Positions 1 through 64,000 of a stretch of 64,000 nucleotides of DNA are shown piece after piece. The translations under genes and the position numbers were made by a program. The DNA comes from Balanoglossus misakiensis (taxonomy: Eukaryota; Animalia; Hemichordata), in the NCBI GenBank assembly GCA_040954595.2, contig CM082585.2, positions 4,179,358-4,243,357 of the forward strand, read 5' to 3'. Under the pieces are notes generated by a model, which worked only from the letters and a program-made list of their open reading frames with translations, was not told where the DNA came from and searched no databases. The first letter of the stretch is position 1. Each line of letters opens with the position of its first letter.

Positions 1-69
1 AGAACTCGCCCAAAGAAAGATAGTCAGTCTCCTTCTCATAAAGTGTGCACCATCATATAGGGGAAATCC

Positions 70-658
70 GGCGTAGCTGATTTCTACATAATTTGGTAGC
101 TTTGAGGTCACTCTTTCAGAAAAAAAACATGTTCGCCATGTATAAGTCGCGCGATTGTTTACAAAGTCGAGGCAAAGTTGGCAGAATTTTCAATATGGCG
201 TTTACTGTAATTTGAATCATGGGAAAAAAAGCGCCAGGACCAACTTCCGCCCACCATGGTGTGGGTGATACCATTCTCCGATTGGCGACAGACCAGGCGT
301 ATTTTCATAGCTATCGTTTGTTCTTTGCATCAGTTGATAAACAATCATCAGCAAAGTCGAAAATTTGTCATCTATTGACAGTTTTCATGAGCTATAACCC
401 ATTAAAAATATGCAAATACACTTAGCCTGTGACGCAGTGGCACCAATCGGAAAATGGTATCAACCACACCAAGGTGGGCGGAAGTTGGTCCTGGCGCTTT
501 TTTTCCCATGATTCAAATTACAGTAAACGCCATATTGGAAATTCTGCCAGCTTTCCCTAGATTTTGTAAAAAATCGCGCGACCTATACATGGCAAATATG
601 TTTTTTTTCTGAAAGAGTGACCTCAAAGCTACCAAATTATGTAGAAATCAGTTACGCC
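70..658. mobile_element. Non-autonomous foldback/MITE element with ~230-bp imperfect terminal inverted repeats
   Basis: 70-300 (ggcgtagctgatttctacataatttggtagc...) is the reverse complement of ~425-658 (...gctaccaaattatgtagaaatcagttacgcc). No clear TSD and no coding capacity. Confidence 0.8.
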
Positions 659-720
659 AAATACAGTTTGCACTGACAGTGGTCACATTTTCTAACGACA
701 TTTCTTACTGTTTGGTGTAG

Positions 721-1901
721 ATTATGGTTACAGTTGGTCCCTCGGTGGCGCTGTTTTGAGTCTGCCGTACAACACGACTAAGAAATCTGGGGACTTTGTC
801 CCTGGTGAATCACAGGTGAGGTGACTTCTGGTTACAATTTAAACACCAACATTCCGCCATATAAAGGAAGTTATGTGCACACGGTTTTCTTTGTCCAAAC
901 GCTGTGCTCATTGTGTAGAAAAGAATATAAAGTCATATTATTCCCTGAATTCCAATATGGACGTTTTTTACAGGGCCAAGTGCTCCCAAATCTTAGGAAA
1001 TTACACAAGTAGTAAATTAATGCTAAGAAATTAAATGTACTGTGTGTTACAAAATTTGCCCAAAGCTCAGTACAGCTTTTATGTAATAATATGCTAACAA
1101 TGTTAGCTACTTGGTGTGATTTTGATGGTAAACCTATCCGCAAAACAATTCTTCCAGAATTAGTGGTCAGTTACCTTAATGTATTCGGGACATTATCGAA
1201 CTGTGCATATTGGTATTCTAGTATCGAATCATATCACGTGCCCTGCTCTTTAGTTTTTTCAGTTGCCCGAGAGGTCACAGTTTATCAGATGTCATTCAAA
1301 ATTCCTCTGTCCCACAATTGCATCCTCCTGTACCGGAGTGTTCTCTTACATGCACATAGTAAAGGAAATTGAATGTCTGGCTGTTCCCGGAATAAAATAC
1401 TGTTTTCTTTTCAACCTAAAAGTTACTCGTATAATATACTGAGGACAAGTTAGTATAATAAAATTTTAATATTAATTTTTGATATCTGTATTGCAGATAG
1501 TCGAAATGGATGATGGGAGTCTCGTGATGATGTCACGAAACACTTATGCATTCCACTGCCGATGTCGAATCTTTTCGAAAAGTTTTGATTCCGGTATGAC
1601 ATTTCCATTGGAGGAGGTCCAAATTATTGAAGAATTGCCTGATCCAAGCGTGTGCGGAAGTATTCTACGTCATAATGGCGTCATGTATTTCTCTGGTGTG
1701 AACAGCACTACGTCACGGGCCAACGCAATGCTGTGGTGGAGTTTCGACGACGGAGTTACCTGGCCCGGTACACTCCCTATCTACATGAACAGAAGCGCGT
1801 ATTCGTGTCTGACAGCGGTGGACGACAATCACCTGGGTTTGCTTTACGAAAAGGGAAACGACGGCCATATCGCTTTCGCCAAAATCAGACTTCATCCTTG
1901 A
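721..1901 (+). CDS. Sialidase (NEU1-like, GH33) paralog 1, last two exons; 5' exons lie upstream of the window
   Basis: Exon 721-815 (ag|..DYGYSWSLGG..DFVPGESQ|gt) and exon 1497-1901 (IVEMDDGS..MSRN..SFDSGMTF and SFDDGVTW Asp boxes, SAYSCL with catalytic Tyr, LLYEKG). Phases are compatible. Confidence 0.9.
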
Positions 1902-2542
1902 CACAGAAAAAACCTGCTGGTCTTTTTCAAAGTTATAACGACAAGTGATATAATTGTAACTTTTCGCCAAACTTATCCTTTTTGATAGTGGGACTTCCTA
2001 CCAGTTATACTGAGATGCATATTTTCATGAATCTCTTCAGATGTGCTAAGTGCACAAATTGCTAACTACGACTGAAGCAGAAAAAAAGCTGGATTAATCA
2101 TTGGAGAGATGACGACAGCAGTAAAAGACTGAAATATGGAAGATGCAGCAATTCTACTTGTTAGCTTTATATTGCGTTAGTTTTGATGTCCTGACGTTTC
2201 TCTGGACACATGTCACAATGTTGTGGGCGTATCATGATTTAGCTTGATATGGACGGCAATGTTCTTGTTCTCTATTTTTTTTAATAGACCGCTGTCACAG
2301 TTATTTCTATCGTCACTTGTGTAGTTTAATATTTTTGACGACTATTTGAAGTCAGCCATACGGACACGGAAATTTGAGAGAGTTACGTCACAGAATTCTT
2401 TAGTTTCATGGTCATTTTATATCCGAGTTTCATACATTAAAATACTTCACATACGTGTACATTTGAATACATAGTTTTCTCCATTATTATACTGTTTCTT
2501 ATGAAGGCATTAAAGTATTCTAGCTCTAGGCTACCAGCGACT

Positions 2543-4867
2543 TTAGCGAAATCGCAGTTTCACAAAAGATAGTGTCTTATAAGGTCCTAATTCGTAGAGA
2601 AGCCCTATATGGTTTCCGTCAATCGGACTGAGGCATGAATATGCACTTTCTGCGGGCGTGATGACCAGCGCGCCCTGCCAATGTCTCCCATAGTTCGCAC
2701 TCCACTTTATCGTCATGTTGTGGCGGTGATTAGGATTGGACGGGTTGGAGAAGAACATTGTATTGTCATGGAGAATTACGCTTCCCTGGCAGGATGGGTC
2801 CGCCAGAGATTCGTCCACTTGGACTTGTTCCCATGGAAACGAGTCTGCCCCATCGTAACTGCGACTTGTGATGCGGCACTTGCAGTAGAAGCGGTGCTCA
2901 TTTCTGGAGTTGACAAGAATGGACCCGTCAGGAAGTTCTACCAGCTGAAACAAACAGACAACGGTGACTAGACTGTAAGGTACACTTAGTGGTTTGAGGT
3001 ACGAAGCGCCCTCAAACGACTCTACTTTGCAGTCTGTTGAGTGACAGGCATGTAACAAACGCTGACAGAAGTTAGCTATAGAATGCTTAATATGTTTTGC
3101 CGATGTTATCGATTTCAATGTCATGCATTCATGCACATCACATCACATCACATACTTGTGACCAACGGATGTCTGATCATTCGACATTAGCATACAATAT
3201 GTTTTTGAGACGACAGCGAAGTGGTAAGGAAATGCCCCTGCGTGGGTGAATCGACCATGCTATTGTGAAATACATGTACCCGAGACTGGCCTTGTGATGT
3301 CAACAAAACTGTTTTCGATATGTCATACCGAAAGCTCTTGTCCTAGAATATGCATGATGTTTTCCTTTGAATAAATCATTCCCTATTAGTGTCACAAATG
3401 GTAAATGTAATGGACAAACCATTCCTCATGACTGTACAGACTTATTCAGTGACTATCGGTGAAGTCAAAATGAGTTCTGTCCGCATGCATATTTGACGCC
3501 GTCGGGCAATCTACCTTTCTATTCATCCATAGTTTATAGAATACATGAAATACCAGTGGTTTTCTTTCAGACAATCTGATTAAAATCCAATATACAGATA
3601 GGTGGGTCATTTCTCGTCAATCGTATTATGGCCTGCATTTACGCGGTTCTCCCACACTCTCAGAAAACTACCACAGCAGTTCTATGGAAGATCCCCACTC
3701 AAAATGGTTTACACAAACGATCACGGAAAATCACTCAAATTATTCAAATCATGGATATTGCGCATTAAGTTATTCCATTTCTAAGCGTTGTTTACCTGGG
3801 ACTCGTTTACTTCGAAGTCTTTATCGTCATGCGCAGATTCATACGGTATTGAAACCAGTCCGCCTGCCACTTCCCACGTGATGCCGTGATCTGAAACAGA
3901 GTGCGCATGGGTGACGTAATGTGCACGGCTAAAAAAATATCTCTCTAGTTCAAGGTATGCATAAACAGTATCTGGTCAGTACTTGTAACAGGTTGAGAAA
4001 ATATCTGCTATAGGACGTAAATACACATACCATTTCGAACACCATGTCGAAATCTACAAGACTCTATAGAAAATCTGAGAAAATCTCATTTCACGCGATA
4101 TTATGTTGACCCTTATTCACATCGTACCCCATGTCCAGCTTAAAATCTTCGTGAAACGTAATCTGTATTACGTAAATCAGTACACTTTACTCACCATCGC
4201 TGACAATGCATCTCATGGCTATTTGGAGATTGTTTTTGTTTCTCGTGTGTCCACACGATATCAACCTGCCTTTGTGCGGTGGGAATTCCTTCTGTATACC
4301 CACACCGGGACCAGGGATGAAGGATATGTTCTTCAAACCAGAATTGGACGCTCCCAGATTGATCGGTTGCGTCCAGTTCAGTCCCCAGTCATTGCTACGC
4401 AGCATATACACAGTGGGAAGTTTAGACGGATTGCAATTCCAAGATGCACAGTGACCGACCAACAGTAACAAAGATCCGTTAATCTTGTCAACTATGACAG
4501 TTCCCAAGTTATCATAACTGGGTTTTGAATCTGTTGCCTGTAGCAGGTCCACGGGCGACTGCCAGCTGTCGCCTTTGTCCGTGGATCTTCGCATGAGAAT
4601 AGTTTTCTTTCGTGTGTCTGTGTCGTTTGTAGTTCTCCTGCCCTCCACGAAGGCCAACAAATCACCTGTCGGCGTGTTCGTCAGCAGTGGCATACGGTAA
4701 TACCGTGATACCCCCGGGTCTTCACCCGCCGTCCAGAGCGATTCCTCGGACAGAACTTCCAACTTAAAGGCAGTCGTAGATATATCGGAAAACTTCCAAC
4801 TGGAGAACAGTAGAAGACAAAGACATACCAACAATGGACGTGGCAAAGCTTCCATGATGTTGATCAT
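2543..4867 (-). CDS. Sialidase (NEU1-like, GH33) paralog 2, complete, 3 coding exons, N-terminal signal peptide
   Basis: Exons 4867-4195, 3890-3796 and 2944-2543 have GT/AG borders and matching phase. Motifs: YRMP (FRIP motif); Asp boxes STDKGDSW, SNDWGLNW, SDDHGITW, SYDGADSF; NESQ Glu; NSRN and HRHN Arg; SAYSCL Tyr; hydrophobic leader LLVCLCLLLFSS. Confidence 0.92.
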
Positions 4868-5992
4868 GTTTTACCTGAGCCCCGGTACATCTCAATGAGT
4901 ACTCCCTAAGTTCATAATATTTCTAAAATATGCAAAATTTACGGTAAATACACAGCGGTGTCTCCTTTTCGTGATTTCAGCATCATACATCGACAAATAA
5001 TATGTTAATACTAATTCTGGTATTCTCAACCACTTCTCCATTTATCATCGAACTCGTCTTTATCTGACTCATATCGGGAGGCAACTACTAGTATCTGGAC
5101 TTATCGAACGTTACGTAAGCAGGGCAAATTAGGCACCCGTTGCCTTTGGGCCTACAGACCAACGTGAATGAGTAGATTCCAGGTTATATGACCCACAGAA
5201 TTCAGTTTATATTCACAATTATGTTAAATGTAATTTAATTCACCAATATTATGCTGCTATTACAAAACAATTTCAGACATTCCACTCCTGAAGCTCAAAA
5301 GTGGCGTACGAGTCACCATCACTCACTGTCAATGTTCTTTTTTTAAATTTACCGTGCTGTAATTTAAAGGATAACCAAACCAGATAATGTCTTTTGCGAG
5401 GCTCAGTTATTGAATGGTAAGAAGTAAAAACGTTAGGGTGTAACTTCTGTTTCTGTACGATATCTGTCGTGACATTTCATTATAGTTACTAAGTGCAATT
5501 TCTGTGTGAAGACGGAATTAGTCAATATCTGTATGTATACTTGCTGTTTTACAACCGAATACATGTGATGACATGCGACACAAACATGCCAACAGGCCAG
5601 CATTATCTTAAAAGTTATTGTTGTGCGCGGTGCACATATCGACTAGCCAATTCAAATCGAAGATACAAATTCTTGTCAAGATTGCTAATAGAAGTACATA
5701 CATTTCAAAATACAGCATGCCAATGAAACATTGAGTATTCAACATCAAATATACATTTATTTACAACAAATATTTGTTAATATTAGGTCTGACTGTACAA
5801 CAAAGTTAATAAGTTGTTATAAGCATACATGAGACTAGTAAATTGCAGCATCCACCGTCCTTAAATATTAGAGAGGTCGATATGCAACCGAACCACCTGA
5901 AAGTTTTCTAAATGTTTATTTTTTAAGGAACTACTCCAGCTCAGGTTGTTTAAAATAAAACCCACAACGGATCAGGTTTACCACTTAACTCC

Positions 5993-8049
5993 TCAAGACA
6001 TATAAGCTCTGACTGCACTCCTTATCGAGGTACGGCAGAAAGGACACTGCCGGACCTTAGCCGCGCACACGTCACAGGTCACCAAGTGACGACATGGCTG
6101 GAAGAGAATGCACACTTCACGATCCATGCAAATCTTACAGGTTTTCTTTCTTCTCAAAGTTTCCAGTTCATCGAGAATCTCCTTCTGACTGCTCATACCT
6201 GTAAAAGTATGAAATCACCAAATTAGAAGCATGCTAGTATTAAAGCTACAGAAACCAAAGGTGATAGGATAACTCGCATTAATGCTGATTTTAAAAACGG
6301 TATAATGTCTCACGGAATGTCACAGAACAGCATGGAGCAATTTATTTCCCCTTGCATGTCGCCACATTTTGGGACTTCATTATCTTGCATGAAACATTTA
6401 AATATGACATATTTGATTTCTACGTTTGAGCTTACAACAACGAGACACTTAGTCTTGGACATGACGATTGAGCAGTGATGTATATACATTCAGTATATAA
6501 TCACTATATATAACCACAGTACATAACTGCTTACTTTTGCCATTTTACTCAAGAAGTGGTTCTCTCTGAGTTTCTGTATCTCTATTCGAGACAAAACAGA
6601 ACTACTGATAATTGTTTACCTGACGTGAACGAAGATGTTTCGCCAATAAACGATGACGTCACTCCCCCTACAGCGCCAACCAACTCTTCACCCTCTTCCG
6701 CGCCCCCATCACTTTCTCCCGGCGATACATCCGCATTCCCGCCGGTTTGGGATTCCAGATCCCAGACTGCTTGCAACAGATCCCGAGTGCTTTTGAAACC
6801 CTCCCCGCTTCTTTGGACCCTTCTCCTGACAACTTTCTTGACAATGTCTTTCGTGTAGCCCATCTCCAAGACAACTTGAGCGGTGTCAGTTCGCATGAAG
6901 TCATTCACTTTTTGAGCAACTGAAAAGACAGTTGAATAAAATGTTAATGAAAATATATTTTTCATCATCTGATTCTGGTTGACGTGTGGTCACCTACGAC
7001 TGCGTGGACAGTGGCAGGGAAAACCAACAACATTATATTACCATGGCCTGTGCGTCGCCCATGAACTTTGGCTTTCCTCGAGCCCTCGTCAGGGCGTCGT
7101 CCATTATTTCTCTAGCAGACACATCCTCGTGCCAGCCACTCGTCATAGTTTCTGCCTCGAGGAAGATAATGCCACAAAACCAGCGATCGCTTATAGACAC
7201 ACGGAATTGGAATTGGATAAAAATAACATTGATAATTATACAGAATATATTAAATGGCACTTACCTAGAGTTTTGCCTGTCATTGTGCCATTCTTAACTC
7301 GAGTCTGTAAATGAATATGAAAGAACAGACCTCAGTAAGTGAAATACCGTGAATATCAAAGACTCACTGCCAGCCGGCTGTTGCGCTTCTTGCAATGGGA
7401 TTTTATTACTTTAAAAGTCTCTCAAGACAAACAAGCAAACAAACAAAGAAACAAACAATTCATACTGTTTCTACCTGGGGAAATTTTAAAGAGTAAGGTT
7501 GTTACCTATTAGTAAAAACCCCTTTACTATTATAGCTGGGACTTTACGGTTAAATGAGTCACGTCGGATTATTGTGTTTTTACGAGCGGACCAATGAGCG
7601 TATTGGACAAAACTGACGTGTGACTCGCCACGGTGCGGAGTGTCTATGAACTCATTTATGATACAAATGTACTGCTGGTGATTGACTGTAATTGTGCAAA
7701 CAGTCGTTGAGGGCATGATGACTACTGACCTTTTGTTGACTCTCTGTTGGTAAATGTTGACCGCAAGGTTGTGGATACTTGTCAGCCACGTATTCCATAA
7801 AGGCAACTCCTCTGTACTGGCGTACGAATTGGCACCTTGGAAACCATCTGGCGTGTTCTATCCAAGGTATGTCTGTGGGCACCCAATTCCTCAATGCGCC
7901 GTCACAGTGAAAACACGTCCGGTTATCTCCGTTACCTATAAAGGCAGAGATATGCATTAATAAGTATAAACAAATTACACCTACTAACAAGTTTAAAGTC
8001 GTGGTGGTGGTGGTGGTGGTGGTGGTGGTGGTGGTGGTGGTGGTGGTCG

Positions 8050-8083
<34 letters not shown>

Positions 8084-9364
8084 TATCATCATCATTACTA
8101 TGATGGTGGTGGTGGCTGTGGTAATGATGATGAGATCATCTGTTTGGTGTGAGAACAAGTCTTTAGAAAAATATGAATCTAGGAACAGAAAATTCTTGTG
8201 TGCGACACGCAGGTAAACTTTGATTGGATAGAAGAGCAAATGAATTCTAAATCATGATCGGGAGTGATGCCGGGACAAAGGCATCCCCCTTTTCAAAATA
8301 ATTCACATCAAAAGTCCAAACCCTTTCCTTTATAGTTTGATAGTTCATTCATACATTCAGAGAGAGTATTTAATTCTACCTGTGAAGTAAAATCCTGCTT
8401 CTGCCAGATGTTCAAGAGGTATGCTTCCTTTCCATGATTGGCTGAAAGTTGCCAGTCTTGCTGATGCGTCCGAAAGTTCTGGTCGTCTGGGTTTTTCCGC
8501 CCCGGCACGGTGTTCGTGAGGAACCGTAGGGCCTGTATTGACACTGCGTCCTTTGATGTCCTCAAATCGACTGGGATCCCGCGTCGCCAGTCTTTCCGTC
8601 GGTCTGTCGTCTGCTTCCGGTTTTCTGATAGTTAGAAGTCTCATGGGCTCGTTCCCGACGTCTTCACCCTTTGCAAACGGACAAGACGGGAAGTATTGAC
8701 TGTGCACTCTCGACGGCACATCGCCGGCGCGCCAGTTTTTCAGAATACCATAGCAACAGAAGCACTGGACCCTATCATCAGAGCCGCAGTAGTAGAAGCC
8801 AGCCTTCGCCAGATCTTCCGGTAAAGCTGCTGCGTTTCGTGGCCAGTAAATGAATGTCAGTAGTCGCTTATATTCACTTTTCAAAACCCGGTTCGCTTCC
8901 TGTAACTGTGGGCTGTTCTCAATGTCAAGTAACCCAATGTCAAGATAACCAGTTTCACTATTCGCTTTCTTCTTGTTTTTAGGTTTCTTTTTCTTCTTTC
9001 TCCTCCCAGTACTACCACTTCCGTTTGTTTGTTTCGTTTGCTCTTCCTCATCTTCGCTGGACTTTGCCACCGGAGATTCTCTGTTTGCCATCTTGGTCTC
9101 ACCGCCGCCCAAAGGCACGTTGCTTCTGTCTCTCCCTTTCGCGAAATCACACTGTGGATAGAGTTTTCTGTGCACATCCATCGCCGATCCCGTCAGGTCT
9201 TTATCGGTGATTCTCCCATCACAACGGAAGCACACAGTAACACCGTCTTTGCCTGTGTAGTACAGACCCGCTTTAGCCAGCGCTATCGGTGTGATGGACC
9301 CGTTGAAGGCCCATGACACGAATGATGCCAGCCTTCTGGCTTCATAGGTCATGTCAAACTGCAT
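5993..9364 (-). CDS. Inhibitor of apoptosis protein (BIR1-BIR2-BIR3-UBA-RING, no CARD; XIAP/DIAP2-like architecture), ~578 aa
   Basis: Exons 9364-8380, 7935-7730, 7304-7265, 6919-6620 and 6198-5993 join in phase. Three CxxC-x16-H-x6-C BIR motifs, UBA-like VLEMGY, C-terminal RING CKICMD..PCRHLVTCDVCA..CPFCR. ATG placed at 9364 because the ORF-track start at 9397 is TTG. Confidence 0.93.
8001..8130. repeat. Compound (GTG)n(CAT)n microsatellite in an IAP intron
   Basis: Read directly; the paralogous site at 19315-19570 is expanded. Confidence 0.95.
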
Positions 9365-10288
9365 GGCAGCAGTTGCTTTGATTCTGTTACCGTTCAATTA
9401 GGATTCAAGAGATTCGAGTTACTTTGTCTGCTAGTTTGGTATAGATAAATCCAAAAGTCTTCAGATCTATTAAGGTGGAGAGACATATATGAAAACATGT
9501 GCGATTAGCCCAACAAGTATTCTAGTCATATCAATATGCCATACCTATAATGTAAATGATCAGAGAGAAGCATCGCTTTGTAAAGAACTCGTTTTTTTAA
9601 AACTCAAAGACCGACAGAGAAAGCGTTTTAATCACAAGAAGGTGAACTATGACACTGTCACCGCACACTGACAAATATAACCGTTCAGGTTGTAGTTGGA
9701 ATAGGTAAAGCCCGCGGAAGACTGTAATCAACTGTGTTACGCATGTAACTAAAAATACGTGTTGAGCCACATGACAACATTCGACGAAAATTTGTAAACA
9801 AAATTCAACGAAATGACCAGAAATCAAGTATCGGAATTACATGATACAGTCTTCGAACCTCCCTCCACGCAACAGGTTGACTACAAATGATTCACTCATA
9901 GTCATACACTCTGCAGTACTCCAGAATGAGTACAAAATAGCACGTTCGTGTTTAGTTATTTCCGAGGTTTGCATTGTGTCCTCCCCTCCTCCTGTTAATC
10001 AATAGCATTGGACATGTTGGATAAACGTGGGTTTGAAGTAGGTTTGGTTAAACAAATATGAGCGACCCCCCCCCCCCCCCTTGTGGACGGTGTATAATAC
10101 TTGACCTACGAATCTGAAGACGTGTCCCGGGCGACGAGGTGCACTGGAGTGTACAGACGATGGACAAAATCGACCGTTTAGAATTCGGACAGTCGGCCCA
10201 AGTCATGAAACCAAAGATCTCATAAATAAAACAGTTTTCAGGGGTTTTACTAGGCGTAATGGGACCGAACGATCAAACGTGTCACACC

Positions 10289-10300
10289 GGGGAAAACCCC
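10289..10300. promoter_or_regulatory. Candidate NF-kB (kB) site upstream of the IAP coding region
   Basis: GGGGAAAACCCC fits the kB-type consensus. A weaker GGGGTTTTAC lies at 10241-10250. Both are kept in the duplicate (main site at 25458-25469). Function is inferred. Confidence 0.45.
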
Positions 10301-10566
10301 AACGAGAAAAACCTGGCTTTGCGCGCGCAGTCGCCTAAATAAGACGTTGTTTATTGCCTTTATCTCGCTGTTCTGCACCATTAAAAATCATTTGAAAATG
10401 TGTTTTAACATTTATACTTAAACTGAATTTATTATATTTCACTACTTACGTTAACAGCCAACTGCACAATATATAACACTGTTCACAGACTTTGCGAAAT
10501 GCGTAGACTATAACGTCGCGGTGTGTATGGAGGATTTTCCATGGACAGCGATAAACATTTCTTAAA

Positions 10567-11185
10567 TTTTTTAGGTCCCATTGGTTTTTACCATTGGACC
10601 TTATGGGATCGGTTGCGTCTGTATGTATGGATGGATGTATGGATGGATGGATGTATGGATGGATGGATGTATGGATGTATGTCTGTATGTCCGTCCACAT
10701 CAAAAACTTGAAAACCGCTGCGCGTATAACCTCGATATTTGGTGTGCAGATGCAGGCCGGGCTGTAGATGGGAGTTTGTTCAAATGAAGTTGTCATAGCC
10801 AAAAATATGCAAATTAGCTGGAAAAATGTGAATTTGGTCAAAACTCAATAACTCAAGAACTACTGGTCAGATTGCTTTGCAAAGTGGTGTGTATTAACTT
10901 TATTGAGTTGTTTTAATTAGGCAGGAACTCCCTCCTGTGTTTCATATAAACACAGCAAATTCCTGAATGATTACATAACTGGCTAAGTTTTATAGAGGCC
11001 AGCTGTTCTATTTAGTGTATGTACAGTACATATGCCATTGGCAGCGTATGGGTCAGTCAGTGTTTGCCCATTGATCTCTCTCTCTGTGTGTGTGTGTGTC
11101 TGTCTGTATATGGCAATGTACTCCGGTGTAGACTTTTTCTTGTGTAATCCCTCAATGGGACCGCCGTGTCCTTGACGCGATTTTT
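10567..11185 (-). mobile_element. Helentron-associated non-autonomous element (HINE/DINE-1-like)
   Basis: Ends lie in T-tracts, with a subterminal ggtccca/tgggac inverted repeat, a terminal hairpin and an internal (TGGA)n microsatellite. Both ends match the element at 32701-34171 in opposite orientation. Confidence 0.7.
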
Positions 11186-12920
11186 AATAATTAAAACATT
11201 TTAAAGTTTAGAGTGTTACTTACATGATGGCAATTGGCATATGTTCACGATTCTAATTGCAATAGGACAGTCACCGTCCTGCAAGTGTGACGAGTTTCAT
11301 CTGTGTGATAGGTAGCCTATATGTGCAGGTGGCCTGGTCTTGTTTACGTTCTATAGTGTACATACGTAGGCATATATACGCTTACAACTAGTCTGATATG
11401 GCAGTCTGAGACATAGTGCGCACCACGGTTGTTATAACAGCTATTACGCTTACGTGTTGTACTCTCTGTAATGTGTCTGTCGAAATCTCTTTACAATAGA
11501 CGTTTGACTGTCAATGTCAAATGGTCTTACGATCACTTCGAAAACTGACACTGCAGGTATTCTGGGGCCTCAGAAACAAAACGGTAGTTGTATGCCGTGA
11601 TGCGTATGTTTACTGCCGGGGTTTTCTGTAGGCTGATTCAGACGAATCATACATGAGTCATTACAGACGGCTCCATGTTCTACACCTGATGTAGGCTCAA
11701 CGGCTATCATTTTGACGTCGCCGACTTCAGAATTATGCACCCGACAGGCGCGGCGTGTAAGATTTGTTGACGGCAAAAATTACCACCAAAACGCAAACGC
11801 AGAGCTGGGCTTATATATATAATGCGTCGCGGAGATGGCATGCTATGTTTGTACGTGTCGTTCAATTTTGTTATGCTTTCGTTCCGGCACGACGTTCTCA
11901 AAGTGTAAAGTTCTTACTTCAAAGTTTAAAGGATCTGTTCTCAAGTTGCATTGTTTTGTATATTTCATTCGTCGGTTTCGCAAGATGATCGCCATGGTCA
12001 CGCATGGTTCTAGTCAGTGTAATGATGACACAACTTCCGTCTGCCACCACGGGCAAGCGCGGTCAGCAGATCAGGGGAATTTTCCAAAACGATCGATAGC
12101 TCTTTTTGGTTCGGGTGTCTGTGATAACGAGTAAAATGAAGTTAATTTGCACTCTTCCGGGCGGTACTCTCTACTGTCCACCAAAACACGATTATAACAT
12201 TTCAACTGATTCGGACAGCAACGAAAAATGCTCAGTATACCTATCGGATTCACGTAATATTTGCGGACCTGGATAAACATATCATGTGCCACATAGCAAC
12301 TTAATTTTTTTAAGAGTAAATATTTTATAATTCATACATAGCAGCACTGCGATACATAATCTAAATAATTGAAAAAGGATAATCATAGAAATGTAGATAT
12401 GAATAAAAATAACATCGCAATGTCAACAATAACTTTCGTTTCACAACATTTCTATTTTTTTATAATTTCACAAACTTAATTAAAATTTGTATACGGCATA
12501 TCTAATAGAATATAAAGTTATTATTAAGTGATATTATCTTATTTACAAACATAAATTTATATGTAACGCCACTCACCATATGTTTCGTATAGGCCTAAAT
12601 AATATCATAGCTCCAAGTCTAGTCAGGCCCCGGCGAAGATATTTTCAGCAGTTATCTTGGTCGCACACGGCCCACTCAGACTTTGCCCTGCTCAGACTGT
12701 GCTGGTTATTGACACCAATAACACAGTAATTTATGTGGGTGTGGTGACTATCACGAGGGTAGTATTGTTCGCTCTCTGTGGAACTGGCACACCAATCGTC
12801 CACAGATCTTTCTCAAGCCAAAACGTGACAGAAACGAAAATGCCAGGGTTTCTGTTACTGGCCCAATAATCAGTTCTGAAAGATGCGACGTGCCATGAAG
12901 GTCTAAAGTCATGTTCTCAT

Positions 12921-14868
12921 GATGTCAACTCTGCCGAAATCAAACCTTTTGGTCATTAAAGAGGGTATCAACCTGACCCAAAGCCCCAAAACAATTCACT
13001 ATGAAGCTGTATGTGGTATTAAACGTGGTATGTTGACACTAATACCTAAAGCAGTATGTACATTAAGAATAGCCATTAACTTTTTGAAGCATAACGAAAG
13101 TTAAACAACCACAGCAAATTTCAGCAACTGTTGCTTTATGATAAAGACAAATGAATGATATGAGTAATCTGGGCACATTCCGTTGCAGAATATCATTAGG
13201 GTTGGACCATTTGATATTCTGAGGGGGTCTGAAAGATTGAAAATAAGCTCTTGAAATGTCTTATCATGTAGAAAAGCATGACAAAGTCATATTGTACTTA
13301 AAGTTTTCTTTGTTCATCAGACTTGTATTCTGATCTGTGACTTTTGTAAATATATTTTTTTCTTTGATAAGTACCTATAGTTGATGGTTCGTTGTTGTTC
13401 GACCCACCCTTTCTATGATGCAATATCACAAAGCCCAAAAGCCTCTTTTTATTGTTTTATACCATATTACACTGGTTTCTTATTTGTTACTCAATGCATA
13501 TGTCAATTCATTTTTCCAAGATTTGTAAATTAGACAGTAGGCCTACATCAAAATAATGTCTGTATTCTCGCTCTACTATCTATGGTAAAACAGTGTGTTT
13601 TCATAAAAACTAGAATGAATACTATCTTATATAATTTAGCACAGATTTTGTATTTTATTTGCATGATTTCAACAGTGCTTGAGATAATGGAATGTTATAT
13701 GATAAAATAAAGATTTCATTTTTAAGAATCCAATTTTGTTGTGTGTGTTCATTTAATTCAGTAATTTATGCAAATGTATCAGGGGATGCCATGCCAGGTC
13801 ATGCAATTGCAATTTACGAGAATAGCCTAATTTAGAGATACGTCTGGGATAAGGACAAACATTATAGGGTAGGCACCCAGGGATTGGAGGTCAACGTAAA
13901 GATTTAGGGGCATCTACGTTGCACACCTGTTCCTAGAGTGCGGAGTGCAATTGACCAGTGATAAGGTCTATTTGTTTCAGGTCTGCAGAACGCAAACAGA
14001 ACTGTCGGGGTCGAAATTAATTAGCCAAATAGTCACTTGTCGGAGCATGCTATCGTTACTGTTTTTCCGCACTACAATTTGTATTTTTAGCTGAGAAGGC
14101 AAGATCTCTGACGAACACAAAGATATTTTCTTACTCGGAACATTTTCAGAGAAGTAATATGCAGGAAGTATAGTAACAATATAACATTTTATATAACAAT
14201 TTATTTACGAAGATTTCTTGATCATTTGCTGTCTGTTGAATAACAAACTCAATCACTGGAGATAACGACTCGGAACAAAAAGGGGTTCCATAACTATCGT
14301 GTCGGATATAAAAAGCTGCAAACAACTGCACCCGAGCAAAATTTCCGGCGACTGAAACATTTCACGTTTGTAAGCTTCGTATAGTAACTGTAATTTGGAA
14401 AGATAAATGTACCAGGTGGTGGGTCCCAGGGAAATATTCCAGAAGGCCAGTAAAATGGTCACTGCAATTTTGTATTTGAGACTAAGCGCCAGAAGGAAAG
14501 CAACAGGGTCAGTTCCGGATGGCAACAGAAATGAATTTCTTTCCGGCGAGATTTTATGAAATAAAGAAAACAAACAGACTCGAGGCTCTGACTTTCCAGA
14601 AGTTACTGAAGTTCAGGCGCATTTAGCAGTACGTATGTGAGAATGGCCCTAATTTGAGAGATTTGCAAAGAAGCTTAGATTGTGTACTGAAACGAAACGC
14701 GAAGAATTGCATTGAAGCGTCGCGCGTTTTTTTTTACAGTTAGGATTTTACCCAGCCCTCCAAAGCGACCTGTCAACGCATGATCTTCATATATATCCTG
14801 ACACAACTCCAACTGCCACCTGTTGCTATAGCAACTGACCGATAGCGTGACCGTGTGTACACCAAATA
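12921..14868 (+). repeat. ~1.95-kb segment present again, inverted and near-identical, at 26159-28542
   Basis: Matching ORF translations on opposite strands (14253-14573 - vs 26454-26774 +; 12919-13104 + vs 28359-28550 -) and direct reverse-complement comparison. Confidence 0.95.
14230..14720 (+). pseudogene. Degenerate Crypton (DUF3504/tyrosine recombinase) relic
   Basis: Fragments EMNFFPARFYEIKK, GSDFP and DLQRSLDCVLKRNAKNCI align in order to EINFSLTRFIQEVKKRDGSDFP and DVQRSLDCAMKIRAKKGI of the Crypton ORF at 37777-38817. Confidence 0.7.
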
Positions 14869-15131
14869 AAAGTTTCGACACCAGTGCTATGCCAGTGTTT
14901 ACTCTCTGCAAACACAGGGGATTAGCCCACAGAATCTCCATGCGTCCACACACTAAGCTTTTGGCCACTGTTTTGAAATAAACACCGTCTAAATGGCCAT
15001 GTTTAGCAACACGGCAACTAACAAAATTGAGGACGTCGAGGACATTATAGCAACATGTTTCAGTTTCTATACCTGCATATGCGTTCTAGACGACTTTGTC
15101 GTCTTCATGACAATTTTGATAATGTTTAGAA

Positions 15132-16015
15132 TGTTACGTATTCTGCAAACTGCAAGTCAGTGCTGATTGGACATGTGTTACGTAGGTTCAGTCGGCTATT
15201 GTTTTGTGACCAGGTGTGTTTTTCGTGTGCGTTTCGTGTGCGTTTCGTTTGCTTTCTTTATTTGAATATTTAAGTGACCAGGTGTGAGGAATTAATTTTT
15301 GGCTAGTATAAAAGCCCGCTCGTTGCCACGTTGTGCGAGTGGATGTTAATTTGACCTGGAGGAGGTGCTGCTCGTTTGAACCGTCTTGGAAGCTGTGGCT
15401 GCTCTTCTGAACAAGTTGTAAGTCGTGCTGTTTCGTGTGGAGCGGACTTTTGAAGCGGACTTTTGTGGAGCAGACTTTTGCGGACTTTTGTGGAACCAGT
15501 TGGAGCTGGACTTTTGCCTGGACCGCCGTGTCGCTGTGTCTACGCTGAACTGCCGCCGAGTTGGAGCTGTCGCTGTGTCTACGCTGAACTGCCGCCGAGT
15601 TGGAGCTGTCGCTGTGTCTACGCTGAACTGCCGCCGAGTTGGAGCTGTCGCCGTGTCGCTGTGTCTACACTGAATTATCGCCGAGTTGCTGTGTCTACGT
15701 GTCCTCCGTCAAATCAGCGGAACGTTCTAGCGGACATTGGACTTGTTCTGTTTCAGTTTATGCACACCTGGTCACGTTTAAAAAGGTAGTTCACTTGTTT
15801 CTTGTGTGTTTCTTTAGTTTATAATATTTAATGTTCACGATTACTTTAGTTATTATTAAATTCGTTATAAATAAGGTGATTTGCTGGTTGTTGTGACTTT
15901 TGTTGACCAACTTTGTTGCGTGCGGCGCTGGTTTGGTTCCTTACAAAGTACGCCATCCGGCTAGTGTGTTTATTGCTCGCCCTTTTTCGGCTGGAACGGC
16001 CAGCGTGTCGTAACA
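15132..16015 (+). mobile_element. Solo LTR (Gypsy-like), 884 bp, 4-bp TSD AGAA
   Basis: TGTTACG...CGTAACA termini, AGAA on both flanks (15128-15131 and 16016-16019), TATAAAAG at ~15307, internal 39-bp tandem repeat. Confidence 0.85.
15528..15700 (+). repeat. 39-bp tandem repeat (3 copies plus a degenerate one) inside the solo LTR
   Basis: Unit tgtcgctgtgtctacgctgaactgccgccgagttggagc. Confidence 0.9.
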
Positions 16016-16499
16016 AGAAGTAAATGAATGTTAATCCATATATGGAAAATGCCTCGGCTTTTCGGTGATCGAGAGAACCTTCTGAAAGTTGGTAGCAGAC
16101 AGAAGTGTTGCAGAACTGGCAAACCGCGAATGGTTTGAAAACCACTCGCGTAAACGTGCCAGTGAGAACGCCCCAACATGTGGTTACCCTTTAAACACGC
16201 AACCTGCCAATTTAAGGTGGATTATGATAAGACTATGCAAATGTGAAAAAGTCAGGCTACTGGCAAGACGTACTGTGTGTGCTCCCGGATTTCGAGAAAT
16301 TCACCGGGTTTATGGCGTTTATTGTCATCCAATCTTACATATGATATCCATGAATATTTAGCGAGTACATGTATGTGGAAAATACATTGAAACATCCTGC
16401 AGTGTTGGTAAGGAAACGCAATTTTCTCGAAAGCGTTGTGCCAGAATGGCCGTTTGACCACATTTGTAAAAGTCAATCTATACTGTCAATCATGATTAT

Positions 16500-18735
16500 T
16501 CAAAAAGTTGTCTTCTGTCAGTTTTGATAACTCTCAGCTTTGTGTAGACTTCGGTGAGACTTAGAGATACACTTTCGTTCCATGGAATTGGTCTGAAATC
16601 GTTAAAGGGTCTTGTATACTTTTGTTGTAAATATTCTATCAATCAATGTATGCTTCCTGAAACCATAATTGAGAATAAAAAAAGAAGCATTAAAGTGATG
16701 AACGACACCACAGTACTCACACTTCATGCAAGATCGATTCATGAGGGATTACAAAAAATAATGTTATCAAGTCAGGATTTTAGAATATTGCCCCTCCTGT
16801 CAATATAGTTAAGCAGTGAACATACTAGAATAAACAGTACCCTGGCATGCTGCGATTGCAACTGAGGTCATAGGTTGCACATATGGCGGAATCTTTCAAT
16901 CAATGGCAATGCGTCCATGTACAATGTCTGTAATCTATGATAAATAGCATTTTGGTTACCTGATACACTTATTGGCTGACTGGGAGAGAGAGTGATCAGT
17001 TCAAGCAGATCATATCTCCCAATTTGACGAAGTAAGTGTGTCAGCAAAAATGTTTTGTCTTCACCTATTAGTTTTTTGTCAAGTAATTTATCGAACAAGT
17101 CTGTAGCATGTTGAATTCCTTCAATTTCTCTCTTTGGTATTCTTGTTGATTCCATGTTTCTGCACAGGAATTTCATGGATTTAAGTTCATCTGTAATGGT
17201 AATTACACAAAACACAATTGTTAAGAATTAATGTGTGAGTTTTTGTCCCAGACGCTGTAGAAATCTTAATAACCAACCAACTGGTATATAATACACAGCT
17301 TACGTTTTCTTATATAGGGTTACATTTTTATGTGTAACCCTATATTATATTATACCAGTATATTGATGGTGTAAATCACGCTATTTGATTGGTCGAGACA
17401 CGACACTTGACCGTGATATATTAGCCATATACCACAGTCATATATCATAGTCAAAGAAAATGCCTTTTTAAAATGTTTTATGCAAAGTTTCAATATACTG
17501 GCATAATATAATAGCAATAAAACATCCCCAGCCATGGTATACCATGGCTGGGGGTGTTTTATTGCTTAAATTTAACACCATTTTATAATTCCCTGACAGT
17601 AAATTTTCAATCACCCATTACCTGACCAAACGTGCAAGTAAACATGGCCTTCATATTTACATGTGCCTATAGCTGCTTAAATGCATGCGGGGTATTAAAA
17701 ACCACTCTTAGCAGTTTGCCTAGTACATTGAGACTTTAATTGGTGTATGGTAGGTACAAATGCATGTAACACCACCATCATAACAATAGTTTACACCCTG
17801 TTATAACTAATACAATCCACTCACCTTGTCCTATTTCATCTGCTATTCTGAGAAGTAACCCAATAAAACGATCTTTACTTCTTTTAGTGTAACTTTCAGT
17901 GGCTTGTATCTCCTCTGTCCCTTTAAAATTGAAATTTAGAGAAACATGTAAATGTTTGAAAAGATTAACCTTTTTAATTCAATGTAGGTCATAGTCAGAG
18001 CTGTAGTGTTTAAAGTGTAAAAAAATATTATCACTTTTAAACCCGTGACCAAAATCGTTTGAACTATGCCGTTACTGTTATTCATTATACATTGCAAGCA
18101 TTTGTGCCCTTGGAATTTTTAGGTTCAAAATATTTTTCGTGACGCATTATCACTGGTGTGTACCATATCTGTGAAACTTTCATGTTTAAAAATTGATGCG
18201 ACAAACGACTTTTGAATGAAGTTGAAACACCTTCCAGGCAAGTACCACCTATTCTGTAAAGCCAGCTATTTGCCTAGCTTGCCCAACCGGTTATATCCCT
18301 TAAAGGAACATTTATGCTATCTTGTAATTCCCACTCCAACACTTAGCTCTCCCTTTATATCCAAGTTCAACATTTTATTGGCTACTTTTAAGCTTAAACT
18401 ATACCAGCCACACCCCTGAATTATAAGTTGTCATTTTTAAATACCTGTGCGTGCCTCCTGTATATTTGGTATCTGTATTTCATGAGCCTATTCGGAGAGT
18501 TGATGCTTAAACCATTTTGTGTATTCATATTTATATTTCACATAATGTAACAGTGCTTGATAATGCCCTGTACTGAGCCAACTGATGTAGATATCACATG
18601 TTGGACTATCACCATGTCTTGGACTGTGTTTATGAAACCTTGGTTCTCCACCACTGTTCATACCACCAACCAATACATGTATATTAATGCGCAGACTGTG
18701 GCATAAAGCAACAATTTCTGTTGATCCAGCCCACA
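16500..18735 (-). pseudogene. Decayed paralog of the OTU-DED-NACHT gene (OTU C-half, two DED exons, start of the NACHT exon)
   Basis: Exons ~18735-18445 (WAG..ISWLSTGHY, in-frame TAG at 18488), 17920-17825 (RFIGLLLRIADEIGQ), 17190-16960 (DELKSMKFLC..IGRYDLL) and 16656-~16500 (GSIH then TGA; truncated). Exon order and phases match 29732-35599. Confidence 0.88.
17351..17566. mobile_element. Non-autonomous Crypton-like element (inverted-repeat-bounded module plus terminal palindrome)
   Basis: Inverted repeat tataccagtatattga (17351-17366) / tcaatatactggcata (17490-17505), then the palindrome agcaataaaacatccccagccatggtataccatggctgggggtgttttattgct. It appears absent from the paralogous intron near 32480. 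Confidence 0.6.
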
Positions 18736-19314
18736 GGAAATTTAAGGGGGCCACAGATTTTCTCCACAATTTACTAGGGGGGCCATGGAAAAAAATCACC
18801 AGGAAAATAAGAAATCCTCCAGCCCCACCCTGGAAGTAATTTCTCGACAGTCCCTTACCTAGAGTTTTGCCTGTCATTGTGCCATTCTCAGCTCGAGTCT
18901 GTAAAATTAATGAAAGAACAGACCTCGGAAATGGAATACCGTGAATATAAAAAGACTCTCTGCCTAGCCGGGTGTTGCGCTTCTTGCAATGGGATTTCGT
19001 GACTTGAAAAGTCTCTCAAGACAAACAAACAAACAAACAAACAATTCATACTCTTTCTACCTAGGGAAATTTTAAAGAGTAAGGTTGTCACCTATTAGTA
19101 AAACCCCCTTTACTATTATAGGTAGGAATTACGGTTAAATGAGCCACATCATATTTACGAGCGGACCAATGAGGGTATTGTACTCACCACGTTGTTGAGT
19201 AACTATGGACTCATTTATGGTACAAATGTACTGTTGGTGACTGTAATTGTGCAAACAGTCGTTGAAGGCATGGTGACTACTGACCTTATGTTGACCCTCT
19301 AACAAGTTTAAAGT

Positions 19315-19405
19315 GGTGGAGGTGATGGTGGTGGTGGTCATCATCATCATCATCATCATCACCACCATCTTCTCTATCATCATCACCATCATCATCACCA
19401 TCATC

Positions 19406-19437
<32 letters not shown>

Positions 19438-19465
19438 CATCACCATCATCAGCACCATCATCACC

Positions 19466-19497
<32 letters not shown>

Positions 19498-19570
19498 CAT
19501 CATCATCTTCATCATCATCATCATCATCATCTTCATCATCATCATCATTACTATGATCATGATCATCTTC
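19315..19570. repeat. (CAT/CAC)n microsatellite
   Basis: Read directly; it generates the poly-M, poly-D and poly-I ORFs in the track. Confidence 0.95.
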
Positions 19571-19667
19571 TTGGTGTGAGAACAAGTCTTTAGAAAAATA
19601 TGAATCTAGGAACAGTAAATTCTTGTGTGCGACACGCAGGTAAACTTATGGCGGTGGCGGGATAGAA

Positions 19668-21550
19668 CACGGGCGTCATGGAACAATAAAGTGTATAGAT
19701 ATTAATAAACTTACATAAACGCGACGTCCTCAATGAACAAAGAATAAAATATTTCATGGGTTTGTTTGGTGTGGACGAGAAATGCACTAAAGCTAGGTCA
19801 GTGTTAACTTTATGTGCAAAACCACACCGTACGCGTACCTCTATAGGGGATAGGCACCGTGTGTACGATCTCGTTTTGAGCAGTAAAGGCGATGTCTACG
19901 CATGCGTGCGCGCCCGCAACTGTTCTGTGTACGTGAGTACACATATATTCTTTACTATCAATCACGTGATCTGGCCATGTGTCCCACGGCGTTGTCATTT
20001 TCAGATGACGGGCAAGCAATGTTTCGGCATCCAGTAAAAGTTTTTCCGAGTATGTTTTTACTTTAGAACCACCAAACACGTAACATGTATCAGGTATGGT
20101 GCCTCATCAGCCTCATTGCATTTCATCTGCACAGTCTTTGTCTGCACCACGTAAGTCCACGTTGTTGAAGTTGCCCGTCATCTGGAAATTTGAATGCGAA
20201 CGTAACTGCCGCCTGAGCGCGTCTGACGTCATTTGATAGCGAAGGGTATGAAACGAATTTTCAGCCCACCGCCGTTTGGCAACTATTACGAAGAGAATCG
20301 CTACCAAATCAGAGTATGCGTTTTAGATGACAGAGAAACCTAATGTCTGGCTATTCATGTTTCAAAAGTCGGTCGAACATTCGAGATATTATCGATCGAA
20401 AAGTGTCACTCGTCCTGGGGACGTGCGTTACCGACGTAAAATGGCGTTTGGGCGATGTCGTAAATTTCGCCATGAAAGGTATACATAGGACATACTGTTT
20501 TCATGCAAAAAAATCATAGCAAATATAACAGTGATGCACATGAACAACGTCCACCATGACTGGGAGGAGCTGAGCTGAGCTCACGCATAGTTTCATACAC
20601 ATGATATAAAACCCGGCGATCGAACACGGCACTTCCGGTCACCAGATTCGCAATGGTTTTGTATACGGATTTGTTGTATTTTTCACGTTTTCCGTTTTTT
20701 ATTCATGATTAATCCAACACTTTTCAAGACACATTTTAAGCAAAAATGAAAATTATTGACTACACTTCGATGGCACTCTGCTCTGTAGAACAAAGTGTCC
20801 CCCCTGTCCCCCCTTTTTGGTAACGCACGTCCCCAGACTCCATGTGAGCGATTGCATTGGCTGGTACCCTGCCTCGGTGACAAACACCAAAGAGGCAGGT
20901 AAACACAAACCGCCATATTTAGAATTTTGGAATCTGATTGGCTAATAAATGAACGTTCTATAACTTCCGGGCTACATTCAATCTGTCGCGTTTCTTGACA
21001 TTCATTTTTAGTCTTCCCGAATATACATATTTTTAAAAAACCAACAGTTTATGATGGAAGTGAAGCTAAAATCAATACAACTACTGACACAAATGTTGGC
21101 TGGTATGCACATTAGCCACTTCCGGGAAAGTGTCAAAAAACTAACACTTTTCAAAATGGCGGTCGGCGTTTATCTGCGTCTATCTTCGTGACGCGTCTTT
21201 TTGCCAAGTCACGTGAGACGCAGTGTTCAGCGAAGCGATTGCATACCCTTCCTTACATACACTGTATACGAGCGCGTCTGTCCTGGCTAGCAACGGAGTC
21301 GTACGATCGTCTGCCGCGCGCGCTGGGCCGGGCGCGTGCGCGCGTGCGGTTGTAGATTGCTCCATCACTTCCGCGTTCGGCGCGTTCGGCGGCGCTAGTG
21401 CGTTCGCTCGCATATTTTGCGAGTCCAGCTGTAGCTAGGCCGTTCGTGAGTGTAGTTCTCGTTCACATAAAAAAAGGAAATAATTTATTGTGTATTCGTT
21501 TAGACCTATGCTAAATTATCCATACACTTTATTGTTCCATGACGCCCGTG
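19668..21550. mobile_element. Non-autonomous P-element-like DNA transposon, ~29-bp TIR, 7-bp TSD GATAGAA
   Basis: cacgggcgtcatggaacaataaagtgtat ... atacactttattgttccatgacgcccgtg, with GATAGAA on both flanks and a single copy at the empty site in the IAP gene (~8228). Superfamily inferred from CA..TG ends and TSD length. Confidence 0.8.
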
Positions 21551-21917
21551 GATAGAAGAGCAAATGAGCCCTATATGTCATGGCCAGGGGTGATACCGGG
21601 CAAGGGTCATCCCACTTTTCAATTTTCAATTTATCGTGACTGACTTTACATATATTTCTACAGCTTGGCTGAAATGTATCGAGCTTGATGAAAAATGAGG
21701 ATTTAGAATCGACCAATCATATTTGAGTTCTAATGGACCAATCTCAAGCGAGACAGAGACAGAGATACTGGATACCACAAATACGCCGTCCTGTATACAA
21801 CACGATTTCGAAATGCGTCACGTGTCGCAAGGTTGACGGTAAGCCATACAGCAGTCCGATTTCACCTCCCCTACAATCGTATCGAGTTAACATTGCATCA
21901 CCATTCACCACAACTGG

Positions 21918-23824
21918 GAGGTATTTAAAGGTGTCGAAAATACAAGGGCCAAAGTGCGGGACACGCACAGTGCTATAAATGGCACTCTGCGTGAATTATC
22001 CGACGCGCAGGGAACGGACCTTGCTCTGTTCCCGGCATTTATTTATTTATTTATTTATTTACACATTAAAGGATTTCCCATTTACAATACTCAAACAGGG
22101 GTAAAGACCCCTATAAGGTTGTAATCTACCATGGGGTCCTACTATAAAGTATAAAAATAAAAAGTTTAAAACAGAAAAATACAAATAGTAAAAATGAAAA
22201 TTGTAAAAGTGGTGACTACAAGTAGAAGTTTCTAAAACCGTGAGGTCGTCTATCTGCTTAAATTGGTTCTGATATAAGAGTTCAACTGAGATTTGAAATT
22301 ATTTATGTTGGTACTGCATCTAACAATGTCAGGTAGAGAATTCCAAGCTCTAGCTGCACGCATAGCAAAAGTTCTTTGACCTGTTTCTGTTCGAAATCGA
22401 GGCAATAATAATTTGCGAGTTGAGGCTCCTCGAGTCTGGTAAGCATGGGCGTCATTCAGTTTTACAATTTTTTCGATAAGATAGCTTGGAGCAGTATTGT
22501 TGAAACATTTGTACACCATAATACAAGTAAAGTAAAAAATACGTTGTCTAACGGATAGCACATCGAATCTTTCAAAAAGTACATCAGTTGGGGTATCAAA
22601 ATCAGCATTAAGTATTACTCTTAAGGCACGCTTCTGCATTTTATAAACCTTATCTATATTTTTAGAAGTCGTATTTCCCCACACAATAGAGCAGTAGTCA
22701 ATGACAGATTGAATCAAACCGTAATATAAAACTTTTCTGAGGTGTAAAGGTAAGAATTTACAAAGGCGCCTAAGAAGTCCAACTCTCCGACTCAAAGTAA
22801 GACACAAATTATCAATATGTTTATCCCATGAAATAGAATTGTCTAAGATTAAACCCAGTATCTTTTCAGAGGTGACACATGAAATGCGTTTGTCATTTAT
22901 GGAGATGTCCAATTGTTCACCGGAAATGTCAAAGTATTTTATTTTTTGACGAGATCCGACTAACATAGCTTTTGTTTTGCCCTCATTTATGATCATTCCA
23001 TTACACGGCCTCCACCACTGGAGGCCGTGCAGTGTAACCGGGAACACACAGACCAGTACGCAGATGTAGGAATGGATCGTTTGATTTTTCGGCAGAGCAG
23101 AACAACACGTAACCTAATGTGTACTCGGACAGAGAAAAAAAATGAGCCAGGCCTGTATGGCTTGTGAACGACGTTGCATAAACGTGTGTCATCCTTGGGT
23201 TTACCACTAACGAATGCAACATCAGGACAGTAGAAAATGTCGATTGTGGGTGGTTGATCGCCCGATCATTTATTATTTTCAACGCCCGAATGTCGTCGGT
23301 CGTCGTCAAAAACACGATCGACCTCCTCGAAATACAACATGAAAGTAGAAAATGGCGGTCAAAAACACGATCGAACTCTACGCCCGAATGTCGTCGGACG
23401 TCGTCAAAAACACGAAAGACCTCCTCGAAATGCAACAGGACAATAGAAAATGTCGATCGTGGGCGGTTGATCGCCCGATCATTCGCCCGAATGTCGTCGG
23501 ACGTCGTCAAAAACACGATCGACCTCGAAATGCAACATGAAAGTAGAAAATGTCGGTCAAAAACACGATCGAACTCAACGCCCGAATGTCGTCGGACGTT
23601 GTCAAAAACACGATCGACCTCGAAATGCAACATGAAAGTAGAAAATGTCGGTCAAAAACACGATCGAACTCCTCGAAATTCAAATGTAATCAAAGCCAAG
23701 GGTCCCGCAGAGTCCCACATCTTGTGCAGTGTGCGTGTATTCCCGCAGAGTGCCATTTATTGCACTGTGCGTGTCCCGCACTTTGGCCCCTCACTCTTGT
23801 ATTTTCGACACCCTTAAATACCTG
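21918..23824. mobile_element. Non-autonomous P-like DNA transposon, 7-bp TSD CAACTGG, with internal tandem repeats
   Basis: TIR (c/g)aggtatttaa(a/g)ggtgtcgaaaatacaag plus a subterminal inverted repeat. CAACTGG at 21911-21917 and 23825-23831. Tandem repeats at 23215-23680. Confidence 0.85.
22040..23001 (-). mobile_element. 5'-truncated L2/CR1-group LINE (RT C-terminal part) with (TAAA)n tail
   Basis: ORF 22250-23047: KTKAMLVGS..KILGLILDNSISWDKHID..DYCSIVWG..WNSLP. Tail tttatttatt at 22040-22060. Confidence 0.88.
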
Positions 23825-24086
23825 CAACTGGTGTGGATTTTTCCGGCGCTCTTTACGTGAAATCTACGAGTGGTAAAGAAACCAAGGCATACGTATGTTT
23901 GTTTACCTGCGCTACTACCTGAGCTGTACATTTGGAACTTGTACCAAACTTGACTACAGAGGCTTATATTCTTGCCTTTAGACGTTTTGCTGCGAGACGT
24001 TCACTTCCCAGCAAAATGCTCTCTGATAACGCTTCTACATACCTTTATGCTGCGGAAAAACTTCGTGCTCTTTTCAGCGCCAGAAA

Positions 24087-24548
24087 TTAAGGAGTATCTG
24101 TCAGGACGTCAAGTAACCCAATGTCAAGATCACCAGTTTCACTATTCGCTTTCTTCTTGTTTTTAGGTTTCTTTTTCTTCTTTCTCCTCCCAGTACTGCC
24201 ACTTCCGTTTGTTTGTTTCGTTTGCTCTTCCTCATCTTCGCTGGACTTTGCCACCGGAGATTCTCTGTTTGCCATCTTGGTCTCACCGCCGCCCAAAGGC
24301 ACGTTGCTTCTGTCTCTCCCTTTCGCGAAATCACACTGTGGATAGAGTTTTCTGTGCACATCCATCGCCGATCCCGTCAGGTCTTTATCGGTGATTCTCC
24401 CATCACAACGGAAGCACACAGTAACACCGTCTTTGCCTGTGTAGTACAGACCCGCTTTAGCCAGCGCTATCGGTGTGATGGACCCGTTGAAGGCCCATGA
24501 CACGAATGATGCCAGCCTTCTGGCTTCATAGGTCATGTCAAACTGCAT
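24087..24548 (-). pseudogene. Truncated IAP duplicate: open BIR1 + basic linker ORF (153 aa) with its stop supplied by BEL sequence
   Basis: 24108-25699 is near-identical to ~8925-10530, including upstream non-coding sequence. The ORF ends ..GLLDVLTDTP* in antisense integrase DNA. Confidence 0.88.
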
Positions 24549-26158
24549 GGCAGCAGTTGCTTTGATTCTGTTACCGTTCAATTAGGATTCAAGATAGTCG
24601 AGTTACTTTGTCTGCTAGTTTGGTATAGATAAATCCAAAAGTCTTCAGATCTATTAAGGTGGAGAGACATATATGAAAACATGTGCGATTAGCCCAACAA
24701 GTATTCTAGTCATATCAATATGCCATACCTATAATGTAAATGATCAGAGAGAAGCATCGCTTTGTAAAGAACTCGTTTTTTTAAACTCAAAGACCGACAG
24801 AGAAAGCGTTTTAATCACAAGAAGGTGAACTATGACACTGTCACCGCACACTGACAAATATAACCGTTCAGGTTGTAGTTGGAATAGGTAAAGACTGTAA
24901 TCAACTGTGTTACGCATGTAACTAAAAATACGTGTTGAGCCACATGACAACATTCGACGAAAATTTGTGAACGAAATTCAAAGAAATGACCCGAAATCAA
25001 GCATCGGAATTACATGATATACAGTCTTCGAACCTCGCTCTCACGCAACAGGTTGGCTACAAATGATTCACTCATAGTCATACACTCTGCAGTACTCCAG
25101 AATGAGTACAAAATAGCACGTTCGTGTTTAGTTATTTCCGAGGTTTGCATTGTGTCCTCCCCTCCTCCTGTTAATCAATAGCATTGGACATGTTGGATAA
25201 ACGTGGGTTTGAAGTAGGTTTGGTTAAACGATTATGAGCGACCCCCCCCCCCCCCTTGTGGACGGTGTATAATACTTGACGTACGAAGACGTGTCCCGGG
25301 CGACGAGGTGCGCTGGAGTGTACAGACGATGGACAAAATCGACCGTTTAGAATTCGGACAGTCGGCCCAAGTCATGAAACCAAAGATCTCATAAATAAAA
25401 CAGTTTTCAGGGGTTTTACTAGGCGTAATGGGACCGAACGATCAAACGTGTCACACCGGGGAAAACCCCAACGAGAAAAACCTGGCTTTGCGCGCGCAGT
25501 CGCCTAAATAAGACGTTGTTTATTGCCTTTATCTCGCTGTTCTGCACCATTAAAAATCATTTGAAAATGTGTTTTAACATTTATACTTAAACTGAATTTA
25601 TTATATTTCACTTCTTACGTTAACAGCCAACTGCACAATATATAACACTGTTCACAGACTTTGCGAAATGCGTAGACTATAACGTCGCGGTGTGTATGGC
25701 ACGGTTTATTAAAGATTTTTCATGAAAAAAAATGAAAAGACTAAACAAAAGCAAAACGAAATGAAACAAAAGAAATAACAAAGGAGGGGATGAAAACCAA
25801 CTATCTTGGTCGGTAGGGAAATGCAAAAAAAAAAAAAAAAAAGAACAAAACAACAAAACAACAACAACAACACATAACAGCGTTTTCGGAGGTCCCATGT
25901 CAAACAACTACGAGTACCGGTAGTCAAGATACAGGTGTGTACATGCTACCGTGGGCGTTGGAGAGTCAAAGGTGCTATCGACATTATACAATTCTACGTG
26001 CGTCATGTTGCTGTTTGTTTGCATTGATTTATAGTTTATATAAACCGCCTCGCCTCTGAGACATTTTATCTTCACAAATCAGCCTTTTTTCAGCACAGGA
26101 AATGCACATTCGAGTAGCTGCTGGCAATAGGCCTTGAGGAGTTGGTGTTTTCTGTCCA

Positions 26159-28542
26159 TATTTGGTGTACACACGGTCACGCTATCGGTCAGTTGCTATA
26201 GCAACAGGTGGCAGTTGGAGTTGTGTCAGGATATATATGAAGATCATGCGTTGACAGGTCGCTTTGGAGGGCTTGGGTAAAATCCTAACTGTAAAAAAAA
26301 AGCGCGACGCTTCAATGCAATTCTTCGCGTTTCGTTTCAGTACACAATCTAAGCTTCTTTGCAAATCTCTCAAATTTGGGCCATTCTCACATACGTACTG
26401 CTAAATGCGCCTGAACTTCAGTAACTTCTGGAAAGTCAGAGCCTCGAGTCTGTTTGTTTTCTTTATTTCATAAAATCTCGCCGGAAAGAAATTCATTTCT
26501 GTTGCCATCCGGAACTGACCCTGTTGCTTTCCTTCTGGCGCTTAGTCTCAAATACAAAATTGCAGTGACCATTTTACTGGCCTTCTGGAATATTTCCCTG
26601 GGACCCACCACCTGGTACATTTATCTTTCCAAATTACAGTTACTATACGAAGCTTACAAACGTGAAATGTTTCAGTCGCCGGAAATTTTGCTCGGGTGCA
26701 GTTGTTTGCAGCTTTTTATATCCGACACGATAGTTATGGAACCCCTTTTTGTTCCGAGTCGTTATCTCCAGTGATTGAGTTTGTTTTTCAACAGACAGCA
26801 AATGATCAAGAAATCTTCGTAAATAAATTGTTTTATAATATACCTCATGCTAATACCGTGATTCGCCAGAATCCGTCACGTGATAGGAAAATAGAATCGA
26901 CTATGAACCGCTAGGTAAATAGCAGAAAAAATATAAACCGGTCACGTGACCAACGTGGTCACGTCAATCAGCGTCGCGTCGTCTGACACAATGGCCACCG
27001 CTGAAGATGTCGTCTGCCAGCCTCAAGAGAAAATTGCAAGATTTTCCCAGCTGTTAGCATGAGGTTTATTATAAAACACCTGTAGCCTGGCCTATATTCG
27101 GGCCATAGCAGCCGTTTTTACCCCCTCGTGACTGTGAGTTACCAGAATCATATGCTATTTCCCTCGGCCTGCGGCCTCGGGAAATAGCATATGATTCTGG
27201 TAACTCACAGCCCCTCGGGTGTAATAAACGGCCGCTATTGCCCTCATGGCCAGGCAATAGGTGTTCAATATAAAATGTTATATTGTTACTATACTTCCTG
27301 CATATTACTTCTCTGAAAATGTTCCGAGTAAGAAAATATCTTTGTGTTCGTCAGAGATCTTGCCTTCTCAGCTAAAAATACAAATTGTAGTGCGGAAAAA
27401 CAGTAACGATAGCATGCACCGACAAGTGACTATTTGGCTAATTAATTTCGACCCCGACAGTTCTGTTTGCGTTCTGCAGACCTGAAACAAATAGACCTTC
27501 TCACTGGTCAATTGCACTCCGCACTCTAGGAACAGGTGTGCAACGTAGATGCCCCCAAATCTTTACGTTGACCTCCAATCCCTGGGTGCCTACCCTATAA
27601 TGTTTGTCCTTATCCCAGACGTATCTCTAAATTAGGCTATTCTCGTAAATTGCAATTGCATGACCTGGCATGGCATCCCCTGATACATTTGCATAAATTA
27701 CTGAATTAAATGAACACACACAACAAAATTGGATTCTTAAAAATGAAATCTTTATTTTATCATATAACATTCCATTATCTCAAGCACTGTTGAAATCATG
27801 CAAATAAAATACAAAATCTGTGCTAAATTATATAAGAAGGTATTCATTCTAGTTTTTATGAAAACACACTGTTTTACCATAGATAGTAGAGCGAGAATAC
27901 AGACATTATTTTGATGTAGGCCTACTGTCTAATTTACAAATCTTGGAAAAATGAATTGACATATGCATTGAGTAACAAATAAGAAACCAGTGTAATATGA
28001 TATAAAACAATAAAAAGAGGCTTTTGGGCTTTGTGATATTGCATCATAGAAAGGGTGGGTCGAACAACAACGAACCATCAACTATAGGTACTTATCAAAG
28101 AAAAAAAATATATTTACAAAAGTCACAGATCAGAATACAAGTCTGATGAACAAAGAAAACTTTAAGTACAATATGACTTTGTCATGCTTTTCTACATGAT
28201 AAGACATTTCAAGAGCTTATTTTCAATCTTTCAGACCCCCTCAGAATATCAAATGGTCCAACCCTAATGATATTCTGCAACGGAATGTGCCCAGATTACT
28301 CATATCATTCATTTGTCTTTATCATAAAGCAACAGTTGCTGAAATTTGCTGTGGTTGTTTAACTTTCGTTATGCTTCAAAAAGTTAATGGCTATTCTTAA
28401 TGTACATACTGCTTTAGGTATTAGTGTCAACATACCACGTTTAATACCACATACAGCTTCATAGTGAATTGTTTTGGGGCTTTGGGTCAGGTTGATACCC
28501 TCTTTAATGACCAAAAGGTTTGATTTCGGCAGAGTTGACATC
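26159..28542 (-). repeat. Inverted copy of 12921-14868 (includes the Crypton relic at ~26310-26800) carrying an extra 435-bp insertion
   Basis: Reverse-complement identity on both sides of 26839-27273. Confidence 0.95.
26833..27273. mobile_element. Non-autonomous Crypton-like element inserted at an ATATAA hexamer
   Basis: Absent from the twin segment (~14190). TTATAA on the left, ATATAA on the right and an internal TTATAA. Inverted repeat acctcatgcta/tagcatgaggt. Long hairpin centred on ggcctgcggcc, the same core as the Crypton hairpin at 39243-39253. Confidence 0.75.
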
Positions 28543-28562
28543 TCAGACATAAGGGGGGGGGG

Positions 28563-29745
28563 GGGGTTACACGTGCCTGTTTACTCCGGACCTGACACTG
28601 GATTAAATTTAACCCGGTGTCAGTTTGACGTGTGACCAGACAACTCCGGACTAACACCGCATTAAAATAATCCGGAGTCGGAGGGGTGGTTCAGGTACGG
28701 TGCGCCGTCTTAAAAGAGAGGTTTAGTTACACGTAAATACGCGTACGTCTGACGGCAGGCAGTGGCGTTCGCGTATGCGTAGCGACGCGTGAATTTTGCG
28801 GTTTAGTTGTCCGTTTTGAATAACAACAACAGTTAAAAACAATAGAAAACTCAAATATTTTTCACTTCAATAAATTTTGTGTGTGATGAATATTCTCTAA
28901 GATCACCACCCTTGCAATAAGTTTCTTGACTGCAGTGGAAAGATAGTTTAGTGAAGTTTTTCGATGTCTTTGTAGAGGCGTCCACTGAAAACGTAGTTTG
29001 GGAATACATTTTTGTGTTTATGTTTTGAAAACACCAAATAGCGCCGGTTTTAGCACATATGGCAGATTTTTTTAGATAACATGGATGCTGGCTACATCAC
29101 AATTGCACTGCAGAGATCAATCGCTCAAATTAAAGAGAGAATATCGAGAAATTCCGAAAAAATGTTACACGTAATCATGATTACGCGTAGAAGTGTCGCT
29201 TGCCGTTCCGAACGTCTGTTCTACGCGTACGCGACCTCTGCTTATCACGTGACAATGACGCTACGTGTACTGATCGAACGTATTTACGTGTAACTAAACC
29301 TCTCTAATCAATGACCTCTTCACACGTGTGACCCGATCGCCGAACTAAACACCGCACTAAATCTTGTCTTCCGGCTCGCGGTCATTACCACGATGGACAG
29401 CGTTCAAGCAAGATGATCTTAAAATGAGTGGGATGTCGACATCAGGCGGGGTTAGGCCGTCAAAATTCTCTCCTAGTAAATATCTTCGCCGAAAGCGTCT
29501 CGATTGATTGATTGAACACAAAAAGAGCGCCGAGAACAGCTGTGCGATGTTTACATCGGCCATTTTGGCGATTGTGGTTAAGTTGAGTTAGCCCAGTGAA
29601 TACCGCTGAGGGCGCTTGACCCGAACTAAATTTAGAGCTTGTAAATTGACGTGTAAACGAGCGTTCTCCTAAGTCGCTGATAAGGAATGTTTACAGAGCG
29701 ACAAATCCGATCAACTCAGGTTTAAAATTATTCACGTGTAACCCC
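28563..29745. mobile_element. PIF/Harbinger-like MITE (TIR ggggttacacgtg) abutting the NLR 3' end
   Basis: ggggttacacgtg at 28563-28575 and cacgtgtaacccc at 29733-29745. The flanks do not form a matching TSD. Confidence 0.65.
28715..29305. mobile_element. Nested MITE with a perfect 27-bp TIR (Harbinger-like)
   Basis: agagaggtttagttacacgtaaatacg ... cgtatttacgtgtaactaaacctctct. Confidence 0.8.
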
Positions 29746-32700
29746 AGCATATCATGTCATTTATTCCATAACCAATATTTGATAAAATTACTATCGTATA
29801 TGAATGAATGCTGATAGTCTTAGCCTTCTTAAGGAGAGTGCTGACATATGACCGGATACCATCACACATTGATAGCTCAGTAATGAAGACCTTTAGTAGG
29901 AAATGTTTCATTCTTCTAGACCATTGCTGGTTTGGTATCAAACAGGTCCAATCAGAAGCTTCCCATTTACACAAGGCTAAAGATAAGTATTCTACATATC
30001 TGACTTGCCTTGTGAGAATCAATGCATTTGCCAGGTTGTGAGAAAGCGCATCAGTTTCAAATTCTGTCACACTGCTACATGTATTCAATACCTCCACAAG
30101 ATTCTCAGTGTCATCAGCTGTCTCTATGAGATAATACCCCTGGATGCAAATAGAATTTAACACTGGACTGGAAGATTTCAAAGATAGGAACCATTTTGGC
30201 ATAGCTAATTTTTGAAGGCAAAGCAACATGAACTTTCTTGTTTGTTTACAGTTTTGGATAAACCGACTTAGTGAATAAATATGTGCATCATTCATAGCAA
30301 TGTCTAATACTACAGAAACACACTCTGGACAATTTTCTATAAGTTTATCAAGTGGTAATGGGACCTCTTGGCACTGACACTCTACACCCCACTGAAAATT
30401 TTGCAAATGTTTGTTGGAACTAACACTTTGGAATAAATGAGTGACAGCCTGGGCACATGTTTCTGTGTTCACCAGTTCATCTCCATCTAATGACAACATT
30501 CCATTCAAGGTATTCAAATGCCATCCTCTGTTCAATGCATTCGCTATTTGCTGAATTGATTCTATGGTTCTAAAATACAATGCCACTGATGTTAAACTAA
30601 TACAATGTTCAGTTATTTCCTTAATTATCTGTGTGAAGAAATGTGATATGTCAAAATTCACTAAATATAAATGTTTGATGCATTGAACACTGTCATTGTT
30701 CTGGGCCATGCTATTCAATAGACTAATTACCTGCCCAAACATTTTTTGGCTAAGTGTACATACACCATACTCATGGCTACACTCTATGGCATTGCTTGCC
30801 TGATTGAATATATTATAATAAGACCATTCAATATCAATATTATAACCAATTTCACTATTATCTAGTACCAAATGATTTGGCATAAATGTTGCTAGGTATT
30901 CAATTGTGATATTGGCTTCAAATAAACACTTGCAAATGAATGCAAATTGATTACTGATGTCAAAGTAACCCTGGCTACTATACTTACTCTGCATTGTCTT
31001 CTCAATCAGAACTTTCATAAAAGGGTCTGCTTTCTGTTTTAATATGCCAGCAACAAACAGGCAAACCTGTTTTACTCTTATAATACTTTCAATGCCAGGT
31101 TCTGATCCATTACTACCAACAATCTTGCTGATATCCAATGCAGTGAAATATTCAAGCCAGGTTTTATGGTAGAAAAAGCAACCAGTCTGCAACTTGATTC
31201 TAGAAATTCCAGTATCTCTCACTAGTAAGCCAAGTGACAGAATTGTTTTGCTGACAGACTTTTCATCTATCATCATATACCCTTGTGAACACACATCATA
31301 TGCAACACTAGCTAATGCAGCCACTTCATCATTTACATCATTCGGTATTTGGTAAACACAACACTAAATTTTGGTTTTGTTCAATGTAGCCATAAAGATC
31401 CTCTTTCTTGATTTTGGCATCCCTAGGAAGCAACTGATGGAAAATGATTTCATCTAATCTCTTCTTGTCAGAAACATGTCTCATTTCTAAGAGAAACAAG
31501 AGTTTGAATTGGGGTAGTTTGCCCTGTGCCCAATCATATGCTAGCTTCCTACAGAATGTTGACTTTCCCATTACCGGAGCCCCTTCAATTCTGATTCGAC
31601 TGCAAATTAACTGCGGATCTGTCTCTTTAAAAATGTCATGCTCACTTGTGAGGACACTCCCTTCTTCAAAAAGTTGTCTTCTGTCAGTTTTGATAACTCT
31701 CAGGTTCGTGTAGACTTCAGTGAGGCTTAGAGATACACTTTCGTTCCATGGAATTGGTCTGAAATCATTGAAGTGTCTTGTATACTTTTGTTGTAAATAT
31801 TCTATCAACCAATGTATGCTTCCTGAAACCATAATTGGGAAGAAAAAAGAAGCATGAAAATGATGAATGACATCACAGTACTCACACTTCATGCAAGATC
31901 GATTCATGAGGGATTACAAAAAATAATGTTATCAAGTCAGGATTTTAGAATATTGCCCCTCCTGTCAATATAGTTAAGCAGTGAACATACTAGAATAAAC
32001 AGTACCCTGGCATGCTGCGATTGCAACTGAGGTCATAGGTTGCACATATGGCGGAATCTTTCAATCAATGGCAATGCGTCCATGTAAAATGTCTGTAATC
32101 TATGATAAATAGCATTTTGGTTACCTGATACACTTTCTGGCTGATAGGGAGTGATCAGTTCAATCAGATCATATCTCCCAATTCTACGAAGCAATTCAGT
32201 CAGCAAATCTGTTTTGTCTTCTCTAATGAAATTTTTGACAAGTAACTTTTCAAACAACTCTCTAGCATGTTGAATTCCTTCAATTTCTCCTTTTGGTATC
32301 CCTACTGGCTTCATGTCTATGCATAGGAATTTCATGGATTCAATGTTATCTGTAATGATAATTTACACAACAAATTATTAACACTTAACATGTTTAAGTT
32401 TCGGTCACAGAACTTGTAGTTGTAATAAATCTACCAAGTTTTCTTTTAGAACCTTCTTATATTTTGTGTGTAAGCCCTATCATTTTACACTATCAATTAT
32501 TGTAAATAGCAATTTTATGTCATTTTACAGTAATTATTTTGGTGCCACTCAGTACCGGGCGAAACAAGCATTTGAACATGTCAGGCATACCGTAATTAAA
32601 GTTCGCACACTTATTTATATAGTATTCCATAATGTGTGAAGAAACTTAATACTTGTTAGAAGTATAGAGGTTACATCAATATAGAGGTATCAGTATTACA

Positions 32701-35599
32701 AAAAAATAGCGTCAAGGACACTGTGGTCCCATTTGAGGATTATGCGGAAACAGTGACACACCAGAATAAAAATTACAGGTGACATTGCAAGCAGATATGA
32801 TCTTACGATATAGAAATATGGAATGTAAAAAAATTAACAAGGAACATGCCCAATAAACTATCGTGTCATGGCAGTCTTACAAGTGGTGCTAGAAAAAAAA
32901 TGACCAGAAATTGTCTGTACAAACACATATGACAAACAACTTCTTTCAGTCAGCCCTCAAACAGACAGACAGACAGACACACACTGACCTGCCACTGGTA
33001 AATAAAAATTTAATAGCCGGTGGTCTCTGTAACAGCTGGCCTATTAAAGTAATGTAAACATGTGTAAGTTGGGGGTAACAACTCCTTGTAAACAGTAACT
33101 TTCAAAACAACTGGACAATTGGTTTAGGAGAAGATTTGCTAACCAAAAACAAAGAAACTTACAAAAAAACTCGCTAAATATTGAATATTTCTGATATCAG
33201 AATTGAATAAAAGTTGCACATATACATGTATGTGTTTTGAAATTATATCCTATATTTCAAGGCAATCAGAGAAAAAACAAATTTCAAAGCAATCCAACAA
33301 GCAGTTTCACAGAAAATTTTTGTTCAAAAGTGGCAAAAACACAAATATGCAAATATCACCAAAATTGTACAATATCTTACTTCAATCACTACAAGGAACA
33401 TGCTGCCAAAGTTCAATGCAATATGACAAGCCGTTTCAGAGAAAACAATATTTGACAAAAATTGCAAACATTTCCCCGATAACACATTTATGAAAATATA
33501 ACATTTTTTTACAACATATTACTTAGGTTACCCCTACGAACATGCCTACCAAATTGCAAAGCAATCTGGCATGCGGTTTGAAAGAAAAAAAAAATTGACC
33601 AAAAATGGCAAATATTGCTCAAAATTATAAATATGCAAATTTTGCAACAATTTTAACAAAACTATGGACAAAACTATGGTTACTCAGACAACCATTAGGA
33701 AGCTTCATACTAAATTTCAAAGAAGTAAGCCCATCACTTTCAGAAATGAAGACTTTTTACCAATGACATGGAAGAATAAAAAAAAATGCATAAAACATAG
33801 GAAATCAATAATATTAGCTCGAAACATACAGGACTGTATGAGGTTGACATAAGGTACATGCATACCAATTGTCAATATGACCAGTGGTTGTTGAGTTTTT
33901 GAGTTTTGACCAATTTCACATTTTCCCAGCTAATTTGCATATTTTTGGCAATGACAACTTCGTTTGATCAAACTCCCATCTACAGCCCTGCCTTCATCTA
34001 CACACCAAATATCGAGGTCATACGCGCAGCGGTTTTAAAGTTTTTGATGTGGACGGACATACAGACATACATCCATCCATACATCCATCCATCCATACAT
34101 ACATTCATACATACATACAGACGCAACCGATCCCATAAGGTCTCATGGTACATACCAATGGGACCTAAAAACACACGCAGGAACCTACTGGGAATATGGT
34201 ATTACTAAATCAAAATAGTACCTATTACACATCTCTAGGGATGGTAAGTGAAGTTGACCATTCACATATGGCTATTAAACACTTAACATTGTTTTACTGG
34301 CAGACCTGCCACAGTCATGTGCAATTACGCCAATAATCTGATTGTTGGTTGCATGGGAATATAAAAACATTTTTAACAGTTTACCAATTAGTATATACAT
34401 TATGTAATACTATCATCACAATAATTGTGAAAGTCAACTTACCCTGTCCTAATTCTGTTGCTATTCTGTGAAGTAATCCACGAAAACGGGTTATTGATGC
34501 ATAACTGCCACCCTGTATCAGCATGTCCCCTTTAAGATTGAAATGTGTAGAAATACACACATTTTACAAAAGATTCTTCTATTTTATTCCATAATATGTT
34601 GCAGCAAAAGCATTTGAAGTGGGGCTTTTTCTTTTCACTTTTAATTCGTGACCAAACCTGGTATAGAACACAGTGACTATTATTCTTCAAAATATAATTT
34701 TGAAGCTTTTATGACTTCTTTGTGTGTATTACATCTGTAAAACTGCTTTGTTTACAAATTTACAAGACAAACAACTTTGGATGGTACTATAGGTGGAGTC
34801 CTGAAAGTGAACATTGATTTGGTTTATTAGTTACTAAAAGTTCATGTGTGTGTATTGTGCGCTGCCTTATGTGACGTTCATTGTTTTTAACATGTTCAAT
34901 TTTTTACTTTAAAGTATAATTAATTTTCAGATTGTCATTCTTGGAATTCTTCCTCTCAAAATTTGGCTGGCTACTTTTGAACTTATAACTACACTCTTGA
35001 ATAAGTTGTTTACCTGTGCATGCTTCCTGTACACTCAATGGCTGTATTTCATGGGCCCATTCAGAAAGTTGTTGTGTCAACCAATTTGTATATTCATGGT
35101 TATATTTCACATTGCTTAACACTGCGTCATAATGCCCAGTACTGAGCCAACTGATGTAGATATCACGTGTAGGACTATCAGCATGTCTTGGACTTTGTAA
35201 CAGAAATGTTGGTTCATCCCCACTGTCCGTACCACCAACCAATACACGTATATTAACACACACACAGCGGCTTAAAGCAGCAATTTCTGTTAACCCAGCC
35301 CACACACCATCCATGGCAGCTCTTTGCAGGAAAACTTCTGGATCTCCTTCGATATCCTGCTGGAACTGAGGAAAGTTTTGTCTGATATAGTTCACAGCCT
35401 CTTGTCTGAGACTGTCATGATTAGTCTGATCGCCGTACAAGGATTCTGCAATGGCACGATATAGGCAGTTTCCATCTGGAATAATGTCATATCTGTACAA
35501 AACATTGCTTTGTAAGAATGCATCCCGTACTTCCTGTTCTAGGACTGTTTTGTTACTTTTAATTTTTTGGCACAGGGTTTTGATGGATTCTTTAGGTGT
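29732..35599 (-). pseudogene. NLR with OTUD1-like deubiquitinase - DED - NACHT - divergent LRR-like region; NACHT has an internal deletion and frameshift; start codon unresolved
   Basis: Exons 35599-35014 (IIPDGNCLYRA..DGVWAG..SWLSTGHYDAV), 34529-34443 (FRGLLHRIATELGQ), 32349-32125 (MKFLC..IGRYDLI) and 31822 onward (EGAPVMGKST..LAYDW) are joined by phase-1 GT/AG introns. Near 31357 the frame jumps directly to winged-helix sequence (GLL..FYHKTWLEYFTA), so Walker B/HD1 is missing. Confidence 0.85.
32701..34171 (+). mobile_element. Helentron-associated non-autonomous element (HINE) in an NLR intron
   Basis: Starts aaaatagcgtcaaggacac..ggtccca and ends atcccataaggtc..tgggacctaaaa. Contains (CATC/CATA)n and (CAGA)n microsatellites. 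Same family as 10567-11185. Confidence 0.7.
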
Positions 35600-36688
35600 C
35601 TGCAGTACATAACAAATCTCTGTAAAATACACATAAGAGACATATACCTGTAAACAAATCTATGCGTGGCTATCAGTTACATGTACATGTACTTAAAGCT
35701 GTAAGTTTTTTTAAAGTTGTCCGAAAATATTTTCATAACAGTAGATTTGTAAAGTAAATCTGAGTTATTCTTGGAGGCCTTATCAAACTTTCAAACGTTT
35801 CTGCAGGAAAAAAATATTCTTCTTCTTCAAAATTTACAGACTGACCAAATGTATAAGACAAGTTGAGGCAATGATGGATGAACCTGCAAAAATGTGAATT
35901 ATGGAACTCAACTAAACACATGGCGTCTGACCCAGTCCACCCTATCCACATAAGGGACCGTTAGTTTTTACGGCCGGGGGGGGGGGGGCGGCAGGGGGGG
36001 GGGTCACTTAAATTTTGAAGTCCACAAGGGGGGCGTCATCTGTTTTTTTTAAACGTTTAGGGGAGGGGTCACATACTTTTGCCACCGAACTTTTGCTTTT
36101 GAGTCCACAAAATTGCAGTTTCGCACCCTTTATTTTACAAAATTTTCTAACCCACCCCCTCCATTCTTCGCCACATTGCATTTATTCACTGCTTTGTCTA
36201 GTGTACCAGGGAAGACTTCTTGCCACCCCACCCTGATGCTTACTTTAAGTGGAGTGCCAAAAATAAAATTTGTCCTCCCTAACATTTAGTTAATTTGCTT
36301 TTGAGTTCATTAAATTGCAACTTTGAGCACCGTATTTTACAAAATTTTCTTATGTGGGAGGGGGACACCCCTCCCACGCCCACCACTTTTCTTGGTTTAC
36401 CGATTCCAGCAACTATTGTATTGACTTGTCATTTTAATTTGTTCATAGATTTCTTTATCCCAACAATATACTATTATATACTTCAATAATACTTTAAGAA
36501 ATATATAATTGAGGTGTAAGGAGCCTCATTCCCTTTATTGCATACAGTGTACATAGTATCAGGACGGGGAACTTGTACTTATGATGAACAAATTTAATCA
36601 CACTTCAGCGAATACCATGAGAACAAACGCAATAATAGTGGACGAACTTCAAGAAAAACAGATCTTTGCTGTTCAAGTTTCTGTATAA

Positions 36689-39300
36689 TTAAACCACGAT
36701 CGTGACGTCACACTATTCAAAAGACAAGGCATTCACTGACAGAACCCCTTCTCGCACAAAAGCACAGGTAGTCGAGGTAGTTCTAGAACTACCTCCGGGG
36801 TTTCTAGAACTACCCTGGATTTCAGTCTCACCTGTCGTACCCAAAATACAAATGCACACTAGTACTTATTTGCATAATTTTATTTTACTTGTAATCCATC
36901 GAGCCCAAAGTACATTTCATTTAGAAAGGTTAATTGTTATGCTAATTGAGGACGAACTGGATCTGCAACAGTCTACTTGCTCGATCACTTCACCCGATGC
37001 TTCAGTTACAATTTTGCCTGATGTACAAGCTACTTTTCTTGGTGGTTCTTGGGGGTTTTCATGACCTGTTAGAGAATAAAACAGACATTAACTCAATCAC
37101 CAGAACAAGAACACATTTCTTTAAAGTGACGCCCAGGAATTTATACTAAATCAATACGCTTCACTTCCATATAGCTGTCCACATAGAAACCGACATGCAA
37201 CAAGGTTGGCGATTTCACTATTTAAATAACAAAACTCGATACCTTGCAAAATCCTGCTAACTTTCTGTTGTTGTTGGTCAGATGTCCGTTTGTACTGTCT
37301 CACGGCTTCACTGCGATGCCCGTTTTTTTCACATATGAGTTGCTCGTCAACATCGGCGTCATACAGTCGTGTAGCTGCTGTGGCTCGTAGCGAGTGGTTG
37401 GTACGAAAGCCAGGAAGGCCAGCATCCTTACACAAACGGGCAACAGTTCCATGCAGAGCATTATGGCCGAGTTTTTTTTATGCCATACCAACATGTAGCA
37501 GTAGGTTTACCCAGAGGATACAGATAGTAACTATCTTCAGGTCGATTTGGTGGACTGTTAAGGAAAAATACGCAAAATGGCATTAACTTCTGCTGCATTA
37601 TTTCGCGTAAGCTTACCGTTTGCACGCCAAACCTCAACATTCGCTATAATCCTTTCCCCACATACACAATTTATTTTAGTGCGAAAGTGTTTTGCGTGCA
37701 TATTGTGTGCATGAACAATACTGAACGCTTGAAAACAGAATAAATAAGTGTGCATGCATGTTAAATCGTCAATGACTTACCACAGACTGTTATAGCGTTC
37801 ATATAACCTCACGACACATCTGTCTGGTGTGTCCGCATTCTCGTACGCTCTCGTCACCTTTTGTTTAATTCGCCGACTCTTCAGTCCTCCTTGGTTTGAC
37901 TTGCTAACGTCTTCTCTATACTCAAGATATTTATTTCCCGACGTATCAATTTTCAATTGGATTTGGGAGTTTTTATGACGCAGGTTTCTGTGCTCTATAC
38001 CACCACGTAGGGCAAAGTGCAAACCAAACAGGTAAATTTGAGAATCAAGTAGTGACTGCGGAGTATGGTCTCCCAAGAGTTTCCTGTCCCATAATACGTT
38101 TTCCTCGGCTATGGAAATGATTTGTGCCTGCCTTTTCTGAATTCCAATCCCTTTCTTGGCACGGATTTTCATGGCACAATCAAGACTTCTTTGTACGTCA
38201 GTGAATAAGGCATCATTCAAAAACTGAACATTTCTAACATATTCCGAGACGTATTTTTGTACACACATAACAATTTCATACAGCGTTTTCCCGGGGAAAT
38301 CGGAACCATCTCGCTTTTTGACTTCCTGAATGAATCTAGTCAATGAGAAATTTATTTCGTCGTTTGTCATTTCAGAGAGTGACGGTCCAATTTTGCTTAA
38401 ATGTTCCAAATTCTCGTCTTCAATACGCCTGTTTCGTTCACTACGCCAAGTTTCAAATAATGAAATGGACCAATTTACTTTTTTCTTCGTGTTGTATGGT
38501 ATATTACTTTCAAAGATTTTTTGTAATTCTCCCTCGCATACTAAGTCCCCAACCCGCAAACTATCACTCTTCGCCTGCTTGCTACAACGAGTCTTTGAGG
38601 AAGATTTTCCTACATTCTGGTCGCTAGGAATTTCCTGGACACTACTTCCTTCGCCCGCATAATTTTGCAAAGTGTCAAATTCCACCAGGAAACCGTCGGG
38701 AGAAAACCCTGGCAACTCACCAGAAGAGTCGCTATCAGACTCTGTTTTCCTGAAAGAATTTTGGGTTATGAATATGTTGTCGCTGTCATCAGACATGACG
38801 TGACCTGCACCAAGCAAGACCCAAACTGAAATGGAACTCCAACCACCTCACCATGTGCGTTGTGTGCTATGTAACGCACCTGTAAAGTTTTCATGCAAAT
38901 AGCAGTTGAAAATTAGCATATCATTGCGACACGTAAACATCAATATTTAGAGTAACACCTGTCAAGCGTGGGCAATCTTGTAAGGCCTAGCAGGGCGGTC
39001 TAGAACTACCTGCCCACGACATGATTCATTTAGGAAGAGGGGTGGCCAACCAAATTTTACAATCAGCAATGAAGAATAAGCCACCTTTGATACAATTTTG
39101 TTCGTTCATTTTATTGAATCGTTGTGTAAAACGACGTCTTAATGATACACAAAGCGCCAATGGTGACAATGTCTGTGGGGGATCGTGGTTTAAGCTAGAG
39201 AACCACCTCCCCTTCGGTGGTTCTCGGTTTCCAATCGCCGCGGGCCTGCGGCCCTCGGCGATTCGAAACCAAGAACCACCTCGGGGTCGGTGGTTCTCTA
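36689..39300 (-). mobile_element. Crypton DNA transposon (tyrosine recombinase type)
   Basis: A 13-bp inverted repeat, ttaaaccacgatc (36689-36701) / gatcgtggtttaa (39181-39193), encloses the recombinase gene. It is followed by a ~105-bp hairpin at 39196-39300. Confidence 0.82.
36917..38796 (-). CDS. Crypton tyrosine recombinase (DUF3504/ZMYM-QRICH1-related), spliced; +1 frameshift in an A-run
   Basis: Exons 38796-37781, 37554-37243 and probably ~37065-36917. Catalytic R (FALRGG), K (SKSNQGG), HxxR (NHSLR), H (GHRS) and Y (VRQY) are all present. One extra base in the T8 run at 37472-37479. Confidence 0.85.
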
Positions 39301-39579
39301 TTACATAACACCTGGTATGTATCCATACTTAAGTTCAATAAAAGGATATAATTAACCAGACTTTATAAATCTGACAAATGATTTCCTGTTTTATGGGAAT
39401 ATTGGAAATTTCAACACTGTAAGCATGAGAACTCCAACTATGCTTTAGTTCACATTTTGCAAATTAATCTCAGCCATGCACATTGGTATTTAAATTTCCA
39501 AGGTGTGAACTTGCCCGCATTGTTGAAGTTCTCATGCTCATAATGTTGAGATTTCCATATTACCTGAAACTAAAAATAG

Positions 39580-42500
39580 GTGATTTCGTGTTTACAGGGA
39601 ACATCGGAAATCACGCAAGGTCACGCAAAGACGAGGGTCTTTCTGAACCTGACGAAAACCTCTAGCTCATGGATGGCCTTTTATACCCGTGATGCCATAA
39701 ATTATGCCAATACTCACACATATATGTTTATATGCCCCTCTAAGACTGGTGACGGGTTGACAGCGTGTTTTAGTGCTCCGACAAAAACTTCAAAATTCTG
39801 CCTACAGAATAAGGTAAACTCAAGCTGGTTTCCCTATACTTGTGTCATTACGCTAATTCCTACCATGGGCATCGGATTAGAGGCTTGGAGAGTTGGAATT
39901 GGGTGTTTTTCGCAGCCAAGAAGTTGGAAAGCGGTATCTCTTGACTGGTACACTCCGTACACGACATGGTCTTCACTCAACGAATTTGGCTACAGGTTGT
40001 TTTCCTGCCTATTTGTATCCGGATTAATCATCTTAGCAACGTAATCGTTACTGTTTGGCACCAACGCATTTTGGTTTTGGCTACAGGTGAGGGGAAGTCT
40101 GTCTTTTCAAGAACATTGCGGTTGTTTTTCCGCTTCAAACAACTTGGGACTCGCTTCAACATACAGTGGGTTACACGTGGACGCCTGTTACGTAACTCGC
40201 ACCTGGACATTCTCAAATTTGACTAACAGTGAAAATGGAGAGTCGCCGATTTGGACGCCGTATACTCCAACGATTTTGTTTCAAGCTGGCGACGTAGAAC
40301 TTAATCCAGGTCCACCAAAAACACGGCAAATGAAACTGTCTGGAGGAGGCGATTTGTTAGACGTGGAAGATATCGAAACTGAAGAGGAAACGAGTGAGTC
40401 GTTACTATCAATACTAAAAGTGATTCGTACCGATATGAAAGGACTACGAAAGGAAATGCAATTAGTAAATAAAACTGTCAGAGATATACAGTCAAAACAA
40501 GATGAATTGGTTCAGCAAAATAAGGTGTTAAGCGACAGGATTGGTGAGCATGAGCACGAAGTCGTCGGGCTACGCGCTCAAAGTTGTTGAAATAACGTCA
40601 TTTTCAGAGGAGTAAAAGAACTAGAAGGTGAGACATGGGAAGACTGTGAAAAGGTTGTTCGTGACATTCTGAAATCGAAATTTGACGTAGCAGAAGCAGA
40701 TGACGAGAAGCAAGTTCACATCGAACGAGCGCACAGACTAAATATAAAAACGAAGAAAGGAGTTCCACGACCAATTATTGTCAAGTTTCTATCATTCAAG
40801 ACGAAGTCCGAAATACTGCAAAAGGCGCGTGGCATCTTGAAGAGAATCAGACATGAGCGTGAGTGAAGATCTTCCGCCACAAGTTCGTCGTTCTCGCAAA
40901 AAACTCATTCCGTTTCTTGCCAAGGCGAGAGAAGAGGGAAAACGCGCCCATTTGTATTTTGATAAGCTTGTGATTGACGGTAAGAAGTATCAACTTGACG
41001 AAAAGGGTGATTTGATTGCAACTGGTCGTTAGAGGTGTGGCCAAGCCCCGATTACTAATTATTTTCAGGGAGAAACCCTACTTGAGAAATCTCCTACAGT
41101 CTTGGGTAAAAATATCCACTCTTTTGTATCGTGGAATGCCAGAGGACTGAAAAACCATATCTATGATATAGAGTTAAAACGTTATTTTTCCAAGTTTTCT
41201 GTAGTGTGTATTTCAGAGACATGGGCAAATACAAATCATTAGTTTTCAGGGTGGTTACCAACGCATAAGTGTCATTCGGTCATTAGAAAACGAACCCAGA
41301 AATTTGGTCGTTACTCGGGTGGAGTTTGTGTGTTTATTTTGAAAGAAATTGATAAGTATGTACGAAGAATACTTCAGACTACTGAAGATACTGTTTGCTT
41401 GTTTATTGATAAGAATGCCTTTCATACGCCACGTGATATTATTGTTTGCGGTGTCTACGTTTCACCAGAGGGTGCATCAATTTACCAAGAGGGTGAATCA
41501 AATGGCATTTTACGACTGGAAAACTGTATTATTGACATTAATGTACAATTTGAAAACTGTGACTTTGTGTTATTGGGGGATTTCAATGCGAGAGTCGGAG
41601 ATTTACTTGATTTTGTCATTGAAGATGAAGGAGACACGAATCAATACGGTTATGAACTTGATTATTTTGAAACACACAGAAACTCCCGAGATGAAGTTGT
41701 AAATTCTTTTGGGCGTTCATTAATAGAGATGTGTTATAAACAGCATTTACATTTGGTAAACGGTCGTTTTGCTGGTGACAGAGATGGAAACTTCACATGT
41801 TGTACTAATAACGGGGTCAGTGTAGTTGATTATGTAATTCTCAGTACACCTTTGTTTCAATATGTAAATGACTTTGTAGTTGACACGTTAGACGTCTCTG
41901 ATTTTCCTATTCATTGTTATTTTAATTTTCCTAGTGCTATGATAGCGGAACCAGATACTAGAACTCAAGAAAATATTATGTATTTGCGCTCTTGGAATAA
42001 ATTTCGTTGGAAACCTGGTCCTATTGAAGGTTTTAAATATAAACTACAGGATGAGTTGTTTAATCAAATGCACCAGGTTTTTTACCGCAATATTGAACAG
42101 TTGAATGTAGATGAGGCCACGGGTGTTCTGACCGAGATTTATTCTAGAGCTGGTTCTGACATGGTAGTAAATAGCCGAGACACGTGTCACTCAAATCGAA
42201 ATACTGCTAACAAAGCGTGGTGGGATAAATACCGTAAGTCAAATAGAGATGATGATCTCAGAAATTATGTAGAAGCCCGTAACTATTTCAAGGAGTTGTG
42301 TAAAATCAAAATCAAGAATTATAAAGTGAAACAGTGTAATACTCTTTTGGAAAACACCAATGACCAGTGTAAGTTTTGGAAGACAATCAAAGAAATAAGA
42401 GGGAATAGAAGTGTGTCTTCCCCAAATAACAAAATTGATTCAAAGAAATGGTTTGACTATTTTAAAAATTTATTGAATGTTTCCAACGAATCTATATGTA

Positions 42501-44620
42501 GTTCATTTCATAAAAAGATTTCTAAGGATGTCAAACTTCATGATGATAACTGTGAGCTTTGTCGACTTAACTTACCTGTGGATGTAAATAGAATAATAAC
42601 GGTACAAGAGGTCATGGAATGTATTCGTCATTTAGTCACCTGGCCCAGATGGGCTTGTGAACGAAATGTTTAAAAACAGTAGTGATGTACTTTTACAAAG
42701 TCTTTGTGATCTATTTAATGTTATTTTAACCACAGGAGTATTTCCTAGTTGTTGGGGACAAGGCATAATTTACCCACTTCACAAAAAGGGTGATATTGCT
42801 GACGTCAACAATTTTCGGGGGATTTCCCTTCTCTCATCTATGAGTAAAATCTTTACTAAAATTATTAATGAACGCTTGGTAAAGTGGACAAAGGAAAACA
42901 ATATAATTATTGAAGCCCAGGCCGGCTTCCGCAAAGGTTGTGGTACTATGGATAACATTTTTTCTTTACAGTGTCTTGTACAAAAATATTTGTCACAGAA
43001 AAAGGGTTGATCGAGTTACTCACAAATATTTATGGCATAGGTTGATGTCCTAAGGATTGCATGGGAGAGTTTTGAAAGTGTTAAGATCCATGTATGAAAA
43101 CATTCATTCTTGCGTTTTATGCAATGGTGGCTTAACTGATAACTTTGAATGTAAAGTTGGTACACGTCAAGGGTGTATGCTTAGTCCGATTCAGTTTAGT
43201 ATTTTTTATAAATGAACTTGCATCCTATATGAATAGACATGATAATGGAGGCATTTTTGTTAATACTGATTATAACAATATTGGTATTCTGATGTATGCT
43301 GATGATGTGGCAGATGTAGCAGACTTGCCCATAAAACTGCAACGAAAACTTAATCAGCTTGAAGCATTTTGTAATGACTGGAGTATGTCAGTAAATTTAG
43401 ACAAATCAAAAATAATTGTCTTCCGAAATGGGGGAATTTTAAAACGGTTCGAAAAGTGGGTCTATAATCACGAACCTGTAGACGTTGTTAAACATTACAA
43501 TTATCTTGGTATTATTTTCTCTTCAATGTTATCCTGGTCACCGGCCAAGGATAACTTGGTGACAAAAGCAAACAAAGCTCTGTACCAAATACAAATTGTT
43601 ATAAAGAAACTGGGTGGTATTCCTCTAAATCAGGCTTTCAAGCTATTTGATACAACTGTAGCTCCAATACTTTGTTATGGAGCAGAAATTTGGGGATACG
43701 AGTATTCACTTGTAATTGAAAGGGTACAATTTAAGTTCTGTAGATTTCTTGTGGGTGTTAACTCCAGTGTAAACCATGAAGTTCTGCTCGGGGAATGAAT
43801 GTGGAAGGTTGCCACTCTACTGCACATACATGAAGCGTTGTATTTCATACTGGCTTAAACTATTAGAGATGGATAATTCTCGATACCCAAAAGCCTGTTA
43901 CGAAATGTTAAGAAAATTAGACTCCGCTGGGAGAATTACATGGGCGACAAAGGTACGAAAATTATTGTTCAAGTATGGATTTGGTGTTGTTTGGTTTGAG
44001 CAACAGGTGGGGGAGCCAAATATGTTTTTGAAAATGTTCCATGAACGATTACGTGATTGTTGCAGACAGGAATGGTCAGCTTCAATTAATGATTCCCACA
44101 GATTGCGTCAGTATGCTCAATATAAATCCATGCTTGAACCTGAATTATACTTGTCATGTATTAAAATTACAAAATTTAAATTTGACCTGGCACGTCTTCG
44201 CTGCTCAAGTCATAAGTTAGCCATTGAAATAGGACGGCACTGTACGCCATCTATTCCCTTGTATCAGAGAATATGTCCTTACTGTGAAAAGCAAGGTATA
44301 GCAATTGTTGAGGATGAGTGTCATTTTTTGCTATTTTGTCCATTGTATGAGGAGGAGAGGTCAAAGCTTATTCCTCTAAAATTCCGTATTAACCCTACAC
44401 GGGAAAAATGTTTTGTTTTGTTAACTTCTAAAACTCAGCAACTTCAATATACACTTGCAGTTTTCGTTCATAAGTCTTTTAAGAAGCGGGATTATTTTGT
44501 ACAGCAGCAAACACAGCAGAACTGATACGCTGGCTTATAGTTTAATTCCATGTAGTATTTCTCTCTGTAAACAGAGTGTCTTTATGTGATGGGCTGAGGC
44601 CCTGACATTTGAAATAAACA
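39580..44620 (+). mobile_element. Near full-length degenerate APE-RT LINE (ORF1 with 2A-like peptide, coiled coil and RRM; ORF2 APE-RT with C-terminal Cys/His motif)
   Basis: ORF1: GDVELNPGP..NNVIFRGV..IERAHR..PRPIIVKF. APE: SWNARGL, ISETW, LGDFNAR, SVVDY. RT: NFRGISLL, QAGFR, YADD. C-terminus: ICPYC..EDECHFLLFC. Several stops and frameshifts. AATAAA at ~44613. 5' boundary is approximate. Confidence 0.9.
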
Positions 44621-45002
44621 TATGATGATATATGCCCCTCTGAGATAAAAATATTGCCAGAAGTATTGTCTGGGTGATACGTACGGCCCAAGTCGTTTCT
44701 GCAGCCCAACTTTTTCTCTCTCGCAAATTCAAGGCTTCTTTGGCCCAAATCAATTCTAGCAACATGTAGGCCTGCATACACAGGTGCACATTGAATATTT
44801 GTATGTCAGTCATTACTCCGGCTTTCGGTACGTGATAAACGCAGGCTTACTACACGATAAATCAATAAATTCTTCTGTTGTACTGAACATGGGGTCAAAT
44901 GGACTTAATAGGTTTGCAAGCAGGCGTCTTCGCGGCATGGTCTTATCATACTAGTTGGTTAATCATTGGACATTTAGTGTAGCAGGATATCCTGTTCATT
45001 AA

Positions 45003-45797
45003 GATGGGACCCCGGGATCTTTTTGCCCGTTGCTATGGGCCTTTATAGGACACTACACTCAATTTTGATCGAAACCGTTATGAACGTCCGACAAGGGGCT
45101 TGTAACTAGTTAAAAATACACACGATTGTGTGCACACCCCCTGTCCGAGTATGTTTACGGCAGCTACCGCCCGGCCATAGGCCGCCACGCTAATACGGCA
45201 AAGCAGCGGTCAGCGATAGCGTGCGCGTCCTGTAACCACAGTAACTGGATCGAACGCTAAAAATCCAATGTTTTGTACACAGAGATTTTGTACCGTACAC
45301 GAAAATCCCTAAGGCTTTTTTCATAGGTGACGTACGCCAGTCAAATTTGACCTGCTTGTTAAGAACGCACTTCCGCACAGTGTGACGGATCGTTTTTTCG
45401 GTTTTCGTCGTGCTAAGAAGCGATATCAGTGGAAGAGTGCGTCCAAAAACACCCAAAATCGATGACTTTTTCAGGTGTGGTACGGGTATGCTGAAATCGT
45501 AGGATACAACGATAATATTCGAAAACAAAATCCGTCACGATCTTCCCTGGTTCAAGCAACTAATGAATACGTATCAAGTTCGTTTTTGAGGTCACGGAAT
45601 AAAAAGCCTTAGGCTTTTGAAATTTGACCTAGCTAATTTGCATATCAATGGCGTCAGGGGGCGCGCGCTCACAATCGTGCAGATTTTCAACTAGTTACCA
45701 GCCCCTTGTTAGACTCTGACAACGGCTTAGTCCAAATCGGGGTGTAATGTCCTGCAAAGGCCCATAGCAACGGGCAAAAAGATCCCGGGGACCCATC
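45003..45797. mobile_element. Non-autonomous DNA transposon with TTAA TSD and ~110-bp imperfect TIRs (Kolobok/piggyBac-type)
   Basis: TTAA|gatgggaccccgggatctttttgcccgttgctatgggcc ... ggcccatagcaacgggcaaaaagatcccggggacccatc|TTAA. It sits inside an older short element bounded by agttggttaatcattg/caatgattaaccaact (44953-45870). Confidence 0.82.
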
Positions 45798-47385
45798 TTA
45801 ACTAACACGGGGTTGGCGAATCATTGGACATGTAGTGTAGCAGGTATATCCGTTCAATGATTAACCAACTCCGCAACCAACAATAGAGAAGCCATCTTTT
45901 GCTAACTATAGAAACATTTTAATTGTACACCCTATAGACAACAAAACAACTTTAATATGAGTTCATAGTGCACAGTGTTCTAATAAAATGATCTGGCTTT
46001 AAACTTACCTTTACAGTTGGTTGATGAAGCTCTTTCACTGCTGTTTGTCTCGTTGTCTCGTTTCAACAGAAAAGCAAGATGGCAAGTTATTAACGTAATG
46101 GTTTCAACATGGCATTGTCAAAAAAGAGAATTGTACTATATGAACACCATGAAAAGATTGTTTAGGGCCGGGACTCGGACGTATCAGTGATAGTGTATAC
46201 CTATCTGACGACGATGCCTCACTGGTGTTGGAATTGTAGCGGTCAATGGCAGAGTAAGTGTGGAACCCCGTCACGACTTGTTGCACATAGATCTACGGTA
46301 CACAGGAATGATTTATAGAGTACACTTTTATAGGCATTTTGCCATTCAAACATCTCGCAAAAGTCCCAGATAGCGCCATCACGGTTGATAATGATAAGCT
46401 TAGTTTCATTTGCCTCACAAATTTGTGAATGTATTTCTGAAAATAAAGTATAAGCAAATTCATTACAGAATCAATTTTTAACATACTACAACTTGCTATA
46501 CTTCTATATCCCTTTATTGACCGCTTTTCCTGTTGTTGTATTCCTACCGGATATAATCTGAAAGATCACAGGCACATTTTCTTCCAGCCAGATCATGATC
46601 AAATCCTCGCAGAAATTACAACTAACTTTCACATGCAATCACCCTGCACAGACACTAAATCAAATGTTCATTACGGGTACAAACAATTAGTGCTTATCAC
46701 GGTTGTTGTTGTTGAAGCTTGATTTATCTTCCATTTGAAAACAACAACAACAACAACAATGTTTATACATCAGACATGGCTGACTGAGTATTCATAACAC
46801 AACACAAATTGTAATTGTACAATTATCTGTGTTTTCCGCAGGGGGAGTATGGTGCTATAGCGGGTATACATCGCAAAAATATCTTGACACTGCAGGGCGT
46901 GAGTTTATACAGGCGTGACGCCAGTCTGCGTTCAAAACTGGAAGTGCCGAAGAAAGCACCAAAGAAGAGCCAAAACAAACAAAATTGGTCATTGCATAAG
47001 TACTTTATTTGCTGATCTATAGGGTATGTGAATATTGACATGACAGGTGTGTGTCTATATCAAGCTGTATGTAGTCATTTTGACCCAGAATAAAATTAAC
47101 ATAACTTATGGTTATAACTTATAATGGTTTGTACAGAAACGTATTAGGAGTAGAATCATGTGATGTATTCCATGCAATATACAGAAGGAGAGAACATGCA
47201 GAGGCATTTTTGTACAGATTTGTGTGTTAGGGAGGCTTAATTCACATTTAGTATGTAAATTACTTCCATCCCGGGGATTCAATATTTCCGGTTTAAGGAA
47301 CAGTTGTCTTCGTAAGACTAGTGCCGAGAATGACATCCGTGCATTTACTAACTGCGCCCTAGACTGAGATTCTGTCAACACTTGA

Positions 47386-50300
47386 CTACAATAGAAAGAG
47401 GCCATCCAACAACTCCTGTGGGATTCCTGGTAAGTCTCTCAAACCAATCGTCTTCTTCTGGCGCATGTATCTTGTGTACTCAACATACATTGACCAATTC
47501 GATGTTCTTGAACTGAAGAACAGTTAGGCTTCTGCAAATGGTATGCATTTAACTTAGGTCAGTGCTATAGATGTTTCACAAATTCAAATTTCATCTGGAC
47601 ATGAGTTACATTGTCGTAGATTTCTTTGAGGTGTCATATCAAATTCAATATCATTGAAGCAAACGAAATTCCAACAAAATTCTTATGCCAATTCAAGAGT
47701 ATAGTACATGTAGTTTTAACTTGACAGAACGGGGTAACTAATTTAAAGATATGACAATGTACTGTTCTCGTCATGCATTTTGAAAGTATATACGGTCGTA
47801 GAATACAAGATCTAGCCATTGCAAGGAAATCGAAATAAGAGCGTTTTTATTATTATCGTGGAATATTATAGTGATTATTACAAGTTAGTTTTTTTCACCT
47901 AACATACCACTATCGAAATACTGTTAGTGCTTCCAAACAACAATTACGACTGGAAACTGTGGTCAGTCTTACAGTTGGCTAGATTTGTTGATTTTGTATA
48001 TCGAATAAGCAACTACTTACTTTCAGCCATTTCCTGTTCAACCAAAGATATCACATAGTTGTCATTTTCATACTCCTTGAGCGATGGCACCATCTTAATC
48101 AAGTCCTGAATATAGTACACGCGTAGATTGGCGGCATTCAGATAGGATCCTATGGTCTTGTAATGACAGAAGAAATAAACATTATATGGTTTAGGGGACA
48201 GTTTGGTTTGTAAACTGATGTTAAATTGATCATCAGTCTCAATTATACCCAAAATGAATGCATTAATTGACCCTAACATGTTTAGTGAAACCCGTTTCGT
48301 GGTGAAGTATTCTGAAAAGTGAAATCTCATAACAGCTGACATACAGTTATAGCATATTTATTATATTGCAGTTTATATGTATCCTGTTCACAAAAGTTGT
48401 GGTGTTAGATTCCGTACTTTAATAGCTGATTCAGCCTAATTTCACAATTCTGACAACAACAACAACACCAACAACAACGAAAATGACACCATCATCATCA
48501 TCAACAACAACAACAACAGCAGCAGCAGCAACAACAACAGCAAAAATCCTTTAGTGGTGAGATAGATGGCCAGACAGAAATGGGTTCTGGTCAATGACGA
48601 TCATAGAGTCGTGCACTTACCTGAGTGTATTCAGGCATGGATACATACAAACATGCCAATTTCTCTCTCTTCATGATGATCTCTATTTCTCTCACAACAG
48701 TCGGCGCCGCTTCATGAAGCAGGTGAAGGTCACTTGGAGCTCCATTTCTTTCTTTATTACATTTCATGTATATACATCTATAATTTGAATAAGAAATGGT
48801 TATGAAGATCCTAAAGTCAGTTTATATCCTTGTATACAAGGCCTATATAGGGGGTGTGAAGAACCTTGATAGAGGAGGCCAAGAGGGCTAGTGCTATTTC
48901 GGGAGACTCGGATGTTAAATTTTTCTGGAAACTGTCAGGGGAGGGTCAATGTTTTACGTGCAAGGACATTGAGATAATTCGTTTTAACACATGCAAAATT
49001 AAACTTTTGTTATTTTACAAATATTAAACATCACCAATATCGGGCATACAGAATTACAAGTTCCTTATTTTCAGTAACCACCACGTGTAAATCGTCTTAT
49101 ATCTGGTGTTCTGTTTTTTTCACTTTATACGTAGATTCATCTTAGCTATGAAAGAAGAATGTCATGCACACACATGGGATCAAAGCTTTTGCCCTTGGAT
49201 TTATCTAAGTGATTTTTAATGATTGAGAAATTAATGGCTGTTTATCTAATTCATGTTTTATTATAATGATTTTTTACTCAAACTAAATGCTCTGCGCTCT
49301 TATTTCTCCAGTGCATCGCTGCATAGTTGCCATTGCAAAGCTTCCCCGCTCCTTCCGCCGCTAAGCGAAGAATGTAGGGCGCACGCACCAGATATTTTTC
49401 AACGAGGGCTTCGATCTGCCTTATACACGTGTAGTTTACATCAATACTCCAGAACCCCACACACTTTTGTTTGTGTGGAATGGATATCTCGTGGAAAGAT
49501 GCGTAATCTCGGTAAACATCTGGGAATTTTATATCTTTGAAATACTCGGTCATGAAGCTTTGAGCTTCGCCGTTAGACTCCACCTGTGCCTTACACATGC
49601 GTATCTTGTATTTAGTGCACCACTCGGTTATGTACTGGCTCCTTGGTAGGGCAGCGATGAGGTTTCCCGCCTCAATGGAACCGTTGCACATGTCGTAGAA
49701 GTCTTCAGCTGGGATGGTGGGTAGCAGCTCGTTTAGTGGTTTGATGTCAAATGTCTGATTAAAGCTCCTGGCCTTGTGACTGTCTATTTTCTGGAAAGGG
49801 TGGGGTAAGAAACTATGAGTGACAATGCCGAGTCCGTTTGCCACTGCAAATTGCAAGGTCCATCGGTACATATTGTAAAAAACTACTCGGTCCGCCGCCT
49901 TGTTTGTACACGGGTATAACAAACTGTCTTCCGAGCGGTTCTTCTTCGTCGTCTGTCGTTAATCGTGGGAGCTTCTTCACCTTCTCACAAGTCTGGCTGT
50001 CCATTGGCACATCCGAAGTAGTATAGTCTATCTCAGAATCCGACCCTTCGCTGTCCAAACGTTGAGGTTCCAAAACCAATTTGTTAGACTGACTGGTCTT
50101 TCCAGGAGTGGAATATTCAGTTGTCAAGGAAACCTCTTCTGTGTCAGGGCTTTGCACGTCAAAGGTAGACTTAAAACTTTTCAGCAAAAATAGCAAGAAA
50201 TAATAAGTCTAAGATAGGGTCTAAAACAGACAATAAACTATATGTTTTTAAAATTTGTTTATATGCGAACTGTGCCTCTTATTTACTTTACCAAATTGTC

Positions 50301-50835
50301 AGCTTTTGGGGTACCACAGATTTGCACCCGAGCGGCAGGCCAAGCATATGTCATTGTTTTCAGAAATTTCTCGAATATATTATACCATAACTTCTAGCCT
50401 CTCACCTGTGTAATTATTGTCCAGTCTTGCAATACGGATGCATAATTCTTGTATAACCGTCAAATGTATACGAGGTTACAAATAATTGCGACAGTGCAGA
50501 TTGCAAGGATCAAAGCATTCCTATAAATTAGACAGTTAATACTAGTCATTAGTCAAGACATTCCCAGTGCTCCAACCTACAAAGATGCAGACTGAAACTG
50601 TAGGAATACAATCATGTCTAATGTATATGTTCACATATACATGGTGTATGGTTAACAAGCCGTACACAAAGCTGTAAACTAGATCTTAAACCAGAACAAA
50701 AACTTTTCCCGCCAAATAGATGTGCATTCTTCATAAGTATTCAATTTCAAAGTCGCACATATTAAAATAATTGACATCATATCAGTAAATGGCGAGACAA
50801 TTGATAACAGCGTAAAAAAATTACCTTGCCGCCAT
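47386..50835 (-). pseudogene. GDP-fucose O-fucosyltransferase-family (GT-B, O-FucT-like) type II membrane protein gene, disabled
   Basis: Exons: 50835-50825 (MAAR); ~50521-50406 (TM segment with in-frame TGA); ~50180-49285 (YKQGGGP..YAAMHWRNKSAE, frameshift in the A6 run at ~49877-49882); 48777-48621; ~48165-48019 (ISLVEQEMAE); ~47530-47386 (FFSSRTSNWS). Confidence 0.7.
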
Positions 50836-52378
50836 GATGGTATTAAGTTTTCCAAAATTGCTGTTCCTGTTATCTTTAGTAATAGATCGTGATGAACGGG
50901 AACGGGGCAGTACTTACAAAGCGAATGCCCACACCGAATTAAAAGACGTGTCGAGGTTGATATTGCTTTATACAAAGGCAGGGCCTAGGGGAGGGGGTGC
51001 TTATCACCCTCAGATAAATGGCACTCGGGGATTTATTTCTTCATAAGAGTAAAACCCTCCAGCTGTCGAAGTTGTTCAGTGTGGCGGAAAAAACGTGTTT
51101 AGGGGCTTATCTCTCAGTTAATTTAAAGATATGTGTTTCTGTGCCTGGCACCCGCTGCTATGTTGAAAGTATCTTGGCCATTGTTCTGTCATGCTGAATA
51201 CTATACCTGAGCGTATGCTATTCCCTTTGATGATGACGTACCTTTGCATCGTTATGTGCCCTTTGAGTTTTATACATACGAATCAGTTTATACTTGGTTT
51301 GCGTTTCCATCGCATAATGTTAACAATTAATAATAACATTCATGTATTCTGCAGAATTTGTGCGTGCAATAGTGTGCTGAAACCGAAACATACGAGGAAA
51401 GTGATTGCATATGTGGATTGAAAATGTTTTACTTTATAGATGTCACAAGATAGTGCGCAATGCTCAATCCCAATGAACGAATACCATCTAAAGACACGAG
51501 CTCAAAACAGACGTATGTACACACACCAAAAACCCAAATGATCAAGCAAATATTAGATTTTTAATCCCGGCACCAACTATAGTAAACATTAATTCGTGCA
51601 CAATTTCAATTTACTTAAACGTAAGAACCTAAATAAGTTATGGCAGTCCGAAGTATTGATTCATAAATAACACAATTTAAATGGACCTACGGGATTTGTG
51701 GATAAGAAGTAGCTAGTATGAATTAATGAAATTTTAATACATGAGAAAAATCTACTGACAGCTACTGAATAAATTTCATTGTGCGATGGGAGAATGACAG
51801 GTCCTTTTTGTAGAACGTTGATGGTTTTAATCTCAAAATCCATCTTTCATTAAAATTGCATTTAGTTTTTTCTTTGAATAGTAAAACCAGTTTGAGATCC
51901 TTGGAACGTGTCCTGCGCTCAGTCTACTTTACATGTTAAAAACTCTTCTCTTTGGGGGTTTAAAAAAGAAAACCTGTGCCATAGTCTGGAAAAGCAGTTC
52001 ACTTTAATACCTTTTCATAATATCTCTTAGAGGAAACCAAAATATGGTGACAGTATTAAACATTTATTATGATCATTTTTTGCCATCAAAGTACAAATAC
52101 TGTGCAGCCCTTTTATCAATTCACACGTGGAGGCGCTTCAATTCTGGGATACAATTGTCTTTGCGCACGTACGTTAAGGTACGAGACGATTACCTGAATA
52201 AATACATAAATACATAAATAAATAAATACATTTCATACATGTGCATTCTTTCACTATCAAATGACCAAATACATGTACATAAATACAAACTGACAAAATA
52301 TACCATATAGTTTCTTACCGAAACAATTTCCCCATTAACGCCCGCATCCACAAAAGACTGACACCACGTCCACAAAGA

Positions 52379-52890
52379 TTTATTTATTTTTATTTATTCT
52401 TTAATTCAGGCCGTATGCCCATACTGTAAAAAAAACATACAAAACAAACCCAGAAACAACTCCATAAAAGAAAGACACAAAAGAAAAAAAATCCCAAAAA
52501 CTTAATAAAGAACAACCCTGCAATGCCCCTAGAATGTAGATAAAAAGTAACAGTCAGTCTGTATACAGCTGCGGATGACCGGGTTACCGCTTTTTTGTAA
52601 GCGTTGGCAAAAGGAAAAAAACAATTTTCGATGTAGCGAGGTGAAGTTCAAAATATTCCTACTTACAAAGTTATGACTTATGCTTACATCGCGTTTCAGA
52701 TTAAAAATCAATCTTAAGGCATTGTTATACGCAACTTTTAAAGTAGACATTTGTTTGACACTGTAGTTACACCACACGTTAAGACAATAAACACTATATA
52801 AAAAACTTTTAAAAAGAGTGCACTTCACCTTATGTGAGCAATGGCCAAAATTACGCAAAATAAAATTAGCTCTAGCATAAAAGCAACGAG
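52379..52890 (-). mobile_element. 5'-truncated LINE 3' end inserted in the BEL 3' LTR, TSD CAAAGA
   Basis: Absent from the 5' LTR. ORF FYARANFILRNF..VAYNNALR, a (TAAA)n-like tail, and CAAAGA at 52373-52378 and 52891-52896. Confidence 0.88.
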
Positions 52891-53589
52891 CAAAGAGACT
52901 GACTGCGTCCGTGAAGACTGCTATGTGTATCATACACTGAAAAAGTATGCAAAAACGACTTGAAATTTACTGTTCAAATATCATAAGACTTCATACATTT
53001 CGCCAGACCAGGTAAGTTAAAAGATTACTAAATCAAATAGCATAACTTCAGACAATGAGACATCTTCGCCAGGAACAAGGTAAGTGAGGCGAGTACACAA
53101 AATCGCTCGGAAAAGCTCAAGAACGACAGAAATACTTTCCTAGAAAACTACAGACATCGCTGCAGAAAATAAATCTTTACATATGTGGTACATACCATTC
53201 TTTCAGAAAAAAAACGACTGTGACACACTCTGGTCCTACAGATCAACGACTGTGACACACCCTGGTCCTACAGAACAATGACTGAGACACTCCTTTGTCC
53301 TACAGAACAATGACTGCGACACTCCTTCCTCGGCAGCTGCCCCAATAATCTACTGGTTTCACTTTTCAAACAATGCCTTAAATACTGTATCAGGGAGTCA
53401 GGAAACCCGTCCAGGGGGCAAAGGTCAGCACTACTGTGAAGTCCCAAATGTCTACAGAGGGCGCTTTCCCCAAAATCCAAAAATAGAAAATTTGACTGTA
53501 ACACTCCCACCCCCGAATTGCAACTCTGGCAATTCTAAATATACAAAGGCAAATTTCCAAAAAATGTTATGCAAATGTCAATTCAAAAG

Positions 53590-56500
53590 TTATTTGCTCA
53601 GTTCTGCTTCCACGAGAACACCCAGTTTAGCAATTGGTCTATCCAAGGTCGATGTCTTTGTCCGCACTCTGCATGACCTCACATCACCTTTCTTGTCCTT
53701 GTACGTCATTTCCACCACTGCCATCGGCCAACTGTTCCTAGCCACAGACTTGTCCACGATGAGCACAATATCTCCTACTTCCACATTACGTCTCTGCTTC
53801 TGCCACTTGGGTCTCTGCTGCAGTGTGACTAAATACTCTTTCCTCCAGCGGGACCAAAACACATCTACCAAGTACTGGGCTTGACGCCATCGTTTTCTGG
53901 AATAAATGTCATTCTTCTCGAATACACCTGGTGAGCTCAGAACTGTAGCACGGGGATTTATCAACATGTTGGGTGTCAATGGCAGCAAATCTTCGGGATC
54001 TGATGATGTTGTGGTCAACGGTCTGTTGTTTACAATATGCTCGGCTTCACAGAAAACTGTAATGAGTGTTTCGTCATCGACGATACGGGGTTGCTCCTTC
54101 AGCAAACTAAATAGTATTTTCCTGGTTGTTCGAATCATTCTTTCCCACACTCCACCAAAATGTGATGCTGTTGGGGGGTTGAAATGCCACTCTATGCCTA
54201 TGGTACACAGCACATCACTCAATTTGGACTGGTCCAACTGTCGCAGCATCTGTCTTAGCTCCTTTTCGGACCCAACTAAATTGGTTCCATTGTCAGACCG
54301 TATACTTCGGACAGGACCTCTTCTGGCCACAAACCTTCGGATAGCATTGATACATGAATCCGTTTCCAGGGAATGAGCAACTTCCAAATGTACTGCTCTG
54401 GATGAAAGGCAAGTAAATATAACACCATACGGCTTCACCTCAGATCGTGCACGTCGCACTGTTAATGGACCAAAATAATCCATCCCACAGAAGGTAAATG
54501 GTGATACTTCAGCCTGGACTCTTTCTGCAGGTAAGTCAGCCATCATCTGTTCACAAGGTGCCCTTTGGTACCGCCGGCATAGAACGCAATTTCTCGTCAC
54601 CCTCTTCACCAACTGACTTCCTCCATAGATCCAGTAATTTTCTCTGATTTTCGCCAATGTAGCATTTTTTCCCAAATGTCCAACAGCTGAATGGGCATCT
54701 TGAGCAATCATCTGTGACACTGGGGCATCTTTCGGCAATACCACCGGATGCTTGGATTCATACGGTAAGTCAGCTCTCTTCAGTCTTCCACCAACACGAA
54801 TAAGACCTTCTTCAGATAAAATAGGATTGTATTTGAAGAGAGTACTTTTCTTGGGAACTGCTTGACCTTTTGATAGAGCTTCTCTTTCTTCTGTGTACGC
54901 CTTCTTCTGGACATCTTTCAATATGGCTATTTCACTTTCGTGCAACATGGAGGGGGTCAGGTATTGTGTACAACTGGATTTTTCTTCCGATCTTCCAATG
55001 AGCTTGAGGAATTTCATCACTGCTAATAAGACATAGGACATCACTCTCTTCAATTTCAACCAACCAGAGATTCTTGCAACCAGAGATTTGACCACTGAAG
55101 TTTCTTCTGTCTGAATGGTCACACAAGCAGTTTTCACTTCCGGATCATTTTCTTCCATCTGCGTGGAAATCGCCTGTTTTGGCCAATAGGCTTCCTTCTG
55201 CCACAGAAATTCTGGTCCGCATAGCCAATTACTGCTGTTCAGCCCTCTGACTGTGTTAACACCTCTGGATGCTAAATCTGCGGGGTTTATCTTTGTATCA
55301 ACATGACGCCACTGATCAGGAATCGATGCTTCTCTGATGACCTGAACTCTGTTCGCAACAAAGGTATGGTATCTTGCTCTGTCATTCATGATGTACTTCA
55401 AAACTGCTGTGCTGTCTGTCCAGTACATAGTCTTGTCAATTTTGATGTCTAATTCTCTGTGAAGTATGGCGACCATTCTGGTGGCTAATGTTGCAGCTGT
55501 AAGTTCGAGTCTGGGTATTGTTATTCTCTTTAAAGGAGTCACTCTCGCCTTGGCAAATACAAGCGAACAATGTACATCACCATCTGCATTGAGTTGTCTG
55601 ATGTAAATAGCACAGCCATATCCTATTTCACTGGCGTCTGCAAATGCATGTATTTCTCTGCGTGTCACCTTTCCGAATTCCGCTGGTGCATAGCATCTTG
55701 GTATATTTACTTCTTCCAAATCTTCGATGCTAGTCTTCCAGATCTGCCATTTTCTTAGTACATCTTCACCCGGCTCTTCGTCCCATCCCACCTTTTGTCT
55801 GCACAATTCTTGAAACATAGTTTTTGCGGGAATGATAAGTGGTGCTATGAAACCCAATGGATCATAAATTGAACTGAATATAGACAGCATCGCTCTTCTG
55901 GTAGCCTCCGTCCTTTTCAAGTGGCTCTTGAATTGGAACTCATCTGTTTCTGCATTCCATAACAAGCCAAGAGTTCTCTCTGTAGGAAGCTGTGATGAAT
56001 CCAGGTCCAAGTCCATCAAGTCCTTCGCTCGATCCTCAACTGGGATTTCCCTCAGTACTTCCCTTTTATTGCTAGACCACTTGGTTAGGTTGAAGCCGCC
56101 ACTTTTGCACAATGCTTTCAGTTCACTCACCAACTGTATGGCACTTTCCGCATTTTCTACAGACTTCAGTCCATCATCCATGTAGAAATTGTTGTGTAGA
56201 GTGTTGACTGCTTCTTGACTGGCATCAAATCTATTATCTGTCCCAACTTTCTTCAGGCTGTAGTTACAACATGATGGCGAGGATGCTGCACCAAACAGAT
56301 GTACACACATACGGTAGACTTTAGGTTTCTGGCTAGTGTCCCCCATCGGCCACCATAAAAATCTCAGGAAGTCTCGCTGACACTCCGGCACCTTGACTTG
56401 ATAAAACATACACTCAATGTCACTTGAGAAGGCAACCGGAAACTCTCGGAACCGCAACAGCACTCCTTGAAGATTATTCAACAAATTGGGACCAGGCAAT

Positions 56501-59293
56501 AAGACATCATTCAGAGACGTTCCTCTAAACTTGGCAGCACAATCAAATACCACTCGCATTTTGTTTGGTTTTTTCGGATGGTACACACCATGGTGGGGTA
56601 TATACCATTCACGTCCTTCCTTCGGTCTCATGTGCTCTGGAACTTCTTCCGCATACCCACTACTGATAACTTTCTCCATAAAATCTATGTAATCAGCCTT
56701 GAATTGGGACTTATTGTTCATTTTCCCTAGCAATCCCTTTAGCCGTTGTTCTGCTATCTTTTGATTATTCGGTACCAACACATCCGGATCTCGGAAGGGG
56801 AGGTCAACCTGGTAGTGACCATCTATCATCTTACAGGATCTATCCATCACGTTAATGAAGTTTTTGTCTTCCCAAGACCATTCCCTCTTGTCATCAACGG
56901 CCCTCTCTGGGAAGTCGTAATTAAGGCTCTGTTCGTATAACGTTTCTAAATTTCTTTCCGCCATTATGAAGTTACAGGAGGTCTCTCCCTTGCCAATCTT
57001 GGTGACACCCCAGGCTACCCACCCCAGAGGCGTCTGGGTGGCATATGGGCTTCCTGGTGGGCCAGTTTTCACCTTCAATGGGGCATATGCTGCTGGAACG
57101 TTGTTTCCTATCAACAGATCAATACCGGTGTTAATTTTCAGCCTTGGCAAGTCGACGTCCTTCAAGTGCTCCCAGGAGGAAATGTCTTTCTTGGTAGGTA
57201 TGTGCCATTCTCCCACAGGTAAGTTTGATTTGGTATAAACTGGAGGCAGATGCACTGGTACGCCTTCCCCACTAATTGATTCTATCTTCAACCCCGATAT
57301 CATACGTGTTGGAATGTTACATGTGGTACTCATAGTCTTCATGGATAACGTCGTCTCTGTACCGGTTACCTGCAACTTCTGCGCCAAACTGTCCGTACAA
57401 AATGATACATTGCTGCCAGGATCTAAGAATGCGTTACATCTTACAGTATTGGACCCAATTGTCACTTTCACTGGAACAATCGGCATGGTACATCCACTAA
57501 AACTTGTGGCGTTGTTACTTGTTGGCTGGTTCACAGTCATAGCACTACTGGCAGACAGATTGTCACTGTTCCGACTCGACATACATGTATTGGCATCTTT
57601 CTGGCGGGTGAAGTTGAAGTCATGCAACAAGGTATGGTGATTACCTTTGCACACATCACAAGTCATGTTCAGTTTACAGCCAGTAGCAAAGTGTCCCTTT
57701 CTGAAGCATTTGAAACACACCTTCAATCTTCTCATCAACTCTCTCCTGTCTTTCAATGTCATTGTCTCAATCTTCGGACAGCTAGGGAGTCTGTGTGGCC
57801 CCTCACAGCACCAACATTTCACACCACAATTGTCAACACTTGTCACTGCTGCAACTTTTCCCTGCACACGGTCCCTTTTCTGTCTTTTCTCAACAGTCAG
57901 GTTGTCTCTCCCAAAAATTGGATCATTCTGCTTGGTTGATTCCAACTGGATAAATTGCACAAGGTCACTAAAACCAATTCTTCTCTCCCTTCTTCGAAGA
58001 GTTTGTACTGTACTTCGCCATCTGTCATGCATATACATTGGCAACTTCCGTATAATTTCTTTCAAGTTCTCCGAGTACTCCAGGATCCCAAAACTGTCCA
58101 CACAATGAGTAGCCGCCTCACATTCTTGGAGGAATATGGAAAATTCATCCAAGGCTTTTGGATCGTCTGCTCGGATAGGTGGCCAGGATAGCACTTTCTT
58201 TACATAGGAATTGGCGATTACCTCCGGATCTCCATACCTGCGGTTTAGCTCTTTCATTGCTGCTGGATAGCCGACTTCAGCATCTAAATACGAAAATCCA
58301 ACTACAACACGGTGAGCTTCACCTGTTGTGAACTGCTCCAGCTAAGTAATTTTTTCATCATTTGAACAAATGTTCTCCGTTCCTGACTTGAATTGTCTAA
58401 TAAACTTGTTATAGTTCAAACAGTCACCACCAAACTTTGCTATCTCAAGTCTGGGCTTCTTCATTTGCAGCAACACATCACACATGTTCTTGTTAATGAC
58501 TTCTGAAACTTTGGGCGTCGCCTGGTACATAACTTTATTTTCTTTATGTTCATTCTGTTGTTCTGTTGTGTTATTGTTCTGTCCGTGATTAACTGGACTG
58601 TTCTTGTCTTGTGAAGGTGCACGATGTTGGCTTGAAGAACTGTTCTCTGCACAACTTTCGCTGTCTTCCGACTGACTATCAATGTTACTTTCAATTTCTT
58701 CTAGCAGATCACATTTAGCATTGGACACTGCTATCTCTGTCTTTATTTCGTGTGACTCTATTTCATGTTTCAGTTCCACTTCTAATAATTTCAATCGTGT
58801 CTCTAAATCCTGTTTGTCTCTCAGCAACTTCTCCTTTTCAAGCAATGCCGCCCTTTTAGCCTTTTCAACTGATTTCACTGAGGAAACCTTGCTTCTCACC
58901 GATCGCTTGGAACTCGATGTTGATTCTGTTTTTGTTACTGTCATTTGTTCTACAGATTTGGTTTGGAACCACGCTGTTATTCTGGACTTCACATTTGTTA
59001 TCCAAACGTCCTTTTCATCAAACCAACGTTCGAAGTATTCAGTACGGGCTACTTCATCTAATAAAGCACAGTAGTTGCACATTGGCCTTCATAAACAGCT
59101 CATATTTGCTCATCCATCTCATATGTGTACTCTTCGTACTTTCAATTGGTGGATTTTCTGCTATCAGAGACGTCATCTCTTCTGATACAGCTTTCAAACC
59201 TTTCCATGCTTCACCAAGGGCTTTGAACTTCATCCCTTCAGCATATTCCTGTCCTCTAACAGTCAGCTTCCTGGGCCTTGCATCACCATCCAT
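53590..59293 (-). CDS. BEL/Pao gag-pol polyprotein (gag has one frameshift at ~59080 and one in-frame stop at 58342; the downstream 1555 aa are open)
   Basis: Three Cys/His knuckles, protease FLDPGS, RT YMDD, RNase H AFADAS, and integrase HHCC plus GMDYFG/SDNGTN/GVWERM, in PR-RT-RH-IN order. Confidence 0.95.
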
Positions 59294-60274
59294 CTTCAGT
59301 TGAGTATCCCTCTACCATAAGGTTGTTTCGGTAATTGAGATGTGCAGCCCTTTTATCAATTCACACGTGGAGGCGCTTCAATTCTGGGATACAATTGTCT
59401 TTAATGCGCACGTACGTTAAGGTACGAGACGATTACCTGAATAAATACATAAATACATAAATAAATAAATACATTTCATACATGTGCATTCTTTCACTAT
59501 CAAATGACCAAATACATGTACATAAATACAAACTGACAAAATATACCATATAGTTTCTTACCGAAACAATTTCCCCATTAACGCCCGCATCCACAAAAGA
59601 CTGACACCACGTCCACAAAGAGACTGACTGCGTCCGTGAAGACTGCTATGTGTATCATACACTGAAAAAGTATGCAAAAACGACTTGAAATTTACTGTTC
59701 AAATATCATAAGACTTCATACATTTCGCCAGACCAGGTAAGTTAAAAGATTACTAAATCAAATAGCATAACTTCAGACAATGAGACATCTTCGCCAGGAA
59801 CAAGGTAAGTGAGGCGAGTACACAAAATCGCTCGGAAAAGCTCAAGAACGACAGAAATACTTTCCTAGTAAACTACAGACATCGCTGCAGAAAATAAATC
59901 TTTACATATGTGGTACATACCATTCTTTCAGAAAAAAAACGACTGTGACACACTCTGGTCCTACAGATCAACGACTGTGACACACCCTGGTCCTACAGAA
60001 CAATGACTGAGACACTCCTTTGTCCTACAGAACAATGACTGCGACACTCCTTCCTCGGCAGCTGCCCCAATAATCTACTGGTTTCACTTTTCAAACAATG
60101 CCTTAAATACTGTATCAGGGAGTCAGGAAACCCGTCCAGGGGGCAAAGGTCAGCACTACTGTGAAGTCCCAAATGTCTACAGAGGGCGCTTTCCCCAAAA
60201 TCCAAAAATAGAAAATTTGACTGTAACAAATACTGACCAAAGGTGACGCAGGGTGTAGAGTGGGCAGTGTCTCA

Positions 60275-60810
60275 GGCCGTACCCGTTCAGTCACTGTTGG
60301 AAAGCGTTCAAGACCACGCACGAGTTAAACTATCACGTCATGATCCACTCGGACGTGAAACAGTTTGAATGCAAAGAGTGCGGAAAGACCTTTATGCACG
60401 GCCATAACCTGCGGCTTCACAAACAGATCCACATGGACAACCGGCCGCACCAGCGTCAGTACTGCGGGAACAGGTTCTACCAGAAGTCGAACATGAAGAG
60501 GCACCTCACTGTCCACACCTCGGTCGTCGACAAACCGTGCGAGGTGAAGGAACTCGCGGCGGGAAAGCGGTACGAATGCAAAGAGTGCGGGAAACTATTT
60601 ACCGCGAGCGGCAATGTGAGAAAACACGTCGTCGTTCGAACCAAAGAAAGACCGTTTCCTTGTACAATTTGCGGCGCAGCGTTCGCGCGCAAAGCGGGCT
60701 TGCAGAGACATAATCAAGTGCACACACAGCAACGGCCATTTAAATATGGAGAGTGTGGGAGAGCGTTTGCAGACAAAGCCAACTTAGTTGCACACAAAAG
60801 CTGTCATTTT
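60275..60810 (+). pseudogene. C2H2 zinc-finger array relic (~6 fingers, most with a mutated zinc ligand)
   Basis: CKECGKTF..HKQIH and CTICGAAF..HNQVH are intact. The others are altered: RQYC, HVVVR, YGEC, FSHC. Linkers are ERPF/RPF-like. No start context; the relic lies just beside the BEL insertion. Confidence 0.75.
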
Positions 60811-62198
60811 TGCATTATAAAACAATACGTTGGCGAACAAAGCTTTAACGTTTCTGTACACCGCAAGCAAGATGGTTGGTGGGTTTCCTTTTCATACACA
60901 ACAGTATTACAACGATCTGAGCCTTTTATACATCCCAAATGAATATTCTACCTATCAGAATTGATATAATTTAACGGCACGCTACAGCCTTCAAATGATG
61001 TAGTTTGCAAAAACTGCATATTTCTTTATAAGGCATCTAATTAAAGAAAACCATGTCTTTGTGAATAATTATTTTCTGTATTTTAGTGCTTACAACATAC
61101 CATAATGATATTGTAGATTATTTTGAACTGTAACTCTTTGCAATGGGGCCGGAGGACTTTTAATGCAATTAATAGACTTAGACACATAAACTGGTATTAC
61201 CAATCGAAAGTATGATTTATTGAAACTTGACTCTCCTGTATACAAAAAAACAGTACTTGGATACAATCTTGGAAAAACTTCAATACACTGGTTCAGATAG
61301 TGTTGCTAAGGTTCCAGTTTTGAAATTGAGACATTAACAGATCGAAGGCAATTACACACTGTAAAACTCAAATTTAGTAATATTTGGTCTATATCTTGCG
61401 TTTTGTGTGTCAACCAATGTGGTTTTGTGGCGTGATAAAACGTTCAGTCGTAAGATTCCAAAGACTCTGACAGAAAAATGTGTGTTATCTACATTGTCTA
61501 TGATAAAAAATTAAATGCAATACTGACTTAAACGTTTTACATGGTGATGGTTGAATATATACTGTCTATGATGACAAAGAAAAGTCACTCACTATGGTCT
61601 AGTGGATAGAATAAGAAAATGGGATGACATTTATCACAAAAATTCTGAATAAATTACATGAAGTTACAGCAATTCCATAAGTATTATCTCCCTATAACAA
61701 AGCATATAATTTCTCTCTTTCATTGATTAGCAAATTTCTTTCTCTAAATGACCTTTCAGATGCCAATGTTAAAATTTAAACAAATTTAGAAGTTTTACAA
61801 TAATGACAGGTCTTCCATAAGTTTTACATCTTCATATAGGCATTGGGATCTCCGTGTTCAATAAAACTCCCATCCAATAAAACACCTGAACAATAGTTTC
61901 ACGAAAGTAGTTTAATAAACAGACAACTTCATGAAAAGTCACTTCACAACCATGGGAAATGACACAGTTATCATCATATAATATTCTGAAGACTAACGTA
62001 ATAACAATGTCATATATAGAGGGATAGCCGGCCCTTCTGCCTAACCCCTGTCCCTTGGGCTAAAGAAACATTATTATTATTATTATTAGATGACATTTGT
62101 GAACTTAAAAATTAATGGTTGCATAACATTGACCACTCACTCAAATCACTGCTTACATTGTGAAAAGTACTGCGCCATAGCTGTTGACATAACTGAAA

Positions 62199-64000
62199 TT
62201 ATGAATGAAGTCTTACTTTGACAAACGTTATGTCTTTGTAGCCTGCCGTTTCATACATCAACCCAATATTATTGTCGTCTATTTTTGTCAGACACGAATA
62301 TCCGCTGAAACCAGGATCAATGGTGAGAGCGCCCTCCCACGTCTTGCCTTCGTCCAGGCTCCATCGCAGTGTCAGATTTTTTCGGCCCGATATCGAGGCT
62401 GGATTCAAGTGAAAGAGGACGCCGTTGAGGATGAGGGCGCTTCCAGCACATCCGGGATCGATTAAAACGTCATCAAAATAGACGTTCTCGATTGGAAAGG
62501 TGTCGCCCCCATCGTCGCTGCGAGACACAACTTTACAACTGCAGTGATAACCATAGGTATTGCGTGTAAAACAAAGAAGCGAGCCGTTTGCCATTTCAAC
62601 AATCTGAAAAAACAACAACAACAACAACAACAGTAACGTGAGCATTACAAGGTTTAAAACTACAGCTGTGAATGAATGAATGAATGAATGAATGAATGAA
62701 TGAATGAATGAATCGGAATGAATGAATGAATGAATGAATGAATGAATGAACGAACTTTATTTCACCAGAGATATATGTCAATATGTATAATACACAGAAA
62801 GTAAAAGAAAGATGTTTACATATAGATGAAAGAAAGATGTTTACGTATATTACTGTAGAATAAGCAATTCTGGTAGTGGAGGGTAGCTTTTGTTTGCGAG
62901 AAAAATATCTGAGCCCGAGTCAGAAGTTGACATTTTTCATCATCTGAACTGTATTAAGATAATTTCGAACTTCAGTTTTTAAAGTTCATGTGAACAAATT
63001 CATATGTAGGATCATTGTTGCTTCAATTATTATTTATTTGATATAAATTTCACTTGTAGAAAAAAATGACATAAACCTACTATTCAGCATCTTCCTAAAA
63101 ACAATCATAATTTATTTATTAAATCAAAACAAAACAAAGAGAGATAAAAAACTAAACTGCTATTGAAATCCTTTGTGGTCTTTAAATGAATAAGGTACGA
63201 TCTATATGAGATTGCATAATCAGATAAATGTTTACCCACCTGTGGTTCAGATATTGCGAAGTCTCCCTTCTTTTTTGGCACATTGTTGGGGATACCCGGC
63301 AGCGAAGCCCCAATTTCCCAACTCTTCCCGTGATCTGAGTCAAATCAAAATATAAATGTGGGTTGAGTTATTGTACATGTCTTTTATGCCTATTTCAGCC
63401 ATTAAAACTGCGACGGAAAGGTGGCAAAATCTATACTGCAATGCCCCGGATGAAATATCTAGTCTTGGTTTGAAGGCCCAAGGAGTTCCCTATGAGTTCG
63501 ATCACTGTCATTGTATACGTCACCACAGTAGCTATCTTTAACGCGAATAAATCAGATATTCTTAATCTGCACAGAAATAACCGTGTCATTTAATTCCATC
63601 GACCGAAAACACACATGGACTCGGATCACGTACTGAGAAACCGACCCTCGTGCCTCAGCTGTCTTTATGGTCTGATGAGTTAGATCCCATAGGGCGCAGT
63701 CACCTTCGGCCTTATCGCAACACCACCGTTGCCCGACATTTTCAGTGGTGGAGTTGCCTCTGCACAACACTAGTACAGCTACAACAATGAAATCGCAAGC
63801 ACTATCATGGCAACGAAAAGAATAAAATTAAATAATGTTTACTTTTGGAACGAATCATACAGAAATCGATGATAAATAGTGATCCTGCAATAATACATGT
63901 ACAGTATATAGTTTGTATTCTTACCGTCACTGGTCAAACAGTACAAGCCTTCCCTGCTTCCTTTGAGAGATATTAGGTGACCACACGCCACCAAGCGTCC
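62199..64000 (-). CDS. Sialidase (NEU1-like) paralog 3, last three exons; continues beyond the window
   Basis: Exons 64000-63925 (GRLVACGH..CLTSD), 63334-63240 (DHGKSW..SEPQ; 95 bp as in the other paralogs) and 62603-62199 (FTRN, SDDGGDTF, SLDEGKTW, SGYSCL). Confidence 0.92.
62668..62750. repeat. (TGAA)n microsatellite in a sialidase intron
   Basis: Read directly. Confidence 0.95.

What the first reader, a model, noticed from the sequence alone, without database searches (positions are those of the whole stretch)
29732..35599. NLR with an integrated OTUD1-like deubiquitinase: OTU-DED-NACHT-LRR
Seen: an OTU exon with intact catalytic motifs (PDGNC..GHYD) splices in phase, through two DED exons, into a NACHT/LRR exon. 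The same exon order and splice phases recur in a diverged paralog at 16500-18735, so the fusion is not chance adjacency. Established: the OTU motifs closely resemble OTUD1 (IIPDGNCLYRA, DGAWAG, SWLSNGHYDAV), a K63-preferring DUB; DEDs recruit FADD/caspase-8; invertebrate NLRs shuffle their N-terminal domains. Inference: a sensor that both strips ubiquitin from a death-signalling complex and recruits caspase on oligomerisation, or one that uses OTU as an integrated decoy. I do not recall this architecture being described.
Basis: partly seen in the sequence, partly recalled or inferred. Interest (0 to 1): 0.85.

Follow-up and report, generated by a model that had tools for sequence, protein, structure and literature searches.

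The report
Acorn-worm immune sensors carrying deubiquitinase domain
Acorn worms have a family of predicted immune sensors (NLRs) with a deubiquitinase-like domain fused in front of a death domain; this copy keeps the enzyme's catalytic residues but has a deletion in its sensor core, whereas the related public gene models all lack the catalytic cysteine, so the fused domain likely serves as a bait or binding module rather than an enzyme.

Summary
The OTU, DED and NACHT exons are there and join in frame (three phase 1-1 exons of 606, 87 and 225 nt). There is one DED, split over two exons. The winged-helix and LRR part lies in another frame. The paralog is a tandem duplicate with two stops, so it is not independent support. 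The architecture is still real: four RefSeq models from Ptychodera flava and Glandiceps talaboti carry OTU+DED+NACHT, two of them full length, and they group with the window gene on NACHT trees. All 7 related acorn-worm OTU domains have Ser at the catalytic Cys, against 0 of 120 OTUD1-like proteins; only the window copy keeps Cys. None shows OTUD1's UIM, which K63 preference needs. Best reading: a DED-signalling NLR subfamily that captured an OTUD1-like exon once and mostly keeps it as a dead bait or binding module; this copy was recently disabled. I found no description in the papers searched. Expression and activity are untested.

The parts
35014..35619 (-). OTU exon, 606 nt, phase 1-1; OTUD1-like domain with Cys (35467-35465), His (35134-35132) and Asp (35128-35126); no UIM after it
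34443..34529 (-). 87-nt exon, phase 1-1: linker and first helix of the single DED
   Evidence: alignment to relatives
32125..32349 (-). 225-nt exon, phase 1-1: rest of the DED, closest solved structures FADD and caspase-8 DEDs
   Evidence: Pfam DED E 1.5e-14; FADD E 1.2e-5
31353..31822 (-). 5' part of the NACHT exon: pre-NACHT region, Walker A (31583-31557), ending just before the Walker B acidic residues
   Evidence: Pfam NACHT positions 3-81 of 167
31338..31353 (-). Deletion junction (31353/31352), about 190 codons missing against P0169, frameshift, stop TGA at 31340-31338
29732..31351 (-). Out-of-frame remainder, 539 open codons: winged helix, helical domain 2, about 11 LRRs
   Evidence: 40% to P0169 over 490 aa; model pLDDT 84.7; NLRC4 and NLRP matches
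16499..18735 (-). Tandem-duplicate pseudogene: 3' half of OTU exon (18735-18445, TAG), 96-nt exon (about 17920-17825), DED exon (17190-16960), first 158 nt of NACHT exon (TGA)

Best explanation
The locus is a likely recently disabled copy of an acorn-worm NLR subfamily built as OTU-DED-NACHT-LRR, in which the OTUD1-like domain most likely works as a non-catalytic bait or binding module on a sensor that would signal through its DED. Shown: the exon structure, the break in this copy, the architecture in Ptychodera and Glandiceps gene models, and Cys>Ser in all seven related OTU domains. Inferred from trees and exon phase: one capture of a symmetric phase 1-1 OTU exon by a DED-NACHT-LRR gene before these lineages split, then at least two changes at the catalytic codon. 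Inferred from known NLR and DED biology: in intact members the NACHT-LRR part is self-inhibited, oligomerises when triggered, and clusters the DED, which recruits a FADD or caspase-8-like DED partner. Most inferred step: the trigger or docking cue passes through the OTU fold, which would catch ubiquitinated complexes or factors aimed at host OTUD1-type enzymes without cutting. In the window copy the sensor core cannot assemble without Walker B and helical domain 1; its still-complete OTU active site most likely records the ancestral active state.
For: OTU+DED+NACHT in P0001, P0168, P0169 (P. flava) and P0012 (G. talaboti): 4 of 156 NACHT-bearing proteins among 280 stored (names). P0012 and P0169 run on through the LRR-like region. 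They and the window gene form one clade on the NACHT N-half: 99/90 with 41 rows, 90/87 with 22 rows. Catalytic position: Ser in 7 of 7 acorn-worm OTUs, Cys in 120 of 120 OTUD1-like proteins; His and Asp kept in all 127. The Ser forms still keep 44-51 of 99 OTUD1-invariant columns, the window 55, so the fold looks constrained. A NACHT tree with all Ser-bearing NLRs (plus P0028) together and the window outside is rejected (p-AU 0.011). Repeated independent Cys>Ser with loss of activity is known in OTUD4 homologues (PMC4654579, abstract and section 5). Recent disabling: 539 codons stay open after the break (chance about 6e-19), and the first 51 NACHT codons of the two window copies differ by 5 synonymous and 2 replacement changes (Fisher p 0.004; 0.009 counting the stop).
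Against: No transcript or read data; splicing is inferred from sequence and from gene models whose RNA support I could not see. Two P. flava models (P0128, P0139) end after the OTU, and P0028, nested in the clade, has no OTU. Four Ser copies also lost 6-7 residues where OTUD1 has AAQDGAW, and two lost the Gly before the Asn-Ser; Pfam no longer scores P0168 and P0169 above cut-off. That fits decay as well as re-use and argues against ubiquitin binding in those copies. On the OTU tree itself a single Ser clade is not rejected (p-AU 0.27), and the AU groups were chosen after I saw the first tree. OTU+DED exons of the two window copies give dN/dS 0.6-0.9, not clearly below 1 (p 0.11). Only 2 of the 7 models are full length. 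No ligand or partner is known.
Confidence: 0.5

Rival explanations
1. Active deubiquitinase-NLR. In this species the gene is intact on another haplotype or paralog, or the break is an assembly error, and the OTU trims ubiquitin from the complex that the DED recruits, tipping it towards death signalling.
For: The window OTU keeps Asp, Cys, His, Asp and the AAxDGxWAG stretch and is the most OTUD1-like of the 8 (55 of 99 invariant columns). The break looks recent. OTUD1 acts on RIPK1 and the FADD/caspase-8 complex (PMC13437307, passages).
Against: No intact Cys-bearing copy was seen: both window copies are broken and 7 of 7 public relatives have Ser. No UIM; the isolated OTUD1 OTU domain has much lower activity and loses specificity. 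That review describes OTUD1 as blocking, not promoting, complex II.
Confidence: 0.2
2. The OTU is a decaying passenger: it was captured, gave no lasting benefit and is being lost piecemeal in a fast birth-and-death gene family; the working unit is DED-NACHT-LRR.
For: Deletions in the OTU of P0128, P0139, P0168, P0169; no OTU in P0028; many truncated models; most relatives are DED-NACHT without OTU.
Against: The domain stays open and recognisable in two genera, with His, Asp and 44-51 of 99 invariant columns kept in all seven. The catalytic position is always Ser, never another residue, although these seven may be only two events.
Confidence: 0.17
3. The truncation is itself used: the stop lies in the last exon, so the transcript may escape decay and give a roughly 470-residue (plus N-terminus) OTU-DED-half-NACHT protein, a DED-targeted deubiquitinase or dominant-negative regulator of sister NLRs.
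For: The open frame of 1403 nt ends in the final predicted exon. P0023 is a similar OTU-DED model that ends just after Walker A begins.
Against: The 539 downstream codons have not decayed, so there has been little time for selection on the short form. Half a nucleotide-binding domain is unlikely to fold. No start exon was found.
Confidence: 0.08
4. The OTU exon belongs to a separate upstream gene and the fusions are gene-model artefacts.
For: P0128 and P0139 are OTU-only models. The OTU exon frame runs 36 codons past the donor to a stop at 34904.
Against: In-frame fusion in five models from two genera plus the window. Phase 1 at every junction. OTU-bearing NACHTs form one clade.
Confidence: 0.05

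Closest known systems
DED-NACHT(-LRR) NLRs of invertebrate deuterostomes (amphioxus, sea urchin, acorn worm)
   Same: Single N-terminal DED, NACHT, LRR; tandem duplication. DED listed as an N-terminal domain in PMC13012124 and PMC3879445 (passages).
   Different: An OTU domain in front of the DED. PMC3879445 states that in sponge, urchin and amphioxus the N-terminal domains are limited to death folds. This copy has a deleted NACHT core.
OTUD1 (vertebrate OTU deubiquitinase, PDB 4BOP)
   Same: About 41-42% identity over the OTU domain; Cys loop and His loop nearly identical; by far the best solved-structure match.
   Different: No C-terminal UIM seen; fused to an NLR; Cys>Ser in all public acorn-worm relatives. 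No stand-alone invertebrate OTUD1 appeared among the 120 listed of 272 hits.
Cys>Ser pseudo-DUBs of the OTUD4 subfamily (Drosophila Otu, CG3251)
   Same: Same substitution, arising repeatedly; inactive in vitro (PMC4654579, abstract and section 5).
   Different: Different OTU subfamily and not part of an NLR.
Plant NLRs with integrated decoy domains, and the NLRP1/CARD8 tripwires (recalled, not from a call)
   Same: A host-like domain, often stripped of activity, fused to an immune sensor.
   Different: Here the domain is an OTU, in an animal NACHT protein with a DED; no ligand or effector is known, so the likeness is by layout only.
NLRC4/NAIP (PDB 4KXF)
   Same: Best structural match of the winged helix-HD2-LRR part (E 5.5e-11).
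   Different: 14% identity; CARD or BIR instead of OTU-DED.

Membership tests
NLR (NACHT-LRR receptor) | Complete NACHT with Walker A, Walker B, sensor 1, HD1, winged helix | tested here: not met
   Window copy: Walker A present, about 190 codons from Walker B on deleted, frameshift. Met in relatives P0012, P0169, P0001.
NLR (NACHT-LRR receptor) | C-terminal leucine-rich repeats | tested here: met
   About 11 beta-alpha repeats in the model, NLRC4 and NLRP fold matches; no Pfam LRR hit; out of frame in this copy.
NLR (NACHT-LRR receptor) | N-terminal death-fold effector domain | tested here: met
   One DED, Pfam E 1.5e-14, FADD-like.
NLR (NACHT-LRR receptor) | Ligand-induced oligomerisation and signalling | not testable with these tools
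   Needs experiments.
OTU deubiquitinase | OTU domain with Cys, His and Asp catalytic residues | tested here: met
   Window: Asp, Cys, His, Asp in register with OTUD1. Not met in 7 of 7 acorn-worm relatives (Ser).
OTU deubiquitinase | Ubiquitin-chain cleavage | not testable with these tools
   Needs a di-ubiquitin assay.
OTUD1 (K63-preferring) | OTU domain closest to OTUD1 | tested here: met
   No tree with other OTU subfamilies was built, so orthology rests on scores.
OTUD1 (K63-preferring) | C-terminal UIM needed for K63 preference | tested here: not met
   Similarity ends where the OTUD1 UIM starts (judged by eye); role of the UIM from PMC13437307.
Integrated-decoy NLR | Fused domain resembles a host target and is often catalytically dead | tested here: inconclusive
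   Dead in relatives, complete in the window copy.
Integrated-decoy NLR | A pathogen factor binds or modifies the fused domain and triggers the receptor | not testable with these tools
   No candidate factor known.

The most novel reading that the evidence does not exclude
Acorn worms evolved plant-style integrated-decoy NLRs: an OTUD1-like deubiquitinase exon was grafted onto a DED-NLR and then converted more than once, by the same Cys>Ser change, into a substrate trap that senses ubiquitin chains or pathogen factors aimed at host deubiquitinases. The window lineage preserves the catalytically complete intermediate, so active and dead versions of one module can be compared directly.
Probability: 0.25. 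Interest if true: 0.8.

Novelty: new variant of a known kind. Interest (0 to 1): 0.52.

Why it matters
Animal NLRs mostly carry death-fold N-termini, and enzyme or pseudo-enzyme fusions are better known from plants and fungi. A deuterostome NLR clade with an OTUD1-derived domain links ubiquitin editing or sensing directly to DED-driven death signalling. It also gives a natural series (Cys form here, Ser forms with and without loop deletions, OTU-less form) for asking how an enzyme becomes a sensor module. These are also the closest invertebrate relatives of OTUD1 that my searches listed. The weight is limited because this copy is broken, nothing is shown at RNA or protein level, and shuffled N-terminal domains are common in invertebrate NLRs.

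Tried and rejected
No whole genome is held for this window, so intact paralogs elsewhere could not be sought. The sequencing-run search (RNA, 29700-35700) listed none; this is no evidence on expression, and no reads could be laid on the junctions or the break. Single-sequence folding of the C-terminal frame failed (pLDDT 36.6); the 40-row alignment worked. ESM Atlas: the OTU exon gave only generic OTU clusters; the C-terminal part gave LRR-type clusters at scores under 0.8, a lead only. No upstream exon was found by tblastn; the 5' side holds a DUF3504 element and LINE pieces. Rescue of the missing NACHT piece from elsewhere in the window was rejected. 'Two DEDs' was rejected. 'Paralog as independent evidence' was rejected: it shares 94-98% identical tracts with this copy and belongs to the same duplication. 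A BIR-NACHT (NAIP-like) fusion between the IAP copy at 25.7-18.9 kb and the paralog was considered and dropped, since both are broken. Chance Ser>Cys reversion in a dead gene is possible (one base from AGC) but less likely, as the rest of the active site is also the best kept. Earlier scan notes: none on this architecture by words or sequence. No complex prediction was run.

Full report
Observation. On the minus strand the exons 35619-35014, 34529-34443, 32349-32125 and 31822 onwards have AG/GT ends and join in one frame. The three internal exons are 606, 87 and 225 nt, all phase 1-1, the pattern expected for exon shuffling. Pfam finds OTU (E 1e-15), DED (1.5e-14) and the first half of NACHT (profile 3-81 of 167). 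The two DED exons make one DED, closest to FADD and caspase-8 among solved structures. The OTU is closest to human OTUD1 (4BOP, E 2e-33; OTUD3 3e-9), with Asp, Cys, His and Asp in register.

The break. The joined frame stops at 31340-31338. The closest full-length relative, P0169, aligns with residues 339-500 up to 31353 and resumes with 691-1154 from 31351 in another frame. So about 190 codons are missing, from the Walker B acidic residues through sensor 1 and helical domain 1. The missing piece is nowhere else in the window. The remainder is open for 539 codons (chance about 6e-19). Folded with a 40-row alignment it gives a confident winged helix, helical domain and about 11 LRRs (pLDDT 84.7), matching NLRC4 and NLRPs. 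The break is therefore recent, or lies on one haplotype, or is an assembly error; no reads were available to decide. No start exon was found.

The paralog. The copy at 18735-16499 has lost the Cys half of the OTU exon, has two stops and ends early in NACHT. It is one of two tandem units, each an NLR followed by an IAP gene, with a mosaic of about 81-84% and 94-99% identical tracts. It shows that the exon order predates the duplication and nothing more. Between the copies dN/dS is 0.6-0.9 for OTU and DED exons (pooled p 0.11) and 0.09 for the first 51 NACHT codons (p 0.004-0.009); the numbers are small.

Relatives. The OTU exon's best hit among longer proteins was P0001, a Ptychodera flava model with OTU, DED and NACHT (XP_070532842.1). 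P0001 found P0012 of Glandiceps talaboti (XP_077991469.1). The representative search (4924 hits, best 150 listed) and a profile search (272 hits among 7995 candidates, best 120 listed) added P0023, P0128, P0139, P0168 and P0169, all P. flava. Of 280 stored proteins 156 carry NACHT and 4 carry both OTU and NACHT; P0023 has OTU and DED and ends at Walker A; P0128 and P0139 end after the OTU. Only P0012 and P0169 are full length. The 152 unlisted hits could hide more distant fusions. The window is therefore probably from an acorn worm; two earlier scan notes on this genome say the same.

Origin. On trees of the NACHT N-half (157 and 156 columns) the window gene and all OTU-bearing NACHTs form one clade (99/90 with 41 rows; 90/87, not starred, with 22 rows). 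It has two branches: P0012 + P0001, and window + P0168 + P0169 + P0028, the last without OTU. Rows were the top 40 blastp hits, then a 21-protein subset; P0023 was in neither tree. This points to one capture before the Ptychodera and Glandiceps lineages split.

Catalytic state. Among 127 stored proteins with this OTU, the catalytic position is Ser in all 7 acorn-worm proteins and Cys in all 120 OTUD1-like proteins; His and Asp are kept throughout. The window alone has Cys. Holding the Ser-bearing NLRs together without the window is rejected on NACHT (p-AU 0.011, group chosen after the first tree) but not on the OTU tree (p-AU 0.27). On the NACHT topology two changes are needed: two losses, or one loss and a reversion. 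I favour two losses because the window also keeps the most OTUD1-invariant columns (55 of 99 against 44-51) and the AAxDGxWAG stretch that four Ser copies have partly deleted. Cys320Ser abolishes OTUD1 activity, and K63 preference needs the C-terminal UIM (PMC13437307, passages); similarity to OTUD1 ends where that UIM begins. Repeated Cys>Ser with loss of activity is documented for OTUD4 homologues (PMC4654579, abstract and section 5).

How it likely works. From established NLR and DED biology (my knowledge), an intact member is self-inhibited by its LRR and NACHT, oligomerises when triggered and clusters DEDs that recruit FADD or caspase-8-like partners. The OTU of the intact public members cannot be a standard cysteine protease. 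Its kept fold suggests a bait or binding role (0.5), against an active enzyme in this lineage (0.2), a decaying passenger (0.17), a functional truncated product (0.08) or a model artefact (0.05). The loop deletions in four copies count against ubiquitin binding in those copies. The window copy itself is most likely a young pseudogene.

Literature. Six full-text searches for the architecture or the group listed no paper whose title or abstract start describes it; two searches listed only general reviews, which I did not open, and one search listed none. The term OTU does not occur in the main texts of PMC8662601, PMC3879445, PMC13012124 or PMC11508797 (term searches), nor in the text supplements held for three of them (1, 6 and 1 files). 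Supplementary figures held as pictures, bioRxiv supplements and subscription papers were not seen and may show this architecture. The fusion is visible in RefSeq models, all named uncharacterized.

Verdict. Observation partly confirmed; architecture real at family level; this copy broken; enzyme model weakened, decoy or binding model favoured but untested. New variant of a known kind, interest 0.52.

Noticed in passing
window 5996-10530 (-) and 18854-25699 (-): An IAP gene with three BIR matches in one frame plus a further BIR piece, UBA and RING lies downstream of the paralog; a second, interrupted copy lies downstream of the main NLR. The NLR + IAP pair was duplicated as a unit. A ubiquitin ligase gene beside a deubiquitinase-bearing NLR is suggestive, but synteny in other species could not be checked.
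   Followed up: partly
window 12921-14868 and 26159-28542: A 99% identical stretch of about 2 kb is present in inverted orientation between the two duplicated units.
   Followed up: no
window 52891-60228: BEL/Pao LTR retrotransposon with 613-nt terminal repeats 99.8% identical and a 1583-codon open frame: a young insertion.
   Followed up: no
window 36900-38850 (-): DUF3504 + QRICH1-domain coding element, of the kind seen in tyrosine-recombinase transposons (recalled), about 1.3 kb upstream of the OTU exon; it may have displaced the gene's first exon.
   Followed up: no
window 2543-4870 (-) and 62199-62756 (-): Exons of two sialidase-like (BNR repeat) genes.
   Followed up: no
P0001 570-680, P0012 590-700: OTU-bearing members carry a long acidic insertion between the nucleotide-binding domain and helical domain 1 that OTU-less relatives such as P0014 and P0016 lack; it falls inside the part deleted in the window.
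   Followed up: no
listing: All named OTUD1-like hits among the 120 listed were vertebrate apart from these acorn-worm NLR-linked domains; the source gene of the captured exon was not found.
   Followed up: partly
window 41243-44525 (+) and 22250-23113 (-): Fragments of non-LTR retrotransposons (endonuclease and reverse-transcriptase-like frames); one interrupts the second IAP copy.
   Followed up: no
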